Assembly (NCBI GenBank): GCA_000004985.1 | Contig: GG738868.1 | Strand: one strand, 5' to 3' | Source: Naegleria gruberi | Lineage: Eukaryota | Length of the DNA stretch: 64,000 nt | Shown: positions 1 through 64,000 of the stretch, piece by piece | Layout of the letters: each line of letters begins with the position of its first letter | Numbering within the stretch: the first letter of the stretch is position 1 | Position numbers and translations under genes: made by a program | Notes under the pieces: generated by a model | The model's database searches: none | What the model was told of the DNA's origin: nothing | Seen by the model: the letters and a program-made list of their open reading frames with translations, nothing else

Positions 1-1048
1 CCAATACTAATTCTCTATCCCTTTTGAATGATTCATTGGCATAGTCAAGTGCGTAGCCATTTTGTTTAACTGCCTTCAAGACAATATCTCTGGTTTGTTC
101 AAAGTTTGAAAAGGCGAAGTTTGTAAATAGCCTTAAAGCTTCTCCATTAGATTCAATTGCTTCCAAAATAAAGTCTGTGTTATATTTAAGCGAATCATCA
201 ATAAAATCAAGAGCTTTTACATTTTTCTTTGTGGCCTCCAACACAATTTCTCTATTTTTAAAAAGTGAATGGTTTGTGTTTTTGAAAGGTAATCCATTTC
301 GAATAGCTTGGATAACAATTTCTCTATCAATATTCATGGAAATATCAGATAGTTTAACACCATCTTGCTTGATAGCATTCAATTCAATTTCCTTTTTCAA
401 TTTTTCAGCAATGGTAATATAGGCCAGGCCGTTTTGTTTAACAGCTTCCAATATAAACTGTCTATCACTTCTAAATGAACTATCTGCAAGTCTAAGTGCA
501 CAGCCATTTTGTTTAATAGCTTCCCTAACAATTTCAATGTCTTGTTTGAATGATGCATCTATATACGGCAATGCTTCACCATTTAATTTCACAGCTTCCA
601 ATACGAATGCTCTGTCTTTCTTAAATGACGAATCAGCATGACTGAATGCACTTCCCTTTTGTTTAATTGCCATCAGTACTATATTTCTATCGTTTTTAAA
701 TGAATTGTCAGCAAACTGTAATGCAGTGCCATCCTGCTTAATGGCTGCCAACACAATTCTTCTGTCTCTTTTAAGAGTTTCGTCTGCAATCTCTAGTATT
801 TGGCCATAGTTTTGTTTGATGGCTTCCAAAACTAAACCTCTATCTTTCCACAGTGATGGATCGGCATAAGATAATGTGTGACCATGTTTTTTAACTGACG
901 CCATCACAATTTCTCGATTCGCCTTTAATGAAGAATGTGCATATAAAAGTGAGAGCGAACAATCTTGTTTAATACCTTGTAAAATGTATTTTTTATCTTT
1001 TTGCAACTTTTCATCGTTCATAAGTGATGAAACATCATACTCTTTCAT
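1..1048 (-). CDS. DUF4116-repeat protein, partial. The start codon is at 1048 and the C-terminus runs off the window edge. It carries at least 9 tandem repeats of about 36 aa (…AVKQNG.AL.YAD.SFK.DREIVL.A…).
   Basis: The minus-strand frame is open from ATG 1046-1048 to position 1 with no stop. Translation gives repeated 'IVLEAVKQNGYALDYANESFKRDRELVL'-type units matching the DUF4116 repeat consensus. The track ORF 177..422(+) is its antisense shadow. Confidence 0.6.
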   Translation of the reverse strand, partial: MKEYDVSSLMNDEKLQKDKKYILQGIKQDCSLSLLYAHSSLKANREIVMASVKKHGHTLSYADPSLWKDRGLVLEAIKQNYGQILEIADETLKRDRRIVLAAIKQDGTALQFADNSFKNDRNIVLMAIKQKGSAFSHADSSFKKDRAFVLEAVKLNGEALPYIDASFKQDIEIVREAIKQNGCALRLADSSFRSDRQFILEAVKQNGLAYITIAEKLKKEIELNAIKQDGVKLSDISMNIDREIVIQAIRNGLPFKNTNHSLFKNREIVLEATKKNVKALDFIDDSLKYNTDFILEAIESNGEALRLFTNFAFSNFEQTRDIVLKAVKQNGYALDYANESFKRDRELVL

Positions 1049-1147
1049 TCTTCTTATTTTTTGATTTTAATCATCACGTTTGACACAATAATTTTCATTC
1101 GAACGAGAAAACAGATTTCTTTGGAGAATTAAACAAAACAATAAAAA

Positions 1148-1912
1148 ATGGGACAAAATCAAGGCTCACCATCATCTGGACAATTAATAAATATTCCATC
1201 GTTATCAAAAGATTTATTAGATAAATTGGCTCATCAGACACATTATGATAAGAAGGAAATTAAACAATTACATACTCAATTCTATTCCGAAGTACCTAAT
1301 GGGGCTATACCTAAAGAGGTTGGTTTTTTAGATCATCAATTTTTAATTTTATTGTGATAGGATTTTTGTCAATTAACGGAATTGATGGGAATTAAAGATC
1401 CATTCATAACTTCATTGGTATTTAATGCTTTTGATAGAAATTGTGATTCGAGTATTTCATTTGATGAGTTTTTGATATCGATGAGTATAATGACAAGGTA
1501 GGTTTGATTAGTTTCGAATAATTGATTAAAATTATTCGAAAAGAGGAAATGCTGATGAAAAATTGGAATTTGCTTTCAAGTTATATGATCTCAATCATGA
1601 TGGATATATTTTGAAAAGTGAAATGACAAGAATTGTAACAGCTCTTTATCAAATGTTGGGTGATTTACTGACATTGCAAGGTGATTTTGGTGGGTTTTAT
1701 TGGAATTTATTTGATTAATTTTATTATGATTTCAGATAAACCTTCAAAACTTGTAGATAAAATCTTTGAGGAAATGGACACAAATAGAGATGGAAAATTG
1801 GTATGTATTTTGGAATACGAATGTTAACTAATTTACAAAATAGACTTTTGAGGAATATAAAATTGGAGCAAAGAAATGCCCAGAAATTGTAAATGGACTA
1901 GCACTTTTCTAA
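1148..1912 (+). CDS. NCS1: Neuronal calcium sensor (NCS-1/frequenin/recoverin family) EF-hand protein, N-myristoylated (MGQNQGS…). Five exons: join(1148..1318,1361..1497,1544..1680,1736..1800,1844..1912).
   Basis: The spliced translation 'MGQNQGSPSSGQLI…AIPKE|DFCQLTELMGIKDPFITSLVFNAFDRNCDSSISFDEFLISMSIMTR|GNADEKLEFAFKLYDLNHDGYILKSEMTRIVTALYQMLGDLLTLQ|DKPSKLVDKIFEEMDTNRDGKL|TFEEYKIGAKKCPEIVNGLALF*' aligns colinearly with NCS-1 (…FKLYDLDNDGYITRNEM…DKNADGKLTLQEF…). All four introns (42-55 nt) have GT..AG ends and the correct phase. Confidence 0.75.
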
Positions 1913-1939
1913 ATAAATTATTGTAAATTATTCTTGTAA

Positions 1940-3319
1940 TCATTCTCTGGATAATTGAAAGAGTGAAAACAAAGAAATTGGATAAATTTCATCACCATCC
2001 ACGATTAAATTACCTGAATCATGAAGAGCTCCGAGTTGTTGCTTAAAGTTAGATGGAATTGGCTCTTCCTGCAGGGCTATCCACAACTTCATGGCTTCAG
2101 AATACTTCAATGGAGTGAAAGATTCCAAATTGGCCTTTCTCACCTTATTCATATCGAGTTCAATATTTTCCTTAGAAAGTGAGAAATCAAATAATCTTGC
2201 CAATATTCCTCTATTATCTGAACAAAGTGATTCAAAAAATTCAGTATTGATTTCCAACATTTTCTTTGTAATTTCTAAAAGGAATTGATTTGAATCATCA
2301 CCAAGCTTGTGAGAATCAGAGATGGAGTAGGAAATATCCAACTCTTCCATCACTAACAATTTGCTTATTTCCCTCATGTTTCCTCCTGTGAGGAAGGTTA
2401 TCTCATTGGCTCTTCCTGATTTACATTTCAGGAACTCTTCAATATTCTTTGAGTTGGTTGGTTTCACAGAAGGGAGTCTAATTTCCAAGAACTTGCTTGG
2501 GGAGAATGCACGTTCTGATTTGAATGGAATGTTGACTTCAGATGAAGGAATGAAATTGGAACAGCTTAGAGTTACGGGAATTCTTCCACTGGAATCCCCT
2601 GCAAGAGTGGACAACCAGGCAATATGAGCATGTGCTTTTGGAAAGTCTTTGGTGTTCAATTCATAAACTTTCTCAACATTGTCAATTATTAACATTAAAT
2701 ACTTGTCGCTTGATTCGAGAAGGGTTGACAATTCATGAAGCTTATCACTATAACCTGACTTTTTTCTCTTCAACGAATGTTCCCTTTCCAATTCACTGAA
2801 AATCAAATCAATTGGTACAGTTTTCTTAAAGCTCTCATTTCCACAAATATGTTCGTATGTTAAATAAATTGGAATAACCTTAGGGTGGAAAACTTGGCAT
2901 GATTGAACAAAGTTTTTGTAGGTCATACTCTTTCCAATTCCTGAATTACCAACAAGAATGATATTGCTCACTCCAGTCTTTCGTACGAAATAACCACTTT
3001 CCAATAAGAAAGCTCGATGGGAAAGTTGCTTAAAGATAGAAGCATGAACAGGAGTATTCGCAATCTCGCTAACAGTAGAAGGATACTTCTCCTTACATGA
3101 TTTAAACATCCTTCTCCATTCCTCAAAAGTTACTGTCTGACTGTTGTAAAATTGTTTAAGTTTCAAAGTCAATGGATTATTCCTATTGGCACTCATTAGA
3201 AAAGAAGACCATTTCGATCCAATAGATGATTCTGATTTGCTGTACATTCTTACCATTACCTTGGGCTTAATCATCCTCAACAGATGATTGGAAGTACAAA
3301 GTTTGTGAGTTTTGAACAT
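1940..3319 (-). CDS. P-loop NTPase of unassigned family (459 aa). Walker A is ILVGNSGIGKSMT, Walker B is LMLIIDNVEKV, and a sensor-like segment is VTLSCSN. It resembles an AAA+/STAND-type NTPase.
   Basis: Uninterrupted ORF with a true ATG at 3317-3319. The Walker A and hhhhDN Walker B motifs have the spacing typical of AAA+/STAND NTPases. I recognise no named family with confidence. Confidence 0.5.
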   Translation of the reverse strand: MFKTHKLCTSNHLLRMIKPKVMVRMYSKSESSIGSKWSSFLMSANRNNPLTLKLKQFYNSQTVTFEEWRRMFKSCKEKYPSTVSEIANTPVHASIFKQLSHRAFLLESGYFVRKTGVSNIILVGNSGIGKSMTYKNFVQSCQVFHPKVIPIYLTYEHICGNESFKKTVPIDLIFSELEREHSLKRKKSGYSDKLHELSTLLESSDKYLMLIIDNVEKVYELNTKDFPKAHAHIAWLSTLAGDSSGRIPVTLSCSNFIPSSEVNIPFKSERAFSPSKFLEIRLPSVKPTNSKNIEEFLKCKSGRANEITFLTGGNMREISKLLVMEELDISYSISDSHKLGDDSNQFLLEITKKMLEINTEFFESLCSDNRGILARLFDFSLSKENIELDMNKVRKANLESFTPLKYSEAMKLWIALQEEPIPSNFKQQLGALHDSGNLIVDGDEIYPISLFSLFQLSRE

Positions 3320-3665
3320 TTTTTTGTTAATACTTGAGGAAAATCTTAATATGTGAATTTCCTTATAAATAATGAAAGATGCTTAACTGGACACATCAAA
3401 GCTAGTTCCTCAATTAATTGAATCAATAGTCCCAACTAAACTTTGCTAAATGCTTTCACCTGGCTTTATTAATAATTACTTTTGACTTGAGTAAGCTTGG
3501 ATAAACTTGTTGATCTAAAAAAAGATTCAAATTTCCAACAAGAAAAAATACATCAACCTGGTGTTTGGTGGATCCTATTAATAATACATTTTTAAAAAAA
3601 CACTTGTACATCAATCTTATTTCCTTGTGATCAACAAGATTTAAATAATATAATACAACATCATC

Positions 3666-5104
3666 ATGGGTAACGCACCGAGTGGAGGACAACAACCTTT
3701 CCAACTTCCTGGCGCTGGAAAAAAGCAGAATAAGGACGATAAGAAAAAGAAGAAGGAAAAGAAAAAGTTTGAACAACCAGTACCAACCCGTATTGGCAGA
3801 AAAAAGAGGAAAAAGGGTCCACAAATTGCTGAAAAGCTTCCAGAAGTTACACCAGTCTCAAAATGTAAACTTAGAATACTACGATTGGAAAGAGTTAAAG
3901 ACTATCTTACAATGGAAAAAGAATTTGTTACTAATCAAACAAAACTTTTGACTGCCCAAGAAAAGAGCAAGGATATGGAAGAGGAACGTAACATGGTCGA
4001 TGAATTAAGAGGATCACCAATGGCTGTAGGAACTCTTGAAGAAATTATTGATGATAACCATGCTATTGTTTCTAGCAGTGTTGGTCCTGAATTCTATGTT
4101 TCAATCCTTTCAATTGTTGATAAGGATCAATTGGAACCTGGTTGTAGTATTTTAATGCACAATAGATATTTGGCTGTTGTTGGTATTCTTCAAGATGAAG
4201 CCGATCCAATGGTCTCTGTCATGAAAGTCGATAAGGCTCCTCTCGAATCATATTCACAAATTGGTGGTTTGGAAGATCAAATCCAAGAAATCAAGGAAGC
4301 TGTCGAATTCCCATTAACACATCCAGAACTTTATGAAGATATTGGTATTAAACCACCAAAAGGTGTTATACTTTATGGTGAACCAGGTACAGGAAAGGTA
4401 TGTAGTAATTATTTATACAACAATGTATTAATCATCATCATTATACTTATATTATTGAATATGTATAATCATATTAGACACTTCTTGCCAAAGCTGTAGC
4501 CCATCACACCAGTGCTACTTTCTTGCGTGTTGTTGGTTCCGAACTCATTCAAAAGTATCTTGGTGAAGGTCCAAAACTTGTTCGTGAATTGTTTAGAGTT
4601 GCTGAAGAATTGGCTCCAAGTATTGTATTTATAGACGAAATTGATGCTATTGGTACAAAGAGATTTGATTCAACATCAGGAGGTGAACGTGAAATTCAAA
4701 GAACTATGCTTGAATTGCTTAACCAATTGGACGGTTTCGATTCCAGGGGTGACGTTAAGGTTATCATGGCCACTAACAGAATTGATTCTCTTGATACTGC
4801 TTTGATTAGACCTGGTAGAATTGATCGTAAGATTAAATTCCCATTCCCAGATGTTAAGACAAAGAGAAAGATCTTTGAAATTCACACTCGTAAGATGAGT
4901 AAGGCTACTGATGTAAATTTGGATGAATTTATTTCCTCAAAGGATGAATTGTCTGGTGCTGACATTAAAGCTATTTGTACAGAAGCAGGTTTGTTGGCTC
5001 TCAGAGAACGTAGACTCCAAGTTACTCAAACAGACTTTACAAAGGCCAAGGAAAAGGTTTTGTACAAAAAGCAACAAGGTATTCCAGAAGGTCTTTACAT
5101 TTAA
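3666..5104 (+). CDS. RPT2: 26S proteasome regulatory ATPase subunit Rpt2 (PSMC1/S4), N-myristoylated. join(3666..4397,4478..5104).
   Basis: 'MGNAPSGG…[15 protein letters not shown]…[24 protein letters not shown]…GEPGTGK|[44 protein letters not shown]…[35 protein letters not shown]…' is near-identical to PSMC1 along its length. One 80-nt GTATGT..TAG intron splits the Walker A codon block in phase 0. Confidence 0.92.
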
Positions 5105-5451
5105 ATCTACTACCTGCACCTAAAGTGTATAATAAAATTTATTGTATTGAATGTAATATTAACAAATTTCAATGACCTTGAACATTTAGTTAATGATTCA
5201 ATTTTGTTGTTATGTAATGCTATTAGAAAGATGAGGTGAATCATTTTCTTAGAACCAAATAGACGAATAATCGTAAGCGAGCAGATATCAACAAATTGAG
5301 AATGTGAAACTATTGTTACTAGCTCAACAACATCCAAGTCAACCTTTAAAGTTCTCCAACATGACCTAACAGCGATACAAAAGTTAATATTGAAATCCTT
5401 TACAATGAGTTTGTATTTCTTTAAAATCTTCCGCCCAAAAACTACAAAAAA

Positions 5452-5756
5452 ATGAGTCATCCTTCCACACCACAAAACGGCACCTCAAGACAACGCTTAT
5501 TTCTGGGTACTCTTGATCCGATTGAATATTTGGATCAGACACTTGTGACAGCACATTTGAAGAATGCTCTCACTCAAGGTATGTTGTTTAGAGTTGATCT
5601 TATGATTGAACTTATTTCTAATAGTGTTGGAGGTGAAACCTGATGATCCTTTGGAATTTCTTGCAGAATAGTAAGTGTTGAAGTGTATGGATGTATTTGT
5701 TTATTCATTAAATTAGCTTTTCGGAAGTGAACATCGAAAAGAAAACTCATCCTTGA
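5452..5756 (+). CDS. DPY30: DPY-30-domain miniprotein (about 59 aa). Model: join(5452..5578,5625..5670,5717..5756). An alternative ends at 5671 (57 aa).
   Basis: '…PIEYLDQTLVTAHLKNALTQ|VLEVKPDDPLEFLAE|YFSEV…' matches the DPY-30 dimerisation motif (…YLDQTV.P.LLQG…RP.DPIEFLA.YL). The introns are 46 nt each (GTATGT..AG and GTAAGT..AG). The third exon is less certain. Confidence 0.45.
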
Positions 5757-5895
5757 AGACACTCGCTCCATTGGTTTTCATCAACAGAAAATAGATGAAA
5801 ACCAGAAATTGGAACGATCTAAAAATTTGCTTACCGTTACAATTTCCATCAACTCTAATTTTCCAAAAAATAGAGGAAATAAATTATTAAAAAAA

Positions 5896-6963
5896 ATGTG
5901 TGGAAGAAGTAACCTCTCTTTACCTCCTCAACGCTTGAGAAATGCCGCAGCACCACATATCGGAGCAAATTTAAACACTACCCTGTGGGTCAATCAAGCT
6001 CTCTACCAACCAAATTTTAATTTAACCACTGGAGCTCACTTGCCACTTTTCTTTGTTGACAAGAATTTAAACGATCAAGAAAAGGACATAAAAAAGGAGG
6101 TTCCTGACAGTTGTGATAAGAAGAAATTAATTAAATTGGAGGCACAAGTTAAAATAGAAGAGCCAACATTGGCTACTAAAATCAAGGACGAATTTGTTGA
6201 AGTGAAGAAAGAAGATAACCAATCGAATATTATTCTAAAATCGGAAGAAATTGTAAAGAAGGAAGAATTGGAAACTATTGAAGGACTATGTATAAGAACA
6301 ATGAATTGGGGAATGTACTCACAAAAGGCCAAGGCGTTTTCAATGAATATTAGATCAGAATCAGTTGCTGAAAAGTTTGGATCCATTTTGAGAAGAAATA
6401 GAGCTATTTTATTTGTTGAAGGATTTTATGAATGGAAGAGTTCTACAAGTGGAGGAAAGGGTCAACCTTATTATATTCATCCAAAACAAAAGGGCAGTCT
6501 GATATGTTTGGCATGTTTATTTGATAAGAAGAAAGGAGAGTCAGGAGATGATTATCAATTTTCAGTATTGACTGTTGATGCTGACAAGACATTCTCACAA
6601 ATACATCACAGAATGCCAGCCATTCTTACAAACATTGAGGATGTAAGAAAATGGTTAGGTATCTCACCAATCAAGGAAGAAAATCAACTACAGTCTCTTC
6701 TCTCCCTCTTGAAACCTTATGAATTTTCACAACACCTTGAAATGTACAAGGTTTCAGATTTTGTAAATAGCACTGCCAACAATACCTCCAAATGTATCAA
6801 ACCACTCTCTGAAATTCAACAAGGAAAAGGAAGCTTACATTCCTTCTTTAAACCTCTATCAAAGAAAGCCCCAGCAGAAAAACGTGTCAAAGACGAAACT
6901 GAAGATTCCTCTTCACATCCATCCTCAAAGAAAATCAAATCAGAACCAATAGAAATTGATTAA
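5896..6963 (+). CDS. HMCES: HMCES/SRAP-domain protein (abasic-site DNA-protein crosslinking peptidase family; YedK/DUF159).
   Basis: It begins MCGRSNL, so the catalytic Cys2 follows the initiator Met. '…GFYEWK…GKGQPYYIHPKQKGSLICLACLFD…FSVLTVDADKTFSQIHHRMPAILT…VRKWL' parallels human HMCES (…GFYEW…QPYFIYF…TIITVDS…IHHRMPAIL…WL). The track ORF starts upstream at a non-ATG codon. The true ATG is at 5896. Confidence 0.75.
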   Translation: MCGRSNLSLPPQRLRNAAAPHIGANLNTTLWVNQALYQPNFNLTTGAHLPLFFVDKNLNDQEKDIKKEVPDSCDKKKLIKLEAQVKIEEPTLATKIKDEFVEVKKEDNQSNIILKSEEIVKKEELETIEGLCIRTMNWGMYSQKAKAFSMNIRSESVAEKFGSILRRNRAILFVEGFYEWKSSTSGGKGQPYYIHPKQKGSLICLACLFDKKKGESGDDYQFSVLTVDADKTFSQIHHRMPAILTNIEDVRKWLGISPIKEENQLQSLLSLLKPYEFSQHLEMYKVSDFVNSTANNTSKCIKPLSEIQQGKGSLHSFFKPLSKKAPAEKRVKDETEDSSSHPSSKKIKSEPIEID

Positions 6964-7141
6964 CTCAATAAACCATGCATTTTATCAATCGCAAGAAATA
7001 CAAAAATCAGACGGTCAACCCCTCTTTATTGTAAACCAAGACATTCAAAGCTGAGATTGAAAGTTTGAAACTCTGCACATTTAATAATAGAAAAAAATAT
7101 CTGGATATCGAAACTAGGCCACACACTTTTAATTTTTAAAA

Positions 7142-7864
7142 ATGAACTTTCAAGCTATTCATCAATCATCCTCTTCCTCTACCTCATCAGGATCATCATC
7201 GGAAAAGAAAAGAGGTGGTAGAAGAGAAATGGGAGAAACAGAAAAAGTTTCCCGAGCACTTTCTAAATTATTGAGACATAAAGCCGATAAAACTAAAGGA
7301 ATTAATTTGAGAGCTGATGGATATGTTCTCATTCGTGAAATTCTTGCATTGAAGGATTTTAAAGGAGTCACTCAACAAATGATTGAAGAATGTGTAAAGA
7401 ATAATGATAAACAAAGATTTAACATGACACAAGATGCCACCACAGGAGAATATATTATTAGAGCTAATCAAGGACATACCATTGCTGTTGAAGTGGAAAT
7501 GGAAGAAATTGATTCACCATCTAAATTGGGAGAATATGCCAATACAGTCATGCATGGAACTTATCATGATGCCTATGATAAAATTGTGCAATCTGGTGGC
7601 CTATCAAGAATGTCAAGACAACACATTCACTTTGCAATTGGAGAACCAGAGGAAGGTCACGTTATTTCTGGTATGAGAAAGAGTGCAGAAGTTTGTTTCT
7701 TTTTAGATGTACAAAAGACCATTGATGAAGGTATTAAATTACTCAAATCATCCAATGGAGTTATCCTCTCACCAGGTAATGATAAGGGACTCATTCCAAT
7801 GCATTGTTTCTCTCAAATTATCGATAGAAAGACAAGAAAAGTACTCTACACTAACAAACCATAA
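7142..7864 (+). CDS. TPT1: tRNA 2'-phosphotransferase (Tpt1/KptA), which removes the 2'-phosphate at the tRNA splice junction.
   Basis: '…SRALSKLLRHKADKTKGINLRADGYVLIREIL…IIRANQGHTIAVEVE…HGTYHDAYDKIVQSGGLSRMSRQHIHF' carries the Tpt1 signatures (LS..LRH, RA.QGHS, HGT, SRM.R.HIH). Confidence 0.8.
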   Translation: MNFQAIHQSSSSSTSSGSSSEKKRGGRREMGETEKVSRALSKLLRHKADKTKGINLRADGYVLIREILALKDFKGVTQQMIEECVKNNDKQRFNMTQDATTGEYIIRANQGHTIAVEVEMEEIDSPSKLGEYANTVMHGTYHDAYDKIVQSGGLSRMSRQHIHFAIGEPEEGHVISGMRKSAEVCFFLDVQKTIDEGIKLLKSSNGVILSPGNDKGLIPMHCFSQIIDRKTRKVLYTNKP

Positions 7865-8023
7865 ATAAATGTTCCATTTGGTCAACCAATTCAATTGAAT
7901 CATTGTAATCATTCGCAGTTAGCAAATAAATGGACTAATTAACATTGCAACCAATCAACTGTGCATGTAACCCATATTGATAATATCATTACGGTAAACA
8001 CTTCATATTGGTTATAAAAAAAA

Positions 8024-9248
8024 ATGAACGACACATACGAAGAACAAGTGGATGAAGTTGGTATCAGTGGTGGTGGAGGAGGTGTTGGTGGATCATCAGC
8101 CTCCAATCAACATCGTTATTATAGTGCAGGAGATTTAATGGATGAAAAATCAAAGAAACGAGTTTCTAGAGGTTTTATTGCCATTGCTGCTTTTGTTATT
8201 TTGGTAATTGCTTTGGGATTGTTAGCCTTGTTGATTTTGTCGATTGCTTTATATTGGACACGAGCAAACAAACACTTATATCCGAATCCCGAATATTCAC
8301 AGAGTACAGATTATATGCATTTTGTAGTTGTAGGCGACCAGGGAAGAGGAAATGATGCACAAAAAACTGTTGCTGCCTCTATGGGAAAATATTGTGAATC
8401 AAGTGCAAGTATTGGCAAAGCATGTCAATTCGTTATTGGTGTTGGAGATAATATTTATGATAATGGTGTCACTGATATGTATGATCAACAATTTAAGACC
8501 AAGTTTGAAGATATTTATGGAACTATTGATGGTTTGAAGGATTTGAAATGGTACATGATGCTTGGTAATCATGGTATGTAACTTGTTAATTAATGAGATA
8601 TTAACTGAGTTTTTAGATTATAGATTGAATCCTGAAGCTCAAATTCAATATTCTCAAATTAATCCACGTTGGATTATGCCAGATTATTTCTATTCATTTG
8701 AAAAGATATCAACTCAAGGAGGATTCAATGTTTCATTTGTTGTGACTGACACTAATCCATTCGTTAAGAGTTATTTCTCTAAATCAGTAATGAATCAAAC
8801 TGCTTTAAATAATAGAAAGGTCAATAATACCGATCAATTAACCATGATTGAAAGTATCATGGAAAAGAATTACAAGAATCCAAACAAATGGACTTTAGTT
8901 TTCGGTCATCATCCTGTATACTCAACTGGTGTTCACTATGATACTCCTGAACTTTTGGCAAGTTATGAACCAATTTTTGATAGATATAAATTACCACTTT
9001 ACATGAGTGGTCATGACCATTTATTGAACTGGCTCTCCAATCCAAAACTTCCATACACTCAATATGTAATTTCTGGTGGAGGTGCTGGTAATACCAAACC
9101 AATTTTGTACAATGCAAATTCCTTGAACGAGTGGAATGATTCTGGATTTTTCTCAATTGAAATTCAATATTCTTTCATATTCGCCAGAGCTTTTGATAAG
9201 AATGGAAAGGAATTGTGGAAATTTAGAATTGACAAACCAACTTATTAA
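8024..9248 (+). CDS. ACP5: Tartrate-resistant (purple) acid phosphatase type 5-like metallophosphoesterase with an N-terminal signal-anchor TM. join(8024..8573,8617..9248).
   Basis: The metallophosphatase motifs GDQG, GDNIYDNG and GNH|D are present. The last is rebuilt across a 43-nt GTATGT..TAG intron. Then '…SGHDHLLNWL…YVISGGGAGN' matches ACP5 (GHDHNLQYL…YVLSGAGNF). A hydrophobic segment (FIAIAAFVILVIALGLLALLILSIALY) lies near the N-terminus. Confidence 0.75.
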
Positions 9249-9359
9249 ATATTTTATTGATAATTTAAATGAACTATCATGTGAATAGTATTATCTTCAC
9301 AATTTCAAATCTTAAAATATGTTTTTCTAAATTTTTGTTGAATTTCAAGCAACAAAAAA

Positions 9360-9856
9360 ATGGCCAGAAAGAACAATAAGAAAATAAAGAAGAGGTAAGA
9401 AAAATATTTGAACTTTTGCGATGCTGAGACAAAAATCAATTTCCGTTCGGTTTTTATTATTAATTTACCATCATGATTATTGATTGTGTAAAATCTTGTG
9501 GAACAAAACTTCGGATTGGATGTGATTAAAATTGTCATCAATTATTATTCAACAACAACAATAGATATAACGATTATTTACTCGAGGAAGAAAAGAGAGA
9601 CGAGGAAAAGAAAAAAGCCAAAGAAGAAGTTAGAAAACAAAAGAGAGAAAATGAAGAAATGTTGGATGAAGTTAAGAACAATCCTCTTGTAAAGGAAGCA
9701 AACAAACAAGCTAAAATAGCCGAAAAGAAGGAAGCCAAAAAGAAAAAGGATGAAGCTGCAATGCAAGATGTTCAATCAGAAGACAAAATGACAGACGAAA
9801 GTCAAGACGTTGAAAAACGACCAAGACGTCACAAGCAAAGAAATAAACCATACTAA
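9360..9856 (+). CDS. Small highly charged K/E-rich protein (about 109 aa), two exons: join(9360..9394,9565..9856).
   Basis: 'MARKNNKKIKKR|RYNDYLLEEEKRDEEKKKAKEEVRKQKRENEEMLDEVKNN…KRPRRHKQRNKPY*'. Exon 1 is 35 nt with a GTAAGA donor. The 170-nt intron ends CAACAATAG. The frame continues into the track ORF 9659..9856. The family is not recognised. Confidence 0.35.
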
Positions 9857-9857
9857 T

Positions 9858-11879
9858 TTATTCCACTTTTTCTTTTTGTTTGAAAAGAGAAATTATTGAG
9901 GTTCCAACCAAGACAGTCCAAGTTGGAATCATGACAACACAGAAACTGATATAGAATAGGTTTTGAGGTAGGTCAGTAATTGTGAAAAACCATTCGAGTT
10001 GACTTGAAATAGCTTCTCCAAAATAGTGTTGTCTTACAAGAATATTTACAATAATCAAATTGAATGGACAAGCTGCAAGTAAGGATACAAGCTGAACAAG
10101 CTTGGCAATAATGTTAGTTGGAAAAACTGTTGTCAAAATGCACAAAATTGATAAATAAGAGGAAAGGAAAATACACAAGGCACTCGAATAAATCATGATT
10201 GCTCCTACCATAATTCCAGAAAAAGCAATAGAAAGAGATTTGGCATATCTCCAATGGATTGGATTTGGTTTAGCTTTGAATAAATACTCGTAAATTCTAT
10301 TAACAACTGGGTAGAACAAAGTGAGAGAAGAAAGTACCAAAATTACAACTATTGAGATCCAATAAGTGGCAAATTGTTGCGAATCAAGAGCCAAATGACG
10401 AAGAGTATCCTTCAATATAATTGGTGTCAAATAAATTAAAACTCCATTAGCAAAATTAGAAATAACAAAAATGACTGCATGAGCAAGTTCTTTTTCGGAT
10501 GCAGTACTGGCATAGTAGTTTCCAATAAATTGAATAGCCAAACAACCAAGGAACATTAATAAGTTTGGTAAATAATGTTCAAATCCATAATAATGTTGTG
10601 AATCAGTAACATAGTACAAAAAGAACGATTGATGCAACTCTTCAATAAGGTTGTTCAAGCTTCTTATACTAATTTCCATAATTCTTCCCATCATGTAATA
10701 GGTATGCATGACACCAATTTTTGTAGTGTGCTGAGTAACAGAGTTAGTCAAAGTAATTGCATGAGTTAATTGTTGTCTGAACCAGGCATGTGGGCCAGTT
10801 GGGATGGAAATCAATTGATTATACCAATGGTTCAATACAATAACACTTCGTTCCATAAAAGAGTTTGGCAAATCAATTCCAAATGATCTAATCATTTCCA
10901 AAAATGCATGATGTAAATAGATAAATGCTGGTACATGATCCTTATAGTTTGGATACTGTTGCATGGTGGCATCAACATTTGGTGTTGCAGTCAGGTCAGC
11001 TTTAAAGAAAGTAGGAAGACCACCACGACCCATATTATAATGACTTTCACTCAATAAACCAGTCACAACATTGACCATGTCAAGATTTGGAAGTTCTCCA
11101 TTGACACCTTCAGTAAGAACAGCAACTTGTTGAAAATCAAATGATTCCAAATCCAAAGTAATGGCCTCTCTCATTCTACCAGTAGGAATAGCAGCAGATT
11201 TGATAAAAGCTTCTTCACCAGCCCAATTATGTTCATATCCATCACTAATAACCAAAATAATATCATGATTAAGCCATTTAACTCTTGAAATATATTTCAA
11301 CAATGCCAACGAGAAGGCCAAACTTTCAGATTTAAAATATGGAACTGTCAATATAATAGATTCCTTTCCATTACCTCTTCCTGGTCTAATAGCAATATAT
11401 AAATTTTCACCTCTCACATTTTCAATCCTATTAATATATCTTCTTTCAACACTATACTCATGTCTCTTCATTTCACTATAAAAAGGAATACTCTCAGAAT
11501 TTAAATAACTTTCAACAGCACTATAAGTTTGATTTCTAAAATCCAACTTGGCTGATCTACTATCCAATGTTTTTAATTGATTCAAAATTGAAACTCCATA
11601 ATCAGCATCTTGTTGATTAAATTCTGGTGTATGAAAAAACACAGAGAGAGCATTCTCCGAATAATAAATGTTTTTCGTAACGAAGGGCCAACATAAAAAC
11701 CATCCAATGGCTCCGATAAATAATAAATAGGAAACAATATTAAAGTATTTAAATAGGTGAAGAATAACTCTTCTCATCATGGGAACTTGTGTTGTATTGT
11801 TATTATTTTCATCAACATTAGGATCTCTTTCATGATCACCACGAGCGATCACTTCCTTCTCTTCGTCTATTTGTTCCAT
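9858..11879 (-). CDS. GPAA1: GPI transamidase component GAA1 (GPAA1)-like. It has an N-terminal TM, a lumenal M28-like domain and a C-terminal multi-TM region.
   Basis: 673-aa ORF with a true ATG at 11877-11879. The topology and size are typical of GAA1 (an early TM, a large hydrophilic domain, then a hydrophobic C-terminal third). I assign it by overall resemblance rather than a single motif. Its stop (9858) lies 1 nt from the stop of the convergent gene at 9856. Confidence 0.55.
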   Translation of the reverse strand: MEQIDEEKEVIARGDHERDPNVDENNNNTTQVPMMRRVILHLFKYFNIVSYLLFIGAIGWFLCWPFVTKNIYYSENALSVFFHTPEFNQQDADYGVSILNQLKTLDSRSAKLDFRNQTYSAVESYLNSESIPFYSEMKRHEYSVERRYINRIENVRGENLYIAIRPGRGNGKESIILTVPYFKSESLAFSLALLKYISRVKWLNHDIILVISDGYEHNWAGEEAFIKSAAIPTGRMREAITLDLESFDFQQVAVLTEGVNGELPNLDMVNVVTGLLSESHYNMGRGGLPTFFKADLTATPNVDATMQQYPNYKDHVPAFIYLHHAFLEMIRSFGIDLPNSFMERSVIVLNHWYNQLISIPTGPHAWFRQQLTHAITLTNSVTQHTTKIGVMHTYYMMGRIMEISIRSLNNLIEELHQSFFLYYVTDSQHYYGFEHYLPNLLMFLGCLAIQFIGNYYASTASEKELAHAVIFVISNFANGVLIYLTPIILKDTLRHLALDSQQFATYWISIVVILVLSSLTLFYPVVNRIYEYLFKAKPNPIHWRYAKSLSIAFSGIMVGAIMIYSSALCIFLSSYLSILCILTTVFPTNIIAKLVQLVSLLAACPFNLIIVNILVRQHYFGEAISSQLEWFFTITDLPQNLFYISFCVVMIPTWTVLVGTSIISLFKQKEKVE

Positions 11880-12014
11880 TTTTTATTTATATTTTAATTC
11901 AAGTATTTATTATTAATTAAATTTACTATTTAAACTTTATATTTTGAATTAATAAAACAAGAGAAAGCCTTTGAATCAAGATGTTGATATGCTTTCAATT
12001 CCCATCTTTAAAAA

Positions 12015-12960
12015 ATGGAATTGGCAACACCACTTGCTAACAATACCCTCTCTGATGATCATCATGGTAAGTAGATGATGATCGGAACAAATATTGAACA
12101 ATTAGGAATTAATTAGATTATTCATTTCCTGATGATATTTGCTTTGAAATTTTGTCATTTCTTGATCCGTGGTCGATTTTGAAAAGTTGTTTATTAATTT
12201 CCAAGCAATGGATGACAATTATTGAACAACGTGTTCAGCTTTCGTTAGAGTTTACGGAAAGGATGAATTTAAGATCGAGCCAATTGTTTTTAAAGAGCCA
12301 ATTTTTAGGAAATATTATCAATCTACAATTATCAGATAAGCAGATGAGTCTTGAGGTTTGGGAAAATGTTGTGAATGCTCTATTGTCTATGGGGAAATTA
12401 AGAATATTGATGGTTGAGAATAATGTGGATATTGAGGGAGCTAAAGTTATTGGAAATATCAAAAGTTTAACCAAGCTCAATATTAATACCATGTCAGTTG
12501 ATTTTTATAGTAGATCTTTTTGCAGACAGGTAAAGAAGGAGCTGAATATTTAAGCGAATTAATCAATTTGAAAGATCTTGATATTTATGATGATAGTATT
12601 GGTGATGAAGGAGCTTTGTCAATTTTTAACTTGAGCAACCTTACCCACCTTGATATTTCAGCAAACGAAATTAGTGATGAAGCTGCGAAATCAATTGGTA
12701 ATTTAAAAAATTTGACTGTTCTTATAATTGGAGCTAATTTAATAAGTGATGAAGGTGTTAAACCAATCACTAATATGAGCCAACTGACTCATCTTGATAT
12801 CAGCAGCAACCTAATCAAATCCACTGGAGCAAAATCTATTAGTGAAATGAAGAATTTAACACATCTAGATGTTTTTGAAAATAATATTGGTGAAGAGGTA
12901 CTGAGTGGAATGAAAAATTTGAAAGAATTCAGAGAAAATTATTGGGACTTTATGAATTAA
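12015..12960 (+). CDS. F-box/LRR protein (ribonuclease-inhibitor-type 24-aa LRRs). Model: join(12015..12066,12117..12496,12526..12960). The last junction is a 29-nt GT..AG gap, which is anomalous.
   Basis: Exon 1 is 'MELATPLANNTLSDDHH' with a GTAAGT donor. Exon 2 is 'DYSFPDDICFEILSFLDPWSILKSCLLISKQWMT…' (F-box). The LRR units (L.NLTHLDIS.N.I…GAKSI) continue in a different frame from 12526. Removing 12497..12525 (gttgatttttatagtagatctttttgcag) restores exact 24-aa register (…LTKLNINTMS|TGKEGAEYLSELIN…). Confidence 0.5.
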
Positions 12961-12985
12961 ACAATTATTTGAAGACGTTATATAT

Positions 12986-14527
12986 TTAAGGTAATTTCAT
13001 AAGTCTGACAGTGTGGGCCATATGATTGACAGTTTCAGCACCAATTACTAAGACTACCAGATCGCCAGGTTGGGCAAATGACTTTTCAACCAAATATTTA
13101 CAACAAAGCTCTTCGACACTGTGAGGACCTGTGATGTAATCCGTGTTATGGATTAGTACAGGAGTAATTCCCCAACCTAATGTGAGACGATTGAATGTAA
13201 ATTCTTGATCTGTCAATGCAATGATTGGAACATTAGGTCTGTATTGAGAAATACTGACAGCTGTTTTCCCTGAATTAGTGATACAACAAATTAATTTAAC
13301 ACCAGAGTGCTTATTTGCAATAGTAGAAGCAGCCATGCAGCTAGCATTTTCAATAGAGTCAGTGGCATTACTGTTGAAATCATTCTCATGAGAGTCCAAT
13401 CTACCAAACTTGTGAGAATTGATGTCAGCTGTTCTCACAATTAAGTGCATAGTTTTGACAGAAAGAACTGGATATTTTCCCATAGCTGATTCATTACTCA
13501 ACATGACTACATCTGTTCCATCAAAACATGCATTGGAAACATCTGTAACTTCAGCTCTGGTTGGAATTTTACTTTCAACCATAGATTGCAGCATTTGGGT
13601 GGCTGTAATATCAATTTTACCTGCTTTGGAGGATTTTTCAATTAATTCCTTTTGGAAAATTGGTAATTCATGGAAATTAGTCTCAATCATCAAATCACCT
13701 CTATGTGAAATAATTATCAGAAAAAAAATCATTCTACAAACTTACCTTGCAACCATCAATCCATCAGCTTCCTTAAGAATGGCATCAATATTTCTAATAG
13801 CTTCAATTCTCTCAATTTTTGCAATAATTGGAATAGTTTTACCAGCAAATTTCATCATTAGATTCTTGGCATCAATAATATCTTGAGCAAATCTGACAAA
13901 ACTCAAACAAACATAATTAATTTCACCACATTTCATACCAAATTCCAAATCAGCAATATCTTTTTCTGTCAATGCAGGGGCTGAAATAGTTGCCCCTTCA
14001 TCAACCATATTAATTCCCTTTCTTTGAGATAACATTCCTCCTGTTACAACTTTACAAACCATTTCAGTTTCTTCTTGATTTTTAGAAACAACGTGCACTT
14101 CCAAATAACCATCATCAATCATTAATTTAGAGCCAGGTCTACAATCCCTAACCAAATTTGGATAAGAAGTAGAAACTTTTCTAGGTCTAGTTTCATTATC
14201 TTCACCACTCGCAATAACACTCTTATCTGTAGTGATCACAATTTCCTCTCCCTCAACAATCATGAAAGATTTACCCAATTTACCAATTCTAATCTTTGGA
14301 CCTTGAAGATCTTGAACAATTGCAAATGGAATTCCACCCAATTCCTTCTGTGCCTCTCTAATCTTTTGAATCGTCTCCAAATGAACGTTGTGTTCTCCAT
14401 GACTAAAGTTTAATCTAGCTGCGTTCATTCCTTCCATCATCATTTGCATTATTATAGATTTATCGGAAGAGCTTGGGCCGATCGTGCACAATATTTTGGT
14501 TCTTCTATCAGATGCTGTTCCGTTCAT
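12986..14527 (-). CDS. PYK: Pyruvate kinase. complement(join(12986..13700,13746..14527)).
   Basis: '…RTKILCTIGPSS…MNAARLNFSHG…GPKIR…MVA|RGDLMIE…' plus the C-terminal 'MLSNESAMGKYP…' are pyruvate kinase hallmarks. One 45-nt GTAAGT..CATAG intron splits the MVARGDLGIE motif in phase 2. Confidence 0.92.
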
Positions 14528-14781
14528 GTTGTTGTGTTACTGTTTTGGTGAGTGATCAAAAAATTGATTAGATCAAGCTTGATGGAACAGATTAATGTGG
14601 AGATATTTTTTTGCTTGCTTGTAATTTGACAAGTTCATTGTAAGGGAAAGGTTTGAAAGAGCATTCTGGTTGTGATGATGAGATGTTCACAATGAATTGT
14701 CTAATGGCCAAATAATTCATTGGACAAAGATGTAGAATTTACATTTATGGAAATCATTTTTAAATTGAAATTTAGAAAAAA

Positions 14782-16476
14782 ATGAAGGAAGATATTACCA
14801 GAACGCATCTTGTAACGAATTATGGTAATAGAGATTTCTCGCATAAGCATCGATCCAATATTTACAAGCAATATCGTCAGAGTTTTAAAAATTCACCTCA
14901 GACAAATGAACAATCTGGCCATGATGACTCATTCGTCCAGAGTCGATTAGCAACACTGCTACAACAATATTTGTTTAAAACTAATCTCAGTTATCAGGTA
15001 GAAACAATTAGTGGAGAAGAAATGAGACTCTTAGAACAGTACAATGAATTGGCTTCGTATAAGAGACAATTCGATCCAGAAGGTTCACCTCCAGAACTTC
15101 CTGAATTCTTAAATGAACCATTCTATTACATTATTGATTTGAGAAATCTCATGTCAAGACCCAATTTTAAAACTCTCTTTCCAGAGTTTGCAAGAACCGC
15201 CTTAACTGAAGAATTTCGACAGGATTTGGAAATATTTTGGAGGGCGTGTTGTAAAGTATTGAATAGAAACTTTGCATTCATAACCCATTTAGATTTGGGA
15301 GAGAATGATTTGGAAAATCTAAAGCCATTCAGAGAATTATCTCAACTCAAACGTTTGACATGTCTTTCATTAAGAAATAACAAGATTTTATTCATTCAAG
15401 AATTGAGATACTTCTCTGGATTGGTTATTAATGAATTGGATATGTCTGGTAACCCATTCATTAACACTGGTGGTTATGTGAGGGAAGATGTCATTTACAT
15501 GTTGTCATTGTTCCCATTTTTAGAAATAGTGGATCAAAATTTCATTCCAGACGATGTCAAAGAAGAGATTGTTATTCACTCATCTTCCAATGTGTCTTTG
15601 TTACCAGATATTAATATTCAAAGTACATTTGAAAGTCAAGAAGAAAGGGCCTGGATTGAATGGTTTCTCAATAATTACTTTACAACATTCGATACTAACA
15701 GAGCTGAAGTAATGTCATGTTATCAACATAATGCAATCTTCTCGTTTTCATACGATATCAATGCCTATGCTGATTTACCTGAGACATTCGAATCTAAATT
15801 AAGTTTAAGATATCTGAAGCCATTCTCCAGAAATTTACTTTACATTCTCAGAGATTCTACTGCAAGAGAAACTCTTCTGAACGAATCTCTCACTCTTCGA
15901 ATTGGAAAAGAAGCAATTTATGAACTTCTTATTGCTATGCCAAACACAATTCACAATTTAACAACTAATTTAATTGATGTATCGTCATATGACGTTATCA
16001 AAATAGTAGATGAACTCAATCCATATCAATCCCCAATTACTAAACATATTATGGTCAATTATCATGGACAATGCCAACAAATGGACGAAAAAGGTATTAA
16101 ATATCCAAGGTCAATTGATTGTCAATTGATTCTCACACCTAATTTGAATCCACTTACTCAACAAACTCTTCGTTACCTCATCCAAAATCAACAATATCAA
16201 ATTAGACCATATGTTTCACTCAGTTTGACCAAGATCTTCAAAGGACATGAAATAGAAAGACCTTCAACTCCTTATTCTTTCGTTGATACTGGATCAAGAA
16301 CTGAATTAACAGCGCTACACGAAAGCATAATAGTTCAATTCACATCAATTACTGGATTAAGAAGAGAATATGCACTTCCATGTTTGGAATATTCAAATTG
16401 GAATATTAGTAACGCAATTAACACTTTTAACACGGAAAAGATGAATGGAAATATTCCACTCTATTGTTTTCAATAA
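14782..16476 (+). CDS. NXF: Nuclear mRNA export factor (NXF1/TAP/Mex67 family) with an LRR, an NTF2-like domain and a C-terminal TAP-C/UBA-like domain.
   Basis: 564-aa ORF. An LRR segment (…ITHLDLGENDLENLKPFRELSQLKRLTCLSLRNN…LDMSGNPF…) is followed by an NTF2-like region (…WIEWFLNNYFTTFDTNRAEVMSCYQHNAIFSF…) and a C-terminal UBA-like tail (…LTALHESIIVQFTSITGLRREYALPCLEYSNWNISNAINTF…), as in NXF1. Confidence 0.6.
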   Translation: MKEDITRTHLVTNYGNRDFSHKHRSNIYKQYRQSFKNSPQTNEQSGHDDSFVQSRLATLLQQYLFKTNLSYQVETISGEEMRLLEQYNELASYKRQFDPEGSPPELPEFLNEPFYYIIDLRNLMSRPNFKTLFPEFARTALTEEFRQDLEIFWRACCKVLNRNFAFITHLDLGENDLENLKPFRELSQLKRLTCLSLRNNKILFIQELRYFSGLVINELDMSGNPFINTGGYVREDVIYMLSLFPFLEIVDQNFIPDDVKEEIVIHSSSNVSLLPDINIQSTFESQEERAWIEWFLNNYFTTFDTNRAEVMSCYQHNAIFSFSYDINAYADLPETFESKLSLRYLKPFSRNLLYILRDSTARETLLNESLTLRIGKEAIYELLIAMPNTIHNLTTNLIDVSSYDVIKIVDELNPYQSPITKHIMVNYHGQCQQMDEKGIKYPRSIDCQLILTPNLNPLTQQTLRYLIQNQQYQIRPYVSLSLTKIFKGHEIERPSTPYSFVDTGSRTELTALHESIIVQFTSITGLRREYALPCLEYSNWNISNAINTFNTEKMNGNIPLYCFQ

Positions 16477-16539
16477 ATTGTGATTTAAATTATTGTAAAT
16501 TATTTGAAAAATCATTATGAAAATTTCAAATAACCAAAT

Positions 16540-17628
16540 ATGAACCTTCAAAATTGGTTAACAAACTTGGATTTGCAGCATTTCATTAATTTTAAATCAA
16601 ATTTTAAAAAAATGAGAAAACAATTAATAAGCAAACTCTCACAAATTGTCTCCCGTGATTTGGGTAATCGTGGCATTGGAAAATTAATAGAAAAATACAC
16701 AAATAACTCTTCCGATTCTACTATCAAACAATCTGAACTGTATTGTGGCAATGAACATTCTATCGGAAAGATTGTTGATGAATTTATAATGCCAAAGGTT
16801 GATTGCCAAAAAGATGTTATTTCTAACAAGTACATTTCGATAATTACTGGATTTTCTGTGCCACCAAATGGATTTTCGGAGAATGATGGACCTTTGGGTG
16901 CAATTTGGATTGGATTGGGAATTGTGAAATATTCCAATTTGAATGTTTTATATTTTGTGGATGAGAATCAATACAATGCAATTTCCAAGTTTGCCAATAT
17001 GGTTTTTGAATCAATGAAAGATAGAATTAAAATTGTTAAAATTACAAAGAGTGATTTGGATAATGTAAAACAATCATCAAGTATTTCTGAATGTATTGAA
17101 AATATTGATTCAATGATTTCTATTGAAAGAGTTGGAAAAACCAAAGATTCTAATTATTATAGTATGAGAGGAATTGATATTTCAAGTTACAATTTGTCAA
17201 TGGATAGATTAATTGATCATGTCAGAGAAATCAAACCAGAAACTCAACTAATTTCTATTGGGGATGGAGGTAATGAAATAGGAATGGGAAATGTAATTGA
17301 TGGAGTTGCACAATTCATCCCAAACGGTGATAAAATAGCATGTGCTGTCAAATGCAATCAGTTATTAATTTGTGGCGTCAGTAATTGGGGTGGTTACTTA
17401 CTCTACCTATTATTTGAACATTGTAATTCATCGCTCACTCTTCAAACAATGCAAGGTATTAATATTGAACTCGATAGAAGCTATCTAGAATATATGAATA
17501 ATGAATGTAAAATGGTAGATGGTGTTAGAAATCAGCCAACTATGAGTGTTGATGGTCTTGAGTATGATCTAGTTCATGCCAACATTCTAAAGGAATTAAA
17601 TGAATGTTTCCAATCATCTAACCAATAA
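16540..17628 (+). CDS. Conserved hypothetical protein (362 aa) with a glycine-rich 'IGDGGNEIGMG' motif. It is possibly of the DUF4392/D-glutamate-cyclase-like family.
   Basis: Clean ORF with an ATG at 16540 and an A-rich upstream context. The family call rests only on the GDGGNE.GMG motif from memory. Confidence 0.45.
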   Translation: MNLQNWLTNLDLQHFINFKSNFKKMRKQLISKLSQIVSRDLGNRGIGKLIEKYTNNSSDSTIKQSELYCGNEHSIGKIVDEFIMPKVDCQKDVISNKYISIITGFSVPPNGFSENDGPLGAIWIGLGIVKYSNLNVLYFVDENQYNAISKFANMVFESMKDRIKIVKITKSDLDNVKQSSSISECIENIDSMISIERVGKTKDSNYYSMRGIDISSYNLSMDRLIDHVREIKPETQLISIGDGGNEIGMGNVIDGVAQFIPNGDKIACAVKCNQLLICGVSNWGGYLLYLLFEHCNSSLTLQTMQGINIELDRSYLEYMNNECKMVDGVRNQPTMSVDGLEYDLVHANILKELNECFQSSNQ

Positions 17629-18388
17629 AAATTGGTGTACCCATTCCATAATTATTAATTTCAAAGATTATATTCAAAATCAACCTTGGAATTAAGGATG
17701 AAAATGAAAACTCTGAAAACGATAGACATCTGAATAGATTCTTTCTCTAAATTCTAAAAATCTCAATATTTTGACAATAAATATATCAAATCTAATCAAA
17801 TCATCATAACGATTTGAAAAACTCATTCAACAGATTGAACGACTACAATCCATTTCCTCAAAAGCTCACTCGTCAAAACTTGTATACAACCACATTTAGG
17901 ACACCACCTAAATTGGTGCCAACTGAGAGACAGTACCCACTAACTCCAACCATTCAAAACAACAACAAATTATCGATATTATTAGACTATTTGATTGCAA
18001 TATTAAATACTTACAAAACACATGTTTGGTTGGTATAATTAAAATGTTCCCGATTATTTTTACTTGCTTCCTTCTTAGGTGGTGAGAGAGGACACATCAT
18101 CAACAAAAGCCGCGCAAAAGAATGCCTGGTAGTAGCTATTATTAATTTTTTGCAACTCAAAAAAAAACCTTGCGCTTCTTTCCGCAATTACAAACACAAA
18201 AGAATCTTCGGGTGCTTAGCCTGCAAAGCGAATCACAACGACGACAACAACTTTTTTGATTGTTTTTATTTCCCTTGTTATAACAACAACCTGACATCTT
18301 TTTGGAACTTTTTGTTCGCAAAAGCAAATTATCATCCATAGTATTTTTTAATACGTAGTAGTAGTACAATAATTGAAATCACTTTGAA

Positions 18389-19089
18389 AATGCAATTGTT
18401 TAGAGATTTTAGTTTTTTGAATTCTCCGCATACAAATAATAAGAAATCTACTCAGGTTTCTTGTTACACTAAAGACACTTGTGGTGTTAAGGAGAACTTG
18501 TACTTCTTCAGTCATGATGACGGTAGAGGGCCTATTCGCTATTTTTGATGTGGCTCTTTTTACCTTGAAGGAAATGGATTTCCACTATCGTCCTCTTGCT
18601 ATGGACGACTCTAACCTCGACTCTCTCCAATATTCTCTCACTCAACAACTCGACCAATCTATGAATTTCCTTTCCAATACTACATTCAAAAATACCCAAA
18701 AACTTTCACCAAAATCTGTAATGTTTGTTTATACTATTGGTGATGAATTACCAGATTATGACGATGCTTCATCAGAATCATCATTGGAATCTGACTCAAG
18801 TGATGCTAATATTAGAACTGGATTTACTGGTATTATCGACTTTGAAAAGAACGAAATGACAATTTATCCACCTTCTAATTCTTCATGCATGAATAAGGAT
18901 TCTGTTATTAATCTTATGGACATGGCTGATTGCCTCGGTATTTCAACTTTGTACATGTGTATTGAAAAGAACCATCAAGAAATTAGAGAGTTTTCTCGTG
19001 GTTTCATTTATGCTGGTTTCGAATTGATACAACCAAAGATTAAGCAATTGTCTTCAACTGAATGGGTTGTTTTTGGTGCTGAATTGTAA
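18389..19089 (+). CDS. OAZ: Ornithine decarboxylase antizyme (OAZ). The antizyme domain is encoded from 18547 (or ATG 18513) to 19089. A candidate short ORF1 runs join(18389..18410,18475..18548) and ends at a +1 frameshift site, UUU-UGA-U (18543..18549).
   Basis: The C-terminal '…LMDMADCLGISTLYMCIEKNHQEIREFSRGFIYAGFELIQP' matches the antizyme signature (…LLEFAEE.L…HVF.CFHKNR.DRA.LLRTFSFLGFEIV.P). The zero frame is open for 43 codons up to TTT-TGA-T, then the +1 frame (GAT GTG…) carries the homology for 180 codons. Confidence 0.7.
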
Positions 19090-19502
19090 AAAGATTTTTT
19101 CGGAATTGGAAAGATTTTTGTAAATATTTAATTGGTCAGAGAGAAGGAAACGAATTCAATCTACACGATATCTTATAGAACTTGCAAACCAAAACTTTGG
19201 ATGACGGATTGAGCATTGTAAACTTGAATAACGTCGGTTGTTTGGGTTTTGTTCTTTGTTCACATAATCTTGATAGTGGAGTTGTTGGAATGCAATCTTT
19301 CTATTTTAGAGGATGACTGAAGATTGTCTTTGAACCCTTTTCTCATTTTAATAAAGAGAGAGTTCGAATAATACTTTTACTGTTTCTTTAATTTGAGTCT
19401 ATGACAAACAGAGAAGGTAGATCTGAAGATGTTTTCAAGGTTGTAATTTGAAATCAATAATTTTATTCCAAAAAGATTCACATAATGAGAACAGGCGATA
19501 GT

Positions 19503-22500
19503 CTAATCAGAGTCTGTACTTGCATCTCCATAATCATCTTCCTCTTCAACCTTCATAGTTTCTTCTTCCTCAGGATCACTATCACCATTGTCATCAATAT
19601 TGTCTTCCTCCTCTTCTTCATTCTCCTCATCACTGTCAAAATCAACTCTTTTTTTAGCCTTATAATTAATCAGAGAAGGATTCATTGAAGAGGTATATCC
19701 AAAACAGAATACTTGAAAACCACCAACTCCATTCAACAACATTTGAGTTTTTTCACAAATTTCCAATTCACACCATCCTCTTTCAGCTGCCTCCTTCTTT
19801 GTTGGAGTTGGATTTTTCTTTCCTGGATTGGCACTAACTGTGAGTAAGGTTTCCTTTCTCAATTGATTTTCTGGTTCTTCCCAAAAGTCATCTGAGCTAA
19901 TTGGTAAAATACCTTCCATAGAAGGTAAGAAATAAGTATTCACAGCAGAAGTCAAATAGGAAATAGTATGGGTTGGTCTCTTGAGATTATGAATCTTGTT
20001 TTTCAAACTATCATTCACTTGATAGTTCCACATAGCTACTCTTCCAATATGTTTCTTATTGTCAAATATGGATTCCAACTGTTCAACCAAAAATCTTGCA
20101 ATTTGAATGTCAGGATTGTTGAGTTGAATTTCTTTCAATAATTCAATAAATTGTTGAGGATTGTGAATTATTAATTTAAGAGTTGATTCTGAGGATACTT
20201 CATTAGTAATTTCTGTTATTCTACTATTATACTTTTTTCTTGATGGACCTTTGATCGATTTGATATATTCATCCAAAATGTCCAACAAGTGAAATCGTCC
20301 ATTTCCCAATTCTTCAATGATTTGATCAGTCAAATTGTATTTTAACTTGAGTATTTTCAAGCAATTAGCTGCAAACTCCGGTTCCAGTAGAATTTCTTTC
20401 AACTTTGCAAATCTAACCCTAGAAACGTTTGGATTAAATAGCTCAGTATGTAAAACTTTTTCCATAAATTGTAAACTTCTGAGCATTGATGTTTCATGTG
20501 AAACAAACAATTTTTGTTGTCTACTATATTCATAAAATTCTAAAATGTCATCTTGAATAATATGAATGCATTCAAGTTTAAGAAATTGACCAATTGCCAA
20601 AATTGAGGAATGAACAATGCCAGGTCCAAGAGGCATATTAGATTCCAAAACAATAAAATTGTAGTCATCCACTCTATTTCCATTAGATATAATCCATTTC
20701 TTATATCTATTGATATATTTTGATTCTGTTACAATGGTTACACAATTTGGAATTGAATCTGAATGCAGCTTCTTCACGAAATTAGAATAGAGATAAGGTT
20801 TCCAAAATTTTCCTCTTGGTCTTGATTTGATAAATAGAGGTTTCAATCCATCACTAGTGAGCGTTGAAATCTGTTTCAGTTTAGTCAAAAAGCTTTCTTC
20901 ATTATAGGAAATTTCTAGAATTTCATCATCTCTATTAAACTTGACCAATATTTCGTTATCATTCGAATAGTTTCTATCCATTACTTTAACAGGAATTGTG
21001 TATCTATCTCTCTTCTCGAATTTGAATTTCAACAAGGCATCGTTATGTGAGCAAAATGATTTTTGTTTTTCTTGCTTTTTTGCTTTCTTCTTTTCCTTCT
21101 TCTTCTTTTCCTTCTTTTCAGGGACAGGAGGTCTTAAATCAGTTACACTTTCAGATTCTTTATCTGGAAGATCTAATTTACATTCTTCCAATCTTTGTGG
21201 GAATGGATATTTGTCTTCAATGATTACCTCACCAATTGATGATTTCTTATTTTGGTACTTTGTCAATAGTTGTTTAACATTTTTGTGTAAACCAAAACTC
21301 AATTCTTCCCATGATTGGACAGTTTCCTCAAATTGAACACTAAAATCATGTTCAAAATCTTCCACTGCTTGCACAATATCTAGAATTATCTTTTCCTTTG
21401 ATTTGTCCTTTTCCTCAAAATTTGGATTCAAAGAATAGCACAAAGACTGGACCCACTCTAATGGAATGATAGTATCACTTCTCAGGTATGATTCTTGCAA
21501 AATAGATGTTAATTTGGCTTGGAATCTTTTAGTAAGAGTGTTGAAACAACTTAAAAAGCTCTCTAATTTTAAAAAAAACCCACTGTTAAAATACCCAAAG
21601 CATTGCTTCCACCTCTTGATTCTCTGTGGTACTTTCAATTGGTTTAGTTTCTTTTGTTTTGTTTTTTTCAATTCAGGTACAATTTCTTTCCTTTGAAAAC
21701 CTAATACAATAGGATTGGTGTAATAGGATGAAAACTTCTTTACGAAAGAATCTATTGTCTTTTCTTTTAAGGCATCCACATCAGGTATATTTTCTTTCAA
21801 TCCATCAATAACACTTTGCAATTTCTTCTGAATTTTCTGGATACATGACTTCAATTCTTTCACGAACTTTAATGGAAACTTTTGTACTTTCTTAATAGTT
21901 GTATTAGACAGTACAACAATAGCCATGTCTCTTAATTGACTAATATTGTTTGATATAATCTTTTTTCTATTGTTTTCAATAATTGATTGTAAATTGGAAA
22001 CAAAGTGATCTCTCATTTCAACGTTGTTAGGTGGTGGAAAACAAACTAAATCAAAATTATCATATAATCCCTTTACAAAATCATACTTGTTTTCCATATC
22101 AATTTCATTGGTATTGATATTATTGGCTTCTAATTCCAAGTCGAAAGGGACATCATCTAGCTCACAATCGAAATGAAAAGCAAGTTGCTTTCCATATGAT
22201 TCTTTCATGGGTTTGAAAACGTTTTTTGTCATAACCTCATTCTTGTAGCTCTCCTCATTCATTACCTTATTATTAGCTAAGATTGCAATGTAAGGTTGAT
22301 GGGTTTGTTGTGGTTGATGGATACCATAATCCCACACCTTTTGTACAATACCATCATCAAGAATGATCCTTTCATTTTCAATACCACACAATAACAAGCA
22401 GGTGTCATATAAACTTTCTCTTATCAAATGCTTGTAGGATACATTTTCATGGACATTTACTGGATCAGTAGTTTGCTTTTCATCATATCCAGGCATATCT

Positions 22501-23243
22501 CTGAGAATTATTTTGCTCCTTTGAAGGAACTTGGAAGGGATTTTCAAGATTAACTTCTTAATATGGACTTTCTTAAAGTTGGTGTCAGCATCAAACTCTA
22601 AAATCTTGTTACGTGCTTTAGTGGCCAGAAATTCATAAAGTTCCTCTTCAGAATTTCCATTGTCAATAATATAATTTGATTGATTGTCAATTTCACAATC
22701 TTTCAAAGTATCAGTAGCAAGTTGTTCAACTTTCCTTGCACACAACTCTTGTTGTGAACAATACTGAACAGTCAAACTGTAAGTTGGTGAATACTCAACA
22801 TCAACAACTGTACGTGTCAAACCCTTTCCAAACTGAACAGCAGAAGGAAGAGGAGCATTAGTCATTTTGAAATCAGACAACAATTGATCAATGATGAAGG
22901 ATTTACCATATCCTGGCTTACAAAACAGGGTAACCACAACTTTGCCCCGAAAATCCTTGATGATTCCCTCCATAGACTCTAAATGTTCAGAACACATTGT
23001 CCTAATGGATCCCTTCTTATTGGAACCGTTTAAATGTTCCTTGTAGAATGTTTTAACCTTATCAAAATCCTCAGTTTCTGTCTTCATTTGTTTATCCTCC
23101 TGCTGTTCATTGCCATTCTCTGGTGATGGGTCCATTTTGATTTTCTTGGGTGCTTGTTCTGTAGATGATGAAGCAGTTGCAGCAGCAGCAGCAGTAGCAG
23201 TAGTAGCACTCGGAGAGTGAGTAATCTTTCTCTTTCGAAGCAT
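19503..23243 (-). CDS. Large (1246 aa) TRAFAC-type GTPase of a septin/AIG1(GIMAP)-like 'DMPG' family, with a poly-Ala/Thr N-terminus and an acidic C-terminal tail.
   Basis: True ATG at 23241-23243. G1 is 'LFCKPGYGKSFIIDQLLS', a G2-like segment is 'GLTRTVVDVE', and G3 is 'ILRDMPGYDEK' (hhhD.PG, as in septin DTPGFG or GIMAP DTPGLFD). The C-terminus '…DSDEENEEEEEDNIDDNGDSDPEEEETMKVEEEDDYGD' is strongly acidic. Confidence 0.6.
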   Translation of the reverse strand: MLRKRKITHSPSATTATAAAAATASSSTEQAPKKIKMDPSPENGNEQQEDKQMKTETEDFDKVKTFYKEHLNGSNKKGSIRTMCSEHLESMEGIIKDFRGKVVVTLFCKPGYGKSFIIDQLLSDFKMTNAPLPSAVQFGKGLTRTVVDVEYSPTYSLTVQYCSQQELCARKVEQLATDTLKDCEIDNQSNYIIDNGNSEEELYEFLATKARNKILEFDADTNFKKVHIKKLILKIPSKFLQRSKIILRDMPGYDEKQTTDPVNVHENVSYKHLIRESLYDTCLLLCGIENERIILDDGIVQKVWDYGIHQPQQTHQPYIAILANNKVMNEESYKNEVMTKNVFKPMKESYGKQLAFHFDCELDDVPFDLELEANNINTNEIDMENKYDFVKGLYDNFDLVCFPPPNNVEMRDHFVSNLQSIIENNRKKIISNNISQLRDMAIVVLSNTTIKKVQKFPLKFVKELKSCIQKIQKKLQSVIDGLKENIPDVDALKEKTIDSFVKKFSSYYTNPIVLGFQRKEIVPELKKTKQKKLNQLKVPQRIKRWKQCFGYFNSGFFLKLESFLSCFNTLTKRFQAKLTSILQESYLRSDTIIPLEWVQSLCYSLNPNFEEKDKSKEKIILDIVQAVEDFEHDFSVQFEETVQSWEELSFGLHKNVKQLLTKYQNKKSSIGEVIIEDKYPFPQRLEECKLDLPDKESESVTDLRPPVPEKKEKKKKEKKKAKKQEKQKSFCSHNDALLKFKFEKRDRYTIPVKVMDRNYSNDNEILVKFNRDDEILEISYNEESFLTKLKQISTLTSDGLKPLFIKSRPRGKFWKPYLYSNFVKKLHSDSIPNCVTIVTESKYINRYKKWIISNGNRVDDYNFIVLESNMPLGPGIVHSSILAIGQFLKLECIHIIQDDILEFYEYSRQQKLFVSHETSMLRSLQFMEKVLHTELFNPNVSRVRFAKLKEILLEPEFAANCLKILKLKYNLTDQIIEELGNGRFHLLDILDEYIKSIKGPSRKKYNSRITEITNEVSSESTLKLIIHNPQQFIELLKEIQLNNPDIQIARFLVEQLESIFDNKKHIGRVAMWNYQVNDSLKNKIHNLKRPTHTISYLTSAVNTYFLPSMEGILPISSDDFWEEPENQLRKETLLTVSANPGKKNPTPTKKEAAERGWCELEICEKTQMLLNGVGGFQVFCFGYTSSMNPSLINYKAKKRVDFDSDEENEEEEEDNIDDNGDSDPEEEETMKVEEEDDYGDASTDSD

Positions 23244-23847
23244 TTTTTTTGTGGTTATTTTAAACTATGACGAAGAGTCCCAGCAAGAAATAGAAATTCG
23301 GAAATTAGAAATTTTGTCCGGAAAACAAATACAGAACAAACCTTTTTGTTTGCATGCAAATAGTGATTGAAACATTACAATTAAAGTTGAAGTTCCGACT
23401 GTAAATTGTTCTGAGAACAAGAATTCTAGTATGTAATTTAAATATTCATGAAAAAGCAATTCGTTGAAATTTGTAAAAGCTGGTTAATTTTGCACAAAAC
23501 ATTATTAAAATTGGAATAATATTATTCGTCAGCACACAACTTGATTAGTTTTGTATCTGTGATACGCTAGTAAATGTCATCGCGAACACAAGCTATAATT
23601 TTTACTAGTTCTGATTTTTTGAAAGGTATTTTGTTTATTTACAATTTCTCAGTTAGTTACCATGACGATTTACAATTTCTGATTTCAGTTACCATTTATT
23701 CTTTTACAAAGTTGATTCAAAAAGCTTGTCTTGCAACTTTTTTTCCAGATATTCAAGTTCTTATAAATCTCAGCAAGAGGTGCTGCTGCTTCTAAATCAA
23801 AAAAAGTAGAGTTGGAATAAAGAGTTGTTTATTTTGGAATTGTTCAA

Positions 23848-25146
23848 TTAATCATGAGACTTTTCATAATTATTATTTTTCTTAATAATTTGAATGGTAC
23901 TAGTTTGGGCCGAGGAAATTTTAGCATGTGCTACCTCAACCAACTTCAAAAGTAATTTCAAATGCATGTATTCGAAAATCTTGACAATTTCCTCATTTTT
24001 ACATTGGAATTTGGAAATGAATGGAATTGGATAGTCAGCAGAAACGATATTCTCAAAGTTTCCATCGCCCGTCTCTAAAATATCCCATTCATAGAACAAT
24101 TTCAATACATTGGCTTTGGTGATTTCAATTGGAACTTCATCTTGAGTTCTCATATCAAGTATTGGAACACTCTTCTCAATGTAATCTCTGAAAATGGAAT
24201 GGCCATCAATTTTAGAGTAGCAATAAATGCACGAGGTGGAGAATTCAGAGGAAATATAGGATGGAATCGATGTATAATAGTCAAGCATGGTTTCCTTAGT
24301 TTTAGATTCTGTTGAGAACATGGTTGGATTGTTAATAGGAATTGGAACAAACACAGCATGAGGAGCATCAAATTCTTGTGCAACTTGTTCAAAAACTGTC
24401 TTGAATAAATATTCAGAAAATTCAAACTTCTCAATGAGTTGCTTTTCGTTATCGAATTTGAAAAATCCTGGCATATCTTGAAGATAGATCTTTTCAAATT
24501 TTTCGACATCATCAATTGGGATCTTGGATACATCCTTAGTGAATGAATTGAGATAGTCTTTGGACGGATTTTTAGCATCAGAGAGGATCTTGTAGGCCAT
24601 TTCCATGAAACTTGCACTACCTTCCTTAAATGGAACTCGTTTTGATTTGAGTGTTTTAAGAATTCTATTCAAGATGGTTGATTTTCCACCAGATGCAATG
24701 GAGACACCAGCCAAAGTGATTTGATTATCACCAATCATCTCCAATTGAGTAATAATCTGTTCCTTCAGCATTTCACAATTAAAATCAATGTGTAACAGTT
24801 CTGTTGTTTCCTTTTTGAGAGATTGTACCATTACATTTTCAACTGAGTGAACTACTATTCCATCCAAAGTTTCAATTCTTGCATTGAACAGAATATTTTC
24901 TGGAACAATAATAGAACATCTAGCTTCCTTGGTTTCTTGATCATAACCATCTCCTGCCACAAAGAGCTTTTTTACAATTTTCTTATCGAGATAGCTTACA
25001 ACTACTTTGAAAGCTGTGTGGGCAGTTTCATTCACGATAGTGTTAAACTTGAATTGAAATATAACCTTGGCTAATCTGGTAATATGATGTGAAGGGTTGA
25101 ATCTTGGTGGTGTAACTTTGGTTTCGGCTGAGTATTGGTTTCCCAT
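23848..25146 (-). CDS. Small (432 aa) paralogous TRAFAC-type 'DMPG' GTPase. It is predicted to be N-myristoylated (MGNQYS).
   Basis: True ATG at 25144-25146. G1 is 'GVSIASGGKSTILNRILKTL' (compare septin GESGLGKSTLIN) and G3 is 'IYLQDMPGFFKF'. It shares the P-loop plus DMPG[FY] arrangement with the 1246-aa neighbour. Confidence 0.6.
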   Translation of the reverse strand: MGNQYSAETKVTPPRFNPSHHITRLAKVIFQFKFNTIVNETAHTAFKVVVSYLDKKIVKKLFVAGDGYDQETKEARCSIIVPENILFNARIETLDGIVVHSVENVMVQSLKKETTELLHIDFNCEMLKEQIITQLEMIGDNQITLAGVSIASGGKSTILNRILKTLKSKRVPFKEGSASFMEMAYKILSDAKNPSKDYLNSFTKDVSKIPIDDVEKFEKIYLQDMPGFFKFDNEKQLIEKFEFSEYLFKTVFEQVAQEFDAPHAVFVPIPINNPTMFSTESKTKETMLDYYTSIPSYISSEFSTSCIYCYSKIDGHSIFRDYIEKSVPILDMRTQDEVPIEITKANVLKLFYEWDILETGDGNFENIVSADYPIPFISKFQCKNEEIVKIFEYMHLKLLLKLVEVAHAKISSAQTSTIQIIKKNNNYEKSHD

Positions 25147-25378
25147 CTTGTATTTTTTTAATGTTTTGAGTTTTGTTTTTGAATGTCAAAACGTGTTGCT
25201 ATTTAAATGAAAATCATGATATTCGAAACGTGAAGTGCTTCTGATTGGATGGTGGTTGTAAACTTCAATACGAAATGGATTCCTTCTTATTCAATGCAAA
25301 TTTAAAAATACTTTCACGTTTGATTAAATTTGAAAATATATTAAGGGAAAAACTGTAGATATATCAGCTTACTAAGCA

Positions 25379-25500
25379 GAACAAGCTTGGCATTAATGTT
25401 AGTTGGAAAAACTTTTGTCAATTTGCTCAAAATTGATAAATAAGAGGAAAGGAAAATACACAAAGCACTCGAATAAATCATGATTGCTCCTACCATAATT
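25379..25500 (+). repeat. 122-bp intergenic copy (about 93% identity) of GAA1 coding sequence (10094..10215), in the same plus-strand orientation. It is a gene-fragment duplication.
   Basis: Direct alignment: 'gaacaagcttggca(t/a)taatgttagttggaaaaact(t/g)ttgtcaa…aaaattgataaataagaggaaaggaaaatacacaa(a/g)gcactcgaataaatcatgattgctcctaccataatt' in both places. The flanks are unrelated. Confidence 0.7.
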
Positions 25501-25526
25501 TTATTGATATTAAATAGTTAATTTTT

Positions 25527-26261
25527 TTATTGAGATGATTGCCTTAATATTTCATTTGCCTTATTTGAAATTTCATAATCTCCAAATCCTTTAATTGCTA
25601 TATATGGAAAATCAGAAGAAATACCATATTTAACTAGCAATATATCAGCTCCATTTGCATGTTCGCTATTTAGTTTTTTCGCACTTCTTGTTGGTTCAAA
25701 AGCAATTTGTCTCATTTTGACCTTTTTTTTAAGTTCACTTATCTTGAAAATCGTTTGAATTTTCTCATCCAATTTGGAATGATTGCAATTATATCCCAAA
25801 TAATACAAATTCTTAATTACTATTGATTCAGTTTCCCTCATAGCTTCGTTTACAGGTGTTTCTTGCGTTTTCTCTACATTCTTCTGATTTTCTTCATCAT
25901 CAGTTTCCTTTCCATGTGTTTCACCATTTTTCTTGACATTCTTCAATTTAGATTCGTCCACATATTCCTGAATTGGTACAATAGCAGCAGAACTTGTCGA
26001 ATGATCAACGCTCATCGTATTATAGTTGGTATTTTGATTTTCCTTATTGAATTCTTTTGATTCTTCATCCACTTGACTAGGATTTCTACACAATTTACCA
26101 ACTACAAGTGCAGGTTGATTGAAAACCAACAATGCCATCAACATCATTTGTAAATAAACAATATATGGAAGTAAGCCAACCAATAAGAAACCCAAAAAGA
26201 AGGCAACAAGTACATTTCGTTGATCCAAACATGTCTGAAAAAGATAGAGTGGTAGAAACAT
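25527..26261 (-). CDS. Single-pass membrane protein A (244 aa): an N-terminal TM, a low-complexity linker and a conserved 100-aa C-terminal domain of unknown family.
   Basis: True ATG at 26259-26261. The TM segment is 'VLVAFFLGFLLVGLLPYIVYLQMMLMALLV'. The C-terminal domain is 'SIVIKNLYYLGYNCNHSKLDEKIQTIFKISELKKKVKMRQIAFEPTRSAKKLNSEHANGADILLV…FPYIAIKGFGDYEISNKANEILRQS'. Confidence 0.55.
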   Translation of the reverse strand: MFLPLYLFQTCLDQRNVLVAFFLGFLLVGLLPYIVYLQMMLMALLVFNQPALVVGKLCRNPSQVDEESKEFNKENQNTNYNTMSVDHSTSSAAIVPIQEYVDESKLKNVKKNGETHGKETDDEENQKNVEKTQETPVNEAMRETESIVIKNLYYLGYNCNHSKLDEKIQTIFKISELKKKVKMRQIAFEPTRSAKKLNSEHANGADILLVKYGISSDFPYIAIKGFGDYEISNKANEILRQSSQ

Positions 26262-26649
26262 GATCTATTGTAAGTTAAAGAGAAATAATGAACTGGCCTT
26301 CTCATTGAGAAGAATTTGCTTGAATAATTTCCATTTTCCAGTTTCTGATGTTTCGTCGGCCATAGAATCGGCCCTTTTCACAAAACACAACATGATTGGG
26401 AAGAGATTGGCCAATAAACAAAGTAGGAAATGTGAGAAACCATATTGTTGAGTGGTTCTGAAGGAAAGTGTCTCAAGTTTCGTATAGGTCATCATACGAG
26501 AATATAACTTTAATTTTTTTCAATACCTCTCTTCCAAACGTGATTCAAATATTTTGATTTATTTTCATACCTTTCTTCCAAACGTGATTTTGAAAAACGT
26601 GTAAGTTTACAATCCACCAGTATTCGAAACGTGATTCACTTTAAAAAAA

Positions 26650-27339
26650 ATGCTCAAATTTATTAGTGGAGTTGTTTGTGGAAGTGGAATTACAACACTA
26701 GCCCAGTTCTATGTATCGTCAACCAAATTAGAGAGTCCACCAGGCAGTGAAATTTCACAAGTTGAACCTTTACATGTTGTGATGAATGATTCAACTCCAT
26801 CACCCAGTCATTCATTGGCAATTCCAAGTACGGATTCATCTCTAAATGTTATAGGATTGACTTTGGGAGGAAATTTTGTTTTGATTTGGGTGGTGTTGTG
26901 GGAAGTGGGTAAAATCTTATTTGGTAAGAAGAACGAGAAAAGGGAAATGAGAAAGGAAGAAGCTCAACAAGACGAAACAACAAAACTGAATAATTCTGAA
27001 GGAAAAATTGAAACTGAATCAAGTATCATTAAGAATTTGTATTATTTGGGATATAATTGCAATCATTCCAAATTGGATGAGAAAATTCAACAGATTCTCA
27101 ATACTAATCAACTTGAAAAAAAGGTCAAAATGAGACAAATTGCTTTTGAATCAACGAGAAGTTTGAAAAAGCCAACAAGTGAACATGCGAATGGAGCTGA
27201 TATATTGCTAATTCCTTCTGGAGATTGTCTTTTTATGGATATTCCATATATAGCAATGAAAGGATTTGGAGAATATGAAATTTCAAATAAGGCTATTGAA
27301 TTATTGAAACAATCTGTACAAATAAATTCAAATTATTGA
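26650..27339 (+). CDS. Single-pass membrane protein B (229 aa), an inverted head-to-head paralogue of protein A with the same C-terminal domain.
   Basis: The C-terminal domain is 'SSIIKNLYYLGYNCNHSKLDEKIQQILNTNQLEKKVKMRQIAFESTRSLKKPTSEHANGADILLI…IPYIAMKGFGEYEISNKAIELLKQS', about 70% identical to A over 100 aa. The TM segment is 'LTLGGNFVLIWVVLWEVGKILF'. The two start codons are 388 bp apart. Confidence 0.55.
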   Translation: MLKFISGVVCGSGITTLAQFYVSSTKLESPPGSEISQVEPLHVVMNDSTPSPSHSLAIPSTDSSLNVIGLTLGGNFVLIWVVLWEVGKILFGKKNEKREMRKEEAQQDETTKLNNSEGKIETESSIIKNLYYLGYNCNHSKLDEKIQQILNTNQLEKKVKMRQIAFESTRSLKKPTSEHANGADILLIPSGDCLFMDIPYIAMKGFGEYEISNKAIELLKQSVQINSNY

Positions 27340-28184
27340 AGATTATTCTGGGATGAACACAAAAAACGAGTAAAGCATGTTAATGGTGGAAGATTGATGA
27401 TGGAAATGGCTTTATATAATAAGGATGAGGTATTAAGCCATTTTTTGATATTGTTCAACAGTAATAGTTTTCTCTCGTTTATCGGAGCCGGACAGATATT
27501 AATGTCATTGAATTTTATTAAGGATTCCCACATGAAAACACTAACTCATGTTAATTGCTGACTGCTGACGAATATATCAGCAGGTTCCATCATCACATGG
27601 ACATTCACATAAGAACATGTCGTATTAATTGATGATACAACCAGTGAAGTGTTATGGTTGTTAGACGTAAAAAAGATTAACATAGAAAATTCATCTTCTT
27701 TATCTTCTAATTGAATTCATTCTTTGAATATTATTCATATTGGTTTGTTGTATTCTTTGCATGGTCTGATTATGTGTACGAATATTATTCATATGAGTTC
27801 TATGATTACTTTCATTGGTTCTTCTGATGGTTTCATTGGTTCTCCTGATAGTTTCTTGGGTTATTTAATTACTTTGAGAGAACAGCCAAGTCACAAAGCA
27901 TGGACACAACAAACCAGGTGCTTTTGGAACTTGTGACACTATTCATCAAACTTTAATTTGAGTGAGTTACTAAACTTTATCTTCACATTTATCGGAAACA
28001 GTGCAACCAACCAAACAATTGGATTTGTGCAAGTATTGTAAAGTGCGTATCCAAAACCAAGTTGACCAATAGAAGGACAACCAGGTTCTTCCGATGTTAC
28101 AATCACTAGTTTTGAAGATTACATTTCGCGACTCATAAATCGCCTTCAAAGCTGAATAAGGGAAAATTGTTTCTTTCAAAAAAA

Positions 28185-30077
28185 ATGTCTTCACTGCATA
28201 CTACTAAGAAGGAAACCAAACCAACAAGAAGACCTCTATCTTCAGCAGCTAAGAGATTACTTGAAGATTTGAAACAATTAAATCGTCAAAGTGAGCTCAA
28301 ATACATATCTGCTCAACCACTGTCTAATAATTTATTTGAATGGCATTGTAATCTGTATGGAAATGAAGAATCCATGTATAAGGAGTGTTGTTATCATTTC
28401 ATTATCAAGTTTCCAAAAGATTATCCTCACAATCCACCACAAATTGAAGCATGTTCTGATTTGTTACATCCACAAGTTTACAATAGAAAAGTATGCTTGG
28501 AATTGACTCAACAGAAGGAAGGCACCGAAGAGAATGCAGATGGATGGAGTTGTTCATATACTGTATTTTCAATTCTAATGCAATTGCAATCTTTCTTATT
28601 CGATTCCAAGGTCTCTAATAGACCAATGATTAAAATTGAGCAAAAAGATGCATACAATGTAAAATGCAGCAAATGTGGGCATGTACCAAGAGATGGTAAC
28701 ATATTTCCATATCATGAAATGAATTCCATTTGTTTCTCAGAGTTAAAAAAGGAATTGAGGAATTCTAGACCATCTAAATCAAGTAATAGGAAAAAGGAGA
28801 GAAGTAATATTGTAATTATTGAAAATGAAGAAGATATTGAAAAGATGTACTCAAATCAATCAGGACAATCCACTAGTTCTGTTCCAATCAAGAATGGAAA
28901 TACAATTTCCAAACAAGTACTTTTTCACATTTTCAAATTCTTGGAAAAATCAGAATTGGATTCGACCATGTTTAAAGTTTGCAAGGAATGGAAGGAAATT
29001 TCTCAACATCCTCTCTTTGGTAATAGAGAAAGAATTTGTTACTTTACAAAACAACCATGCAGAGATGAAGAAACCATTTTAGGATATGGTGTCGAACCAA
29101 AGTTTACAAAAACTGGAAGATTGATTAATATTGATTCACCTTATGAATATCTATCTTTTCATTCGTTTAGAAATTTGAACGTGAGAACTAGTGTTTGGAA
29201 TATTTCCTTCCAAAATTGGATTCCAATTCCAGTATTTACAATTCAAATTGGAAATGAATTGAAAAATGTGGAAGAATATTTGTTTAACCTATTTAAGGAT
29301 TGTGTATCAGAAATATATTACTTTCTTCAAAGTGATTCAACAGTTGAATTTCAATCTCTTGATTTGTTAGGTAAAATGATGAACTCTATAATTATTAACA
29401 TTCTCAGAAATCAAAGTCATGCATCTGTCAAAGCACTTGATGCCTACATCAATTTACACAGATGGTTAATTATGTTATGTGAAAAGTATCCAAATGTACT
29501 TTTACTCATTGATGAGAAAATTGAAAAATTCATCCAAGATGAAGAATTTAGAAGTAAGGAACATGTCCCTGCCCTTGGAGAATTCCTCTGCTTACTCTCA
29601 GTTTCAGAAAAGTTCACTTGGGATGAGATGGCACCTGCTATTATTAAGGAATCTCTTGATAGAGGAAGTTTGTGGGGTGTCTTTTCAAATGAAAAATTGA
29701 AAGATGTGATTGAATATCATTTGGAGGAAGATAAGGAAAGAGAACGAATGATTAATACATTCGAGGCAACAAAATCTAATCTGCATAATTTAGCTTTCCA
29801 TAGTTTCCTAATTAGATATTTCAGAATGAAAACTAGAGTTGAAACTGCTGAATATTATGATAGAAATTACTTGACTCCATATATTGTAAATTCAAATGAG
29901 AAGGATCAAGAGAGATTGAGAAGTGCTCTTGTGGAAATTCAATCCAAGATTATTAACTATTATGAATTCTTCAAATATGTTCAAAATGTTGAATTGGATG
30001 AGATTTCAATCATGTTAAAATTAAGAGTTGCCATGAAGAATATGAAAAGAAGAGGATATTATGAAGAAAATAAATAG
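28185..30077 (+). CDS. Ubiquitin-conjugating (UBC/E2) domain protein with a C-terminal extension that contains an F-box-like motif (630 aa).
   Basis: The E2 core is '…AAKRLLEDLKQL…LFEWHCNLYGNEESMYKECCYHFIIKFPKDYPHNPPQIEACSDLLHPQVYNRKVCLEL…WSCSYTVFSILMQLQSFL' (HPN-like loop, active-site Cys, conserved Trp). An F-box-like 'QVLFHIFKFLEKSELDSTMFKVCKEWKEISQHPLF' follows. The true ATG is at 28185. The track start at 28167 is TTG. Confidence 0.65.
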   Translation: MSSLHTTKKETKPTRRPLSSAAKRLLEDLKQLNRQSELKYISAQPLSNNLFEWHCNLYGNEESMYKECCYHFIIKFPKDYPHNPPQIEACSDLLHPQVYNRKVCLELTQQKEGTEENADGWSCSYTVFSILMQLQSFLFDSKVSNRPMIKIEQKDAYNVKCSKCGHVPRDGNIFPYHEMNSICFSELKKELRNSRPSKSSNRKKERSNIVIIENEEDIEKMYSNQSGQSTSSVPIKNGNTISKQVLFHIFKFLEKSELDSTMFKVCKEWKEISQHPLFGNRERICYFTKQPCRDEETILGYGVEPKFTKTGRLINIDSPYEYLSFHSFRNLNVRTSVWNISFQNWIPIPVFTIQIGNELKNVEEYLFNLFKDCVSEIYYFLQSDSTVEFQSLDLLGKMMNSIIINILRNQSHASVKALDAYINLHRWLIMLCEKYPNVLLLIDEKIEKFIQDEEFRSKEHVPALGEFLCLLSVSEKFTWDEMAPAIIKESLDRGSLWGVFSNEKLKDVIEYHLEEDKERERMINTFEATKSNLHNLAFHSFLIRYFRMKTRVETAEYYDRNYLTPYIVNSNEKDQERLRSALVEIQSKIINYYEFFKYVQNVELDEISIMLKLRVAMKNMKRRGYYEENK

Positions 30078-30117
30078 TTGCCTAGTCAACCATACGGTTT
30101 ATTGACATTTGAGGCTC

Positions 30118-31392
30118 CTAATCTACTAATCCTTCAAATTCTCTCTTATCTTTCACTTTAAAGTATGAATAGAGATAGGTTCCAACTACTGTAAATGCAG
30201 AAGACAATAATCCATAAGTAGAAACATGAGTATTGTGAACTGCAAATGATAAAAATGATTCCACAACAGATTTCATTGAAATAGTGACAGAAGTAGTCAA
30301 TGGAGAGGTATAACTAATTAACATGAAATTAGAAATATTGACAACGTATGCTATTAGGGCTGTTGTTGTGAGAATTGCTAAAAACTTTGGTTCAAATAAA
30401 TAATTAACAGAAATTGCCTTTTCAAATTCTCCTGTAAAATAGCAAACAGGGAATAAAAACAAAATGGCACAAACAACGTTATAAATTAGAATAATCCAAT
30501 GATTTCTGTGTGAGGAGGACATTAATTTCTTTAAATAAATTGAATAAAGTGCCATAAAGCAACTGGACATCAATCCAAAAGCAAATCCAATCGACTGCAT
30601 TTTAGAAAGTTGTAATTCTTCAAATCCAGTCATGAAATATCCAATAGCAATCATTAAACATGCTCCAATAATTCTCTTCTGAACTTTTTCTCCCAATAAA
30701 ACTGATGTGAAAATCACCGTGAAACAAATACTAATACTTCTTGCAGTGTGATAGGTGTGAATATCTGCATAATCCAAACACAAATTATTAAAAGTAACCA
30801 TTCCAACATAACACAATGATACAGGAGCTATTTGTACTGCTGTATCAAATTTAAATTCAAAATCTGGTAAGAAACTAAAACAAGTTCTAATTAAATGATT
30901 AGTTTTTTTCAATTTGAATAAATCAATTACCAACCTATTTAAATTATAAGTACAAATAATACACAACAATGAGACAATCAAATGAAACCAAGCCATAGTT
31001 AATGGAAAATGAAATGAATATTCACCCATATCCATCAAGTATTTTGTCAAAAAGACAGATAGAATTGAAGTTACTGAAAAGAAAGAAATGGCCATTCCAA
31101 TTTGTCTTTTTTAAAACATGGGATTAATACCATTTCAACAAATGATGACTTACAAATTTGATGCTTCTTTCCGCAGCAAATGTTGGTGATGAGTGTTTAA
31201 TCTTGCAGAAGTAGGTGATATTGGTTTAAATTCTGTGTTATCCTCCGAATGTGGTGAGTGTTGTCTGTTATTGATTCCTAGTGTTGGTGGCGAGTGGATG
31301 GGTACTTGTTCCTCATCGTCGTCTTGTCTAAGTTTTGTTCTCACCACAAGATTTGGTCCCGAGAGAGAATTGTCATGATGAAGTGAAGACAT
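30118..31392 (-). CDS. SLC35/TPT-family nucleotide-sugar (GDP-fucose-type) transporter with a His/Pro-rich N-terminal extension. complement(join(30118..31105,31154..31392)).
   Basis: The 10-TM body (…FHLIVSLLCIICTYNLNRLV…VGMVTFNNLCLDYADIHTYHTARSISICFTVIF…) is typical of SLC35C/TPT transporters. Upstream exon 1 'MSSLHHDNSLSGPNLVVRTKLRQDDDEEQVP…LLRKEASN' joins through a 48-nt GTAAGT..AAAAAAG intron in phase 2 to 'LQIGMAISFF…'. Starting instead at the internal Met (31095) is also possible. Confidence 0.55.
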
Positions 31393-31484
31393 TTTTTAGT
31401 TGATTTGTTGGTATTCATGTCATAATAACATGAAATATTATTTGCTGATGAGATTCTTTTATTTAGACACTAAGTATTCACATT

Positions 31485-34070
31485 TTAATTACGATGTTGT
31501 GGTGCTGTAGTATGGAAGAGACTGGATTGTTGTTGCTGTTGTTGGTAGGAAGGTCCAATTGTCAAATCAGAGGAAAAAAGTGAGCTATTGGAATTACTGA
31601 AAGGTGTTTGAACAAAATCACGTCTCATCGGTTGTGGAGGAGTAACTGGATTTTGGTGAGCATAAGTTTGTTGGTTTGGCCATTGTTGATACTGTTGAGG
31701 ATACATTGGTTGTTGCATCATAAATCCATTATTAGTATTCATTCTTGGTTGAGGTGAGAAACTATTCATATTGTTCATTCCATTAATACCACCCATATTA
31801 TTCATGTTATTCATGTTGTTCATGGTATTCATATTATTCATACCACCACCAATATTATTATTCATCCAATTCCATTGATTAGATTGTCCAAATAAGTTAA
31901 AATGTGAATTGACGTTTTGGTTATTTGAAAATCCAATACCATGACCACCAGCAAAATAATTACTGTGAGGTTGAGAAATGTGTTGAGGTTGTTGAGCCAT
32001 AAATGGTTCTGAATATTGATTCTGGTTAAAGGCATTATTGAAGGCATTATTAACATGTCCAGGTAAGAATTGATTAAATTGGAATGCGTTATTCATTGGT
32101 TGCCAATTACTATTAAATCCATTGTTTTGTTGATTTGGAGGGGATGGAGATTTTCCAGTAGGGGTTGGTTGCACAATTGGATCATTGTTATTCACAATTT
32201 GATCCTGATGGTTCAAAGGATTATGGATTGGTTGTGGTGAGGTCATCATTGTATTGTTGGTTGAGGTGTTTCCTGACGACATTGTATCATTGGAAGAAAC
32301 ATCTGTTTCAGTACTTTGATTTGAGGTAACCGAGTTATTACTTGGTATTGGAGGAGGTTCAACAACAGTTGATGGCTTTACCGTGATTGTCCTTGGTTTC
32401 TTTTCGTTAATGGTCGGTTTGGCTTGATATCTCGGAAATTGCTCAGGAGTAATCTTTACATCACTCATATCATTTTCGAATAGCACTTGAGTAATTTCTT
32501 GTTCATTCTCTGGCTCCTCTTCATAAGATGAATCTTGATCTTGTTTCACCTCTTCAACTTGCTTTTGGGCAGAGGCTTCCTTCTTTTTCTGCTTTTCCTT
32601 CTTTACAATTTCTATCATTTCCTTTTCTATCTTTTTCCTTTCCTCTTCCATTTTCTTTTGCTTTTCAAGTTCTTGTTTCTTTTTTTCTTGCTCTTTCTTT
32701 TTCTTTAACTTCTTTTCTGACTTTTCCTTTTCACTCATCTCTTCCTCTTCAATAAGCTTGGCCTGCATATCTAAAGCTTGTTTTTCTTTGAAAGCAGTCA
32801 AAATATTCTCATAAAAGGATTTAGCAGCAAACCAATGAAAGACTCTTCTACTTTCTCTCCATTTAATATAAGAATCTTCAGGATTTTCACTTTCTATCTC
32901 AGAATCCTCGTCCACGTCCTCTTCATCATCACTCTCCTCACCTGATATTTCATGGTCAGTATCTTCATCCTCGGAACATTGATCATCATCGTCCTCGTCA
33001 TTGTCGTCTTCATATTCATCATCCTCTGAATTATTATTATTATTATTTTTCTTATCCTTGTTCAATATTAAATTTTCCAAATTATTGTGTTTGATATTAT
33101 GTTCAAATTTTTGTAATAAATGGATAATATCGTTGGATTCGTTTTGCTTTATCCAATCCTCGGAGATTGTTATGATACCTTCTCGACTGATCGAAAGATT
33201 CTTTCCAAAGTCATACTGAACACTATCTTCTTGACTATCTTCAGGTTGAATAGGTGGAGGTGGTGGTAAATGCTGATTATTTTGTTGTGAACCGTTTTTC
33301 GAATCTATTGGTTCGGTGTTTGAACCATTAGTTTGACTCTGTTTAGAAATAGCCTTTTCTCTATTATCCTCTGTGATATCTTCAATAATAGGACTACTTG
33401 CTTTGTCATTTGGATTTACTTTTGTTGTAGAATAGTATTTTACAGTTTTTTCAATAACTCGTACGTTACCACTTTTCTTTACGGTTGTTGTGGTTAACAT
33501 TTCAGTTCCATTGCTGATGACGGTTCTCTTAGTTGTTTTTGGACTTCGTGAGTTGTTGCGAAGTTTAGATCTGTCTGATGAGTTGGAGGTGCTACAAAAA
33601 TTGAATACACAATCAACATGATTCTGATATGCAAGTTCTTTGCAGTAATCAGTAAAAAGTCTATCCAATTCTCTATCAAGAATAGATTTGTTTCTACCAC
33701 AAACAGTGCACGAACACACTCTTTGATATTGTTCCTTTGTCTTTTTTAGCAATGAACAGGCATCAACATGAAGAAGTTTTTTCCTTGTGCCAAAGTTTAA
33801 TGTTCTCCAAAAATCATTTAGAGTAGTGATTTGTGATTCAAGAGTTGTTGATCGTTTGACAGTCTGTGGTTGCGGAGCAGAAGATTTTTCGCTCTTGGAC
33901 TGACTTTTAGATGTACTCTTTTTCTTACTATTAGAACTCTGTGATGATGAAAATAATGATGATGTAAAATATTTATAAATTTTGTTGTTGTTGTTAGTTA
34001 GAGAGAAAAGGAGGCATTATAATAATGAGTAACTGCATGGTACGGAATTCTCTTACCTTTTTAGAGGGCA
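31485..34070 (-). CDS. Large Q/N-rich low-complexity protein (about 822 aa) with a Cys-rich N-terminal motif (VCSCTVCGRNK) and a central K/E coiled-coil. complement(join(31485..33938,34056..34070)).
   Basis: A 15-nt first exon ATGCCCTCTAAAAAG with a GTAAGA donor, a 117-nt intron ending CATCACAG, then an open frame 'SSNSKKKSTSKSQ…LLHVDACSLLKKTKEQYQRVCSCTVCGRNKSILDRELDRLF…' running into the track ORF, which starts at a TTG. No family is recognised. Confidence 0.45.
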
Positions 34071-34345
34071 TTTTTTTGTTTTGATTAAAAAATAGCCTGG
34101 CGGAAGAAGCCAACAAAACTTCATATTAGATCTTGTTCTGTACTCACACTGTGTGGTCAAACAAGCAGCAGCTTTAAAAGTAATATTTGTCAACAACAAT
34201 TCCGATTTAATCAATAGGTTTAATTGGAATTTGAGAACTCAAAGAGTCATACTGCCATTTAACTCTATTTTTATATAGTCTTCATTGATGAAGCAAGAAG
34301 CACTTTCTAATTGGCTGAACAAGTCGTTAAAATCTTTACAAAAAA

Positions 34346-35305
34346 ATGAGTACACCATCATGGAAACGTAAAGACAATACATACTGTAAGTATTGTCAGC
34401 AGTGGATTCGTGATACACCCTCCGAAAAAAGAAACCATGAAAGATCTAAACATCACGTAATTAATGTACAAAAACATATCAATAATCAACAAATTTCGGA
34501 AAGAAATAAACAAAAGGAAGAACAACGAAATCGGAAAATAGTGGATAACATTGAAAGGAAAGTACAATCGGGTTCTAATGGTGAAAATCAATATTATCAA
34601 GCCTTTTTAAAACATCAACAAGAAATGGATAAACTTCCTTCTGTTGTTATGGAGAATGTTTTTAATAGTTTTACAAATCAACAACAAGCAGATGATACTC
34701 CCCATCCTCCTAAAGAACCTCAACAAGATGATGTAATACAAGAGCCAGAGCAGTCTGACTCTTTTGAATGTAATGACCTACCTCTAGGAGCGATTGTCAA
34801 ATCTATCAAACCAGTGGAAACACATGTAGCACCAAAGACAAGTGCTCCTAAAAAAAAGACATATACTGAACCAACTGAGATTGGAAGTTATTATGACGAC
34901 CCAAATTTCTTTTACTATGAGCAAGAGGAAGAAAAAGAGGAGAAAGAAAAAGTAGAGGAGCAACCAATTGAGGAAGTGATAAGGAAGGAGAAACCAAAAT
35001 CAGACTGGAAAAATCAATATTCGAATGCTACTACAGCTTCAGCAAATACTTTTGGTCAATGGGAAATTGTTCAAGTATCCAAGATTGAAGCAGATGCTCC
35101 TTCTGAAAGTAATTCATCTGCCTCCTCCACCAAAACTCACCAAAACAAAGACGAACACGAAGAGGATCAATTTGGAGGAAGTTACAACATACCAGAAACA
35201 AAGAAGAGAAAGAATGAAACAATTGAGGAGTCTTCTAAAAAGGTGAAGAGCGAGGATAATGCACCACGTAAACCTCTTTCTTTTTCACTTGCAAAAAAGA
35301 AGTAA
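34346..35305 (+). CDS. U1-type (matrin-like) C2H2 zinc-finger protein, WBP4/FBP21-like at the N-terminus.
   Basis: 'MSTPSWKRKDNTYCKYCQQWIRDTPSEKRNHERSKHHVINVQKHI' matches the WBP4 N-terminus (M..YWK…YCDYCK.WIADN…HE.G..HK.NV.K.I). The remainder is low-complexity and acidic. Confidence 0.5.
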   Translation: MSTPSWKRKDNTYCKYCQQWIRDTPSEKRNHERSKHHVINVQKHINNQQISERNKQKEEQRNRKIVDNIERKVQSGSNGENQYYQAFLKHQQEMDKLPSVVMENVFNSFTNQQQADDTPHPPKEPQQDDVIQEPEQSDSFECNDLPLGAIVKSIKPVETHVAPKTSAPKKKTYTEPTEIGSYYDDPNFFYYEQEEEKEEKEKVEEQPIEEVIRKEKPKSDWKNQYSNATTASANTFGQWEIVQVSKIEADAPSESNSSASSTKTHQNKDEHEEDQFGGSYNIPETKKRKNETIEESSKKVKSEDNAPRKPLSFSLAKKK

Positions 35306-35422
35306 ACCACTTTTCAGAATTCTCATAATCGTTAGTTTTGTACATAATAACCATTTTTAGCTTCATTAGTCCCTTAATAAGTATATGTGAATATAAACAG
35401 ATTTTAAACATCCTCAATGTAA

Positions 35423-35495
35423 GTACCCTTGGCTCAATTGGAAGAGCATCGGCCTACGGAGCCGGGGGTTGTGGGTTCGAGTCCCACAGGGTATA
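35423..35495 (+). tRNA. tRNA-Arg(ACG): tRNA-Arg (anticodon ACG), 73 nt, no intron.
   Basis: Manual cloverleaf fold: acceptor GTACCCT/AGGGTAT (G1-U72 wobble); D-arm GCTC-AATTGGAA-GAGC; anticodon arm TCGGC-CTACGGA-GCCGG with U33 and anticodon A34-C35-G36; variable loop GGGTT; T-arm GTGGG-TTCGAGT-CCCAC; discriminator A. Confidence 0.85.
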
Positions 35496-35497
35496 AC

Positions 35498-35501
35498 TTT
35501 T
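35498..35501 (+). terminator. Pol III terminator T-run (TTTT) 3 nt downstream of the tRNA-Arg.
   Basis: '…GGGTATA|ac TTTT gtattttg' immediately after the discriminator base. Confidence 0.4.
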
Positions 35502-35674
35502 GTATTTTGTCTTGATTGTAAGTTTTATTCTTTCCATAAAATCTAAATCCCTCTTTATTAAGGATGGCGTACAAAAGAAACCTTTCTTCTTTCTCTTCAA
35601 ACCAACCGTAAAAACGATCACAACATTGTTGGCGCCTAAAAGTACATTTTTAATTTCAAAAATAACTACAAAAA

Positions 35675-37159
35675 ATGTTCAAAAGTGGTGTTGTTGGAGG
35701 TCTCACAAGAGAATTAAATTATTCAATTAATCAGAGAAGAAAACAAGAGGCACAACGCGATACATACAATAACATTACTCGGGTTGACGCCAAACAAAGA
35801 CTAGTTGCGGACTGGGAAAGTAAAACAACACTTAAAATACAACAAGGACAACTTCAACAACGATTGGACCAATTAAGAAAACAAAAGGAAGATGACTTGG
35901 AAAGAAGAAGAGCAATGCTCGCCGAAAAACTTGCCACAGAAGATGAAGAGTATAAAATGGAATTGGAATCAAAGCAAGAAACAACCGAAGAGAGACGTAA
36001 AAAACTAGAATCACGTGCTAAGGAACTTAAGGAACAACGTTTGCAAAGAGATCAAATGGTTGCCAGTGATAAATTACATCAACGTTTCATTCAAAATAAC
36101 GATATTCTGAGAGATGCCAAATCAAGGACAAACACCTTAAAGGTTGCTTCCGATAGAATGAGACAACAGGAGGAAAAGGAAGAGCACAAAATGATAGAAA
36201 AAGAAAGAGAAGAGTACTTTGACAGATTATGGGAAGAGGATCGTATGAAGAAGGAAGAAAGAGAACGCCAAGAACGTGAAAAACAATTACTCATGAATGA
36301 ACAATTAAAGAATACTCTTGATGAACAAAAGAGAAGATTAGAAGAAAATAAGGATGAAATTCAAAGATTGAAAGAAGAGGAAGGAAGGTTATTGAAACAA
36401 AAATGGGCTCTAGAAGAGGACAATGAAAGAAGAAAGCTCAAAGATAAGCAAGATAAATTGAGAGAAATGAGAAACAGAGTTGAAAGATTTAACTCTGTCA
36501 ATAGAAAGCAAAAGGAGGACGAAATGAGAAAAGAAAGACAAGCTGATCTTGAATTCTTGAACCAAATCCTCGAGCAAAAGAATCTTGAAGAAATTAGGGA
36601 GAAAACTAAAAGAGATCGTATCAAGGAAGAAGCTAGACAATACCAACAATGGATTATGGAACAAATGAAGAGAGAAGAAGAAGATACAAGAGTTATTGAC
36701 GATCTTATCATGCAAGAAAATGAAAGATCATGGCAAAAGAGACTCGAGCAATGGAGCAAGGAACAAAAAGCTCGAGAAAAGTTAATGCAGGAAGTGATGG
36801 ATGAAAGAAGAAATCAAATTCAAAATCGCTTAGAGGAAGCCAAGAAGAGAAGGGAAGAAAGTTTAATAGAAAGAGATAGGCTTAAGAGGGAAATGGTTGA
36901 ATCTCAATTGCAACAACAACAAGAACAAGAGGAAAAGAAGAAATTACTGAAAGAAAATCAAGGTGACATTTTGGATCAAATCAAATTTAATGACTACAGA
37001 CATCAAGAAAAGCAAAAACAAAAAGTTGCTGAACAACGAGCTCAAATGTTTGCAGAACAAATGTATCAACAAAAGTTAAAAGAGGAATTAGACAAGCTCG
37101 ATAGAGAAAAGCCATCCCAGTTTGCACATTTACGAACAAGAAAGAATAATATCTTTTAA
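35675..37159 (+). CDS. Coiled-coil E/R/K/Q-rich protein with a trichohyalin-plectin-homology (TPH) type repeat, of the trichoplein/MNS1/CFAP53-like class.
   Basis: 494-aa ORF that is almost entirely ER/EK/QR heptad-rich (…RRAMLAEKLATEDEEYKMELESKQETTEERRKKLESRAKELKEQRLQRDQM…). It has the composition and periodicity of TPH domains. The call rests on composition, not a motif. Confidence 0.45.
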   Translation: MFKSGVVGGLTRELNYSINQRRKQEAQRDTYNNITRVDAKQRLVADWESKTTLKIQQGQLQQRLDQLRKQKEDDLERRRAMLAEKLATEDEEYKMELESKQETTEERRKKLESRAKELKEQRLQRDQMVASDKLHQRFIQNNDILRDAKSRTNTLKVASDRMRQQEEKEEHKMIEKEREEYFDRLWEEDRMKKEERERQEREKQLLMNEQLKNTLDEQKRRLEENKDEIQRLKEEEGRLLKQKWALEEDNERRKLKDKQDKLREMRNRVERFNSVNRKQKEDEMRKERQADLEFLNQILEQKNLEEIREKTKRDRIKEEARQYQQWIMEQMKREEEDTRVIDDLIMQENERSWQKRLEQWSKEQKAREKLMQEVMDERRNQIQNRLEEAKKRREESLIERDRLKREMVESQLQQQQEQEEKKKLLKENQGDILDQIKFNDYRHQEKQKQKVAEQRAQMFAEQMYQQKLKEELDKLDREKPSQFAHLRTRKNNIF

Positions 37160-37186
37160 TAGTACAAATATAAATATATTCACAAA

Positions 37187-37714
37187 TTATTGTTGCTCAT
37201 TTTCTTGGCTGAGATAAAGAGTTTTCATTGATTCCATAATTGAATCAGATAAATCAATAATTAATTGTAAACTAGCATCAGATGTACAAATAAAAGAAAT
37301 ATATAAAAATTCTCCCATTTCATCATCATCCTCTTCTTCTGATTTCTTTTCATCTCCAGTATTTGCTGATTCTGTATACATTTGAAGGATTGAATAATCG
37401 TTATAACAACTAATAATATATTTGTTTTTTCCAAAAGGTAATTTGTTTGCTTGTTCAGCAGCTAATATATGTGTGGCAGGAAATGTTGTATCAAATTCAA
37501 TTTGACATTCCTCTGAATATCCTCGTGAAATAATATTACCATCGGAATCAGCTACTAATATCGAAACAAGTCCATCAATTCTCTTGAATAATTTTTCAAA
37601 GAATGGATTATTCTTAAATCTTTGTTCTTCCATAAATTGTTGTTGTTGTTTCAGACTCTGTGAGAGTTGTTGCATATTTTGCTGTTTGAGACTTGATGAT
37701 AAGAGACTACTCAT
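37187..37714 (-). CDS. LAMTOR3: Ragulator subunit LAMTOR3 (MP1)-like roadblock-fold protein with a Q-rich N-terminal extension.
   Basis: '…LVSILVADSDGNIISRG…THILAAEQANKLPFGKNKYIISCYNDYSILQMYTESANTGDEKK…FLYISFICTSDASLQLIIDLS' parallels LAMTOR3 (IVVSDRDGVPV…ATDQGSKLGLSKNKSIICYYNTYQVVQF…LVVSFIASSSANTGLIVSL). Confidence 0.6.
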   Translation of the reverse strand: MSSLLSSSLKQQNMQQLSQSLKQQQQFMEEQRFKNNPFFEKLFKRIDGLVSILVADSDGNIISRGYSEECQIEFDTTFPATHILAAEQANKLPFGKNKYIISCYNDYSILQMYTESANTGDEKKSEEEDDDEMGEFLYISFICTSDASLQLIIDLSDSIMESMKTLYLSQENEQQ

Positions 37715-37898
37715 TTTTTATTGTTGTTATTTTTAATCATCTCACCTTTCTTTCTTGAAATTTGGAGATTTTTCATCATCACAATCAAATATTAATCATT
37801 TGTTGTACTATTTAAACAATTTTCAGCTTTAAAACTGATAGTAATATCACACTTGTTAAATTATTATCGGTTATATTCACTTGTTAGAAAATTGATTT

Positions 37899-38387
37899 CT
37901 AATTTGTTTTTGGTGGAGGCATTAAATGTTGATCCGAAAGGCTTTGATCACCATTTAGCATGACATTCTCTTCTTCACTACTATTAACAATATTATTATT
38001 ACTCATAGAAAAAGATGAATGATGAATATTAATTGGAACTGGATCCCAAATTAAAGACGATTCATCAACAAATTCAATTCTTCCATAGGAAAGACATGAA
38101 GTATCCCTCTCTCTACGTCCCTTCTTATCAAACTTGAGAAATAGAGATGAATCTGAGAATATCCTGTCCTTCTCCTTGATTTTGTATGTTGATGAAGAGG
38201 TTGAAGCTGATGATGATGATTTTCCTCTCTGTGATGATTTGTTTGATAAATAGCCATCGTAGCCTTTGATTGCATTACCATTATGCCATGTATCTTGAAT
38301 GTAATTCTCCTCCGATTGATAGATTTCTTGTTGGAGAATCTTTAATTCGTCCTCTAATTTTTGTCTCCTTCTCAAAAGTTCTTCCAT
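37899..38387 (-). CDS. EAF6: EAF6/MEAF6-like NuA4 histone acetyltransferase complex subunit.
   Basis: 'MEELLRRRQKLEDELKILQQEIYQSEENYIQDTWHNGNAIKGYDGYLS…KEKDRIFSDSS' matches EAF6 (…L.ELV.RKQELAE.L.NLERQIY..E.SYLEDT..YGNII.G.D.YL…ERLFS.SS). The first ATG is at 38385-38387. The track ORF starts 5 codons upstream at a GTG. Confidence 0.6.
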   Translation of the reverse strand: MEELLRRRQKLEDELKILQQEIYQSEENYIQDTWHNGNAIKGYDGYLSNKSSQRGKSSSSASTSSSTYKIKEKDRIFSDSSLFLKFDKKGRRERDTSCLSYGRIEFVDESSLIWDPVPINIHHSSFSMSNNNIVNSSEEENVMLNGDQSLSDQHLMPPPKTN

Positions 38388-38617
38388 CCATACAGTACAC
38401 ACTCAATAAGAAAATTCTTTTCAATTTCAAAAATAAAAATTAATATTATATGAAAATAATTCAATAATGATTTTTATTCAAAAGGCAAGCCAAAGTTGGG
38501 ACATTATTATTCAAATTTCCAATTAAATTGCTTTGTGGAATGAATGCGAAAACAAAAACAATACGATTTGAATAAGAAATTTCACTTTAACATGGTAAAT
38601 AAAAGAAATTGTATTGT

Positions 38618-41600
38618 TTAGGATCTCCAATATTGAGCCCATCTGTGGATATTTTCCATGAGTTGAGGGAAGAGAGCTTTTTCACTTTCATTGATAATAC
38701 TTTGCATGTAGACGTTTGCTTCTTGATCATTTAGGTCAAGTTTAAACTTTTCCTGAACTTTCATGATATTTCTAATAGGATCCATACCTGCACCATGTTC
38801 CAAATCACGAATATTGGCATCAATCATGAGAATAAACATGTTCAAAATCAAGTGAGCCGACTTTCTCAAAATATTGTAAGCAGTCACACATAGCTCCTTA
38901 AATTTGATGTAACCTTCACTCTTACTTCCTCCCATACCTTCTACCATTTCCTTGCAGAGTTTCATTGGGGGAGGGAATGGTTTTGGATCTCTGCCCATAA
39001 TGAAACCAAAGTCAATGTGGAACATTAATCCTTGAGCTGTAATCAAGACATTGTCCAAGTGTCTATCACCAATACCAAGAATGTATGTAATGACACAATA
39101 GCCTGCACAGCTTTTAACAAAGTTTTGACAGGCAGTGTGGTAATCCTCATCCTCTGTGTTATTCTTTCTGAGCCAACCTCTAATATCTCCCTTATCAATA
39201 ACTTGAGCCAAAGCAGAGCAATTTGGTACGCACTCCAAACATCCAAAACTTGGACTGAAAGCCAATACAGAATATGGTGTAAGTTTCAAGTCCAAACCAT
39301 TGTTCTTCAAAAGTTTGTCCATAAGTAAAATCAATTGCATGACCAATTGATCTTGTCTCAAATCATCACCATTCTTTACAATTACACTATACTTGGCGCC
39401 ATTAAGATCAGAGAATGGAATCATCAAAGGACTTTGAGCACTCTTAAAGATGGTGGAATCCTCAGCAAAGATACCATTAACTTTAACTTCAGGATTGAGA
39501 GGTAATGGCAATGGTTCCTCAGGATAGTTCTTTGAAATATTGGAAAGGAAAATCTCAGTCCATGTGTATTGTTCCTTACTATCAAATTGAATGTTTGGAA
39601 TCTCACCCTTTGCAGACAATATCTTTTTAAAGATGGTAATCTTTTCTGGACGAGATAATTTAAGACCTTTCATGTATGAACCAATCTTGCTGAGAGTTTC
39701 AACCATTCTTCCTTGTCTGATAAGCTTTTCAAGGAAGAGAGGTGAATTCTTTTTAAGATGGATAAAGAATTTGTGTCTCATTTCCAAGAAATGTTCTCCA
39801 TACTTTGGATCTTCAGTTTCAACTGCCAGATACCAATTCAAATTGTTGGCAACATTGAAGTTTACACTTGCACGATCCAAAAGGAAAAGAGCCAATTCAG
39901 ATTCATGCAATTTAACTGAGCTAACCTCAATTTCATATCTCAAAGCTTGAACCAATTGTAATAATACATCCAAAATAGCTGCGTCATCAGCCTTTCTTAA
40001 AATATCTACAGCGTAGTCTCTGACAGCCTTTACATTCTTGAACAATCTTGAAAGCAATTCCAAAGCATCGACAGTATCGATCTTGTCCCATTGTGGAATT
40101 AATTTTTCAGCTTCCTTCTTTTGAGCCAAGTAGTTCCAATCGACACATCTCAAGAATTTAGTCAAGGCACGTTTGTTTGATCTCAAGTAGTATCTGTATC
40201 TCCACAACAAACTCTTGTCTTCTGTTGGCATTTCATGAAGCGGAGGATATTCCAATACTTTTTGTATCTTTCTTGTTTCTATGGCGTTTGGTTTGAGGTT
40301 GGTATCAATGAGACCACTTGATAAATTAATACTGAGTTTCAAGTGTTTTTCTTCTGCCAAGTTGGTTTGTTTGGCTTCAGGATCATCAATAAATTGATAC
40401 TTGGTACTAACAATCTCGAATCTGAAGTGATCCTTGTCAGAATCTTCGGAATATGGTACAGGGATAGTTGGTTTAACTTTTTTAGGGATAGGTGTTGGGA
40501 GATTTGGGAAGTAGGTAAAACCACTACAGAATGATGTGGCCAATTCATCACTAGTAGTTGCCAAATAATCAAAATCAACAACTCTTCTATCAAAAGTAGG
40601 AATTTCAATATTCAAAAATGTGTCAAGTGAGGATGAATTGAATTTCTTTTCTCTCAATTGTTCCTTCTTGGTAACTGTGAATTTATCCAACCACGATAAA
40701 TTAGATGTACTTGATGGGATGTCAGTTGTTTCATTAATATTGGAATTTCCAGATTTGTCAGCCTTGTCAGGTTTATCAGAGTTATTTGCCTGAGTGAATT
40801 GATTTAAATAAATGGAAATATTACTATTTTTTGGAATTGAGTTAATTTGTCCAGTAGTTTGTTTAGCATAAGCTTCAAGTTTTTCAACTTTTGCCAGTTC
40901 ATCTCTATAAAGTTTTGTACTATAATCTTCATTCAAAATTTCGTCAACATTCTTATGAGGATGAAGTGGAATTCTATATTTACCAAACTTCAGTCTTCCT
41001 TTCTTACCAAAAAGTGGTAAATAACTACTTCCAATAACAACTCTTTGTGTTGGAGAATAGACATCATAAATTGTGAAACATAATTTAGCCTTTGATGGAA
41101 TTTCATTAAATTTCACAGGAAATTGAATCCACTCATCCCATTGTCTTCTTCCCTCACGTAAAACAACATGACCTGTTGAACTTGGTACACAAATATCAGT
41201 GCCATCCTCAAAACAAAGTGTACATTCAACATACATATCCGTAAATGGACAACCAATAAGTGATTGATATTCATCATCATCTGCTCCATATTTATGATAA
41301 TAATTAGAAAAGTGTTCAAATAAATTTCCCTCCAAACATTCACTATTAAATTATAATTGTGCAATAATAAATAAACTACTATGATGACTACTATGATACT
41401 CACATTTTCACTTGAAATTGTTGATCAACAATATCGGCAATATTATAATAATATTGCAAATTAAAATTATCTGTTGATAAATTAGAAATATTTGGTAGAT
41501 TTTGTTGTTGTTGTGTATTATTGACTCCTGCTTCATCATTGATTGTCATGACACTATTCGTAGTAGTATTATTTGATATTTCATCCAATGTTCTCAAATC

Positions 41601-41696
41601 ATTATTATTACTATTGGTAACAAGTGATGATTCATCCATCATTGATGTTGTGGTCAACAAATCGGCATTCTGTTGTTCATCAACCGTTGCCAACAT
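38618..41696 (-). CDS. VPS34: Class III phosphatidylinositol 3-kinase Vps34 (C2, helical and kinase domains) with an N-terminal N/Q-rich extension exon. complement(join(38618..41342,41404..41696)).
   Basis: The kinase signatures 'GDDLRQDQLVMQLI', 'GIGDRHLDNVLI', 'HIDFGFIMGRDPKPFPPPMKLCKEMVEGMGG' and the C-terminal 'HRWAQYWRS' are colinear with human PIK3C3. The main ORF has no ATG (the track 'M' is a TTG). Exon 1 (ATG 41696…AAAAT|GTGAGT) joins through a 61-nt intron (…TTTAATAG) in phase 2. Confidence 0.85.
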
Positions 41697-41721
41697 TTTT
41701 TAAATATTTTTGTAATAATTC

Positions 41722-42078
41722 ATGTTGTGGCATGATTATCTTCATCATCTTGATCCTTCACTGTTGATCCCATCACGGTATTGGATGGAAATTCTAAAGT
41801 TGATCAAGAGTGAATGCACTCAAAGGCTTCATGAGCAAAACAGAACTCAATTAACTTTGATTATTTACTTGAATGACCGAACAATGACAATAAATGGATT
41901 AATCAGCAGCGCCACTACAGCACATCAACACTTTGAATTTCCCGAATTAATTCCTCTCCAAGTATTATTAACAATAACCACTTGGATTGAATTGAGTAAC
42001 CGATTGATGTGGTTCTTGATTGAAAATGTAGAATGCACTTTTTTGGGCCACTCAACAAATTTGCTACCCAAAGTGTGA
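41722..42078 (+). CDS. Hypothetical protein (118 aa, or 97 aa from the internal ATG at 41785), head-to-head with Vps34. Possibly the first exon of a longer gene.
   Basis: ORF with an ATG and non-repetitive composition (…WMEILKLIKSECTQRLHEQNRTQLTLIIYLNDRTMTINGL…). No family is recognised. It ends at GTG|TGA and could splice onward. Confidence 0.3.
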   Translation: MLWHDYLHHLDPSLLIPSRYWMEILKLIKSECTQRLHEQNRTQLTLIIYLNDRTMTINGLISSATTAHQHFEFPELIPLQVLLTITTWIELSNRLMWFLIENVECTFLGHSTNLLPKV

Positions 42079-42595
42079 GCACTATTTAATTCATTAATAT
42101 GAAAAAAAAGCAACGCAACTGTTCACTGCTTTTATGGACTTATAAACAAAAACACTAATAATATATAATGTACTTTTCAGAGGAGGATTTTGATGGGTTA
42201 TTCGAAAGACATGCTGCAGTATCGAATGCAGTTGAAAATGTTGAGGATGAAGAATTTACGACGAAAATTATTGAACAAGTTTATAGAGAAAGGAATAAGG
42301 GAGTTAATGGAATGTTGATGGAGGGGAGGAATGGGAGGAGGAAATTAATAAGTCATGAAATTGAAAACTTTGGCGATTATTGTAAAATTGTCATTAGGTT
42401 AGTTTCAGATAGAGTTTATATTGGAAATGCTAACAAATTCATAGTCATAATACGTTACTACTCTCATTCGAGGAGTGGATATTTTTGTACATACTCAAAT
42501 TATCAGAATTATTCTCCAACTCTATGAATTCTCTGCGGTCTTGGTTTAATAAATTGTGAATATTGTAAAGTTTTTAAATTCTTAATCAAAAAAAA

Positions 42596-43546
42596 ATGAA
42601 CAAACGCAGAAAAGTGGAAAGTAATAGTATTGACGGCTCTTCAAGCTCTCCTGCGAATCTACCAATCGTAAATCCATTTTTTGATGAATATTTAACAGAC
42701 GATTTGTTAGCAATAATTATTGAATTCATCGGAGATGATAAAATATTAAATTACATGCTCGTCAATAAGAGATTTAATCGAGTGATCAATGATGATCAAT
42801 ATGATTGTTTCAGACATTTCGAATATGAGCTCCCATTCACTTTTGATCCTCCGAAAAATTGTAATCTTGTTAGAAAATTAAGGATTTGTTCCATTGATGA
42901 AGATGTTTATGATTTTGATGAGGAAATTGCAATGATGAAATTTAACAAGGTTACTGAATTAATTGTTTTGGATGAATGTAGTTACTCATTCGGCTCTGCG
43001 TGTAAGGTTATCGATGCATCGAATGTGAAAATATTGTCTATTAATTTTGCAATCAGTACAGATGTTCTCAAACAAATTACTGAAGATTTCACTAATTTAG
43101 AAACACTCATTATTGCAGATTTTGAAGGTATTGCCCATAATGAAATTGAAAAGGAACTACCTACACTAACACATTTCATATTTAGTGAAGATTTAGATTA
43201 CTCATACAGTTACGAACCATTCGAAATTGATAGATTTTGTAATGTTTTCAATTTTACTCCAAATTTACGAACCATAGAATGTGAACCAATAGTTGGTTAT
43301 ATGAATTTGAATGCATTAATTAAGATATGTTCTCAATTGGAATCATTGGAATATATAAAGGTTGGAATAGTGTTGGAAAATAGCAAAATTGAAAGTTATC
43401 CCTCCCTAAATGAATTGATGAAACGAAAGTTGTTGAAACTTGAATTGAATTGTTACTCGCACATTGCTCTTGATGTGCTCACCAAATATTTTACAAATTT
43501 CAAAGATCAAACGAAGATAACATTGGAAGAAAGATTATACTTGTAG
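42596..43546 (+). CDS. F-box-like/LRR-like protein (316 aa).
   Basis: The N-terminal region after a basic stretch, 'LTDDLLAIIIEFIGDDKILNYMLVNKRFNRVIND', has an F-box-like pattern. Downstream there are irregular Leu-rich repeats. Confidence 0.45.
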   Translation: MNKRRKVESNSIDGSSSSPANLPIVNPFFDEYLTDDLLAIIIEFIGDDKILNYMLVNKRFNRVINDDQYDCFRHFEYELPFTFDPPKNCNLVRKLRICSIDEDVYDFDEEIAMMKFNKVTELIVLDECSYSFGSACKVIDASNVKILSINFAISTDVLKQITEDFTNLETLIIADFEGIAHNEIEKELPTLTHFIFSEDLDYSYSYEPFEIDRFCNVFNFTPNLRTIECEPIVGYMNLNALIKICSQLESLEYIKVGIVLENSKIESYPSLNELMKRKLLKLELNCYSHIALDVLTKYFTNFKDQTKITLEERLYL

Positions 43547-43925
43547 AACAAGTTATTGGAATCAATGATTGGATTATTATTCATGATGATAAGTTATCAA
43601 GACAAACAATCAAAACCTTCACATATCAACACAATGATTCGTTACCCGTGTTCCAAAAGAATCTTGTGTTCAATTGTATTGTAATGGAATGACAGATCCT
43701 TCATCCATCATTTCATAGTTTCTTTTGTTGTGCTCAATAGTGTCTCGATCTTTTGATATTATCACATTTCTTTAATATTATGTTAAATGTTAATAGACAT
43801 GTCAAATAAATAATTAACATCTGTCATGTTTCAATTTTACCATGAAGTAAATGAGCAGGAATTAAGTGATAGATGAACTAATATGTAAACGAATTAATAG
43901 ATGATATTTACTTCCTTTCAAAAAA

Positions 43926-46900
43926 ATGCCACAAGTCGAAACAATGACAAGAGACAGCAACAAAGGAGTTGGAGGTAACGAACGATCATCATCAACTCAA
44001 GCATTAGTACTTTATACGTTTGAAGCATCTTCTTCAAATGAAATGTCAATAATCGGTAAGTTTAATGTTGAATAAGTTTCGAATAAATTTGCAAAGAGAA
44101 TCAAATATTAACAGTTATTAAAAGTGATGATGATTGGACACTTTGTAAAAATCCAGAAACATCACAACTAGGTTATGTTCCAACACAATATATTCAAATA
44201 ATTGTTAAACCTCAAATTCGACCTCAACTAAATGTTAGCCGAAAGGTTTCGAATAATCAACAATCAACCACCACAACCAGTACATCGATCAATGTTTCAT
44301 CAAACAAACAACAAGAAAGAAATAATTCTGATCACGAAACTAATCAAAAACCTCCACTTTCGGCTAGAAACAAAGTTTCGTCTACACAAGTACCAACCTC
44401 TTCTTCTTCATCGAATGAGACAATAACAACTACAACACCAACAATCAATACCAAGTTAGCAGATTCACAAAAATCCTCATCTCCACAATCACCTGCCACA
44501 TCAACATCATCAACTGACAATTTTACATCTGTCAAACAAAGAATTAAATTCTTACAAGAACATCAATTACCAATTCCTGGTGCAAATAACACAACAAATC
44601 AACAAGATAAGTCAAAACGTGTTCAATTTGTTCAAACTCCAAGAAATCAAGATTCTTCACCAATTCCTAATACTGTTAATAATAATGTTAATGTTAATAC
44701 TACTACTAATAATAATACTGTTAATAATAATACCAATAATAGTGGTAATGGTAGTGGTATTAATCAATCATCAACAATAGAGAGTGGTTCTTCGAGTGGA
44801 AATGTTTCTGGAAGACCTCCAAAACCAAAAGGTTACTCAACTGGAACACCAAGTGGTAATAACAATGGTAATATTTCAGGAATTAATTCTAGTGGTTCAA
44901 CATCAGGATCTTCATCATTGAATGTTTCAACACCTCCAAGTGGAACTAGTCCAGTTCTCAATAATTATTTACAAATGTATGGAGCTGTTCCAATTTTACC
45001 ATTTGTAAAACCTATGCAAACAAAGAATTTGACTCCTGATGAAACTTATGAAAATGCAGTGAATAATTCAATTTCAAATAATCAATATAGTACTAGTGGT
45101 AGTTCATTGAATGGAAGTTCTGTGCCTACTTCTACACAAGATTCCAATTTATTGGTTGATACTCGTGTCGAGGATAAGAAGGGATTGGCTAAATTGGGGA
45201 GAAGTTTATCACGTAAATTTAAAAAGAATCATAAGAATCATCACTCTGCAGCAACTCCAACGAGTGGAGATGATGATGAGATTATTCAATCATCAACCAC
45301 TGGTCATACAGATTACTTGAAAACAAGTCCTAGAGCAACTACTTCATTCCAACAATCACCAATTACCTCACTAACTAATGAAAATGAATTTGATAAGCCA
45401 GCACTTCCTCCAAAGAAAACCAGAGGAATTGAAGAGGAATTAGATGCAGCCGATAAGAGAAAAACTCTTCCAGTCAACATGAGAAATGATCTATTCCAAA
45501 AGATGCACAGTCAATTGAAAATGCAATCATTCACAGGTGACAATGCTCCTTCACTTTCTCGAACTGGAAGTATTCTTCAAACAACACAGGCTGAAGATGA
45601 TGTTCAATTCATCAATGAAATAAGAAAACCATCAATGAGCAAATCAGTTGCTGTAAAATTAATTGCTGACAAGATGAAATTCTATAATAACTATAGATTA
45701 ATGAAATACTATCTCCAAAAAGATGAATCTCTCAAGAATGCCAGAATAAGAAAGCAAAAGGTGTTGGAAATTGTTAGTACAGAAAGAGATTATGTACAAA
45801 ATATTCATATTTGTGTTGATGAATTCCTAGCTCCAATGAGAACAAATCCAAAGAAGTTTGGTGTTAAAAACGAGCAATTGGATGTTCTCTTCTTGAATAT
45901 TCTCCAAATTTTACAATGTAATCAAGAATTATTGAAGAGATTGAATGAACAAGTCAATGAAAATCAACAAGGAAGAACAACATGTGTGAGGATTGGTATT
46001 GTCTTTAGAGAAATGGCTGTGTGGTTCAAACTCTACACAGATTATATCAATAACCATGAGTCTGCCACCAGCACTTATGATTCACTGATTGAGAGAAAGA
46101 AAAAGTTTGCTGCCTACATTGAAAAGCAACAAAATAATCCAAAATGTAAAAATTTACCACTTGCTGCCTATTTAATTCAACCTGTTCAAAGAATTCCAAG
46201 ATATAGTAAGTAGAAAACTATGAAATATTCAATTATTAACCTATTGAAATTTTACAATCAAAATAGGACTTTTACTTGCTGACGTTATAAAATTGACACC
46301 AACAGATCACGTTGATTTTGATGATCTGCAAAAGGGTTATCAAGCAATTCTTGAAATTGCTGATTGGGTCAATGAAAGAAAGAGAGAGAATGAAAATCAA
46401 CACTCTCTCACTAAATTACAACTCAAATTAACCGATTCAGAATTTAAACAAATTTTCCTTCCTCATAGAAAGTTAATTTCCAAGACTGAAACATTGAAAT
46501 CAACAATAACTTTTAAGGATCATGAATCTGATTTTGACAAGTATTTTGCATTTAACAGACAAACAGAAGCTTACTTGTTTTCTGATATGTTAATCATAGC
46601 ACTTGGAGAACAAGTTGATACTTCACAAGCTCTCTCCCAGCAACACATTATTATGAGAGAAAATTTGGTAATCATTTACTTTGTATTTGTAAAAATTGTA
46701 AAAGTAGAATATATGCAACCAGTTGAGGATGCTCCAGCACAAACTGATTCAGTTCCAAATATGGTTCAAATAGCATATGGATTGAGAGGAAAGGATTTAA
46801 TGTTTGAATTCAATTTAGAATCATGTGATAACCATTTCTCTAAAAAGATTCTCTCCTGTATTAATACATGTAAGAAGAATGTCTCAAATAAGACAGGCAT

Positions 46901-47300
46901 GGATCCAGAAAGTCTATTTGGTGTCTCTGCTCAATTCAATAGAATTTTGAGATCGATACCAGAAATTAAAGATCAAATGAAAAGAAAAAAGGAAAAGGCA
47001 ACTAGAATGCAAGCTGAAATAACGACCATATCTAAGGAAATTGAAAGAAAAGAACAGGAAGTTCTCAGATTATTGGAAGAAATCAATAATTTGAAAGAAC
47101 AAAAGATGCAAAATGAATTGGGAATTTCAGAGGCAGAACAAGACTCTGTTAAATCTTCCTCAGATTTCAAACAAGTAGCAGAAGAAAAGAAGAAATGTCA
47201 GGAAAATGTCTTTACAATTCTTGGAAATGATTTATTTGCATACACTGAAATGTTCGGTTCAATTTCAAATCGAGACGATCCTAAAATACTAATGGATTAA
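43926..47300 (+). CDS. SH3 - DH/PH (Dbl-type Rho guanine-nucleotide exchange factor) - coiled-coil protein (about 1084 aa). join(43926..44055,44115..46205,46267..47300).
   Basis: The SH3 domain is split by a 59-nt intron: '…ALVLYTFEASSSNEMSIIG|VIKSDDDWTLCKNPETSQLGYVPTQYIQI'. A long S/T/N-rich linker follows. The DH domain is '…VLEIVSTERDYVQNIHICVDEF…LPLAAYLIQPVQRIPRY|RLLLADVIKLTP', split by a 61-nt GTAAGT..AAAATAG intron in phase 1. Then comes a PH-like region and a C-terminal coiled coil. Confidence 0.75.
44675..44757 (+). repeat. Coding (AAT)n-type imperfect trinucleotide microsatellite encoding an Asn/Thr/Val-rich tract in the RhoGEF linker.
   Basis: 'gttaataataatgttaatgttaatactactactaataataatactgttaataataataccaataatagtggtaatggtagtggt'. 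Confidence 0.6.
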
Positions 47301-47319
47301 ATAAATAATGAAAGTTGTT

Positions 47320-49076
47320 TTATTCTCCATTATTGGTTACCCTCTTGAATACCTCAGAGTACTTTTCAATTTGTCTATAGACGAGAAAGTTTTCCTTCAC
47401 TCGTTTCTCTGAATTAATTCCATAAAGAGTTCTCTTCTTTTCATCTAACAGCATTTCGGATAGAGTTTGAGCAATTTCAAAATCATCTTGAGCATTCACT
47501 AAGCGACCATCAATTCCATCCCTCAATTGAATTCTCAATCCAACAGCTTGTCTTGAACCCATCACTGGAATTCCCTTAAACATTGCCTCAGTACAAGTTA
47601 ATCCGAAACTCTCTCTTAAACTATTCTGAACCACAACAAGTGAACATCTCTGAAGAGCATTGACAATGAGAGCATTTTGTTGAACGTTATTCATTGGAAG
47701 TGAGAGAATGGCAACATCCTCCTGTAGTTCAGGACTCAAATCAGCATAGAAAACTGACAATTCCTCAAATACTTGCAATCCTTCAGGATCATCTTGAATG
47801 AATTTAGGATCTGGACCTGCCAATACTTTACAAAACAATCAAATTTCTTTGTTTTTCAAAGAATTAACTTACCTAGCTTGACTCTCTTTAATAATTTCAT
47901 TTCTTCTTCTGTTAATTTCTCTGACATTGTTTCAAGATTTTGTTTCATTCTCAACCAACCTTTCATGAGTGGAATCCAACCTTTCAATCTGTCCCATCTA
48001 CTTATTTGAGTGACAATTGGATTGAATGGAATGCCTAATAGATATGGATCTCTGAATAATCTCTTAACTTTGTGTGGATATTTGGATTTCCACTCAAATT
48101 CTTCTTCACATCTAGTCAACCCAGATTGAACTAGAATATTCATAATTTCATTGGTTGATAAATGTTGATTCTTTGGATTGAATGGTGATAAACTTGGATA
48201 AATAATTGAAAAGTTATTCTTCAAATATGAAGGAGCATACTCTGGTGAAGTAAAAATTGAATGGTCAACCATTTGAATATATGGCTGAAGGAAATTCCAA
48301 GCACATCTTGTTTGAAAATTATGTTCATCCAATCCAATATGACATCTGAATATGACCTTCACTCTATTTCCAAATACTTCACGAATGCTCTTTACTAATC
48401 CCAAAGGTTGAGGATCATGTAATACTTTATGTGAAATAATTTCACAAATTATTAAGCTAAACTTCAAACCCATTATTGTAATACATACTCACAATATCAC
48501 CCTCACTGATAATACTACCAGTCAGGAAGCCCTCACTATTGGCATTCTCTCTATTCACATTTTCGTAAACAATTCGATCCTCAGATGTAAAGTCACGATC
48601 TTCTCCACTGCCATGAATGAAATTGTGAATCTTTTTAGTTACACTGAAAAACATTTCATCATCTGTATTGATTGTTAACCACGATGCCTGCATAATTGTA
48701 TATTGATTTAGCAATGTTTCATTATTTTGTTTTGTATTAATAAACAATACATACAGTATAGCCAACTTCATTCATTGTACCACATAATCTTAACTGATCG
48801 ATTAGAGAGAATGAATTGAATAAAAGAGATGATAATACGTACCAACATTTCTGCAACACCTCCTCCAACTGCTGTTGAATTAATGTGCCATATCTTTCTA
48901 TTGGAAAATGGTTTCACTTTCCTTTTCATTTTACCTTAAGAATGTTAATTCACTAACTGAATTATTTAAATAATATATTTACCAATTGCTTCAGAAAAGG
49001 AAGCATACTTTGATTGTTCTTCCAATGATAACGTATCTTCTTTGTCTTTGGCTTCCTTTACGAATTTTAGAGGCAT
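47320..49076 (-). CDS. Glycosyltransferase family 4, trehalose-synthase (TreT)-like, 6 exons. complement(join(47320..47825,47873..48424,48519..48687,48755..48793,48843..48934,48983..49076)).
   Basis: The spliced product '…RKIWHINSTAVGGGVAEML|LRLCGTMNEVGYT|ASWLTINTDDEMFF…NVNRENANSEGFLT|VLHDPQPLGL…|VLAGPDP…LRESFGLTCTEAMFKGIPVMGSRQAVGLRIQLRDGIDGRLV…' is colinear with archaeal/bacterial TreT (VNSTSFGGGVAEIL…NVNRENSKF…VLVHDPQPAAL…REGFGLTVTEAMWKGKPVIGRAVGGI). All five introns (47-94 nt) are GT..AG and phase-consistent. Confidence 0.65.
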
Positions 49077-49219
49077 TTCTTTTACTCAATGATTCTCTTT
49101 GATTATTCTAAAAGAGGAAAAAAGACAAAAAAATAACAAAGTAAATTGTACAAAATTAAAAGGGAGTTTTAGTTTAGGGGAGTTATTTGATACAGAGGAA
49201 GGAAAAAGGTATGATGAAA

Positions 49220-50797
49220 TTACCACTTCTTTTGATTTTGTTGATGTGTGGTATTATTGGTTGGATTACCTGATGGATAAGCTGGATAAACAATTTGGTT
49301 TGGATGTCCAAAAACGTAGCCAGATTGTGGGTATTGGGATTGGTAACCTGGGAGATAAGCTGGGTATGGATTAACCTTAGCTTCGTTTTGTGGAGATTCT
49401 GATTTATGCTTATTGTCCATTTGCATTTGTTGACTTTGTGGATACATGAAGAAGTATGGTTGTTGAACGAATGGATAGTTAGCATCTTGTTGATGTTGTT
49501 CAGCATCTTCAGAACCAGTAGCTTGATTGTACATTCCGAATCCTTCTTGACTATAACCAAAACCTTGATTAAAGTTCTTATTAGTATTAACACCTTGAGC
49601 ACCTTGAGGTTGATAATATTGATAAATGTATGGGTAATATTGAGGATGATATGGATATTGATGATTTGGAATGTATGGAATGCCATAATTGTGATGCATC
49701 TTTGGATCAGACCAGAATTGACCATTTTGCATTTGTGGGTTAGTTTGAGCGTTTGGTTGATTAACAGAAGAAGTAGGTTGAGATTTTGGAAGTGGTTGAG
49801 ATCCTAAATCCAAAGTACCGAATTGAATATTTTGAGTAGTATTGTATGGAATACCTGTTGGCATTTGGAGTTGTGGTTGTTCTTCTTGTTGAGTTGGTCT
49901 TTGTTCGAATGAAGTTTGGTAGTTTGATTGAGCAGATTGTTGTGGTTGTTGAATTGGTTGAGATGGTTGTTGGATTTCAACTTGTTCTTCAACTTGTTGT
50001 TCAACTTCTTCATTGGCCAATTCTTCTTCTGGTACTTCTTCTTCGACAACAGATTCTTGGACAATTTGTTGTTGAATTTGAACTGGTTCTTGGACAGGTT
50101 CTTTAACCTCTTCCTTTGGAGCCTTCTTATCACCCTTTTTCTTTCGTTGTTGATTTCGTTCATTCTTAGCTTTTTCCTTTTGATCCTTGGCTTGTTGTTC
50201 CAAAAGTTTCTTTTCTTCATCAATCTTCTTCTTTTCTTCATCTTCCTTTTTTTTGAAAGCAGCAGCAGCTTCGCTGTATGAAAGAACCTTGGCTTGTTGT
50301 GGTTGAGTTTGTTTTGGTTCTTCTACAACTTCGTCTTCTGGAGCAGAAAAATTACGAACTTCAGATGATGTTGTTTTGTCTTGCTTAGATGGTTTTTTCT
50401 TGTTTGGTTTATCATTTGTAGGAGAGGCTGGTTGTTGTGTGGTTGATGTTGATCTAGGGCCTGATGGTGAGGAACCAGCACGGCTTCCACCACGAGAACC
50501 ACCTCTACCTCCACGACCACCTCTACCACCTCTAGTAGTCTTTTGTGTTCTGATATCCTTTTTCTCTACGGTTGTCCAATCTTCCTTACCATCAACCTTC
50601 TTTTGTACTACAAGTTGAACATCATAGTTGTTTTCTTCGAGACATCTTTGGATTTCATTTTTTTTCCAATCACCGAACATTTCTTGGATTTGTCTTACTT
50701 TTTTCTCAACATCCCTTGGAAGGTTATCACCTTCAGAGTTATTGTTGTTGTATTGTCTTTTAGTGTATGTTTGCTTTCCTCCTTTGTTTTGGGACAT
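49220..50797 (-). CDS. CUE-domain protein with an RGG box and a long Q/P/Y-rich low-complexity tail (Def1-like architecture).
   Basis: The N-terminal 'LPRDVEKKVRQIQEMFGDWKKNEIQRCLEENNYDVQLVV' is a CUE-like ubiquitin-binding helix bundle. It is followed by 'RGGRGGRGGRGGSRGGSR', a K/E coiled segment, then QP/Y-rich repeats to the end. Confidence 0.5.
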   Translation of the reverse strand: MSQNKGGKQTYTKRQYNNNNSEGDNLPRDVEKKVRQIQEMFGDWKKNEIQRCLEENNYDVQLVVQKKVDGKEDWTTVEKKDIRTQKTTRGGRGGRGGRGGSRGGSRAGSSPSGPRSTSTTQQPASPTNDKPNKKKPSKQDKTTSSEVRNFSAPEDEVVEEPKQTQPQQAKVLSYSEAAAAFKKKEDEEKKKIDEEKKLLEQQAKDQKEKAKNERNQQRKKKGDKKAPKEEVKEPVQEPVQIQQQIVQESVVEEEVPEEELANEEVEQQVEEQVEIQQPSQPIQQPQQSAQSNYQTSFEQRPTQQEEQPQLQMPTGIPYNTTQNIQFGTLDLGSQPLPKSQPTSSVNQPNAQTNPQMQNGQFWSDPKMHHNYGIPYIPNHQYPYHPQYYPYIYQYYQPQGAQGVNTNKNFNQGFGYSQEGFGMYNQATGSEDAEQHQQDANYPFVQQPYFFMYPQSQQMQMDNKHKSESPQNEAKVNPYPAYLPGYQSQYPQSGYVFGHPNQIVYPAYPSGNPTNNTTHQQNQKKW

Positions 50798-51733
50798 TTT
50801 TTATGGGGGGATGATATGTCAAGCGAGACGCTTTGAGTTATTTTTTTTTGTAAGTTTTATTTTTGTTTTGCTACTTCCTTTGCGCTTTAGCTTGACTCTT
50901 CTCACAGCTAAAGGCCTTGTTGAAATACACACGCTTTGTATGAACAAAATTCCAGCCTTGTTTTGCTTTTTGATGTTGGCGCCAAAATTTTGTGCCACAA
51001 TACTCAACACCACAACAATAAATTGGATATCCATCTTCATTCTCTGTCTGTAACTACACTCTTTGGAACAAGGACTACTACCAACAAGATGACACAAAGA
51101 TGACAATGATCCATTCGGTTTGTTACGGAAGGTAGGTTATTGTTGATAACAATTATTATTATTTTTACCACCATCACGTTTGTAACCTTTGTCAACTTTA
51201 CAATGACAATTCCGATGTACTTCCATTGTGAAATGCAACATTTAGAAATAACAAGATTCATTCCTGACAATATGAATTAGCAATTCAATTTGGATATTAT
51301 TATGAAAACCTCAACGACTGTGCAGTTGTTGTCATGAACAATGGAATTCATAAACTCGATTTCAACTATAATTATTCATCCTCATCAACTCTCATTATTC
51401 TCTACTAAGTCTATACAGGATGATCCAATTAAGATTGAAGGTGTTGTTCCTCTCTAATATTCAGTCTATCCTTGATATATCGTCCAAATTGATTGAGCAC
51501 AATAAGATTCTCATCAAATATTTTACTCCAAACTTATCTTGATGTTCAATCCTCTATAAGTACTACAACAAAAGCAGCCATCATGATGTGATGCTGCTTG
51601 ATTTTTACCTGGAGAATCATCCTCCGAGTTGTGGCTGGGTAGCTTCAATTCTATCAAAATGAAAATTATTGCGAATATTTTACCTCCATGCTAAGAAGAG
51701 GACGACGGAATCATCAAACCAAATTTAAAAAAA

Positions 51734-53946
51734 AATGTTGGTCAAGAAATCTAGTGGAAGTCTCAGACAATTAAAACTCAATCCGTTGATGAGGAGTTCT
51801 GCATTAATTGTTGGTCAACCATCATCTTTCTTGGATGTACCTGTATATTCTTCTGTGCCAGGTGAGTTTTAATTTTCGGATGATGATGATTTAATTCGGA
51901 ATTTTTCTAGAATCTTTTTATACAAAATTGTTTTTAAAGAGAATGTTCCATACATCTACACTTTTAAAGGCATATAAAGTTAGTCCTTCAAAATTAGCTA
52001 GATTAGAATATGAAGCTCAAACATCAAATGATATGAATAGAAAAGCTGAATATTTACAAGCTTTGTGTGATTTGGAACAATATCAATTGGTAACTCAACT
52101 TGTAGATAATGGAAACTATTCATTGGATCATCCATTGATTAGAACTTCTTACAAAATTGCTTTGGAAAGAATTGGAGGTGTCAATCAATCGGACCTCTCT
52201 AGAACTTCATTGCATCAAACAATTTTCAATCAACAGCCTCAATATCATCAACCACAACAACAACAACAACAACCACAACAATCATATTATCCTCCTCCAG
52301 ATTATCAACAATATTCCAATAATTATCAATCACCTCAACCAGTCCTTCCTCAAAAATTAGTTGTTACTATGGATGATTCCTTCTTCTCCAGATTTAACAA
52401 AGTCAATATGAATAGAGCTATTTGGTCAATGCTTTTTAGTGCATCTATTCTCTTGGTTTTCTTCTATTTAACATTTTACTCTTCCGATCCATCCAAACAA
52501 AAACAAGGTGGAGGTGGAATAGGTTCAATGTTTGGGCAAACTACCTATAAACCAATTACAAATGTTGAAACAAGATTTGATGATGTCAAAGGTATTGATG
52601 AATGTAGAGGCGAATTGGAAGAAATTGTTGATTTTTTGAAAAATCCAGAAAAGTTTAACAAATTGGGTGGTAAACTTCCTAAGGGTGTTCTCCTTGTAGG
52701 TAAACCTGGTGTTGGTAAGACCCTCCTTGCCAAGGCTATTGCTGGTGAAGCTGGAGTTCCTTTCTTCTTCTGTTCAGGATCTGAATTTGACGAAATGTTT
52801 GTCGGTGTTGGTGCTAAACGTATTAGAGAATTGTTTGCTGCAGCAAGAAAGCAAGCACCTTGTATTATCTTTATTGATGAAATTGACTCTCTTGGTGGTA
52901 AAAGAACAGCCAGAGATCCATTCTATTCTAAACAAACACTCAATCAAATCCTTTCGGAAATGGATGGTTTCAAATCAAGTGAAGGAATCATTGTTATCGG
53001 TGCTACTAACTTGTTAGATTCTCTTGATAAGGCTTTAATTAGACCTGGAAGATTTGATAGACATATTGAAGTTCCTCTTCCTGATTTGAAAGGTAGAAAG
53101 GATATTTTGAGTTTGTACTTGAAGAAAGTACCAATTAATCCAGCTGTAAATATTGACACAATTGCCAAAAAGACAACAGGATTTACTGGAGCTGATTTAG
53201 AAAATCTTGTCAATGTTGCATCGATAAGAGCATGTACAAAGAATAAGGAACAAGTTAGTAATGATGATATGGATTATGCCTTCGATAGAATTGTTATGGG
53301 TATTGCAAGAACATCTAGTATTAATTTGATGAATGAAAAGGATAAGGAAATTACTGCTATTCACGAATGTGGACATGCTTTAGTTGTCTTACTCAATCAA
53401 AAGAATCTTACTCATAATAAGGATAATCTTCACAAGATCACTATTATTCCTAGAGGTAGTGCCCTTGGTTTCACAGCATCTTTGCCTGAACGAGAGGTTC
53501 ATCACATGTCTAAACAACAATATCATCAAATTATAGATAAGGCTCTTGGAGGTGTTGTTGCTGAGGAAATTTGTTATGGAAAGGATTATGTCACAAGTGG
53601 TTGTACATCAGATTTACAACATGCTACAAATATTGCCAGAGCTATGGTTACAAGATTTGGTATGAGTGAATTGGGATTAATCGATTTTACTGAAGAATCA
53701 GGTTCTATGTATCAAAAGGGTCCTGAGTTCTCTCCAGAAACCAAGAGATTAATTGATATTGAAATTCAAAAGATTGTCAATGGTTCTTATGAAAGAGTTA
53801 AAAAGATGCTTAAGGAAAATGAACCTCAATTGAGGAAGCTTGCCCACGAGTTGGTCAAGTATGAAACCTTATCAGGAAAGGAAGTTTTAGATATTTTGGA
53901 TGGAAAAGAAGTTACTCGTTCCATTGCTGGTGAAGTTGATTATTAA
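51734..53946 (+). CDS. YME1: Mitochondrial inner-membrane i-AAA protease YME1 (FtsH family) with a predicted presequence. join(51734..51860,51911..53946).
   Basis: The AAA module '[26 protein letters not shown]…[14 protein letters not shown]…[24 protein letters not shown]' and the zinc site '[10 protein letters not shown]' are FtsH/YME1 hallmarks. The 127-nt exon 1 '[42 protein letters not shown]' is basic and hydroxylated and lacks acidic residues. It joins through a 50-nt GTGAGT..TCTAG intron. Confidence 0.85.
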
Positions 53947-54158
53947 GCTCTAATAATAAAATTCTTTTTAATTGATGATAAATAATTCCCAGTTATAAAA
54001 ATAAAAACAATTATAAAGAATTATACATTTAAATTATTTTAATGTTTTCAGATTTTTAGAATTAAATTTACACTCTATTTTAATTGTCGTCATCACTAGG
54101 TGGTTCAACATAATCATTACTAAAATATTTGTCAAGATATTTTGATAATGTAAAATAC

Positions 54159-56196
54159 TTACTTTAAGAAAAATCTTACGTCTCTATCCTTGTCATTATC
54201 TAAAGTTTGTCTAATTGTAACAAAGATTGGAGTTTCTCTAAGTTGTTCATTTGGAAGAATAGCTCTCCTCATAACTTTAGCTAAATTCAATCTGACATTA
54301 GGTATGACATCTTTTGATAATTTTTCTAATTCAGGAGCAAATTCTGACAAAAACAAATTAATATCAATTTCTTGAACCAAATATTCACAAGCAAAAACAA
54401 AGATTAATCTTCTGTGGAATTCACCAGAAGCCAATTCATGAAGGAAACCTGTCAACTCATTTTGACCTTCCTTGCTTTCCTCATCACATAATCTCTTCAT
54501 AATTTTACCACACTAAAATGTTTGAGTAAATTTGTTTGTAAATTAGTTTGTTACTTACAGAAACAATAGAATTCTTTCGGACTACGGCAAAATCATCAGT
54601 GTACAAATCAAAAATAACATTGAGTATAGTATTCTTAACAGTCTCAGGTGAAACTAATTCAGCCAACAAGCCCAATTGTTTGGAAATTTCGCTCTTAATT
54701 CTCCAGTTATCAGTTTGCTCTGGAATGGAACAAATTGTTGATAAATACTTTTGCTTAGTTTCTTCAGAGAAGTGTTTGAAAAGGATTGATAAATTGGCAA
54801 TAACACCAATCTTGACTTCATCTAAATCTTTCAAAAAGAGTTCTAAAGCGTTAGCTAAACAAGTTTCTGTAACTTCCTGAGAAACAAGTTGTGCAACTTC
54901 GTGTAATGAACAAGCCAATGATCTTCTAACCTTCCATTGAACATCCTTAACCAAATGATTGTAGGCATTTTCAACTTGTGACCATTTAGTCTTTCCTATG
55001 ATTTGGGCAACAGCTGGGAAGTTATAAGCACAGTATTCTACCATATCAGTTTCATTTTGATCATTTTGGAATGCCATTTCAGAAAAGTATTGAATAAGTG
55101 TTTCAGGGATAGATGAAGGAACTTCAGGAGTATCAGGTTCAAAAGTAGCAATGAAAGCACCTAATTGCTTATATGCTTCCATTTTAACCCATCTGGAAAC
55201 ATCATCAGCAAATCTTTCAAAAAGTTCAACCAAAGTATTCAATCTAGTTTCTCTATCAACACACTTAGAAATTTCTGGAAGAGATTCAGCACAAGCCTTT
55301 CTAACACCCCATATTTCATCCTTACTTAAAACAAGATAGACTGGAAGTATTTTGGTTACTGTCAATTCTGGTCCAATTTGTTGACAAATTAAACTTAATG
55401 ATTGTGATACAGTTTTTCTAACCAAAAGTGATGGATCATCACTGAGGGAAATAATTTCTTGAACAACAACTTCCTTTACAAGATCAGGTCCAAATTGTGG
55501 TGCCAATTCGTTAAATAATCTAGCTGCTGCAATACGATACTCCTCAACTCTATCATCATGGGCCAAATTTACTATTACGGACAGCAATTGTGGCTCGATG
55601 TGATTTTGTTTTATCAATTTTGAAATTTTTACCAAGGCCTCAGTAGCACTATTTCCAACTTCAGTATTCTTATCAATGATCAATTCAAAAGTATATGGTA
55701 TAAATGTATTGATAAGTTCATTGTATCCTTCCTCTCCTCCATTTTCCAAAAAGAATGTTGCTAATGGATAGAGTTTTTCAGCGAATACTTGTCTGACTAC
55801 AGGTTCTGTGTCTGAAACGAAGTTTTGAAGAAGAGGTAATAAACGTTTCACACTTTCCTTGTACCCTGCTTCAATTGCTGTATCATGAACATCCCTAAGG
55901 AGTACAAGTCTGTTGTATAAATAATAATGATATAATTTGATGATGATGATGATGAAAATAACGTTATTTGTTATACAAATTAATTAGAATTGTATAACAA
56001 TAACAAAATACAAACCTCTGCAGAGAAAAATCAGAATTATAATACTTTTCCAGACGCGAAAGGCTGTCCAAAGTATCATCTATTGTGTATTCATTAAAAA
56101 TAAAATCGTCCTCTATTTAAAAAGTATATTAGTTTTTTGTTCTTCTTTATAAAAGAAAAACTAACCATCAAAAGAATCATCTCCGTTTTCATACAT
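54159..56196 (-). CDS. HEAT-repeat PP2A-A-like scaffold, most likely the protein phosphatase 4 regulatory subunit 1 (PP4R1) orthologue. complement(join(54159..54512,54559..55909,56016..56112,56166..56196)).
   Basis: The HEAT-repeat series ends with the PR65-like 'IPNVRLNLAKVMRRAILP' (compare PP2A-A 'ANVRFNVAKSLQKIGP'). It is too divergent for PP2A-A itself. Four exons: 31-nt exon 1 'MYENGDDSFD', 97-nt exon 2 '…LDSLSRLEKYYNSDFSLQ', then two large exons. The introns of 53, 106 and 46 nt are phase-checked. Confidence 0.6.
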
Positions 56197-56603
56197 CTTC
56201 GCGTCTTGTTATTCTTCCAAGTTGTAGGATAAAAATTTTTGAAGATTATTTTTTTTGTTCGTCTAAAAGCGTTATTCTCTTCAATGAGGGCGCCAAGTCA
56301 AAACTTTTGTAAGCCAAAATAATGGCTATTATTATTGTGAATATCTAACTATTTAATTATTATTGCAAATTATAATAATTTAATTTATTAATGTAATTGT
56401 TGTTATTCGAAAAATCAGCACTGCTGGGTGGAAGAAGTAACAAGTTGTTCGTAATGATGAAGAAACATCATCACCCATTTACAGCACGCGTTGATTCCTT
56501 TCAAGTTAATCGTACATCATCACAATTGAGTAATTAAGTATCAAGTTTCATCATAATACGCAGCTTGTCTCTCTATTCAGAAAATGGTATTTCAAAGTTT
56601 AGT

Positions 56604-57305
56604 TCAATAATCATAACATGATTGTTTCTTCTTTTGACCTTTCATTAGACTTTGAATGAAAATTGAGCTTTCAATTAGTTTATATTCCCATCTTTTGGAT
56701 TTTGATAATGCTTCATGAGATAGTTTCATAACATATTTGCAAAGTATTTTGAATCCAGTAAGGTTTTTTCTACTTTGTTTTGGAGAAACCTCACATAAAT
56801 TCACAACTACGTAATTGTGATTATGTTCACTAACACAAATTAAATCTCTATGCCTAATTATTTCATCAATAAATTCAGGTTTTTCTCCATACTTTACAGT
56901 AAAATTGATTGATTTTTTTTCTTTGGATTGAGTAAGGGGAATGTATTTCAGTAACGAAACGTCATTTTCTAAATACATTGATTTGACAGTTACTCTTGAA
57001 TCAAAATTTCTAATAATTAGTAAATTTGTCTTGAGCTTTTTATCATAGTAGGCTTTCTTAAAAAACTGCTCTGAAATACTTGTGTCAATACTATTACGAT
57101 CAAAAAACTCATCAACACCAATCTTACTATTCTTTCCACTAACTGAAATACATTTATAACACATAAATCTCCAAATATCGTTTCTGATTGCTACATTATA
57201 CCATTGCTTGCAAACTTGACCAACTCGGAGTGATAATTCTTCTGGTGAAAGGAAGAAGAATATTTGCATCAAGGATAGATCATCCAATAAGAGTCGTCTA
57301 ATCAT
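56604..57305 (-). CDS. F-box protein (about 234 aa).
   Basis: 'MIRRLLLDDLSLMQIFFFLSPEELSLRVGQVCKQWYNVAIRNDIWR' is a clear F-box. The true ATG is at 57303-57305 after an A8 run. The track start at 57350 is TTG. Confidence 0.5.
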   Translation of the reverse strand: MIRRLLLDDLSLMQIFFFLSPEELSLRVGQVCKQWYNVAIRNDIWRFMCYKCISVSGKNSKIGVDEFFDRNSIDTSISEQFFKKAYYDKKLKTNLLIIRNFDSRVTVKSMYLENDVSLLKYIPLTQSKEKKSINFTVKYGEKPEFIDEIIRHRDLICVSEHNHNYVVVNLCEVSPKQSRKNLTGFKILCKYVMKLSHEALSKSKRWEYKLIESSIFIQSLMKGQKKKQSCYDY

Positions 57306-57986
57306 TTTTTTTATCAGTTGTATTTTAATATTTAATGGTGAACTTGCCAAATCACCAGATTTGAAATAGATTACAATTGTTAATAATTATTAATGATTAT
57401 GAACATTTCAATAAAAACAAGAATTATAATGTTGTCTTTGACTTTTATATTAATATGGAAGGAATTTTTGCAAATTTGGAAATTTTTTAATAAGGGATTT
57501 TACAAGCATAAAATGTGTTTGGCGCCAATTTCACAACCAATCATCATGATATTTCAATGTTTAATGAATAATAAGAGGAAAATGAGCCCTGATGTTGATG
57601 AATTCTCTCAAAATAAGCTGTCCTCACATTGAATAATTTCCTTGATCTTGTTGGCGCTCAAGTTACAATTTATTCAAAATGAAATTGTTTACGATTATTG
57701 TTTGGCTGCCTTATATCTCCCTCAAACACAATTAAAAAATATTCAACAACGTTTAACCGATACATCAACCGAACAACCGACAAGGCCTTAGATCTACAAC
57801 TACTGCTTTACCTCATCATCATTATCAATAATTTAATATTGTAAAGGCACAATAATAGTAGAATTTCTCTCATATTTAATTGTAGATTATCAACTTAATT
57901 TGTTTGGAATTATCTTATCTTTATTTCCATCAAGTTTTAGGTTTAATAGTAAATAGTATCCAAACAAACACTCTCTTCCGAATAAT

Positions 57987-59438
57987 ATGAACACTACCAA
58001 TTTTTCTTACATCCTCCAAGACCAAAATCAACAGGGGCATACTAGCATAACATTAAATAATGATGTTAGCTACTTGAATCCCTCCACTTTTTCTTCAATG
58101 TTCAATCAGCAAGATTCCTTACAAAACATCCAAACAGAATGCGTCATTAGTAATGGTATTCATGTACAAACATCAAATATGCAAAGGCATAATAACAATA
58201 ACAATAATAATCAAAGAAGCATGAATACAAACGAACAGATTAACAATTCAATACAGGATAACCAATATTTTGGGTTACCTAATAATCAATTTATTGATTA
58301 TTGCTCTAATAAGAATGAGCCATTCTTTATGGCTAAAATACCTACTGCTTACTATGAAAAGTTGACATTCTTTTTCAAACAAATTAACTCTCCTTCCTCA
58401 GAAAACACAAATGCCCTCAAAGTTCCAAAACAAAGTGATGACCTCTCTGATGATTCATCAAATGATAAACGAAGTAATAAGGGTGACTCTGTAATCAAAG
58501 GTTCATGGAGTGAAATTGAGGATGAGAAGCTGTTACAACTTGTAAAGAAGCATGGTCCAAAGAGATGGTCATTTATTGCTTCACATTTAGAAGGAAGAGT
58601 AGGTAAACAATGTAGAGAAAGATACCTCAATCACCTGGATCCAAAGATTAAGAAGAATGCTTGGACAGAAGAGGAAGATTCAATTATTATTGAAATGCAT
58701 GAAAAACATGGAAATCAATGGGCTAAAATCAGTAAATTCCTTGAAGGAAGAACAGCCAATGCCATTAAAAACCATTGGAATTCAACATTGTCCAAAAGAT
58801 TGGATAAAAAGAAGGGTGAAGAACAAGGAGACAAACAACTCTTAGAACAAACACAAATACAAATGCCTCAACAATCAATACCTGTCCAACAAATGGTCTA
58901 TTCATCTGTAGACACTTCGATGTTAAAAGAAGGATTGAGAACAGACTATGCAGACCAAATCCCACTTTCTTGTAAATCAGACTTTGCAGACTTTTTCACT
59001 CCAACCCCACAAGCTGCTGAGAACACAAATAAGAGAACATTCCCTTCAGGAACCATCGAGTCACTGAGTAAAAAGATCAAAACAGAGGAGTTACAATTAG
59101 AGACTGAAGAAACTCTCAATTCATTCGATAGTGGAAAGGAAAAATTCAAAAAGCTGAGACTCAATCTTATAGAGAAGAGTGACGATGTAAATAGTAGCTC
59201 AACAGTGATATGTCACGATTCAGGAACTCCTGGTATATCTGGTGTTTCAGTAATAACAGAACACATGTTACCTTCTGGATTTACACCAAAAGGTTTTGAT
59301 CCCTCTCCGAGTGGTTTGTCTTTATTCTCTCCATCCAATTTTAATGATGGTGCCACTCCTTCCTCAACATCCTTAGGTAATATTTGGATGGATACAGATG
59401 GGTTTTTCTCCTCCCCTAAGAGTACTAAGAATGTTTGA
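57987..59438 (+). CDS. R2R3-type Myb transcription factor (c-Myb-like DNA-binding domain) with an N-rich N-terminus.
   Basis: 'KGSWSEIEDEKLLQLVKKHGPKRWSFIASHLEGRVGKQCRERYLNHLDPKIKKNAWTEEEDSIIIEMHEKHGNQWAKISKFLEGRTANAIKNHWNSTLSKR' has two canonical Myb repeats with the conserved Trp spacing. Confidence 0.8.
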   Translation: MNTTNFSYILQDQNQQGHTSITLNNDVSYLNPSTFSSMFNQQDSLQNIQTECVISNGIHVQTSNMQRHNNNNNNNQRSMNTNEQINNSIQDNQYFGLPNNQFIDYCSNKNEPFFMAKIPTAYYEKLTFFFKQINSPSSENTNALKVPKQSDDLSDDSSNDKRSNKGDSVIKGSWSEIEDEKLLQLVKKHGPKRWSFIASHLEGRVGKQCRERYLNHLDPKIKKNAWTEEEDSIIIEMHEKHGNQWAKISKFLEGRTANAIKNHWNSTLSKRLDKKKGEEQGDKQLLEQTQIQMPQQSIPVQQMVYSSVDTSMLKEGLRTDYADQIPLSCKSDFADFFTPTPQAAENTNKRTFPSGTIESLSKKIKTEELQLETEETLNSFDSGKEKFKKLRLNLIEKSDDVNSSSTVICHDSGTPGISGVSVITEHMLPSGFTPKGFDPSPSGLSLFSPSNFNDGATPSSTSLGNIWMDTDGFFSSPKSTKNV

Positions 59439-59642
59439 ATAAATACATATATTTAAACATTTACTGATGTAATATTTATTGAAGCTTTACTTTAGGTTTC
59501 TTGTCTGAAGTTGTTTTTAACTTTCCTTCCCTTGCTTCCACCATCTCACATCCATAACGCTCTAAAAAATTTTCATTGTAAAACAACAAATAACTGGTTG
59601 TTCTTTAAAAAATTTGTTGAAAAAAAAACTCGCAAATCCAAA

Positions 59643-60098
59643 ATGCCACCAAAGTCCAAGGAGAGAAAGCAAAAGGTTGAACAAGTTTACTACGGTCCAA
59701 GAAAGGGTGAAAACGAACTTGTCTTCGGTGTTGCTCATCTTTATGCTTCATTCAATAACACTTTCGTTCACGTCACTGACTTGTCTGGTCAAGAAACTAT
59801 TGTCAAGGTTACCGGTGGTATGAAGGTCAAGGCTGACAGAGATGAAGCTTCTCCATACGCTGCTATGCTTGCCGCTCAAGACGTTGTCGTCAGATGTAAG
59901 GAATTGGGTATCAATGCTCTCCACATTAAACTCCGTGCTACTGGTGGTGTCCTCACTAAGACTCCTGGTCCAGGTGCTCAATCAGCTTTGAGAGCTTTAG
60001 CTCGTGCTGGTATCAAGATTGGTAGAATTGAAGATGTCACTCCAATTCCTCACGACTCTACTAGAAGAAAGGGTGGTAGACGTGGTCGTAGATTGTAA
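59643..60098 (+). CDS. RPS14: 40S ribosomal protein S14 (uS11).
   Basis: '[102 protein letters not shown]…[43 protein letters not shown]' is essentially invariant eukaryotic S14. Confidence 0.93.
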
Positions 60099-60492
60099 AT
60101 GGTCTATTTTCATTTTCTCTCAATAAAAAAAATAAATAAATTCTAAAATATTAAATTGTTCTTGTCGTGGATTTTTGGTTCGGTAGATAGGATAACTAGT
60201 AAAATTTACAATATTGAAATTGTTTAATTATTGATCGAATTAATCCTCAATCCTTCTTTAAATTTTTAAGATCAAAATGAGTTTTTAAAGGAAAATTGTT
60301 TTGTTGTTTATTGTTTTGTGATTTGTACAAGGAGGGCCGGCAAAATTGTTTGTTGATTAGAAAAGTGTTTTGAAAATGTATGAATAAACTCTTAGGTTTG
60401 ATGAACTGTCACTCTCTCAGTTAACATCGTATTCTTAGTCGTGTCACACTATACACTTTAAAATTGTGGTAATTGATGATTGAATTGTTCAA

Positions 60493-61696
60493 TTATTGTA
60501 ATTGTTCACAAATCGAAGCCAAAACATCAATAGCAGACTTTGATTCGATTGGTTGATGGAAATAGAAAACACCAGGTTGTTGCCCAGTCATTGGAGAAAA
60601 GGCAAGAGAATAATCAACATCTTCTGTTTCTGAAGTTGTTGGTGAGGATGTTTCAGTTGTATAACCATCAATCTTTGAATAAATTCTAGCCATTGATCCA
60701 GCTACTTTTGGAGACAAGTTTTGCATATTGATTGGGGATGGTGGTTGATTCTTTAGCCTCTTTTTGAATGGCATGGAAGGGGAGTTAGTTGATTGATTTG
60801 GTGATGGAATACTTGTTGTTGGGGATTGAGGAGTTGCGTTGGATGAAATAACTGGAATCTTTTCACTTGGGAAATGTTCAACTACTCTTCTCTTTGGAGT
60901 TGATTCAGTTGTTGATGGACTTGTCACAATTTCTTCTTCTTCTTCATCTGAAGATTGTTTGGACTTCTTTGTCTTTTTACGTTTGTTATTAACTGTACGG
61001 TTTGGATTTTCTTGACATTCGCAACAAGTATAACTACCAGATTCATTATGTGGGTTTTTCATGCACTTTTTATGGATCCATTGATTGCAGTTAGTGCAAA
61101 TGAGCCAGAATTGCTTTTCATTTCTCATATCACTTTCTTTGAAAATTTCTAAACATTCTTTACAATAGTGACCTTTTCTATAATGAAGACCACACTTGTT
61201 ACATAAGAAAACTGTCTTGGCTTTAAAGTTATTCTTTGGACTTGCTTCTTCAATACACCAGCCCTATTATTACATTACTGTAAATGAAAATATTGAAATT
61301 ATTACTTACTTTTCTCCAGAGTGGTGTTTTGGTGGTACCACATTTAAAGTTTGCACATTGCTTAACATTTCCATTGACACTTTGATGAGCGTGGGTAATT
61401 GCTGCTGATGCCTTTTCTTCGTGATGATGTTGAGAAGTTGTTTGAATGAGAACACTATTAGCAGTTGGTACGGGAAGAAGTGGATGTGGATTGATTGTGA
61501 GAGGATTTGGTATTGTAGGAGTAAGAATTGGATTCAATGTTGAGGAGGATTTAATATTGACCAATGAAGGTTGAAGATTAGGTTGCAATGAAAGAGGAGG
61601 AGCAACAACGTTCATCACTGGTGTCATCTTTGGGAATGAATAAGAGAGACCATGAAAACAATCAGGTGGTGGTGGTGGTAATGCACTACTAGACAT
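60493..61696 (-). CDS. Zinc-finger protein with an atypical GATA-like finger (C-x4-C…TPLWRK…LCNKCGL) followed by a PHD-like finger. complement(join(60493..61233,61310..61696)). An alternative acceptor at 61263 gives a 46-nt intron.
   Basis: '…VKQCANFKCGTTKTPLWRK|NNFKAKTVFLCNKCGLHYRK' shows the GATA hallmark T-K-TPLWR…LCNACGL, but with four residues between the first Cys pair. The donor is AAA|GTAAGT in phase 0. Downstream 'YCKECLEIF…WLICTNCNQWIHKKCMKNPHNESGSYTCCEC' is PHD-like. The N-terminus is proline-rich. Confidence 0.55.
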
Positions 61697-64000
61697 TGTA
61701 GATAACTATTTGAGAGACGACGAAGGGAATGCGCGGGTATTTAATATTACTAGTTATTTGAAGGTAATCAGTTTTTTGATTCAAAATCTGATTTGGCGGT
61801 TTGATTGTTTTTTTTGTCTTCAATTTTATGTTGCACGATGGAGTGGCTCGTTTTGAAGTGAGCGGCAATCTTTCCCACGATCAATCAGTCTGATTCAGTT
61901 TTTCTCTTCGGGCTGATTGTTTGCATGCTTGGTCATAAAGAAATGCTGCTGATCGCATAGAGCTTGAATATCGACGGGAATGGATTCTTTAATTTACAAT
62001 TCTGAATACATCAATGCTACCAAAAGAGTTAGGGAATGTTGAGTGATGGGTCGAAAAAAGCATGTGTTGGCGCAATAAAACCAAATCCTACAGATATTGT
62101 CACAGTTTAATTGTGCTAATTGCCTGCATTATGTAGGAATAATATAATATACTCATTTCCTTTGTGGAGATTGACAATAATTGAAGTGGCCCATTCAAAG
62201 GCATTTTGCATAATCCGAAACGATGTGGGTTACTTGTTGGAGTTTGAATGACTATATTATTCTATACACGTTAGATATTTGATTTTACAATGAGGAGAAG
62301 ATCATCTACAGTGATTGAACATCTAAACCCAAAGATTTATCAGATCTATTGTGAAACAAACATGTCACCCACTACCCATCATCCACTATCTATTCATTGT
62401 ATCAGTTATTTCATCATCTACAGCGTTATCATTTCATTTACACTGTAGTGTTATCATTTCATTTACCAACTGCAGATATTTGCTCATTAAATTAATTGAA
62501 GTGAAGCCGAATCAAATAATATCGGTGTTATGCGTTAATTTGCAGACCACTCTTTCCTTATCTCGAAAAAATACCGTACGCAAACGGGACTTCGCAAGGT
62601 TTTTGAAAAAGGAGCAAAAATTCTCCTTCAACACATTTGAATACTACAACTTACAAAGAAGGTTTGTTAAAGTTATACAATCATCTCTGACAATATGATA
62701 TATTGTTTCTTTTGGATGTTTCATTTGCCTTCTATTTTTATAATGTAAGAGATTGAGTTTGTTTTGTATCAAAATGCAATAATTAGAGGTTTAGTCTCGA
62801 TTAATACAAAAATAGTCTTTTTATTACAGTTTTGCATAACAAGATTGATTTCAATTTATTTGGATCTGCTTCAACACATTTGAATCAATTAAGGATGTTT
62901 GATCAATTTATACAAAAAAAATCTCATTTAAAAATTCCCAAAATTACCTGGAAAGAGCCCTTAAATGGTGTATTGTAAATTGTATACAATGTTGATCTAA
63001 CAAACTCAGTGATCTAACTCAGTGTATTAATTTATTCTGCATCTCAACTCCAACAATTACAGTGATTTAAAATGCAATTTGAATGAATCTCTTCTGCTAA
63101 TTAAAATATGAATTTCTTATCTACTGATTGAAAGAAATTGTCAATTTGTGTATTGGTAGGGATGTTCAACATTTCCAATTCAAAACAAATACCAATCTAC
63201 GTTATTAGGGAAAATATTAAGTTTAATTCTTCAAATTATTCAAGATGGTTTATGGACGTCAGTAAAGATTATTCCAAAGTTGTCATCTGTTTCCAATTCA
63301 TGATTCTTGTTTCATTGGAAGTTAGCTTCAAAGCACATCAAGAAGCAAACCATTTTCGTTATGCATGTTCTAAGCCAACTATATCTCAAAACCTTCCATT
63401 AAATTAAGATATCACACCATACCAAACAGGAACCATTTCGAAATTAATCCATTTATACAATGTTGAAATTATTGGTTTTGGAGGATACAGATTAGAGAGT
63501 CTTTGGTATTGGATCACATTTTCTCTTGGTTTCATCTCTGATGGGGGAGCTGTTTTGCTGCCACCATTATTTTGTTTACATTTTCAATAAGCCAACAGAT
63601 TGACTGCAATTTAAGTCAACTTTCACCTTTCCAAATCACAATAAAAAAACATGAGAAAACCACCTAGGATTGAAAAATCGGAATGTTTCTGTCATCACTC
63701 CTTTTTATGCAATGGTTAGAGAAAAGCAGTACAATAATTGATGAACAGGTATTTGATAAATTTAATTGTTAAGAGATTTGCATCATGTCCCATCAATTTC
63801 TTCATCACTTAGCGTGAGGATTCAACAACACCTCTTTATTTCCCGCCAAGATTTTAGTACAACTTTTTATTCTAAATATCATTAAATTGAAAAAAATCCA
63901 TCACTGACTGCAATAGCATTAGTTTCAAATATATATTGAGCAGCTATTTTGTATGGAAAATAATATCCTTGATCCACAGAGAATAAGTGTAAATACTGAA

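What the first reader, a model, noticed from the sequence alone, without database searches (positions are those of the whole stretch)
12497..12525. 29-nt GT…AG segment that must be removed to keep the F-box/LRR gene in frame: a micro-intron or a frameshifted pseudogene
The LRR-coding frame of exon 2 runs into a stop 17 codons after …LNINTMS. The remaining LRRs (perfect 24-aa units) are in another frame starting at 12526. Deleting gttgatttttatagtagatctttttgcag (29 nt, GT…AG) joins the frames. It also restores exact 24-residue register to the repeat that spans the junction (LTKLNINTMS|TGKEGAEYLSELIN vs LTHLDISSNLIKSTGAKSISEMKN). Every other intron I could model in this window is 42-170 nt. A 29-nt intron would therefore be a distinct size class. 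The alternative is a 1-nt frameshift in a decaying gene, or a sequence error.
Basis: seen in the sequence. Interest (0 to 1): 0.5.

Follow-up and report, generated by a model that had tools for sequence, protein, structure and literature searches.

The report
Possible 29-base intron, Naegleria F-box gene
An unannotated F-box/leucine-rich-repeat gene of the amoeba Naegleria gruberi is interrupted by 29 bases that begin GT and end AG and must be removed to read the full protein, but sequence alone cannot say whether the cell splices them out as an unusually small intron or whether they have inactivated this copy of the gene.

Summary
Window 12497-12525 is a 29-nt GT…AG segment. Removing it joins two reading frames into a 288-aa F-box plus LRR protein. 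That protein aligns without a gap at the junction to seven homologs and is modelled as a continuous LRR solenoid.

The window is the published Naegleria gruberi NEG-M genome. The gene appears to be unannotated, and no product of the locus was found in public protein sets.

The interpretation stays open. Evidence for an intron:
- The boundaries are exact, phase 0 and in register.
- The 3' end is acceptor-like.
- The gene is otherwise intact and carries a conventional 50-nt first intron.

Evidence against:
- The donor GTTGAT scores -5.3 bits, against +7 to +13 for 17 modelled introns in the window. That is below most random GT sites.
- Its 29 nt lie well under the shortest intron here (43 nt).
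- The spliced product puts Thr where all seven homologs have a hydrophobic residue.

My estimates: a spliced micro-intron 0.4; a 29-nt insertion or a 5'-truncated, unspliceable intron (a dead allele) 0.45 together; other explanations 0.15. A simple 1-nt frameshift is unlikely. RNA-seq or RT-PCR across 12496/12526 would settle it. Interest is modest.

The parts
12015..12066 (+). Exon 1 (ATG at 12015; MELATPLANNTLSDDHH plus the first base of codon 18)
   Evidence: Sequence and spliced translation. The HH just before the F-box lies next to the HH of P0001 and P0002 in alignment A1, although in the wider alignment A3 a gap separates them.
12067..12116 (+). Intron 1: conventional, 50 nt, GTAAGT…TTAATTAG, phase 1
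   Evidence: Its donor scores +11.9 bits on the window's donor matrix.
12117..12496 (+). Exon 2: F-box (about 12125-12229), linker, LRR 1 and the first 10 residues of LRR 2 (…LTKLNINTMS)
   Evidence: Translation, Pfam F-box-like, F-box and LRR hits, homolog alignments. The codon-usage score is low, 0.086 bits per codon.
12497..12525 (+). The 29-nt GT…AG segment (GTTGATTTTTATAGTAGATCTTTTTGCAG), phase 0: a candidate micro-intron, an intron remnant or an insertion
   Evidence: Donor -5.3 bits, acceptor +4.5 bits. It duplicates nothing in the gene or the window.
12511..12513 (+). TAG that closes the exon-3 frame upstream, so any frame switch must lie after it
   Evidence: Sequence and ORF list.
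12551..12553 (+). TAA reached if the 29 nt are retained (truncated product of about 163 aa)
12526..12960 (+). Exon 3: the rest of LRR 2 (TGKEGAEYLSELIN), LRRs 3-7, C-terminal tail and TAA (12958-12960)
   Evidence: AlphaFold2 model with pLDDT 83-94 for residues 101-250.
12897..12898 (+). Site where a second N. gruberi-like strain (ENA contig L004) carries 9 extra in-frame bases, GGATTCCAA. These give the canonical IGEEGFQVLSGM, and NEG-M lacks them

Best explanation
The 29 nt are a phase-0, GT-AG spliceosomal intron in the second leucine-rich repeat of an unannotated Naegleria gruberi F-box/LRR gene. In this reading the spliceosome removes 12497-12525 and joins …ATG TCA to ACA GGT…. The mRNA then encodes a 288-aa protein with an F-box that would dock on Skp1 and a seven-repeat LRR solenoid that would bind substrate. 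If the segment is retained, translation stops 18 codons later.

Shown here: the boundaries, the frame and register restoration, and the fold of the predicted product. Inferred, not shown: that splicing happens at all. The intron would be far shorter than any other intron modelled in this window and would use a donor with no consensus. Splicing may therefore be inefficient or regulated.
For: - Exact GT…AG boundaries restore a 288-codon ORF.
- This excision scores best of the 135 GT-AG solutions against both homologs.
- It lies on the plateau of best profile scores among all possible 29-nt deletions.
- Seven F-box/LRR homologs align with no gap at S145|T146.
- The chance of such a GT…AG window within 10 start positions is 0.024.
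- The acceptor TCTTTTTGCAG scores +4.5 bits. That is in the top 15% of all AG sites and inside the range of the modelled introns.
- The gene is otherwise intact. It has a conventional 50-nt GTAAGT first intron and Pfam F-box and LRR hits.
- The AlphaFold2 model shows a 24-residue strand period across the junction, with pLDDT 83-94. Foldseek matches FBXL17, FBXL2, Skp2 and LegL1.
- The one indel in exon 3 between NEG-M and a second strain is in frame.
- There is a precedent. Trichomonas vaginalis has a validated class of 23-25-nt introns with divergent 5' ends and poly-T bodies, alongside introns of 56-196 nt (PMC12316389).
Against: - The donor TCA|GTTGAT scores -5.3 bits against +7.0 to +13.0 for the 17 modelled introns. 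71% of all GT dinucleotides in the window score at least as well.
- Every other abutting coding-ORF pair in the window has a GT[AG]NG donor solution. This pair has none.
- 29 nt compares with a shortest of 43 nt among the 17 modelled introns (the four confirmed against GenBank proteins are 43, 45, 46 and 80 nt). Total intron length in genes of the N. lovaniensis and N. fowleri loci is 47, 61 and 65 nt or more. A 31-nt alternative elsewhere proved spurious.
- There is no TTAAC/CTAAT/CTGAT-like branch motif at a usable distance.
- The spliced product has Thr where all seven homologs have I, F, V, Y or L.
- Base composition gives no support, +0.25 bits.
- No protein from this locus appears in 1.84 billion cluster representatives, in the 90%-identity collection or by exact look-up.
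- No syntenic ortholog exists in N. fowleri or N. lovaniensis.
Confidence: 0.4

Rival explanations
1. A 29-nt insertion has disabled this copy of the gene. The ancestral sequence read …ATG TCA GTT GGT AAA GAA… (M S V G K E), and 29 nt (12500-12528 or an equivalent rotation) were inserted after the Val codon. In this reading the 'GT' is simply the Val codon GTT and the AG is chance. The NEG-M allele is then a young pseudogene producing a truncated protein of about 163 aa or none.
For: - Deleting 12499-12527, 12500-12528 or 12501-12529 gives the best LRR profile score (34.1 against 30.5). It restores a hydrophobic Val where all seven homologs have I, F, V, Y or L.
- It explains why the 'donor' looks like a random GT and why the length is outside the intron range.
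- Indels of 2-11 nt are frequent between NEG-M and a second strain: 4 indels against 13 substitutions in 2.75 kb.
- NEG-M also carries a derived 9-nt deletion that removes the conserved Gly of the last LRR.
- The gene has no ortholog at the syntenic site in other Naegleria species.
- Exon 2 has a low codon-usage score.
Against: - It needs a coincidental in-register GT…AG, probability about 0.024, with an acceptor-like T-run plus CAG.
- The 29-mer copies nothing in the gene or the window, so its source is unexplained.
- There is no second lesion in 288 codons.
- The other indel in the gene is in frame.
Confidence: 0.25
2. The segment is a crippled intron. A conventional intron of about 45-60 nt (GTAAGT…) once sat at this phase-0 site. 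An internal deletion then removed everything between its GT and its 3' half. What remains has true intron boundaries and a true acceptor region but no 5' splice-site consensus and too little length, so it is no longer spliced, or only rarely. The allele is effectively dead.
For: - It accounts at once for the exact GT…AG boundaries in register, the acceptor-like 3' half, the consensus-free donor and the abnormal shortness.
- TTGAT at +2 to +6 resembles the CTGAT and TTGAT branch-like motifs of other introns here. Its A lies 24 nt from the AG, inside the 12-27-nt range seen in three of them (my reading of the intron sequences).
- Indels do occur inside introns between strains, for example 3 nt in the PK intron.
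Against: - It requires a deletion starting precisely at +3 to +5.
- A motif of the yTrAy kind is expected by chance in about a third of such segments (my estimate).
- It does not explain Thr at the hydrophobic position.
- No ortholog or paralog locus was available to show an ancestral longer intron.
Confidence: 0.2
3. A lineage-specific 30-nt coding insertion (10 residues, VDFYSRSFLQ) has since lost one T from the T5 run at 12517-12521. That loss could be a real 1-nt frameshift or a sequencing error.
For: - The 29 nt contain no stop in the exon-2 frame.
- Adding one T at the second T-run gives a continuous ORF (read from the sequence).
- One paralog, P0002, has a 2-residue irregularity at the same loop.
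Against: - None of the seven homologs has an insertion here.
- It needs two events plus a chance GT…AG.
- Nine spliced or unspliced models from this window match GenBank NEG-M proteins exactly. I recall that assembly as Sanger-based, where homopolymer errors are uncommon.
Confidence: 0.05
4. The frame is recoded without canonical splicing. The options are -1 ribosomal frameshifting between 12514 and 12550, IRE1/XBP1-type endonucleolytic excision, or excision guided by the 8-bp inverted repeat in the exon flanks.
For: - The shift needed is -1.
- The 5' junction CAG|TTGA fits the IRE1 loop pattern CNGNNGN.
- The exon flanks TACC(A)TGTC and GACAGGTA can pair.
Against: - There is no X XXY YYZ slippery heptamer, and frameshifting would add 10 residues and break the register.
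- The 3' junction does not fit CNGNNGN. Cutting after G3 at both sites would remove 28 nt, not 29. The gene is also not a bZIP factor.
- The fold is no more stable than shuffled sequence, z = -1.04.
- There is no Rfam match.
Confidence: 0.03

Closest known systems
Conventional short spliceosomal (U2-type, GT-AG) introns of Naegleria gruberi
   Same: GT and AG termini, a phase-0 position between codons, a T-run followed by CAG at the 3' end, and removal that restores the ORF. It sits in a gene that also has a typical 50-nt intron.
   Different: It is 29 nt against 43-180 nt for the 17 introns modelled in this window. Its donor is GTTGAT rather than GTAAGT, GTATGT, GTGAGT or GTAAGA. It has no clear branch motif.
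Type B micro-introns of Trichomonas vaginalis (23-25 nt; PMC12316389)
   Same: An intron-poor protist in which a very short intron class coexists with introns of 56-196 nt. The short class has a divergent 5' end (T allowed at +3, T at +8 and +9) and a largely poly-T body. One such intron lies in an LRR gene.
   Different: The Trichomonas class is uniform in length and keeps a TCTAA branch site fused to the 3' end at -12 to -8. The corresponding bases here are ATCTT. G at +4 is not among the bases seen there. It is a different supergroup, and no class has been shown in Naegleria, only this single unverified case.
Tiny introns of ciliates and nucleomorphs (Stentor 15 nt, Bigelowiella 18 nt, Paramecium and Nyctotherus about 25 nt; PMC12316389, PMC9505925, PMC5014332)
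   Same: They show that spliceosomes can remove introns of 30 nt or less.
   Different: In those genomes tiny introns are the norm and, as I recall, keep at least GTA at the 5' end. In the Stentor study some spliceosomal proteins also look adapted (PMC9505925). Here the genome's norm is about 45-60 nt.
Young unitary pseudogenes in fast-evolving F-box/LRR families
   Same: The gene is lineage-specific, with no syntenic ortholog in N. fowleri or N. lovaniensis. A single frame-breaking lesion sits in an otherwise readable ORF. The same allele has a derived deletion in another repeat. The gene is unannotated and no product of it was found in public protein collections.
   Different: The lesion is bounded by GT…AG exactly in register and has an acceptor-like 3' end. 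There is no second disabling lesion.
F-box/LRR (FBXL-type) substrate receptors of SCF ubiquitin ligases
   Same: An N-terminal F-box (Pfam F-box-like and F-box above their cut-offs) followed by an LRR solenoid. Foldseek matches include FBXL17, FBXL2 and Skp2.
   Different: The LRRs are the 24-residue ribonuclease-inhibitor/LRR_6 type with an IGxEGA motif. The best structural match is Legionella LegL1. No Skp1 binding or substrate is known.

Membership tests
U2-type GT-AG spliceosomal intron | GT at the 5' end and AG at the 3' end | tested here: met
   12497-98 is GT and 12524-25 is AG.
U2-type GT-AG spliceosomal intron | Extended 5' splice-site consensus of the species (GTRWGT in this window) | tested here: not met
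   TCA|GTTGAT scores -5.3 bits against +7.0 to +13.0 for 17 introns, below 71% of all GT sites.
U2-type GT-AG spliceosomal intron | Branch-site motif upstream of the 3' splice site | tested here: inconclusive
   Other introns show TTAAC, CTAAT or CTGAT. Here there is only TAGAT, 11 nt from the AG, or TTGAT overlapping the donor.
U2-type GT-AG spliceosomal intron | Pyrimidine-rich tract and YAG acceptor | tested here: met
   TCTTTTTGCAG scores +4.5 bits, in the top 15% of AG sites and within the range of the modelled introns.
U2-type GT-AG spliceosomal intron | Length within the range the species' spliceosome is known to handle | tested here: not met
   29 nt against 43-180 nt in the window. 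The 31-nt alternative in another gene was rejected. No genome-wide distribution was available.
U2-type GT-AG spliceosomal intron | Absent from mature mRNA | not testable with these tools
   No transcript data were reachable. No product of the locus appears in the protein collections. The metagenome scan for the junction found nothing.
U2-type GT-AG spliceosomal intron | Removal restores a conserved, uninterrupted coding sequence | tested here: met
   288-aa ORF, an ungapped junction in seven homologs, and a continuous solenoid in the model.
Trichomonas-type B micro-intron class | Uniform length of about 23-25 nt, +3 A/T, +4 C/T, T at +8 and +9, TCTAA at -12 to -8, poly-T body | tested here: not met
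   Length is 29 nt. +3 T, +8 T and +9 T fit, but +4 is G and -12 to -8 reads ATCTT (against PMC12316389). This is an analogy only.
IRE1 (HAC1/XBP1-type) unconventional intron | Two stem-loops with CNGNNGN loops, cleavage after G3, and excision that shifts the frame of a bZIP mRNA | tested here: not met
   The 5' site CAGTTGA fits, but the 3' site CAGACAG does not. Those cuts would remove 28 nt. The fold has z = -1.04. The gene is an F-box/LRR gene.
Programmed -1 ribosomal frameshift site | Slippery heptamer X XXY YYZ followed by a stable structure in the overlap of the two frames | tested here: not met
   No such heptamer lies in 12514-12550. There is no significant structure and no Rfam hit.
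Pseudogene | The reading frame is disrupted in the mature transcript | not testable with these tools
   It is disrupted only if the 29 nt are retained.
Pseudogene | Further disabling lesions or signs of relaxed constraint | tested here: inconclusive
   There is no second stop or frameshift. But NEG-M has a derived 9-nt in-frame deletion in the last LRR, Thr and Met sit at conserved positions of the junction repeat, and exon 2 has a low codon-usage score.
F-box/LRR (FBXL-like) protein | F-box motif followed by C-terminal leucine-rich repeats | tested here: met
   Pfam F-box-like 24.6 bits (cut-off 24.3), F-box 22.3 (20.5), LRR_6, LRR_4, LRR_8 and LRR_14. Foldseek matches FBXL17, FBXL2 and Skp2.
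F-box/LRR (FBXL-like) protein | Binds Skp1 and recruits substrates to an SCF ligase | not testable with these tools
   No interaction data. The F-box region of the model has low confidence, pLDDT under 50 for residues 1-46.

The most novel reading that the evidence does not exclude
Naegleria gruberi, and perhaps Heterolobosea more widely, may have a small hidden class of roughly 30-nt introns with degenerate 5' splice sites. This would parallel the type B introns of Trichomonas vaginalis. Gene finders and RNA-seq aligners set to a larger minimum intron size would miss such introns, so genes like this F-box/LRR gene would stay unannotated. This locus would be the first example.
Probability: 0.15. 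Interest if true: 0.6.

Novelty: new member of a known kind. Interest (0 to 1): 0.3.

Why it matters
If the 29 nt are spliced, N. gruberi would handle an intron about 14 nt shorter than any other modelled here, using a donor with no consensus. That would suggest a second mode of intron recognition in a free-living excavate, like the one validated in Trichomonas. It would also mean that annotations of Naegleria genomes, including the pathogen N. fowleri, may miss genes with such introns.

If the 29 nt are not spliced, this is an ordinary young pseudogene allele in a fast-evolving F-box/LRR family. It then matters only as a correction to the annotation.

In either case the locus is a gene or gene relic that appears to be missing from the reference annotation.

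Tried and rejected
- **Alternative introns.** All 135 GT-AG excisions that join the frames were scored. The 101-nt one (12425-12525) keeps register but deletes a conserved LRR. None of the seven alternative donor sites I scored has a donor score above +1.0 bits. A donor at the consensus-looking CAG|GTAAAG (12530) has no in-frame acceptor that keeps register.
- **Duplication or repeat origin.** The 29-mer's best local match in the gene or the window is no better than shuffled sequence gives. An apparent likeness to the next repeat's LDIYDDS codons did not survive that test.
- **Transcript or allele evidence.**
  - Exact look-ups of the 288-aa product, seven read-through ORF variants and three exon-3 ORF variants all failed.
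  - The word-index homolog search and the exhaustive HMMER search found nothing above 50% identity.
  - The metagenome scan for the spliced or unspliced junction found 0 matches.
  - The metagenome relatives scan found 0.
  - N. gruberi gene positions are not indexed.
- **A second strain.** ENA contig L004 starts at window 12798 and so misses the junction.
- **Synteny.** The Gaa1 and PK neighbourhoods in N. lovaniensis, N. fowleri, Willaertia and another ENA Naegleria contain no F-box/LRR ortholog.
- **Other sub-40-nt introns in the window.** The only tempting case is 31 nt at 48462-48492 with a GTGAGT donor. It is wrong: the 64-nt solution restores the DIVILHDPQP motif, which I recognise from memory as typical of trehalose-synthase-type glycosyltransferases.
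- **Recoding mechanisms.** IRE1-type excision, -1 frameshifting and structure-guided excision were all rejected.
- **Literature.** I found no length distribution or minimum size for N. gruberi introns. The only figures were a mean of 203 bp, and a 30-bp minimum chosen for N. fowleri read mapping (PMC8296547).

Full report
**What is there**

On the + strand an ATG at 12015 opens a short exon (12015-12066). A conventional 50-nt intron follows (12067-12116, GTAAGT…TTAATTAG). Exon 2 (12117-12496) then encodes an F-box and the first LRRs.

The exon-2 frame reads through GTTGATTTTTATAGTAGATCTTTTTGCAG (12497-12525) and stops at a TAA at 12551-53, after 18 further codons. The remaining LRRs lie in the -1 frame. 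That frame is open from just after a TAG at 12511-13 to a TAA at 12958-60. Removing exactly 12497-12525 gives an 867-nt ORF of 288 aa.

The stop comes after 18 codons, not 17. The repeats are also not all perfect 24-mers: the first has 23 residues and the last is 3 short relative to another strain.

**Which organism, and is the gene known?**

Nine spliced or unspliced models from this window match GenBank proteins of Naegleria gruberi NEG-M exactly. Examples are EFC44504, EFC44503 (pyruvate kinase), EFC44389 and EFC44516, all recorded on one contig of 427,589 nt. The window is therefore the published reference genome.

The neighbours are Gaa1 (9858-11879, minus strand, annotated) and pyruvate kinase (12986-14527, minus strand).

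The F-box/LRR gene appears to be unannotated:
- GenBank numbers for plus-strand genes run from EFC44389 (8018-9248) to EFC44395 (34346-35305), and exactly five other plus-strand genes fill that gap.
- UniProt accessions D2VFN5, N6 and N7 leave one slot between the gene at 8018-9248 (EFC44389) and PK. I take that slot to be Gaa1, which is annotated, though I did not see its accession. This numbering argument is my inference.
- An exhaustive HMMER search of 1.84 billion cluster representatives found nothing above 50% identity.
- Exact look-ups of the spliced product and ten ORF variants failed.

One caution: the word-index search missed a 99%-identical PK fragment. I do not rest the argument on that tool alone.

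**Is the 29-nt segment foreign to the coding sequence?**

Yes.
- In an alignment with seven F-box/LRR homologs (29-42% identity), none has a gap or insertion between the residues matching S145 and T146.
- Of the 135 GT-AG excisions that join the two frames, this one scores best against both close homologs.
- When every possible 29-nt deletion is scored against a profile of 16 repeat units, scores form a plateau at start positions 12492-12501, and the GT-AG solution lies on it.
- An AlphaFold2 model of the spliced product is a continuous solenoid. Strands fall every 24 residues across the junction and pLDDT there is 83-94. It matches FBXL17, FBXL2, Skp2, LegL1 and NOD2.

A GT…AG 29-mer falls within any 10 consecutive start positions with probability 0.024 in this window. 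The 29-mer copies nothing else in the gene or the window.

It would need a 10-residue insertion that no homolog has.

**Does it look like a Naegleria intron?**

Only in part. I modelled 17 introns in the window. Four are confirmed by exact identity of the spliced product to GenBank proteins (43, 45, 46 and 80 nt). One more is supported by restoration of a conserved motif (64 nt).

- **Length and donor of the modelled set.** All 17 are 43-180 nt long. All begin GTAAGT, GTATGT, GTGAGT or GTAAGA.
- **Donor of the candidate.** It scores -5.3 bits against +7.0 to +13.0 for the set, and 71% of all GT dinucleotides in the window score at least as well.
- **ORF pairs.** This is the only abutting coding-ORF pair in the window with no GT[AG]NG donor solution.
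- **Acceptor.** It is compatible at +4.5 bits (top 15% of AG sites), but Naegleria acceptors are weakly defined.
- **Composition.** Neutral, +0.25 bits.
- **Branch site.** No good branch motif lies at a usable distance.
- **Product.** Splicing puts Thr where all seven homologs have I, F, V, Y or L. Keeping the GTT (Val) and deleting 12500-12528 instead fits the family better, but that deletion has no splice-site termini.

**Evidence from a second strain**

An ENA metagenome contig (L004) from an N. gruberi-like strain differs from NEG-M by 13 substitutions in 2.75 kb (0.47%) and by four indels of 2-11 nt. It covers only the last 54 codons of the gene.

That part is identical to NEG-M except for 9 extra in-frame bases. 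These give the canonical IGEEGFQVLSGM, so NEG-M carries a derived deletion in its last repeat. Two things follow. Medium-sized indels are common in this species. And this NEG-M allele has changed recently, though in frame. The contig does not reach the junction.

**No ortholog**

The neighbourhoods of Gaa1 and PK in N. fowleri and N. lovaniensis contain no F-box/LRR gene, and nor do the PK locus of Willaertia and the Gaa1 locus of another ENA Naegleria. The gene is lineage-specific, and I could not compare intron positions.

**Weighing the explanations**

The exact in-register GT…AG favours an intronic origin by about 40 to 1 over a chance insertion. The donor, the length and the Thr each pull the other way, by factors of several.

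The outcome depends on an unknown: how many functional N. gruberi introns are this short and this degenerate. Trichomonas vaginalis shows that such a class can exist beside conventional introns. Its type B introns are 23-25 nt, with divergent 5' ends and poly-T bodies, and have been validated by RT-PCR (PMC12316389). Predicted introns in the heterolobosean Acrasis kona are reported as 9-95 bp (PMC11589745). A 30-bp minimum was judged appropriate for mapping N. fowleri reads (PMC8296547). Nothing comparable has been shown for N. gruberi.

My estimates:

| Explanation | Probability |
|---|---|
| Spliced micro-intron | 0.40 |
| 29-nt insertion after an ancestral Val codon (dead allele) | 0.25 |
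| 5'-truncated, unspliceable intron (dead allele) | 0.20 |
| 10-residue insertion plus 1-nt frameshift or error | 0.05 |
| Recoding mechanisms | 0.03 |
| Unaccounted | remainder |

Frameshifting, IRE1-type excision and structure-guided excision were examined and rejected.

**Verdict**

As it stands this is a modestly interesting oddity in an unannotated, fast-evolving gene. It would become more interesting only if splicing is shown and further cases are found.

Noticed in passing
window 9358-9853 (+): A small ORF (9530-9853, high codon-usage score) lies 4 nt from the Gaa1 stop and converges on it. It is homologous to the 109-aa gene at the same position in N. fowleri and N. lovaniensis (48-55% identity, E 1e-13). 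A likely first exon, ATGGCCAGAAAG…AAGAG|GTAAGA, lies near 9358-9398. By accession numbering it is not annotated in GenBank N. gruberi.
   Followed up: partly
window 12897/12898; L004 2601-2771: NEG-M lacks 9 in-frame bases (GGATTCCAA, coding G F Q) that a second N. gruberi-like strain has in the last LRR. The other strain's version fits the repeat consensus, so the NEG-M deletion is derived.
   Followed up: yes
window 12798-15549 against L004: Divergence between the two strains is 13 substitutions in about 2750 nt (0.47%). There are four indels: 9 nt in F-box exon 3, 11 nt in the intergenic spacer at 12972, 3 nt in the PK intron at 13730, and 2 nt just upstream of the PK ATG. Indels are frequent relative to substitutions.
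   Followed up: partly
window 12487-12495 and 12525-12532: The flanks of the 29-nt segment form an 8-bp inverted repeat with one bulge, TACC(A)TGTC and GACAGGTA. Pairing would loop the segment out. The fold of the whole region is not significant (z = -1.04).
   Followed up: partly
window 12527-12535: A consensus-looking donor, CAG|GTAAAG, sits 4 nt downstream of the proposed acceptor, inside the codons T G K. It scores only +1.0 bits on the window's donor matrix, and no in-frame intron starts from it.
   Followed up: yes
window 48425-48492 (-): Overlapping donors GTGAGT and GTATGT in a trehalose-synthase-like gene allow 31-, 64- or 103-nt introns. Only the 64-nt one restores the DIVILHDPQP motif. 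A three-exon model of this gene was not checked against GenBank (a shorter two-exon model did not match).
   Followed up: partly
tool behaviour: The word-index homolog search did not list P0150, a 261-aa ENA fragment 99% identical to the PK query that is the representative of the cluster holding the N. gruberi PK. Absence from that search is therefore not proof of absence.
   Followed up: yes
L001 (Logan SRR15442816, 1442 nt): The closest full-length homolog, P0001 (42% identity in the alignments), is an uninterrupted 309-aa ORF. Fragments of further LRR genes lie on the opposite strand within 15-160 nt of it. The source organism was not identified.
   Followed up: no
window 12113-12550: Exon 2 of the F-box/LRR gene has one of the lowest codon-usage scores among likely coding segments in the window, 0.086 bits per codon against 0.14-0.55 for most. 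Exon 3 scores 0.26.
   Followed up: no

What the first reader, a model, noticed from the sequence alone, without database searches (positions are those of the whole stretch)
18389..19089. Ornithine decarboxylase antizyme gene with a canonical +1 ribosomal-frameshift context (UUU-UGA-U)
Position 18481..19089 encodes an unmistakable antizyme C-terminal domain. Immediately upstream, the zero frame is open for 43 codons with no stop and ends exactly at TTT TGA T (18543..18549). Continuing in the +1 frame (GAT GTG GCT…) runs without a stop for 180 codons into the homology. That is the ORF2 length seen in known antizymes. This is the UUU/UCC-UGA-N architecture that antizyme genes use for polyamine-sensing +1 frameshifting. 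The zero-frame ORF1 has no in-frame ATG of its own. It can be supplied by ATG 18389 if a 64-nt GT..AG intron (18411..18474) is removed, giving ORF1 MQLFRDFNTCGVKENLYFFSHDDGRGPIRYF. Alternatively, the +1 frame has its own ATGs at 18513 and 18516, so frameshift-independent initiation cannot be excluded. In that case ATG 18389 would only head a 16-codon uORF. An unusually GC-rich 220-bp stretch (18130..18350) lies in the 5' leader.
Basis: partly seen in the sequence, partly recalled or inferred. Interest (0 to 1): 0.8.

Follow-up and report, generated by a model that had tools for sequence, protein, structure and literature searches.

The report
Naegleria antizyme gene needing +1 frameshift
This is the ornithine decarboxylase antizyme gene of the amoeba Naegleria gruberi, which can only be made whole if the ribosome slips one base forward at a UUU-UGA site; that is the classic polyamine-sensing trick, known in other eukaryotes but missing from every public Naegleria gene model.

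Summary
The core of the finding holds. Window 18390..19089 (+) is the Naegleria gruberi antizyme gene: Pfam ODC_AZ scores above its cut-off, and the best PDB sequence and fold matches are human antizyme 1. It has the classic two-ORF layout. ORF1 is 18390..18548 (52 codons, ending UAU-UUU-UGA-U). ORF2 is in the +1 frame, 18547..19089.

The ATG is at 18390, not 18389, and it is in frame with the UGA, so no intron is needed. The 'GC-rich' leader has average GC.

Twelve distinct sequences share the layout: the window, eight other Naegleria sequences, Willaertia and two of three distant environmental relatives share UUU-UGA-U. The third uses AUU-UGA-C. ORF1 is under purifying selection (dN/dS 0.05-0.24). 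The selected frame switches at the UGA. Two relatives have no +1-frame ATG upstream of the UGA. The leader has no upstream ATG for 183-291 nt.

No vertebrate-type 3' pseudoknot is present, and canonical 'module A' is degenerate. This is a new, unannotated member of a known kind.

One extra observation: a conserved, covariation-supported ~205-nt rod-like hairpin (19140..19343) lies in the probable 3' UTR. It carries two GGAUGAC loops and matches no Rfam family.

The parts
18125..18389 (+). ATG-free leader upstream of the ORF1 start. It includes short conserved motifs, for example AACAACCTGACAT at about 18287..18299.
   Evidence: There is no ATG for 265 nt, where 5.4 are expected (P about 0.005). 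The same is true in relatives: 183-291 nt, or back to the contig start. Conserved motifs are seen in alignment A11. Whether this is 5' UTR or promoter is not known.
18390..18548 (+). ORF1 (zero frame): ATG 18390, 52 sense codons, UGA stop at 18546..18548.
   Evidence: Direct reading. The start context TTGAAAATGCA is identical in six of the seven Naegleria sequences compared (L008 lacks one A, TTTGAAATGCA). dN/dS is 0.05-0.24 and all indels are in phase. It is conserved in Willaertia and in environmental relatives.
18492..18545 (+). Conserved ORF1 C-terminal peptide ENLYFFSHDDGRGPIRYF (codons -18 to -1). It is a candidate nascent-peptide element, or a functional N-terminal element of the protein.
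   Evidence: Invariant or nearly so across Naegleria, with synonymous changes at His, Asp and Gly codons. Recognisable in Willaertia (RESLYFFSPGNKGPRYF) and in L012, L013 and L014 (REQ[IV][CS]F[FY]...G[WP]..[FI]). The resemblance to the mushroom stimulator is not significant.
18543..18549 (+). Frameshift site UUU-UGA-U. P-site Phe codon 18543..18545, A-site stop 18546..18548. After a +1 slip the P-site tRNA re-pairs with UUU (18544..18546) and the A site reads GAU (18547..18549).
   Evidence: Sequence. UUU-UGA-UGU is identical in all Naegleria sequences, Willaertia, L013 and L014; L012 has AUU-UGA-C. UUU-UGA and AUU-UGA are listed antizyme shift sites (PMC1874602).
18519..18555 (+). Block of suppressed synonymous variation around the shift site (codons -8 to +3).
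   Evidence: Within Naegleria, 7 of 9 amino-acid-invariant degenerate codons are also nucleotide-invariant, against 17.7% elsewhere in the gene (binomial P = 1.4e-4). The signal disappears when Willaertia is added.
18547..19089 (+). ORF2 (+1 frame): 180 sense codons plus TAA 19087..19089. The full product is join(18390..18545, 18547..19089), 232 aa.
   Evidence: The product is 100% identical over ORF2 to the N. gruberi 'predicted protein' P0001. After the UGA, selection acts on the +1 frame (7 synonymous / 7 non-synonymous) and not on the zero frame (1/19).
18868..19086 (+). Antizyme core domain (Pfam ODC_AZ match, residues 160-232), containing the alpha1-helix ODC-contact residues.
   Evidence: Pfam 32.3 bits against a 24.2 cut-off. 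The only PDB sequence hits are antizyme 1 chains. The top Foldseek hits are 4zgy_B, 5bwa_B and 4zgz_B. K153, D154, E161, E164 and K178 equivalents are kept.
19140..19343 (+). Conserved rod-like RNA hairpin in the probable antizyme 3' UTR. It has two invariant GGAUGAC boxes in internal loops: an inner box at 19199..19205 opposite UUGAUAGUG, and an outer box at 19311..19317 opposite ACGAUAUC.
   Evidence: RNAalifold gives -48.1 kcal/mol on the + strand (covariation term -5.9, 71 pairs) against -15.1 on the - strand. 93% of cells are paired, against 39-51% with slid partners. 19 pairs change on both sides, against 3-6 slid. 0 of 500 shuffles reach the observed values. The window MFE is -55.5 kcal/mol, z = -3.3. 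It is single-copy in the window. Willaertia has the same anatomy. It matches no Rfam family.
19350..19355 (+). AATAAA, the probable poly(A) signal, immediately 3' of the hairpin.
   Evidence: In each Naegleria sequence it is the only AATAAA within the 3' sequence scanned after the stop (420 nt in the window, N. fowleri and N. lovaniensis; 250-267 nt, to the contig end, in L008 and L005), and it always lies just after the hairpin. Its use as a poly(A) signal is inferred.

Best explanation
Window 18390..19089 (+) is the single-exon ornithine decarboxylase antizyme gene of Naegleria gruberi. It is expressed by programmed +1 ribosomal frameshifting.

Mechanism, step by step:
1. Ribosomes start at AUG 18390. 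It is probably the first AUG on the mRNA, and it has A at -3.
2. They translate the 52-codon ORF1 and arrive with UUU (Phe) in the P site and the UGA stop in the A site.
3. A fraction of ribosomes do not terminate. Instead peptidyl-tRNA-Phe slips one base 3', from UUU to the overlapping UUU of U-UUU-GA.
4. GAU is then read in the A site, and translation continues for 180 codons in the +1 frame. This gives a 232-residue antizyme.
5. By analogy with every studied antizyme, polyamines raise the slip frequency. The product binds ODC monomers and sends them to the proteasome, which closes a negative feedback loop.

Shown here by sequence and comparative analysis: the two-ORF anatomy, antizyme homology and fold, translation of ORF1, the switch of the selected frame at the UGA, and the lack of any conserved ORF2 start codon.

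Inferred from knowledge of the family: polyamine dependence, ODC binding and degradation, and the slippage geometry.

The local stimulators are probably the conserved ORF1 C-terminal peptide and/or the nucleotides immediately around the site. They are not a 3' pseudoknot.
For: HOMOLOGY
- Pfam ODC_AZ scores above its gathering cut-off.
- The only PDB sequence hits at E<=1 are antizyme 1 chains.
- The Foldseek top hits are human AZ1 chains from the ODC and AZIN complexes: E 1e-4 to 2e-3, target TM-score 0.59-0.67.
- 5 of the 7 alignable ODC-contact residues named in PMC6995573 are conserved or conservatively replaced.

ARCHITECTURE
- ORF1 ATG 18390 is in frame with UGA 18546. The +1 frame has a stop at 18418..18420, so ORF2 cannot be extended upstream to any ATG other than 18514/18517.

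COMPARATIVE EVIDENCE
- The same ORF1 / UUU-UGA-U / +1 ORF2 layout is found in N. fowleri, N. lovaniensis, six further Naegleria-like contigs, Willaertia magna and two of the three distant environmental relatives; the third (L012) has AUU-UGA-C. ORF1 length varies from 45 to 65 codons (longer in L012, whose start is not defined), always in phase.
- ORF1 dN/dS is 0.05-0.24, comparable with ORF2 at 0.11-0.34. Variable columns peak at zero-frame position 3 before the UGA and at +1-frame position 3 after it.
- In the 10-codon overlap the zero frame shows 4 synonymous and 2 non-synonymous codon-type changes, against 1 and 5 in the +1 frame. After the UGA the +1 frame shows 7 and 7, against 1 and 19 in the zero frame.
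- L009 and Willaertia have no +1-frame ATG upstream of the UGA.
- 'DV' is the first +1-frame dipeptide in all twelve distinct sequences.
- The leader is free of ATG for 183-291 nt in every species where it could be measured.

LITERATURE
- UUU-UGA is an established antizyme shift site in protists, mushrooms and nematodes (PMC1874602).
Against: - There are no transcript, ribosome-profiling or proteomic data, so the trans-frame product is inferred.
- In N. gruberi itself a +1-frame AUG pair (18514, 18517) lies 29-32 nt upstream of the UGA, with a purine at -3. Some frameshift-independent synthesis by leaky scanning cannot be excluded.
- No conserved 3' RNA structure was found next to the site: consensus -6.5 kcal/mol, covariation term +0.25.
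- Canonical module A (G-UGG-YGY) is matched at only 2-3 of 7 positions in the window.
- I could not verify that Naegleria has an ODC gene.
- The structure model has low overall confidence: mean pLDDT 54, core 63-79.
Confidence: 0.88

Rival explanations
1. ORF2 is translated on its own from the +1-frame AUG at 18514/18517, reached by leaky scanning or from a shorter transcript. ORF1 is a separate, conserved-peptide regulatory upstream ORF that overlaps the main start. The analogy is the polyamine-responsive upstream ORFs of AdoMetDC and AZIN1 mRNAs.
For: The +1-frame ATGs exist in the window and in most Naegleria sequences. All public gene models use them. ORF1 encodes a conserved peptide, as regulatory uORFs do.
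Against: - The +1-frame ATG is absent in L009 and Willaertia. It arises only where zero-frame His is CAU followed by G.
- The overlap evolves as zero-frame coding sequence.
- +1-frame protein conservation begins at the first codon after the UGA (DV...), which is upstream of the first available Met in Willaertia.
- ORF1 always ends at a known antizyme shift site, UUU-UGA or AUU-UGA.
- ORF1's AUG is the first AUG and has a good context.
Confidence: 0.08
2. An intron joins ORF1 to ORF2 in frame, so no frameshift is needed. This could be the reader's 18411..18474 or another GT..AG pair spanning the UGA.
For: Twenty GT..AG pairs could arithmetically remove the UGA and keep an open frame. Naegleria genes do contain short introns: the pyruvate kinase gene in this window has a 45-nt GTAAGT...CATAG intron.
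Against: - None of the 20 candidates has a GTAAGT-type donor.
- The shortest (18486..18570) would delete the most conserved coding block on both sides of the UGA.
- The GTTAAG donor of that shortest candidate is absent in N. fowleri.
- Codon-phase selection continues right up to the UGA and resumes right after it.
Confidence: 0.01
3. The frame break is an assembly or sequencing error, or the gene is a decaying pseudogene.
For: Single-base frame breaks in homopolymer runs (here five Ts, preceded by an A) are a common sequencing artefact.
Against: The identical break is present in independent assemblies of at least five species in two genera, and in unrelated metagenome and SRA contigs. Both ORFs are under purifying selection.
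Confidence: 0.01

Closest known systems
Antizyme +1 frameshifting at UUU-UGA in Agaricomycete fungi (Coprinopsis cinerea; Yordanova et al. 2015, PMC4505036) and other UUU-UGA lineages (C. elegans-clade nematodes, several protists; Ivanov & Atkins 2007, PMC1874602)
   Same: The two-ORF layout, the UUU-UGA shift site, and an ORF1 of about 50-65 codons. Both have a conserved peptide encoded just 5' of the site, with synonymous variation in its codons. In N. gruberi codons -15 to -5 (YFFSHDDGRGP) line up with the mushroom stimulator YYYSTTFSGGP at Y-15, S-12, G-6 and P-5.
   Different: - The peptide resemblance is not statistically significant (shuffle p about 0.05-0.9), and the register shifts by 1-2 codons among heterolobosean species.
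- Mushroom module A (G-UGG-CGU) is not kept in the window (U-CGC-UAU).
- The mushroom 3' stem-loop structure has no counterpart.
- None of this has been tested experimentally in Naegleria.
Jakobid antizymes (Seculamonas ecuadoriensis, Jakoba libera), the previously described Discoba examples (PMC1874602)
   Same: Same eukaryotic supergroup. A +1 frameshift is required. Peptide-level conservation lies just 3' of the shift site.
   Different: The jakobid 3' peptide is VIP(D/E)LGFR, starting five codons after the site. Heterolobosea have DVA(L/M)F..K..DF.YRP, starting at the first codon. I could not obtain the jakobid sequences for a direct comparison.
Mammalian antizyme 1 (OAZ1)
   Same: The C-terminal ODC-binding fold, and key alpha1-helix contact residues. 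Both have a UGA-U stop context. ORF1 ends G-x-G-P-R-(W)-C-x-stop in both: human GPGPRWCS, N. fowleri GRGPRCF. At the nucleotide level GGG-CCU-CGG-UG is shared with L011.
   Different: - The shift codon is UCC, not UUU.
- Mammals have a 3' pseudoknot, which is absent here.
- Mammals have 5' modules A-C. The resemblance at the ORF1 end is only marginally above shuffles (p 0.004-0.09 in eight of the nine sequences, 0.50 for L012).
- Overall sequence identity is about 18-20%.
Bacterial release factor 2 (prfB) autoregulatory +1 frameshift at CUU-UGA
   Same: A regulatory +1 slip with a shifty P-site codon next to an in-frame UGA, in which slow termination competes with slippage.
   Different: The protein is unrelated. 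RF2 uses a Shine-Dalgarno-like 5' stimulator that pairs with 16S rRNA. It senses RF2 rather than polyamines.
Kink-turn-containing RNAs (box C/D RNAs, SECIS elements), considered only for the 3' hairpin
   Same: Internal loops with an AUGA-containing strand (GGAUGAC) opposite a YGA-containing strand, and, like SECIS, a location in a 3' UTR downstream of a recoded UGA.
   Different: There is no significant Rfam match to any SECIS or snoRNA family, even in a 311-nt search at E<=10. The order of the boxes is not C-D'-C'-D. The zero frame after the UGA is not conserved, so Sec read-through is not supported.

Membership tests
Ornithine decarboxylase antizyme (Pfam PF02100 ODC_AZ) | Sequence match to the family profile above the curated threshold | tested here: met
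   32.3 bits against a gathering score of 24.2, E 9.9e-8, profile positions 34-114 of 114. All relatives carry PF02100. The only PDB sequence hits at E<=1 are antizyme 1 chains.
Ornithine decarboxylase antizyme (Pfam PF02100 ODC_AZ) | Antizyme C-terminal fold (mixed beta-sheet with two helices, GNAT-like) | tested here: met
   The AlphaFold2 model's core (residues about 100-191) has pLDDT 63-79. The Foldseek PDB top hits are 4zgy_B (E 1.1e-4), 5bwa_B and 4zgz_B, followed by GNAT acetyltransferases. Caveat: mean pLDDT is only 54.
Ornithine decarboxylase antizyme (Pfam PF02100 ODC_AZ) | Conservation of the residues that contact ODC (human AZ1 E142, K153, D154, E161, E164, E165, H171, K178; PMC6995573) | tested here: met
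   From the alignment: K153=K, D154=D/E, E161->D, E164=D/E and K178=K are conserved or conservatively replaced. E165 and H171 are not. E142 lies outside the alignment. So 5 of the 7 alignable residues are kept.
Ornithine decarboxylase antizyme (Pfam PF02100 ODC_AZ) | Binds ODC, inhibits it and targets it to the proteasome; the organism has an ODC | not testable with these tools
   This is biochemical.
Antizyme-type programmed +1 ribosomal frameshift | Short ORF1 and long ORF2 partly overlapping, with ORF2 in the +1 frame and no conserved start codon of its own | tested here: met
   ORF1 is 52 codons and ORF2 is 180 codons. +1-frame ATGs upstream of the UGA are absent in L009 and Willaertia and vary in position elsewhere.
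Antizyme-type programmed +1 ribosomal frameshift | [quoted passage not shown] | tested here: met
   UUU-UGA-U at 18543..18549. The list of codons is in PMC1874602, Table 1. L012 uses AUU-UGA.
Antizyme-type programmed +1 ribosomal frameshift | The arrangement is conserved among orthologues, with coding selection switching from frame 0 to frame +1 at the stop | tested here: met
   Twelve distinct sequences share it. For dN/dS and frame-specific substitution counts.
Antizyme-type programmed +1 ribosomal frameshift | Frameshift efficiency rises with polyamine concentration, and a trans-frame protein is detected | not testable with these tools
   This needs reporter assays, ribosome profiling or mass spectrometry.
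Antizyme 5' 'module A' (G-UGG-YGY immediately 5' of the shift codon; human G-UGG-UGC, C. cinerea G-UGG-CGU) | Nucleotide match in the 7 positions 5' of the shift codon | tested here: not met
   The window has U-CGC-UAU (2-3 of 7). N. fowleri has U-CGC-UGU (3 of 7). L011 has U-CGG-UGC (5 of 7). The distant relatives L012 and L013 have G-UGG-UAU (5 of 7). So the block is degenerate in the window, although synonymous sites there are constrained within Naegleria.
Vertebrate/invertebrate antizyme 3' frameshift-stimulating pseudoknot (the Rfam antizyme FSE family) | A conserved pseudoknot or stem-loop starting a few nucleotides 3' of the UGA | tested here: not met
   There is no Rfam hit at E<=1 in 17600..19600. 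RNAalifold on the 108 nt from the site gives -6.5 kcal/mol with a covariation term of +0.25. The window-only stem has z = -2.0 and its register is not conserved.
Agaricomycete nascent-peptide frameshift stimulator (YYYSTTFSGGP, codons -15 to -5) | Significant similarity of the ORF1 C-terminal peptide in the same register | tested here: inconclusive
   There are four identities and two aromatic matches in register in N. gruberi. But shuffle p is 0.05-0.07 there and 0.05-0.9 in other relatives, and the register drifts by 1-2 codons. Peptide-level conservation with synonymous variation is present.
SECIS element / box C/D snoRNA (for the 3' hairpin only) | Match to the Rfam covariance models; canonical order and spacing of the motifs | tested here: not met
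   No SECIS hit. The best snoRNA hit is SNORD101 at 14.3 bits against a gathering score of 47, E 5.6.

The most novel reading that the evidence does not exclude
The covariation-supported ~205-nt rod-like hairpin with two kink-turn-like GGA(A)UGAC loops is part of the antizyme 3' UTR. It lies 51 nt after the antizyme stop codon and is kept in Naegleria and Willaertia. On this reading it is a lineage-specific cis-regulator of antizyme expression, acting on mRNA stability or translation, or even on decoding at the upstream UGA. That would be the first structured 3' UTR element tied to antizyme control. Together with the conserved ORF1 peptide, it would replace the missing 3' pseudoknot and the degenerate module A.
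Probability: 0.2. Interest if true: 0.6.

Novelty: new member of a known kind. Interest (0 to 1): 0.4.

Why it matters
Antizyme frameshifting is the textbook example of a cellular gene that uses recoding as a metabolite sensor, so finding it again is not surprising in itself. The value here is practical and comparative.

1. Every public gene model for this gene is truncated or mis-started because the frameshift is not annotated. This covers N. gruberi, N. fowleri, N. lovaniensis and Willaertia magna. The real protein has 45-65 extra N-terminal residues.

2. It extends well-documented antizyme recoding to Heterolobosea, with enough sequences to define lineage-specific signals: a conserved ORF1 peptide ([SG]CYT[KR]...RE[NQS]x[YCS]F[FY]...G[PW]..[FI]-UGA), a degenerate module A and no 3' pseudoknot. 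That bears on how polyamine sensing is built into the ribosome-mRNA-nascent chain complex.

3. N. fowleri is a lethal human pathogen, and polyamine metabolism is a drug target in other Discoba, so a correct model of its ODC regulator is useful.

4. The unexpected structured element in the 3' UTR is a concrete new object to test.

Tried and rejected
Rejected. ATG 18390 is in frame, the ends at the stated coordinates are not GT..AG, and the segment encodes conserved residues.
- ANY OTHER INTRON SPANNING THE UGA. 20 arithmetic GT..AG candidates were found. None has a GTAAGT-like donor, and all would delete conserved coding sequence.
- GC-RICH LEADER. Rejected.
- 3' PSEUDOKNOT OR STEM-LOOP NEXT TO THE SITE. 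No conserved structure and no Rfam hit.
- HOMOLOGY OF THE ORF1 END TO THE MUSHROOM NASCENT-PEPTIDE STIMULATOR. It was attractive by eye but is not significant against shuffles.
- HOMOLOGY OF THE ORF1 END TO THE HUMAN ORF1 END / MODULE A. Only marginal, and canonical module A is not met in the window.
- RNA-LEVEL CONSTRAINT AROUND THE SITE. Significant within Naegleria but not once Willaertia is added. So the deep constraint looks peptide-level, plus the UUU-UGA-UGU core.
- COVARIANCE MODEL OF THE 3' HAIRPIN. It did not detect Willaertia, L013 or L014, even with filters off. The Willaertia equivalence therefore rests on the duplicated exact 8-mer and on independently folded anatomy. For L013 and L014 it is only suggestive.
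- SECIS OR BOX C/D IDENTITY OF THE HAIRPIN. Not supported.
- HAIRPIN AS A DISPERSED INVERTED-REPEAT ELEMENT. Rejected, because it is single-copy in the window.
- LITERATURE ON NAEGLERIA ANTIZYME OR ODC. Nothing relevant was found. The supplement of the 2007 catalogue is not held, so I cannot exclude that Naegleria was among its ~10 protist entries.
- ARE THE SHORT LOGAN CONTIGS TRANSCRIPTS? This could not be decided: they have adapter remnants but no poly(A).
Full report
WHAT IS IN THE SEQUENCE

The region was read directly and its ORFs were listed. From 18547 the +1 frame (GAT GTG GCT...) runs 180 sense codons to TAA 19087..19089. Several other statements are off.

- The ATG is at 18390, not 18389. 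It is in the same frame as TGA 18546..18548. So ORF1 is a plain, uninterrupted 52-codon ORF: MQLFRDFSFLNSPHTNNKKSTQVSCYTKDTCGVKENLYFFSHDDGRGPIRYF*.
- The zero frame is open for 68 codons (from 18342), not 43.
- The +1-frame ATGs are at 18514 and 18517.
- The proposed intron 18411..18474 has ends AGTT...AAAG.
- 18130..18350 has GC 0.326 against 0.329 for the window, the 43rd percentile of same-size windows.

IDENTITY

The conceptual frameshift product is join(18390..18545, 18547..19089), 232 aa.

- It matches Pfam ODC_AZ above the gathering score: 32.3 against 24.2 bits.
- The nearest database protein is the Naegleria gruberi 'predicted protein' P0001, 100% identical over ORF2. So the window is N. 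gruberi.
- A profile of six full-length products hits only antizyme 1 chains in the PDB (4zgz_B, 4zgy_B, 1zo0_A, 5bwa_B; E 0.035-0.05). The match lies over the conserved core KDS..L...AE....ICIEKNH......RGF.YAGFE.VQP.
- An AlphaFold2 model of ORF2 has mean pLDDT 54, with 63-79 in the C-terminal core. Its best PDB matches are human antizyme 1 in the ODC and AZIN complexes (E 1.1e-4 to 2.4e-3, target TM-score 0.59-0.67), followed by GNAT acetyltransferases.
- Mutagenesis identifies eight human AZ1 residues as essential for ODC binding and inhibition (PMC6995573). Seven are alignable. K153, D154, E161, E164 and K178 are conserved or conservatively replaced. E165 and H171 are not.

Membership in the antizyme family is therefore well supported.

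IS THE FRAMESHIFT REAL? COMPARATIVE EVIDENCE

All public models of this gene are ORF2-only. This covers N. gruberi, N. fowleri, N. lovaniensis and Willaertia magna. I fetched the DNA encoding each relative and read the upstream region. Every one has an ORF1 with its own ATG, in the -1 frame relative to ORF2, ending at a UGA. The site is UUU-UGA-UGU in all Naegleria sequences, Willaertia, L013 and L014. In L012 it is AUU-UGA-C. Both are documented antizyme shift sites (PMC1874602).

ORF1 length varies: 51, 52, 53, 56, 63, 64 and 65 codons in Naegleria and 45 in Willaertia. Despite many indels it always stays in phase.

- ORF1 is under purifying selection as strong as ORF2. dN/dS is 0.05-0.24 against 0.11-0.34. 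Variable columns by codon position are 14/17/33.
- The selected frame switches at the UGA. In the ten gap-free codons of the overlap, the zero frame shows 4 synonymous and 2 non-synonymous codon-type changes, and the +1 frame shows 1 and 5. In the twelve codons after the UGA, the +1 frame shows 7 and 7, and the zero frame shows 1 and 19, including a stop in N. lovaniensis.
- The +1-frame ATGs that the public models use come from zero-frame CAU-GAU-GA(C) (His-Asp-Asp). Where His is CAC (L009), or the motif differs (Willaertia), there is no +1-frame ATG upstream of the UGA.
- The first +1-frame residues after the site are 'DV' in all twelve sequences.
- The leader upstream of the ORF1 ATG has no ATG for 265 nt in the window, where 5.4 are expected (P about 0.005). 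In relatives the figure is 183-291 nt, or back to the contig start. The context TTGAAAATGCA is identical in six of the seven Naegleria sequences compared; L008 lacks one A. So scanning ribosomes should start at ORF1.

Taken together, this is the standard comparative signature of a utilised +1 frameshift.

RIVALS

- Independent initiation, with ORF1 acting as a conserved-peptide uORF. The points above disfavour it. It cannot be wholly excluded for N. gruberi, where the +1 AUGs exist (confidence about 0.08).
- Splicing. Twenty GT..AG pairs could arithmetically bridge the frames. None has a donor like the genuine intron found in this window's pyruvate kinase gene (GTAAGT...CATAG, 45 nt). Every one would remove sequence that is conserved as coding.
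- Sequencing error or pseudogene. Excluded by recurrence in independent assemblies and by selection on both ORFs.

STIMULATORY SIGNALS

3' of the site there is no conserved structure. RNAalifold on seven sequences gives -6.5 kcal/mol with a covariation term of +0.25. The window's own stem has z = -2.0 and is not in a conserved register. Rfam reports no antizyme element.

5' of the site, canonical module A is matched at only 2-3 of 7 positions in the window (U-CGC-UAU). Module A is G-UGG-UGC in the human cassette (PMC1616946) and G-UGG-CGU in C. cinerea (PMC4505036). The distant relatives L012 and L013 have G-UGG-UAU.

Within Naegleria, synonymous sites from codon -8 to +3 are unusually invariant: 7 of 9 against 17.7% elsewhere, P = 1.4e-4. 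Willaertia varies at those sites while keeping the amino acids G-P-R-Y-F | D-V. So the deep constraint is on the peptide and on the UUU-UGA-UGU core.

The ORF1 C-terminal peptide is conserved across all relatives: RE[NQS]-[LIV]-[YCS]-F-[FY]...G-[PW]-..-[FI]. An upstream [SG]CYT[KR] motif is also conserved in all but L014.

This peptide resembles the experimentally validated mushroom nascent-peptide stimulator. YYYSTTFSGGP at codons -15 to -5 lines up with YFFSHDDGRGP. A shuffle test does not support more than chance (p 0.05-0.9). The resemblance of the ORF1 end to human GPGPRWCS is marginal (p 0.004-0.09 in eight of the nine sequences, 0.50 for L012).

I therefore propose, but cannot show, that the peptide and/or the immediate nucleotide context stimulates the shift. 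The peptide could equally serve the mature protein's N-terminal function.

MECHANISM

With UAU-UUU-UGA-U, the P-site tRNA-Phe can re-pair perfectly after a +1 slip, because the overlapping codon is again UUU. This places GAU in the A site. Slow termination at UGA competes with slippage. Polyamine dependence and ODC targeting are inferred from the family, not tested.

COMPARISON WITH WHAT IS KNOWN, AND NOVELTY

Antizyme +1 frameshifting is established in animals, fungi and about ten protists. These include UUU-UGA sites and jakobids, which are Discoba like Naegleria (PMC1874602). I found no paper linking antizyme frameshifting to Naegleria. The supplement of the 2007 catalogue is not available to me, so prior listing cannot be excluded. 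This is a new, unannotated member of a known kind, with lineage-specific signals. It is not a new mechanism.

BEYOND THE FINDING: A CONSERVED 3' HAIRPIN

While checking contig ends, I saw that sequence well past the stop codon is conserved, even between species whose synonymous sites are near saturation.

- Window 19140..19343 (+) folds into one long rod.
- RNAalifold on five Naegleria sequences gives -48.1 kcal/mol (covariation term -5.9, 71 pairs). The reverse strand gives -15.1 kcal/mol and -0.3.
- 93% of cells are paired, against 39-51% with slid partners. 19 pairs change on both sides, against 3-6 slid. 0 of 500 shuffles reach the observed values.
- The window MFE is -55.5 kcal/mol, z = -3.3.
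- Two invariant GGAUGAC boxes sit in internal loops, opposite UUGAUAGUG and ACGAUAUC.
- AATAAA follows the hairpin directly in every Naegleria species. The downstream gene differs between N. gruberi and N. fowleri. So the element travels with antizyme and is probably its 3' UTR.
- It is single-copy in the window.

A covariance model built from Naegleria does not detect Willaertia or the distant relatives. However, Willaertia carries the exact 8-mer GGAATGAC twice. These are its only two occurrences in 6.6 kb (P about 3e-6), and they sit in an independently folded 230-nt rod with the same loop anatomy.

The loops look kink-turn-like, but no SECIS or snoRNA family matches. The function is unknown. 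This is the most novel thing in the neighbourhood and deserves an experiment.

VERDICT

The core interpretation is right, but the proposed intron, the 'no ATG' statement and the GC-rich leader are wrong. Confidence that this gene is decoded by +1 frameshifting at 18543..18549 is about 0.88. Interest is moderate (0.4): the biology is expected for specialists, but the annotation needs correcting, the set of lineage-specific signals is useful, and the 3' UTR element is new.

Noticed in passing
window 19140..19343 (+); also L001 about 3722..3955, L004 about 3690..3925, L005 about 1617..1839, L008 about 1008..1225, L010 about 3700..3940: A conserved ~205-nt rod-like RNA hairpin starts 51 nt after the antizyme stop codon. 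It has two invariant GGAUGAC (Willaertia: GGAAUGAC) internal-loop boxes and is followed directly by AATAAA. Covariation and strand asymmetry are strong. It is single-copy in the window and matches no Rfam family. Its function is unknown.
   Followed up: yes
window 13701..13745 (- strand), within pyruvate kinase 12986..14527 (-): Pyruvate kinase (Pfam PK + PK_C) is split into two same-frame ORFs by a 45-nt spliceosomal intron (GTAAGT...CATAG) that carries an in-frame TAA. Removing it restores the canonical ...MVARGDL... motif. It served as a local reference for genuine Naegleria splice signals.
   Followed up: partly
public gene models P0001, P0005, P0006, P0009 (N. gruberi, N. lovaniensis, N. 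fowleri, Willaertia magna): All deposited antizyme models are ORF2-only. The Naegleria models start at a +1-frame ATG, which gives a spurious N-terminus M(M)T(T)(V/A)EGL.A.F. The Willaertia model starts at a Met downstream of the shift site. None annotates ORF1 or the frameshift.
   Followed up: yes
L012 1..527 (JGI metagenome 3300038658): This distant environmental antizyme uses AUU-UGA-C instead of UUU-UGA-U. Its zero frame is open for more than 170 codons back to the contig start, so its ORF1 may be unusually long. The organism is unknown and the contig is very AT-rich (GC 0.27).
   Followed up: partly
L009 about 600..690 (ENA metagenome contig k141_667699): This Naegleria-like antizyme loses homology after ...IEKNHVELR and ends early (GTMQRQYFDKL*). 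It lacks the conserved EF.RGFIYAGF..QP core. It may be a chimeric assembly, an unrecognised intron or a pseudogene. Its ORF1 and shift site are intact.
   Followed up: partly
window 18175..18300 (+); alignment A11: Short motifs in the ATG-free leader are conserved across Naegleria species, about 90-200 nt upstream of the ORF1 ATG: TCTTCGGGTGC...CCTGC, ACAACGACGA and AACAACCTGACAT. They could be promoter/TSS or 5' UTR elements.
   Followed up: no
window 14782..17628 (+), and 19503..23243 (-): The gene order NXF-type mRNA export factor, then D-glutamate cyclase-like protein, then antizyme is shared with N. fowleri and N. lovaniensis. The downstream neighbour differs: here it is a 1246-aa ORF with no Pfam match, and there it is a TPT transporter followed by NST1.
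   Followed up: partly
L008 1..34 and L014 about 940..960: Logan contigs carry sequencing-adapter remnants at their ends: a Nextera-like GTCTCGTGGGCTCGGAG..TGTATAAGAGACAG, and Illumina AGATCGGAAGAGCGTCGTG. Contig termini in that collection should not be read as biological ends.
   Followed up: no

What the first reader, a model, noticed from the sequence alone, without database searches (positions are those of the whole stretch)
19503..25146. Two adjacent, same-strand paralogous GTPases with a septin/GIMAP-like 'DMPG' G3 motif (one 1246 aa, one 432 aa and N-myristoylated)
Both minus-strand genes carry a P-loop (FCKPGYGKSFIIDQLL and GVSIASGGKSTILNRIL) followed by hhhDMPG[YF] (ILRDMPGYDEK and IYLQDMPGFFKF). 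This is the G1-G3 arrangement of the septin / AIG1-GIMAP / Toc branch of TRAFAC GTPases rather than Ras or dynamin (DLPG). Beyond the G-domain they are highly divergent. The large one has a poly-Ala/Thr N-terminus, about 900 aa of unique sequence and a strongly acidic tail. The small one begins MGNQYS, a myristoylation consensus. They sit 600 bp apart, upstream of a duplicated membrane-protein pair (25527..27339). GIMAP/AIG1-type GTPases are immunity or stress effectors in plants and vertebrates. A lineage-specific expanded pair here may mark an analogous, undescribed module.
Basis: partly seen in the sequence, partly recalled or inferred. Interest (0 to 1): 0.7.

Follow-up and report, generated by a model that had tools for sequence, protein, structure and literature searches.

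The report
Dynamin-like GTPase fused to glycosyltransferase
The large gene of this Naegleria gruberi pair encodes an uncharacterised protein that joins a mitofusin/dynamin-type GTPase to a glycosyltransferase domain of the kind that sugar-coats modified DNA bases in phages and trypanosomes, while the small neighbour is a species-specific orphan with only GTPase-like motifs; the two are not demonstrable paralogues and not septin/GIMAP-like.

Summary
The window is Naegleria gruberi DNA. Both ORFs and all quoted motifs are present as described.

**Large protein (NAEGRDRAFT_49157, 1246 aa).** It belongs to a small eukaryotic family found in Heterolobosea, the blastoclad fungus Paraphysoderma, and unnamed environmental eukaryotes.
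- **N-terminus:** a dynamin-superfamily GTPase. G1, the G2 threonine and G3 are invariant. Homologues pass Pfam Dynamin_N. The best solved relatives by sequence are EngA/Der and mitofusin; septin and Toc34 match only at the P-loop.
- **Middle:** a predicted helical region.
- "DMPG" is a sub-clade variant of the family's DxPG.

**Small protein (NAEGRDRAFT_58069, 432 aa).** No homologue was found anywhere. It resembles GTPases weakly, at G1 and G3 only. No relative of it lies next to homologues of the large gene in other species. Paralogy and a two-gene "module" are therefore unsupported.

**Most likely function of the large protein:** a nucleotide-gated, self-assembling glycosyltransferase. The substrate (hydroxymethylated DNA bases or proteins) is unknown, and its active site is partly altered.

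The parts
19503..23243 (-). Large gene NAEGRDRAFT_49157 (1246 aa): dynamin-like GTPase + helical middle region + TAGT-type GT-A domain + acidic tail
   Evidence: ORF. 100% identical to the N. gruberi protein EFC44504.1/XP_002677248.1. Family of 42 representatives found by profile search.
23064..23243 (-). N-terminal low-complexity leader (residues 1-60): MLRKRK, Ala/Thr run, PKKIKMD (NLS-like basic patches)
   Evidence: Read directly from the sequence. Not conserved in homologues. The NLS reading is inference only.
22044..22991 (-). GTPase domain, dynamin superfamily (mitofusin/BDLP-like), residues ~85-400
   Evidence: Family N-domain profile against PDB: EngA/Der 1.1e-9, mitofusin-2 1.3e-9, MFN1, IRGs, cyanobacterial BDLP Slr0869 1.8e-4. 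Pfam Dynamin_N above cut-off in homologues.
22878..22925 (-). G1 / P-loop, FCKPGYGKSFIIDQLL (residues 107-122)
   Evidence: G111, G113, K114 invariant and S115 nearly invariant in 14 homologues.
22809..22853 (-). G2 / switch I, PLPSAVQFGKGLTRT (residues 131-145), with invariant T143
   Evidence: Alignment A4. Resemblance to dynamin 'LPRGSGIVTRRP' is from my own knowledge. Aligned with the mitofusin-2 switch I stretch.
22476..22508 (-). G3 / switch II, ILRDMPGYDEK (residues 246-256)
   Evidence: D249 and G252 invariant, P251 nearly so. The x of DxPG varies among members.
22266..22286 (-). G4-equivalent strand, AILANNK (residues 320-326). It aligns with mitofusin 'FILNNRWD' but lacks a conserved Asp.
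   Evidence: HMM alignment to MFN2. Column not conserved in A4.
20874..22043 (-). Middle region (residues ~401-790), predicted long helices (stalk-like). Lys-rich insert [19 protein letters not shown] at residues 710-728 (21060-21116).
   Evidence: Low-confidence AF2 model with long helices at pLDDT 50-70. The insert is absent from homologues. No transmembrane segment.
19686..20858 (-). C-terminal GT-A glycosyltransferase domain of TAGT/JGT type (residues 796-1186) with a ~150-residue helical insert
20526..20561 (-). DxD-type metal/nucleotide-sugar motif region, IIQDDILEFYEY (residues 895-906). D898, D899, E905, Y906 kept; family consensus is DDDIxxFxEY.
   Evidence: Alignments A6/A4. In the model it sits at the end of a strand, between strands at model residues 97-102 and 105-112.
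19506..19646 (-). Acidic C-terminal tail (residues 1200-1246)
   Evidence: 27 D/E among the last 47 residues.
23848..25146 (-). Small gene NAEGRDRAFT_58069 (432 aa): orphan with GTPase-like G1 and G3 motifs
   Evidence: ORF. Only a self-hit among 5.8e9 proteins. No relative in viral or metagenome contigs. Pfam MMR_HSR1 at E=0.027, 15 bits, below the 21.9 cut-off.
24658..24708 (-). Small protein G1-like motif, GVSIASGGKSTILNRIL (residues 147-163)
   Evidence: Matches the family HMM G1 segment.
24454..24489 (-). Small protein G3-like motif, IYLQDMPGFFKF (residues 220-231)
   Evidence: Matches the family HMM G3 segment.
24199..24231 (-). Small protein candidate G4, CIYCYSKIDGH (residues 306-316): a hydrophobic strand followed by SKID
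   Evidence: Read by eye only. No homologue or structure is available to test it (for position).
25129..25146 (-). MGNQYS N-terminus, fits the N-myristoylation consensus G-{EDRKHPFYW}-x-x-[STAGCN]-{P}
   Evidence: Sequence. The consensus is from established knowledge (PROSITE PS00008). Not tested.

Best explanation
The large gene encodes a soluble three-part protein.
1. An N-terminal GTPase domain of the dynamin superfamily, closest to the mitofusin/bacterial-dynamin-like branch, with intact G1, G2 and G3.
2. A helical middle region, plausibly a dynamin-type stalk.
3. A C-terminal GT-A glycosyltransferase domain of the TET/JBP-associated (TAGT/JGT) type. It retains the Asp-Asp and Glu-Tyr of the catalytic R...DDD...E[Y/F] pattern.

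The inferred working model is a nucleotide-gated glycosyltransferase. GTP (or ATP) binding and hydrolysis would drive dimerisation or assembly through the G domain and stalk, as in other dynamin-superfamily proteins. That would position or switch the GT domain, which transfers a sugar from a nucleotide-sugar to its acceptor. By analogy, the acceptor is either a hydroxymethylated pyrimidine in DNA (as for phage TAGT and kinetoplastid JGT) or a protein hydroxyl (as for GREB1).

Shown here: domain identities, fold, conserved residues, family distribution. Inferred: coupling of the two activities, substrate, cellular location.

The small neighbouring gene encodes a species-specific orphan. It probably has a divergent GTPase-like core (G1, G3, possible G4) and a myristoylation signal. 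It is not linked to the large gene by any evidence other than position.
For: GTPase domain:
- G111, G113, K114, T143, D249 and G252 are invariant across 14 full-length homologues.
- The N-domain profile hits EngA/Der at 1.1e-9 and mitofusin-2 at 1.3e-9. The mitofusin alignment covers both G1-G2 and G3-G4. MFN1, IRGs and a cyanobacterial BDLP also hit.
- Pfam Dynamin_N is above its cut-off in P0009 (43.4 bits), P0025 (51.3 bits) and P0039 (27.2 bits).
- UniProt names two paralogues 'Dynamin N-terminal domain-containing protein'.

GT domain:
- AF2 model with pLDDT 87.8 and pTM 0.86.
- Foldseek against viral models: the top full-length matches are phage TET-associated glycosyltransferases, probability 1.0, E from 3e-6 to 1e-3.
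- Pfam TAGT hits 8 of 40 homologues. P0039 carries both Dynamin_N and TAGT.
- PHROG 842, a hydroxymethylcytosine glucosyltransferase family, hits 4 members.
- Most columns conserved in the family are kept in this protein: D898, D899, E905, R922, T1091, H1092, S1095, G1156, G1172.

Other:
- No transmembrane segment.
- Family distribution: six N. gruberi paralogues, plus N. lovaniensis, N. fowleri, Willaertia and Paraphysoderma.
- Small protein: HMM score 9.4 bits in two colinear pieces, reached by at most 1 of 1000 shuffles. MMR_HSR1 at E=0.027.
Against: - The window protein itself gives no Pfam hit at E<=1. The family assignments are transitive, through homologues and profiles.
- The N-terminal and middle parts have no confident structure model. 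The whole-protein model had pLDDT 40.
- The G4 guanine-specificity Asp is not conserved, so nucleotide preference is uncertain.
- In this sub-clade the GT active-site pattern is altered: GRKR is replaced by G-I-V-H, and DDD by QDD. A sister clade has lost the pattern entirely. The domain could therefore have changed donor or be catalytically dead.
- No TET/JBP gene lies nearby in the window.
- There is no experimental or expression information, and no paper mentions either gene.
- For the small protein there is no homologue and no structure. The Walker A starts with Ser instead of Gly/Ala, and no clear G2 Thr can be aligned.
Confidence: 0.7

Rival explanations
1. The two genes are a tandem pair of paralogous septin/AIG1-GIMAP/Toc-type GTPases forming a lineage-specific, possibly immunity-related, module.
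For: Both carry a P-loop and the unusual DMPG followed by an aromatic residue. They are adjacent on the same strand. There is weak colinear G1+G3 similarity above shuffles. The family is expanded and fast-evolving in N. gruberi, with paralogues only 37-40% identical.
Against: - No Septin or AIG1 Pfam hits. Dynamin_N hits instead.
- Septin and Toc34 reach only E about 0.011 at the P-loop, against 1e-9 for mitofusin.
- Pairwise and profile comparisons do not support homology beyond the motifs.
- The HMM of the neighbour's own sub-clade scores the small protein no better than the HMM of the other members.
- Adjacency is not conserved in three other loci.
- PADLOC gives nothing.
Confidence: 0.05
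2. The C-terminal GT-A domain of this particular paralogue is a pseudo-enzyme or a ligand-binding module. The protein would act mainly as a dynamin-like mechanochemical or scaffold GTPase, without glycosyl transfer.
For: In the 49157 sub-clade the conserved Arg residues of GRKR are I876 and H878, and the first Asp of DDD is Q897. The 58724/75306 clade has lost the motif altogether, which shows that the family tolerates loss of catalysis. Other conserved positions have also changed: R->T1098, Q->A1100, D->S1117. A review states that metazoan JGT homologues were once predicted to be inactive (PMC11065753).
Against: D898, D899, E905, Y906, T1091, H1092 and the GVGG motif are retained under long divergence. 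GREB1, also once predicted inactive, was reported to be an active O-GlcNAc transferase (PMC7968844).
Confidence: 0.25
3. The small ORF is not a GTPase at all. The GGKST and DMPG strings are chance or convergent motifs in a young orphan protein of another (or no stable) fold.
For: No homologue in 5.8e9 proteins or in metagenome or viral contigs. Pfam MMR_HSR1 is below its cut-off. No PDB sequence relative. The Walker A first position is non-canonical and no G2 can be aligned.
Against: - G1 with the GKSTxxN helix start, G3 preceded by a hydrophobic strand, and a hydrophobic strand + SKID at G4 distance occur in the right order.
- The family HMM finds G1 and G3 colinearly, with at most 1 of 1000 shuffles reaching the score.
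- A 1299-nt open frame in 33% G+C DNA is far too long to be non-coding. This is my own estimate from base composition, about 1e-14.
Confidence: 0.35
4. The small gene is an eroded partial tandem duplicate of the G domain of its neighbour. Paralogy would be true but now nearly undetectable.
For: Same strand, 604 bp apart. It shares the rare Met in DxPG and an aromatic residue after the Gly, a signature of the neighbour's sub-clade only. The invariant Pro of the family 13 residues before D249 has a counterpart 14 residues before the small protein's Asp. All best non-self phmmer hits of the small protein are G3 segments of family members.
Against: None of these hits is significant (E>=0.08 in a 70-sequence set). 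The sub-clade HMM gives 5.2 bits (6/1000 shuffles), lower than the HMM of the other members at 7.3 bits. G1-G3 spacing differs: 69 against 135 residues.
Confidence: 0.15

Closest known systems
Mitofusin / Fzo / bacterial dynamin-like proteins (dynamin superfamily, Pfam Dynamin_N PF00350)
   Same: The G domain has GxxxxGKS, a switch-I Thr and DxPG. The best extended PDB sequence matches are mitofusin-2 and mitofusin-1, and a cyanobacterial BDLP also hits. A long helical region follows the G domain (low confidence). The G4 strand aligns with mitofusin 'ILNNRWD'.
   Different: No transmembrane or paddle segment. The G4 Asp is not conserved. It carries a C-terminal glycosyltransferase domain that, to my knowledge, no characterised dynamin-superfamily protein has. 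It is restricted to a few protist and fungal lineages rather than being universal.
Phage TET-associated glycosyltransferases (TAGT, Pfam PF20691) and kinetoplastid base-J glucosyltransferase JGT
   Same: GT-A fold, with full-length structural matches to phage TAGT models. Pfam TAGT and PHROG 842 hit family members. The family consensus GRKR...DDD...EY corresponds to the R...DDD...E[D]Y/F active-site pattern described for phage GT-A DNA glycosyltransferases and T. cruzi JGT (preprint 10.1101/2023.12.21.572611).
   Different: TAGT and JGT are stand-alone enzymes of ~250-300 residues. Phage TAGT genes lie next to TET/5mYOX genes. Here the domain is fused to a GTPase, carries a ~150-residue helical insert, has no TET neighbour, and in this paralogue has I/H for the Arg residues and Q for the first Asp. 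DNA as substrate is untested.
GREB1 / GREB1L (animal estrogen-induced O-GlcNAc transferase)
   Same: A eukaryotic multidomain protein with an N-terminal P-loop NTPase-type module and a C-terminal GT domain related to TAGT/JGT. 'GREB1-like proteins' are reported from 'Naegleria-like Heterolobosea' (PMC7968844).
   Different: According to that paper GREB1 has a Zn-binding domain plus a circularly permuted, inactive superfamily-II helicase domain. Here the N-terminal module is a dynamin-type GTPase with intact catalytic motifs. Whether the Naegleria proteins meant in that paper are this family could not be checked (supplement not held).
Septins / AIG1-GIMAP / Toc34
   Same: TRAFAC-class P-loop GTPases with a DxPG-type G3.
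   Different: Only P-loop-level similarity, E about 0.011 against 1e-9 for mitofusin. No Pfam Septin or AIG1 hit in any family member.

Membership tests
Dynamin superfamily (Pfam Dynamin_N; mitofusin/BDLP branch) - large protein | G1 P-loop GxxxxGK[ST] | tested here: met
   KPGYGKS. G111, G113, K114 are invariant in 14 homologues. The first position is Cys in this protein and A/G/S/N in others.
Dynamin superfamily (Pfam Dynamin_N; mitofusin/BDLP branch) - large protein | G2 switch-I threonine and G3 DxxG | tested here: met
   T143, D249 and G252 are invariant. They align to the mitofusin-2 G2 and G3 regions.
Dynamin superfamily (Pfam Dynamin_N; mitofusin/BDLP branch) - large protein | G4 [NT]KxD / mitofusin NRxD with guanine-specifying Asp | tested here: not met
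   The aligned segment is AILANNKV. No Asp is conserved in this column across the family.
Dynamin superfamily (Pfam Dynamin_N; mitofusin/BDLP branch) - large protein | Profile score above Pfam's curated threshold | tested here: inconclusive
   The window protein has no hit at E<=1. Homologues P0009, P0025 and P0039 are above the 27-bit cut-off. Membership is therefore transitive, through a family with E down to 1e-238.
Dynamin superfamily (Pfam Dynamin_N; mitofusin/BDLP branch) - large protein | Large G domain followed by a helical stalk/bundle; nucleotide-dependent G-G dimerisation | tested here: inconclusive
   The low-confidence model shows long helices after the G domain. Dimerisation cannot be tested with these tools.
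Septin / AIG1-GIMAP / Toc34 | Profile similarity to Septin or AIG1 families beyond the P-loop | tested here: not met
   No Pfam Septin or AIG1 hit for either window protein or for 40 homologues. PDB septin-2 and Toc34 reach E about 0.011 over profile positions ~9-62 only.
TAGT / JGT-type GT-A glycosyltransferases - large protein C-domain | GT-A (nucleotide-diphospho-sugar transferase) fold | tested here: met
TAGT / JGT-type GT-A glycosyltransferases - large protein C-domain | Specific similarity to TAGT rather than to other GT-A families | tested here: met
   Foldseek top full-length hits are phage TET-associated glycosyltransferases. Pfam TAGT hits 8 of 40 homologues, best 27.0 bits against a 27.5 cut-off. 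PHROG 842 hits 4 of 24. The window protein itself gives no Pfam hit.
TAGT / JGT-type GT-A glycosyltransferases - large protein C-domain | Active-site pattern R...DDD...E[D]Y/F (preprint 10.1101/2023.12.21.572611) | tested here: inconclusive
   The family consensus GRKR...DDD...EY is present in the Willaertia, Paraphysoderma and unnamed members. This protein has G-I-V-H...QDD...EY.
TAGT / JGT-type GT-A glycosyltransferases - large protein C-domain | Genomic or functional association with a TET/JBP dioxygenase; DNA hydroxymethylpyrimidine as acceptor | tested here: not met
   No TET/JBP-type gene among the window's ORFs. One N. lovaniensis homologue lies just downstream of an AlkB-type 2OG-Fe(II) oxygenase gene, a single case. 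Acceptor specificity cannot be tested with these tools.
GREB1 | N-terminal Zn-binding domain plus circularly permuted inactive SF-II helicase domain before the GT domain (PMC7968844) | tested here: not met
   The N-terminal module is a dynamin-type GTPase. No Pfam GREB1-type hits in the 40 homologues scanned or the window protein at the thresholds used.
TRAFAC GTPase - small protein | G1, G3 in order on a P-loop core; profile score above threshold | tested here: inconclusive
   GGKST and DMPG match the family HMM colinearly (9.4 bits, at most 1 of 1000 shuffles). MMR_HSR1 scores 15 bits against a 21.9 cut-off. No PDB relative.
TRAFAC GTPase - small protein | G-domain fold (structure) | not tested
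There are no homologues from which to build an alignment.

The most novel reading that the evidence does not exclude
The heterolobosean dynamin-TAGT proteins could be GTP-gated DNA glycosyltransferases. They would add sugars to the hydroxymethylated pyrimidines made by Naegleria's own TET-like dioxygenases. That would be a base-J-like hypermodified DNA base pathway outside Euglenozoa, with a mechanochemical GTPase controlling where or when DNA is glycosylated.

Weak support:
- TAGT, JGT and HMC-glucosyltransferase affinities of the domain.
- NLS-like basic tails in many members.
- An AlkB-type oxygenase gene next to one homologue.

Nothing here tests the substrate.
Probability: 0.12. Interest if true: 0.85.

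Novelty: new variant of a known kind. Interest (0 to 1): 0.5.

Why it matters
Both domain families are known. Their fusion is not described in any paper I could search, and the window protein is annotated only as 'predicted protein'.

Naegleria has biochemically characterised TET-like enzymes (reference cited), but no known downstream base glycosylation. A TAGT-type domain tied to a dynamin-type GTPase gives a concrete candidate to test for two things:
- DNA or protein glycosylation in this lineage.
- A new way of regulating a glycosyltransferase, by nucleotide-driven assembly.

The family also shows a natural series from a canonical to a modified to a lost GT active site. That series is useful for asking what the GTPase-stalk part does on its own.

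For the genome scan, the lesson is that short motif reading assigned the wrong GTPase branch and missed the main domain.

Tried and rejected
- **Whole-protein AF2 with a 3-sequence alignment:** pLDDT 40, unusable for fold search.
- **afdb50 fold library:** unavailable, so GREB1 and JGT AlphaFold models could not be compared directly.
- **Foldseek against PDB:** gave only partial nucleotidyltransferase-type matches. No solved TAGT relative exists.
- **C-domain profile against PDB sequences:** nothing.
- **Third large homology search, with the C-domain alignment:** returned only one protein, so it added no named GREB1 or JGT relatives.
- **Genomic context of N. gruberi paralogues:** not on record.
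- **Contexts in N. lovaniensis, Willaertia, Paraphysoderma and an unnamed relative:** no conserved neighbour.
- **Small protein:** no hits in viral or metagenome contigs, PDB, NCBIfam or PADLOC.
- **Specific paralogy test:** the small protein scored 5.2 bits against the HMM of the DMPG sub-clade and 7.3 bits against the HMM of the other members. This is no evidence for specific paralogy.
- **Key computational paper on TAGT/GREB1 (Iyer et al., NAR 2013):** not held, so I could not check whether the GTPase fusion was already noted there.
- **Considered and rejected:** a membrane-anchored mitofusin-like role (no hydrophobic segment); a prokaryotic or viral origin of the window (ordinary eukaryotic neighbours).

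Full report
**Source and observation.** The window is AT-rich (about 33% G+C) and densely packed with long intron-free ORFs. Both ORFs of the finding are 100% identical over their full length to Naegleria gruberi gene models. The 1246-aa protein is NAEGRDRAFT_49157 (EFC44504.1) and the 432-aa protein is NAEGRDRAFT_58069 (EFC44505.1). Neighbouring ORFs are ordinary eukaryotic genes: ODC antizyme, a UBC E2, Gaa1, NXF1-like, PI3-kinase, FtsH-type protease, Myb, pyruvate kinase and others. The genes are 604 bp apart on the minus strand. Of 75 stop-free stretches of at least 100 aa in the window, only these two combine a P-loop with a downstream D.PG.

**Are they paralogues?** BLASTP gives only a 31-residue match around DMPG, E=0.19. 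Profile-profile comparison aligns only the P-loop, at 2.6% and 19.6% probability. An HMM of the large family's N-domain scores the small protein at 9.4 bits in two colinear pieces, G1 and G3. This is reached by 0/500 and 1/1000 shuffles. The small protein therefore has GTPase-like motifs in the right order. But an HMM built only from the neighbour's DMPG sub-clade scores it lower (5.2 bits) than an HMM of the remaining members (7.3 bits). The similarity is generic, and paralogy is not demonstrated.

**The large protein's family.** The word-indexed search found only two relatives: N. gruberi NAEGRDRAFT_80834 at 37% identity and N. lovaniensis C9374_000185 at 29%. A profile of these three, run against 1.84 billion representative proteins, found 42 proteins. 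These include about 15 full-length proteins of 980-1660 aa and many short or fragmentary proteins matching only the C-terminal 200-300 residues. Named members are as follows:
- Six N. gruberi paralogues: 49157, 80834, 74876, 47587, 58724, 75306.
- N. lovaniensis: 000185 and 003664.
- N. fowleri: FDP41_003141 and FDP41_003142.
- Willaertia magna.
- The blastoclad fungus Paraphysoderma sedebokerense: three genes, two of them in tandem.
- Paulinella micropora, C-domain only.
- The rest are unnamed environmental sequences.

A rough NJ tree puts 49157 with 80834. It puts N. lovaniensis 000185 with 74876, 47587 with Willaertia, and 58724 and 75306 with N. lovaniensis 003664.

**N-terminal domain.**
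- In 14 full-length members, G111, G113 and K114 (G1), T143 (G2) and D249 and G252 (G3) are invariant.
- The residue between D and P varies: DLPG, DVPG, DIPG, DTPG, DAPG, DSPG, DMPG.
- Pfam gives nothing for the window protein itself. Dynamin_N is above its curated cut-off in P0009 (Willaertia), P0025 (N. gruberi 75306) and P0039, and is precomputed for P0030. No member hits Septin or AIG1.
- The N-domain profile searched against all PDB sequences gives EngA/Der at 1.1e-9 (summed over its two G domains). It gives mitofusin-2 at 1.3e-9, with both the G1-G2 and G3-G4 segments aligned. Mitofusin-1, Nug1, IRG proteins and a cyanobacterial BDLP (1.8e-4) follow. Septin-2 and Toc34 appear only at E about 0.011, over the P-loop.
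- The G4 strand aligns with mitofusin 'FILNNRWD' but lacks a conserved Asp. Nucleotide specificity is therefore open.
- The protein has no hydrophobic segment of transmembrane strength.

**Middle region.** The whole-protein AF2 model was poor (pLDDT 40). Its best part, at pLDDT 50-70, consists of long helices after the G domain. That is compatible with a dynamin-type stalk but not proof of one.

**C-terminal domain.**
- Homologues hit Pfam TAGT (TET-associated glycosyltransferase) in 8 of 40 cases. One protein, P0039, carries both Dynamin_N and TAGT.
- Four of 24 C-domains hit PHROG 842, beta-glucosyl-HMC-alpha-glucosyltransferase.
- With a 24-sequence alignment, AF2 gave a confident model of residues 796-1186: pLDDT 87.8, pTM 0.86.
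- Foldseek against viral models finds, over the full length and with probability 1.0, phage 'TET-associated glycosyltransferase domain-containing proteins' and phage glycosyltransferases.
- No solved structure is a close relative.
- The domain has a helical insert of about 150 residues between the DxD strand and the second half.
- A preprint on phage DNA glycosyltransferases gives the GT-A DNA-GT/JGT active-site pattern as R...DDD...E[D]Y/F (10.1101/2023.12.21.572611). The family consensus here is LGIGRKR...DDDIxxFxEY.
- The window protein keeps D898, D899, E905, Y906, R922, T1091, H1092, S1095, G1156 and G1172. It has I876 and H878 in place of the two Arg residues, and Q897 for the first Asp. 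The 58724/75306 clade has lost the motif entirely.

**Small protein.** Only a self-hit was found among 5.8 billion proteins. Nothing was found in PDB, NCBIfam, PADLOC or viral and metagenome contigs. Pfam MMR_HSR1 is below threshold, E=0.027. By eye, the order of elements fits a G domain:
- a hydrophobic strand followed by GGKSTILN;
- a hydrophobic strand followed by DMPG;
- a helix;
- the strand AVFVPIPI;
- a helix;
- the strand CIYCY followed by SKID.

MGNQYS fits the myristoylation consensus. No relative of the small protein lies within 10 kb of homologues of the large gene in N. lovaniensis, an unnamed relative or Willaertia. Adjacency is therefore not conserved.

**Mechanism.**
- Shown: a soluble protein combining a dynamin-superfamily G domain with intact G1-G3, a helical region, and a TAGT-type GT-A domain with a partly modified active site.
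- Inferred from established knowledge of dynamin-superfamily proteins (nucleotide-dependent G-G dimerisation and stalk-mediated assembly) and of GT-A enzymes (a DxD-bound metal and nucleotide-sugar donor): a nucleotide-gated or assembly-dependent glycosyltransferase.
- The acceptor is unknown. Relatives act on 5hmC or 5hmU in DNA (phage TAGT, JGT) or on protein (GREB1; PMC7968844).
- Weak hints of a nuclear role: NLS-like basic tails in many members and basic patches in this protein, and an AlkB-type oxygenase gene directly upstream of one N. lovaniensis homologue.
- A pseudo-enzyme reading of this paralogue's GT domain remains a serious rival.

**Comparison and novelty.** GREB1 is the closest known architecture in spirit: an NTPase-type module plus a TAGT-like GT. 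The GREB1 paper states that GREB1-like proteins occur in 'Naegleria-like Heterolobosea'. But GREB1's N-terminal module is a Zn-binding domain plus a permuted inactive helicase domain, not a dynamin GTPase. I found no paper in the held library that describes a dynamin-TAGT fusion or mentions either gene. The 2013 computational paper that defined TAGT is not held, so prior mention there cannot be excluded. I rate this a new variant of known kinds and give it moderate interest.

Noticed in passing
window 18300-19089 (+), site at 18543-18549: ODC antizyme gene (Pfam ODC_AZ on ORF 18481-19089). An upstream ORF in another frame ends at TTT TGA (18543-18548). Skipping the T of the stop joins it in frame to the antizyme ORF (...GPIRYF|DVALFTLKEMDF...). 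This is a candidate programmed +1 ribosomal frameshift site, 'UUU UGA U'.
   Followed up: partly
window 25527-26261 (-) and 26650-27339 (+): A divergently transcribed pair of paralogous genes, 62% identical over the C-terminal 133 residues. Each has one strongly hydrophobic N-terminal segment and no Pfam family. What they are is unknown.
   Followed up: partly
window 28167-30077 (+): A 636-aa protein with a ubiquitin-conjugating E2 core (UQ_con, 2e-22), followed by a weak F-box-like match and a long unassigned C-terminal region. This is an unusual E2 architecture.
   Followed up: no
window 1940-3319 (-): A 459-aa protein with AAA_22/NACHT-like (STAND-type) P-loop matches.
   Followed up: no
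window 12986-13732 (-) and 13742-14527 (-): Pyruvate kinase is split over two adjacent ORFs: the barrel N-part, then the barrel end plus the C-domain. This probably reflects a short intron between them.
   Followed up: no
L001 (N. lovaniensis PYSW02000009.1) 8242-9027 and 10001-13588: An AlkB-type 2OG-Fe(II) oxygenase gene (PF13532) lies directly upstream of, and on the same strand as, the family member C9374_000185. A ZNF598-type RING gene is next to it. This is a single case, not seen at the other loci.
   Followed up: partly
L005 (Paraphysoderma sedebokerense JAHLJZ010000108.1) 3906-6413 and 7263-11526: Two family members in tandem. A 691-aa protein matching only the C-terminal domain lies directly upstream of the full-length 1204-aa GTPase-GT protein.
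   Followed up: no
alignment A4, C-termini of P0003, P0009, P0011, P0017, P0024, P0030, P0032 and P0012: Many family members end in an acidic stretch followed by a KKRKK-type basic tail (NLS-like). The window protein has only the acidic part, but it has basic patches at its N-terminus and a Lys-rich insert at residues 710-728.
   Followed up: no
P0018 (unnamed environmental C-domain protein): A B-box-type zinc finger is inserted into the helical insert of the TAGT-like domain (Pfam zf-B_box/ANCHR-like_BBOX hits; sequence).
   Followed up: no

What the first reader, a model, noticed from the sequence alone, without database searches (positions are those of the whole stretch)
25379..25500. 122-bp fragment of GAA1 coding sequence duplicated into an intergenic region 15 kb away
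Positions 25379..25500 are about 93% identical to 10094..10215, which lies inside the C-terminal transmembrane-coding part of the GAA1 gene. Both copies are in the same plus-strand orientation, and the flanks are unrelated. The copy lies between the GTPase-2 promoter and the 3' end of TM gene A. It would be included, in the GAA1-sense orientation, in gene A's 3'UTR if that transcript extends 30-150 nt past its stop. Nine substitutions over 122 nt show the event is not very recent. It could be a footprint of ectopic repair or template switching. It could also be a captured pseudo-exon or a 3'UTR element that happens to share sequence with GAA1.
Basis: seen in the sequence. Interest (0 to 1): 0.55.

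Follow-up and report, generated by a model that had tools for sequence, protein, structure and literature searches.

The report
Stray GAA1 gene fragment in Naegleria
A 127-base piece of the GAA1 gene of the amoeba Naegleria gruberi has been copied into the gap between two other genes 15 kb away, where it appears to be a decaying, non-functional scar of DNA repair or replication: real, but ordinary.

Summary
The duplication is real. Window 25374..25500 matches 10089..10215 over 127 bp with 7 mismatches and no gaps (94.5% identity, E 4e-53). There are two copies in the 64 kb, and identity drops to background at both ends. The window is Naegleria gruberi. The donor lies in the intact, intron-less GAA1 gene (NAEGRDRAFT_67688, minus strand 9858..11879) and covers codons 556-597, a transmembrane stretch inside the Pfam Gaa1 domain. 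The copy sits, in GAA1-sense orientation, in the 380-bp gap between the stop of NAEGRDRAFT_49159 ("gene A") and the start of NAEGRDRAFT_58069 ("GTPase-2"). Comparison with N. fowleri GAA1 shows that 6 of the 7 differences arose in the copy. They put S, K, K and N into a hydrophobic helix and change Q596 to L; dN/dS is about 1. The copy has no poly(A) tract, target-site duplication, terminal inverted repeats or RNA structure. Gene A's stop overlaps an AATAAA and a second AATAAA abuts the patch. By published N. gruberi 3'-end rules the mRNA should therefore end before, or within about 20 nt of, the start of the patch. The best reading is a neutral relic of a local DNA-templated patch insertion. 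I could not count genome-wide copies, check expression, or check another strain. Interest is low.

The parts
25374..25500 (-). Copy B: a 127-bp patch copied from GAA1 codons 556-597, in GAA1-sense orientation on the minus strand. It lies in the intergenic gap between gene A (NAEGRDRAFT_49159) and NAEGRDRAFT_58069.
   Evidence: blastn gives 127 bp, 7 mismatches, 0 gaps, E 4e-53. Boundaries are sharp.
10089..10215 (-). Copy A, the donor: the segment of the GAA1 coding sequence that encodes ...IMVGAIMIYSSALCIFLSSYLSILCILTTVFPTNIIAKLVQL..., a C-terminal transmembrane region.
   Evidence: The homologous segment is present in N. fowleri GAA1 and in homologue P0009, so it is ancestral in GAA1.
9858..11879 (-). 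The GAA1 gene (GPI transamidase subunit): a single 673-aa ORF, EFC44502.1 / NAEGRDRAFT_67688, intact.
   Evidence: Pfam Gaa1 PF04114, E 4.5e-48, profile positions 2-496 of 497. Exact match to the N. gruberi protein. 60% identical to N. fowleri FDP41_012253.
25341..25496 (-). An incidental 51-aa ORF (MVGAIMIYSSALCIFLSSYLSILSKLTKVFPTNINAKLVLLSKLIYLQFFP). It starts at the ATG that is Met557 of GAA1 and runs 9 codons past the patch.
   Evidence: It is not in the protein collection. An open frame is expected under neutrality with P = 0.75.
25527..26261 (-). Gene A (NAEGRDRAFT_49159; annotated model 205 aa, longest ORF 244 aa). Its stop codon TAA is at 25529..25527, 27 nt upstream (in sense) of the patch.
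   Evidence: No Pfam hit.
25526..25531 (-). AATAAA hexamer overlapping gene A's stop codon, a 'dual-use' stop and poly(A) signal.
   Evidence: The rule comes from PMC11529991.
25500..25505 (-). A second AATAAA hexamer. Its last A is the first base of the patch.
23848..25146 (-). The patch lies 228-354 nt upstream of its ATG.

Best explanation
Copy B is a non-functional gene fragment. A 127-bp stretch of the GAA1 coding sequence was copied as DNA from the donor 15.3 kb away on the same chromosome. It was pasted, in the same orientation, into the short gap between two unrelated genes. The most likely route is a templated patch insertion: a broken end or a stalled nascent strand transiently invaded or annealed to the nearby GAA1 sequence, copied about 127 nt, and then returned to its own locus. 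This corresponds to synthesis-dependent 'filler DNA' at a double-strand break, or to replication template switching of the FoSTeS/MMBIR type. GAA1 stayed intact and under selection, while the copy has been drifting. What is shown: the duplication, its sharp edges, its direction (GAA1 to intergenic), the neutral pattern of change, and the absence of retro-element or transposon hallmarks. What is inferred: the repair/replication mechanism, and the lack of function.
For: (1) The match is 127 bp with 7 mismatches and 0 gaps (E 4e-53), and there are only two copies in 64 kb.
(2) Identity falls from 94.5% to background (28-36%, null 28 +/- 5%) immediately at both ends, and gapped flank alignments are no better than shuffles.
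(3) The donor is intact. GAA1 is one ORF with a full-length Pfam Gaa1 match.
(4) The segment is ancestral in GAA1, because N. fowleri GAA1 carries the homologous stretch.
(5) Six of the 7 nucleotide differences are derived in copy B (C580S, I581K, T584K, I591N, Q596L). They lower the hydropathy of the second half of the segment.
(6) The patch has dN/dS of about 1.1.
(7) The fragment is internal to the CDS, ending 228 nt before the GAA1 stop. It has no A-tract, no target-site duplication and no terminal inverted repeats.
(8) It has no RNA structure; z-scores are +1.6 and +1.4.
(9) It has no Rfam hit.
(10) Donor and copy are in cis, 15.3 kb apart and in direct orientation. For a randomly placed insertion in a roughly 41-Mb genome (size from my own knowledge) this has a prior of about 7e-4, which favours a local DNA-based mechanism.
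(11) No protein other than GAA1 among 5.8 billion clusters shares even 5-residue words with the copy's ORF.
(12) It is the only CDS-to-intergenic fragment found in this window by tblastn of all ORFs of at least 100 aa.
Against: The pre-insertion allele is not available, so junction microhomology, the signature of template switching, could not be examined. Genome-wide copy number could not be measured because the rest of the N. gruberi genome is not in any searchable collection. The proximity argument therefore carries an ascertainment bias, since only a 64-kb window was visible. The one related-strain contig I found (L001) ends 175 bp short of the patch. No expression data were available, so lack of function is inferred only from 7 substitutions. 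The first 73 nt of the patch carry only one (synonymous) change against six in the last 54 nt (P about 0.02, post hoc). That could hint at constraint on the first helix.
Confidence: 0.68

Rival explanations
1. The patch is the remnant of a larger segmental duplication of the GAA1 3' region, an unprocessed pseudogene. Later deletions trimmed it on both sides until only 127 bp remained.
For: The orientation and cis location fit a local duplication. Intergenic DNA in this neighbourhood is dynamic: a roughly 540-bp indel separates NEG-M from a 96-98% identical strain only 2 kb away.
Against: This needs two independent deletions that left no residual GAA1 similarity on either side. The whole intergenic gap is only 380 bp. 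The two reading frames around it are undisturbed.
Confidence: 0.12
2. The patch has been exapted. One possibility is that the 51-aa ORF, a single-pass membrane micropeptide or an upstream ORF of NAEGRDRAFT_58069, is expressed. Another is that transcription across the patch yields RNA complementary or identical to GAA1 mRNA that feeds RNAi or otherwise couples the loci.
For: The ORF starts at an ATG with A at -3 and G at +4, and it keeps the first hydrophobic helix unchanged at the protein level: codons 557-579 carry one synonymous change only. The skew of changes towards the second half has P of about 0.02, post hoc. N. gruberi has RNAi genes (my own knowledge).
Against: An open frame is expected by chance (P = 0.75). 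dN/dS is about 1. The skew is not significant once clustering of the changes is allowed for (4 of 7 lie within 14 nt). There is no poly(A) signal after the ORF until an ATTAAA at 25162. There is no RNA structure. No such protein appears in any database.
Confidence: 0.07
3. The patch is part of gene A's mRNA, either as a 3'UTR element or as an unannotated terminal exon.
For: It lies 27-153 nt past gene A's stop, on the same strand and in sense.
Against: Two AATAAA signals precede it, one overlapping the stop codon. In N. gruberi cleavage is 15-20 nt downstream of AAUAAA and 3'UTRs are very short: median 39 nt, or 22 nt with stop-overlapping signals (PMC11529991). The annotated model stops at 25527. 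The paralogue at 26650..27339 has no such sequence downstream of it.
Confidence: 0.08
4. The patch is a dispersed repeat or mobile element that carries a captured GAA1 fragment, or it is an RNA-mediated retrocopy, or it is an assembly artefact.
For: None positive. Genome-wide copy number is untested.
Against: There are only two copies in 64 kb, with no terminal inverted repeats, target-site duplication or A-tail. The fragment is internal to the CDS rather than 3'-terminal. A misassembly or chimeric clone would give a junction that continues into the other locus, not a 127-bp island with 5.5% divergence flanked on both sides by unique sequence.
Confidence: 0.05

Closest known systems
Templated insertions ('filler DNA') at double-strand-break repair junctions, and replication template switching (FoSTeS/MMBIR)
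   Same: A short patch (tens to hundreds of bp) is copied from an intact donor elsewhere, often nearby in cis. Its boundaries are sharp, it carries no transposon or retro-element hallmarks, and the synthesis can be error-prone.
   Different: Those events are usually recognised at the breakpoints of larger rearrangements or in experimental or cancer genomes, with microhomology at the junctions. Here no accompanying rearrangement is visible, and the junction microhomology cannot be assessed without the empty-site allele. This resemblance is a reading of the anatomy, not a demonstrated membership.
Gene-fragment (unprocessed, partial) pseudogenes from small segmental duplications
   Same: A piece of coding sequence sits in non-coding DNA, has lost constraint, and accumulates non-conservative replacements.
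   Different: At 127 bp, or 42 codons, with no flanking gene sequence, it is far shorter than typical duplicated pseudogenes.
Processed pseudogenes and templated-sequence insertion polymorphisms made through RNA intermediates
   Same: Both are ectopic copies of transcribed sequence, and the copy is in the sense orientation of a gene.
   Different: There is no poly(A) tract and no target-site duplication. The fragment is internal to the CDS and ends 228 nt before the stop. The donor lies only 15 kb away in cis, which RNA-mediated insertion does not predict.

Membership tests
Templated patch insertion (DSB filler DNA / FoSTeS-MMBIR template switch) | A short contiguous copy of a sequence that is still intact elsewhere | tested here: met
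   127 bp with no gaps. The GAA1 donor ORF is intact with a full-length Pfam match.
Templated patch insertion (DSB filler DNA / FoSTeS-MMBIR template switch) | Abrupt boundaries, with flanks unrelated to the donor's flanks | tested here: met
   Flank identity is 28-36% against a null of 28 +/- 5%. Local alignment scores equal those of shuffled sequence.
Templated patch insertion (DSB filler DNA / FoSTeS-MMBIR template switch) | Microhomology between the recipient site and the donor at both junctions | not testable with these tools
   This needs the empty-site allele. The only related-strain contig (L001) ends 175 bp short of the patch.
Processed pseudogene / retrocopy | Includes the mRNA 3' end with a poly(A) tract | tested here: not met
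   The patch covers codons 556-597 of 673. In sense it is followed by AGTAAGCTGATATATC, not an A-run.
Processed pseudogene / retrocopy | Target-site duplication flanking the insert | tested here: not met
   There is no direct repeat at the two junctions. The nearest direct repeat, an 11-mer at 25359-25369 and 25640-25650, is offset from the junctions and is compatible with chance.
Transposable element / dispersed repeat | Multiple copies with shared termini | tested here: inconclusive
   There are only two copies in the 64-kb window and no other protein sharing words with it. The rest of the genome could not be searched. Metagenome, viral and prokaryote-genome pattern scans gave only chance hits or none.
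Transposable element / dispersed repeat | Terminal inverted repeats or other element termini | tested here: not met
   No inverted repeat pairs the two ends of the patch.
3'UTR element of gene A | Lies upstream of the mRNA cleavage/poly(A) site | tested here: inconclusive
   AATAAA hexamers at 25531-25526 (overlapping the stop) and 25505-25500 predict cleavage at about 25512-25480 under the published N. gruberi rules (PMC11529991). No transcript data were available.
Structured non-coding RNA | Stable or conserved secondary structure, or an Rfam match | tested here: not met
   Fold z-scores are +1.64 and +1.37. The only Rfam hit in the window at gathering threshold is a tRNA elsewhere.
Protein-coding small ORF under selection | Purifying selection (dN/dS below 1) and homologues | tested here: not met
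   dN/dS is about 1.1, based on 7 changes. There is no homologue other than the donor. Statistical power is low.

The most novel reading that the evidence does not exclude
The captured GAA1 helix has become something new. One version is a 51-aa single-pass membrane micropeptide or upstream ORF that begins exactly at GAA1's Met557, keeps the first helix intact and has a remodelled basic tail. The other is a sense or antisense RNA source that links expression of GAA1 to the neighbouring lineage-specific genes. Either would be a caught-in-the-act example of gene or regulator birth from a repair scar.
Probability: 0.06. Interest if true: 0.55.

Novelty: new member of a known kind. Interest (0 to 1): 0.2.

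Why it matters
On its own it matters little. It is one clean, datable example of a short coding fragment copied in cis into intergenic DNA in a compact protist genome. If a whole-genome survey found many such patches in Naegleria, they would give a direct read-out of which break-repair or template-switch pathways operate in this deep-branching eukaryote. They would also show how often coding fragments are seeded next to promoters and poly(A) sites, which is raw material for new small ORFs. For annotation, the fragment should be flagged as a GAA1-derived pseudo-fragment so that it is not mistaken for an exon or a second GAA1.

Tried and rejected
Comparative data for the copy:
- Exact-protein look-ups of GAA1, gene A, its paralogue and the 'GTPase' found no indexed contigs.
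- The paralogue's near-identical relative led to an ENA metagenome contig from a 96-98% identical strain (L001). It ends at window 25675, 175 bp short of the patch.
- A protein search with the 51-aa ORF returned nothing.
- A search with the 'GTPase' and GAA1 concatenated returned only GAA1 itself.
- Degenerate DNA pattern scans of JGI metagenomes, IMG/VR and GTDB genomes gave two chance bacterial hits or none.

Ideas rejected:
- Filler at the junction of the gene A/paralogue inverted duplication. That duplication is much older: dS 0.44 against 0.05 for the patch.
- Gene conversion into an old GAA1 pseudogene. There is no residual flank similarity.
- A structured RNA.
- A MITE or other transposable element.
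- The clustering of substitutions and the skew towards the second half of the patch were tested and are not convincing (P = 0.08 and 0.02, both post hoc).
- The supplementary 3'UTR tables of PMC11529991 are not held.

Full report
OBSERVATION. The repeat is real. Aligning the two regions and running blastn of the window against itself gives one match: 25374..25500 vs 10089..10215. It is 127 bp long with 7 mismatches and no gaps (94.5% identity, E 4e-53). No third copy exists in the 64 kb. Identity collapses to background at both ends: 28-36% in register, against a null of 28 +/- 5%. Gapped local alignments of 300-bp flanks score no better than shuffled sequence.

WHERE WE ARE. Exact look-ups place the window in Naegleria gruberi, on a scaffold of 427,589 bp.
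- The 673-aa ORF at 9858..11879 on the minus strand is EFC44502.1 / NAEGRDRAFT_67688. It has a full-length Pfam Gaa1 match (PF04114, E 4.5e-48, aa 157-657). It is 60% identical to N. fowleri FDP41_012253.
- The duplicated segment is GAA1 codons 556-597, a hydrophobic C-terminal stretch.
- Copy B lies on the same (minus) strand between two genes. Upstream is 'gene A' (NAEGRDRAFT_49159, ORF 25527..26261; the annotated 205-aa model ends at the same stop).
However, all three genes are on the minus strand, so 'GAA1-sense' means minus.

DIRECTION AND FATE.
- The segment is ancestral in GAA1. N. fowleri GAA1 and a more distant homologue carry the homologous stretch.
- Codon by codon against N. fowleri (L004), six of the seven nucleotide differences are derived in copy B: C580S, I581K (two changes), T584K, I591N and Q596L.
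- The single synonymous difference (GCC/GCT, codon 567) probably changed in GAA1.
- The replacements put lysines and asparagine into a membrane helix and lower its hydropathy.
- Nei-Gojobori dN/dS for the patch is about 1.1.
- The 51-aa ORF that survives (25341..25496, starting at GAA1's Met557) is not evidence of function. With six substitutions, the chance of not creating a stop codon is 0.75.
- Neither that ORF nor anything sharing words with it, other than GAA1, is in the 5.8-billion-cluster protein collection.

WHAT IT IS NOT.
- It is not a retrocopy. The fragment is internal to the CDS and ends 228 nt before the GAA1 stop. It is not followed by an A-tract and has no target-site duplication.
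- It is not a recognisable transposon. It has no terminal inverted repeats and no further copies in the window.
- It is not a structured RNA. Fold z-scores are +1.6 and +1.4, and the only Rfam hit in the window is a tRNA elsewhere.
- It is not filler from the event that made the head-to-head gene A/paralogue pair. That pair has dS 0.44, against 0.05 for the patch.
- It is not an assembly artefact. A 127-bp island with 5.5% divergence, embedded in unique sequence on both sides, is not what a collapsed repeat or chimeric clone produces.
- It is the only CDS-to-intergenic fragment in the window by tblastn of all ORFs of at least 100 aa.

THE 3'UTR IDEA. On the minus strand an AATAAA at 25531-25526 overlaps gene A's TAA stop. 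A second AATAAA at 25505-25500 ends on the first base of the patch. Direct-RNA work on N. gruberi (PMC11529991) reports three relevant findings. AAUAAA is the dominant poly(A) signal. It sits about 15-20 nt upstream of the cleavage site. The median 3'UTR is 39 nt, and 22 nt for stop-overlapping 'dual-use' signals. By those rules gene A's mRNA should end at about 25512-25506, or with the second signal at about 25485-25480. That is before the patch or within its first 20 nt or so. This is an inference from motifs; no transcript data could be reached.

MECHANISM (inferred). The relevant features are these: an intact donor in cis 15.3 kb away, the same orientation, a short contiguous patch, sharp edges, and no RNA or transposon hallmarks. 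Together they point to DNA-templated copying during break repair or replication, that is, 'filler DNA' or a FoSTeS/MMBIR-type template switch. For a randomly placed insertion in a roughly 41-Mb genome (size from my own knowledge), landing within 15 kb of the donor has a prior of about 7e-4. This argument is weakened by the fact that only one window was visible. Four of the seven changes lie within 14 nt (P = 0.08, post hoc). Some may therefore date from error-prone synthesis at the time of insertion, so divergence is a poor clock here. A trimmed larger duplication cannot be excluded. Junction microhomology cannot be judged without an empty-site allele.

WHAT COULD NOT BE DONE. I could not obtain genome-wide copy number, expression, or presence in another strain. 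A contig from a 96-98% identical strain (L001, ENA ERZ929261) covers window 25675..29396 and stops 175 bp short of the patch. Pattern scans of metagenome, viral and prokaryote collections found only chance hits or nothing.

VERDICT. This is a real, well-bounded GAA1-derived pseudo-fragment, most likely a neutral scar of local templated repair or replication. It is a new instance of a known kind of event and of low interest by itself. The residual novel reading, an exapted micropeptide, upstream ORF or RNA, is not excluded but has no positive support beyond a post hoc skew of substitutions towards the second half of the patch.

Noticed in passing
window 26265..26267 (minus strand), gene A / NAEGRDRAFT_49159: In NEG-M an in-frame TAG separates a 76-aa upstream ORF (26265..26495) from the 244-aa gene A ORF. 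In the 96%-identical metagenome strain (L001) the codon is TCG and the ORF is continuous (at least 273 aa, starting MTYTKLE...). Gene A may be N-terminally truncated or decaying in the reference strain. The annotated 205-aa model starts even further downstream.
   Followed up: partly
window 27391..28027 vs L001 1750..1842: A roughly 540-bp indel lies just downstream of the gene A paralogue (NAEGRDRAFT_67696). The reference strain has about 636 bp where the related strain has about 92 bp. So the intergenic DNA of this neighbourhood is structurally dynamic. No second copy of the extra DNA is present in the window.
   Followed up: partly
window 25527..26261 (-) and 26650..27339 (+): This is a head-to-head pair of lineage-specific paralogues with no Pfam hit and no homologues outside N. 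gruberi-like sequences. Their C-terminal roughly 128 codons are related (DNA 85% over 305 bp; dS 0.44, dN 0.24), but their N-terminal halves are unrelated.
   Followed up: partly
window 9857..9862 (-) and 25526..25531 (-): Both GAA1 and gene A end in a stop codon that overlaps an AATAAA hexamer (GAA TAA A and CAA TAA A). This is the 'dual-use' stop/poly(A) arrangement reported for 11-13% of N. gruberi genes (PMC11529991).
   Followed up: partly
window 25359..25369 and 25640..25650: An exact 11-nt direct repeat, ATATATCAGCT, occurs twice: once 4 nt from the patch's distal edge and once inside gene A's coding sequence (the ...GADIL... codons). About 0.17 such 11-mers are expected by chance in 700 bp, so it is probably coincidence. 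It would be worth a look if an empty-site allele becomes available.
   Followed up: no
window 3654..5101 (+) and 51895..53943 (+): These are distant paralogous genes, about 38% amino-acid identity over about 195 aa, with a 75%-identical 89-bp DNA stretch (52993..53081 vs 4760..4847). They are unrelated to the finding.
   Followed up: no
window 35423..35495 (+): A single tRNA-Arg (ACG) gene. It is the only Rfam hit at gathering threshold and the only ARAGORN hit in the window.
   Followed up: no
window 19503..23243 (-) and 23848..25146 (-): Two adjacent orphan proteins, NAEGRDRAFT_49157 (1246 aa) and NAEGRDRAFT_58069 (432 aa). Both carry a P-loop-like motif (GYGKS / SGGKST) followed by DMPG[YF], and neither has a Pfam match. 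They may be a lineage-specific family of GTPase-like proteins.
   Followed up: no
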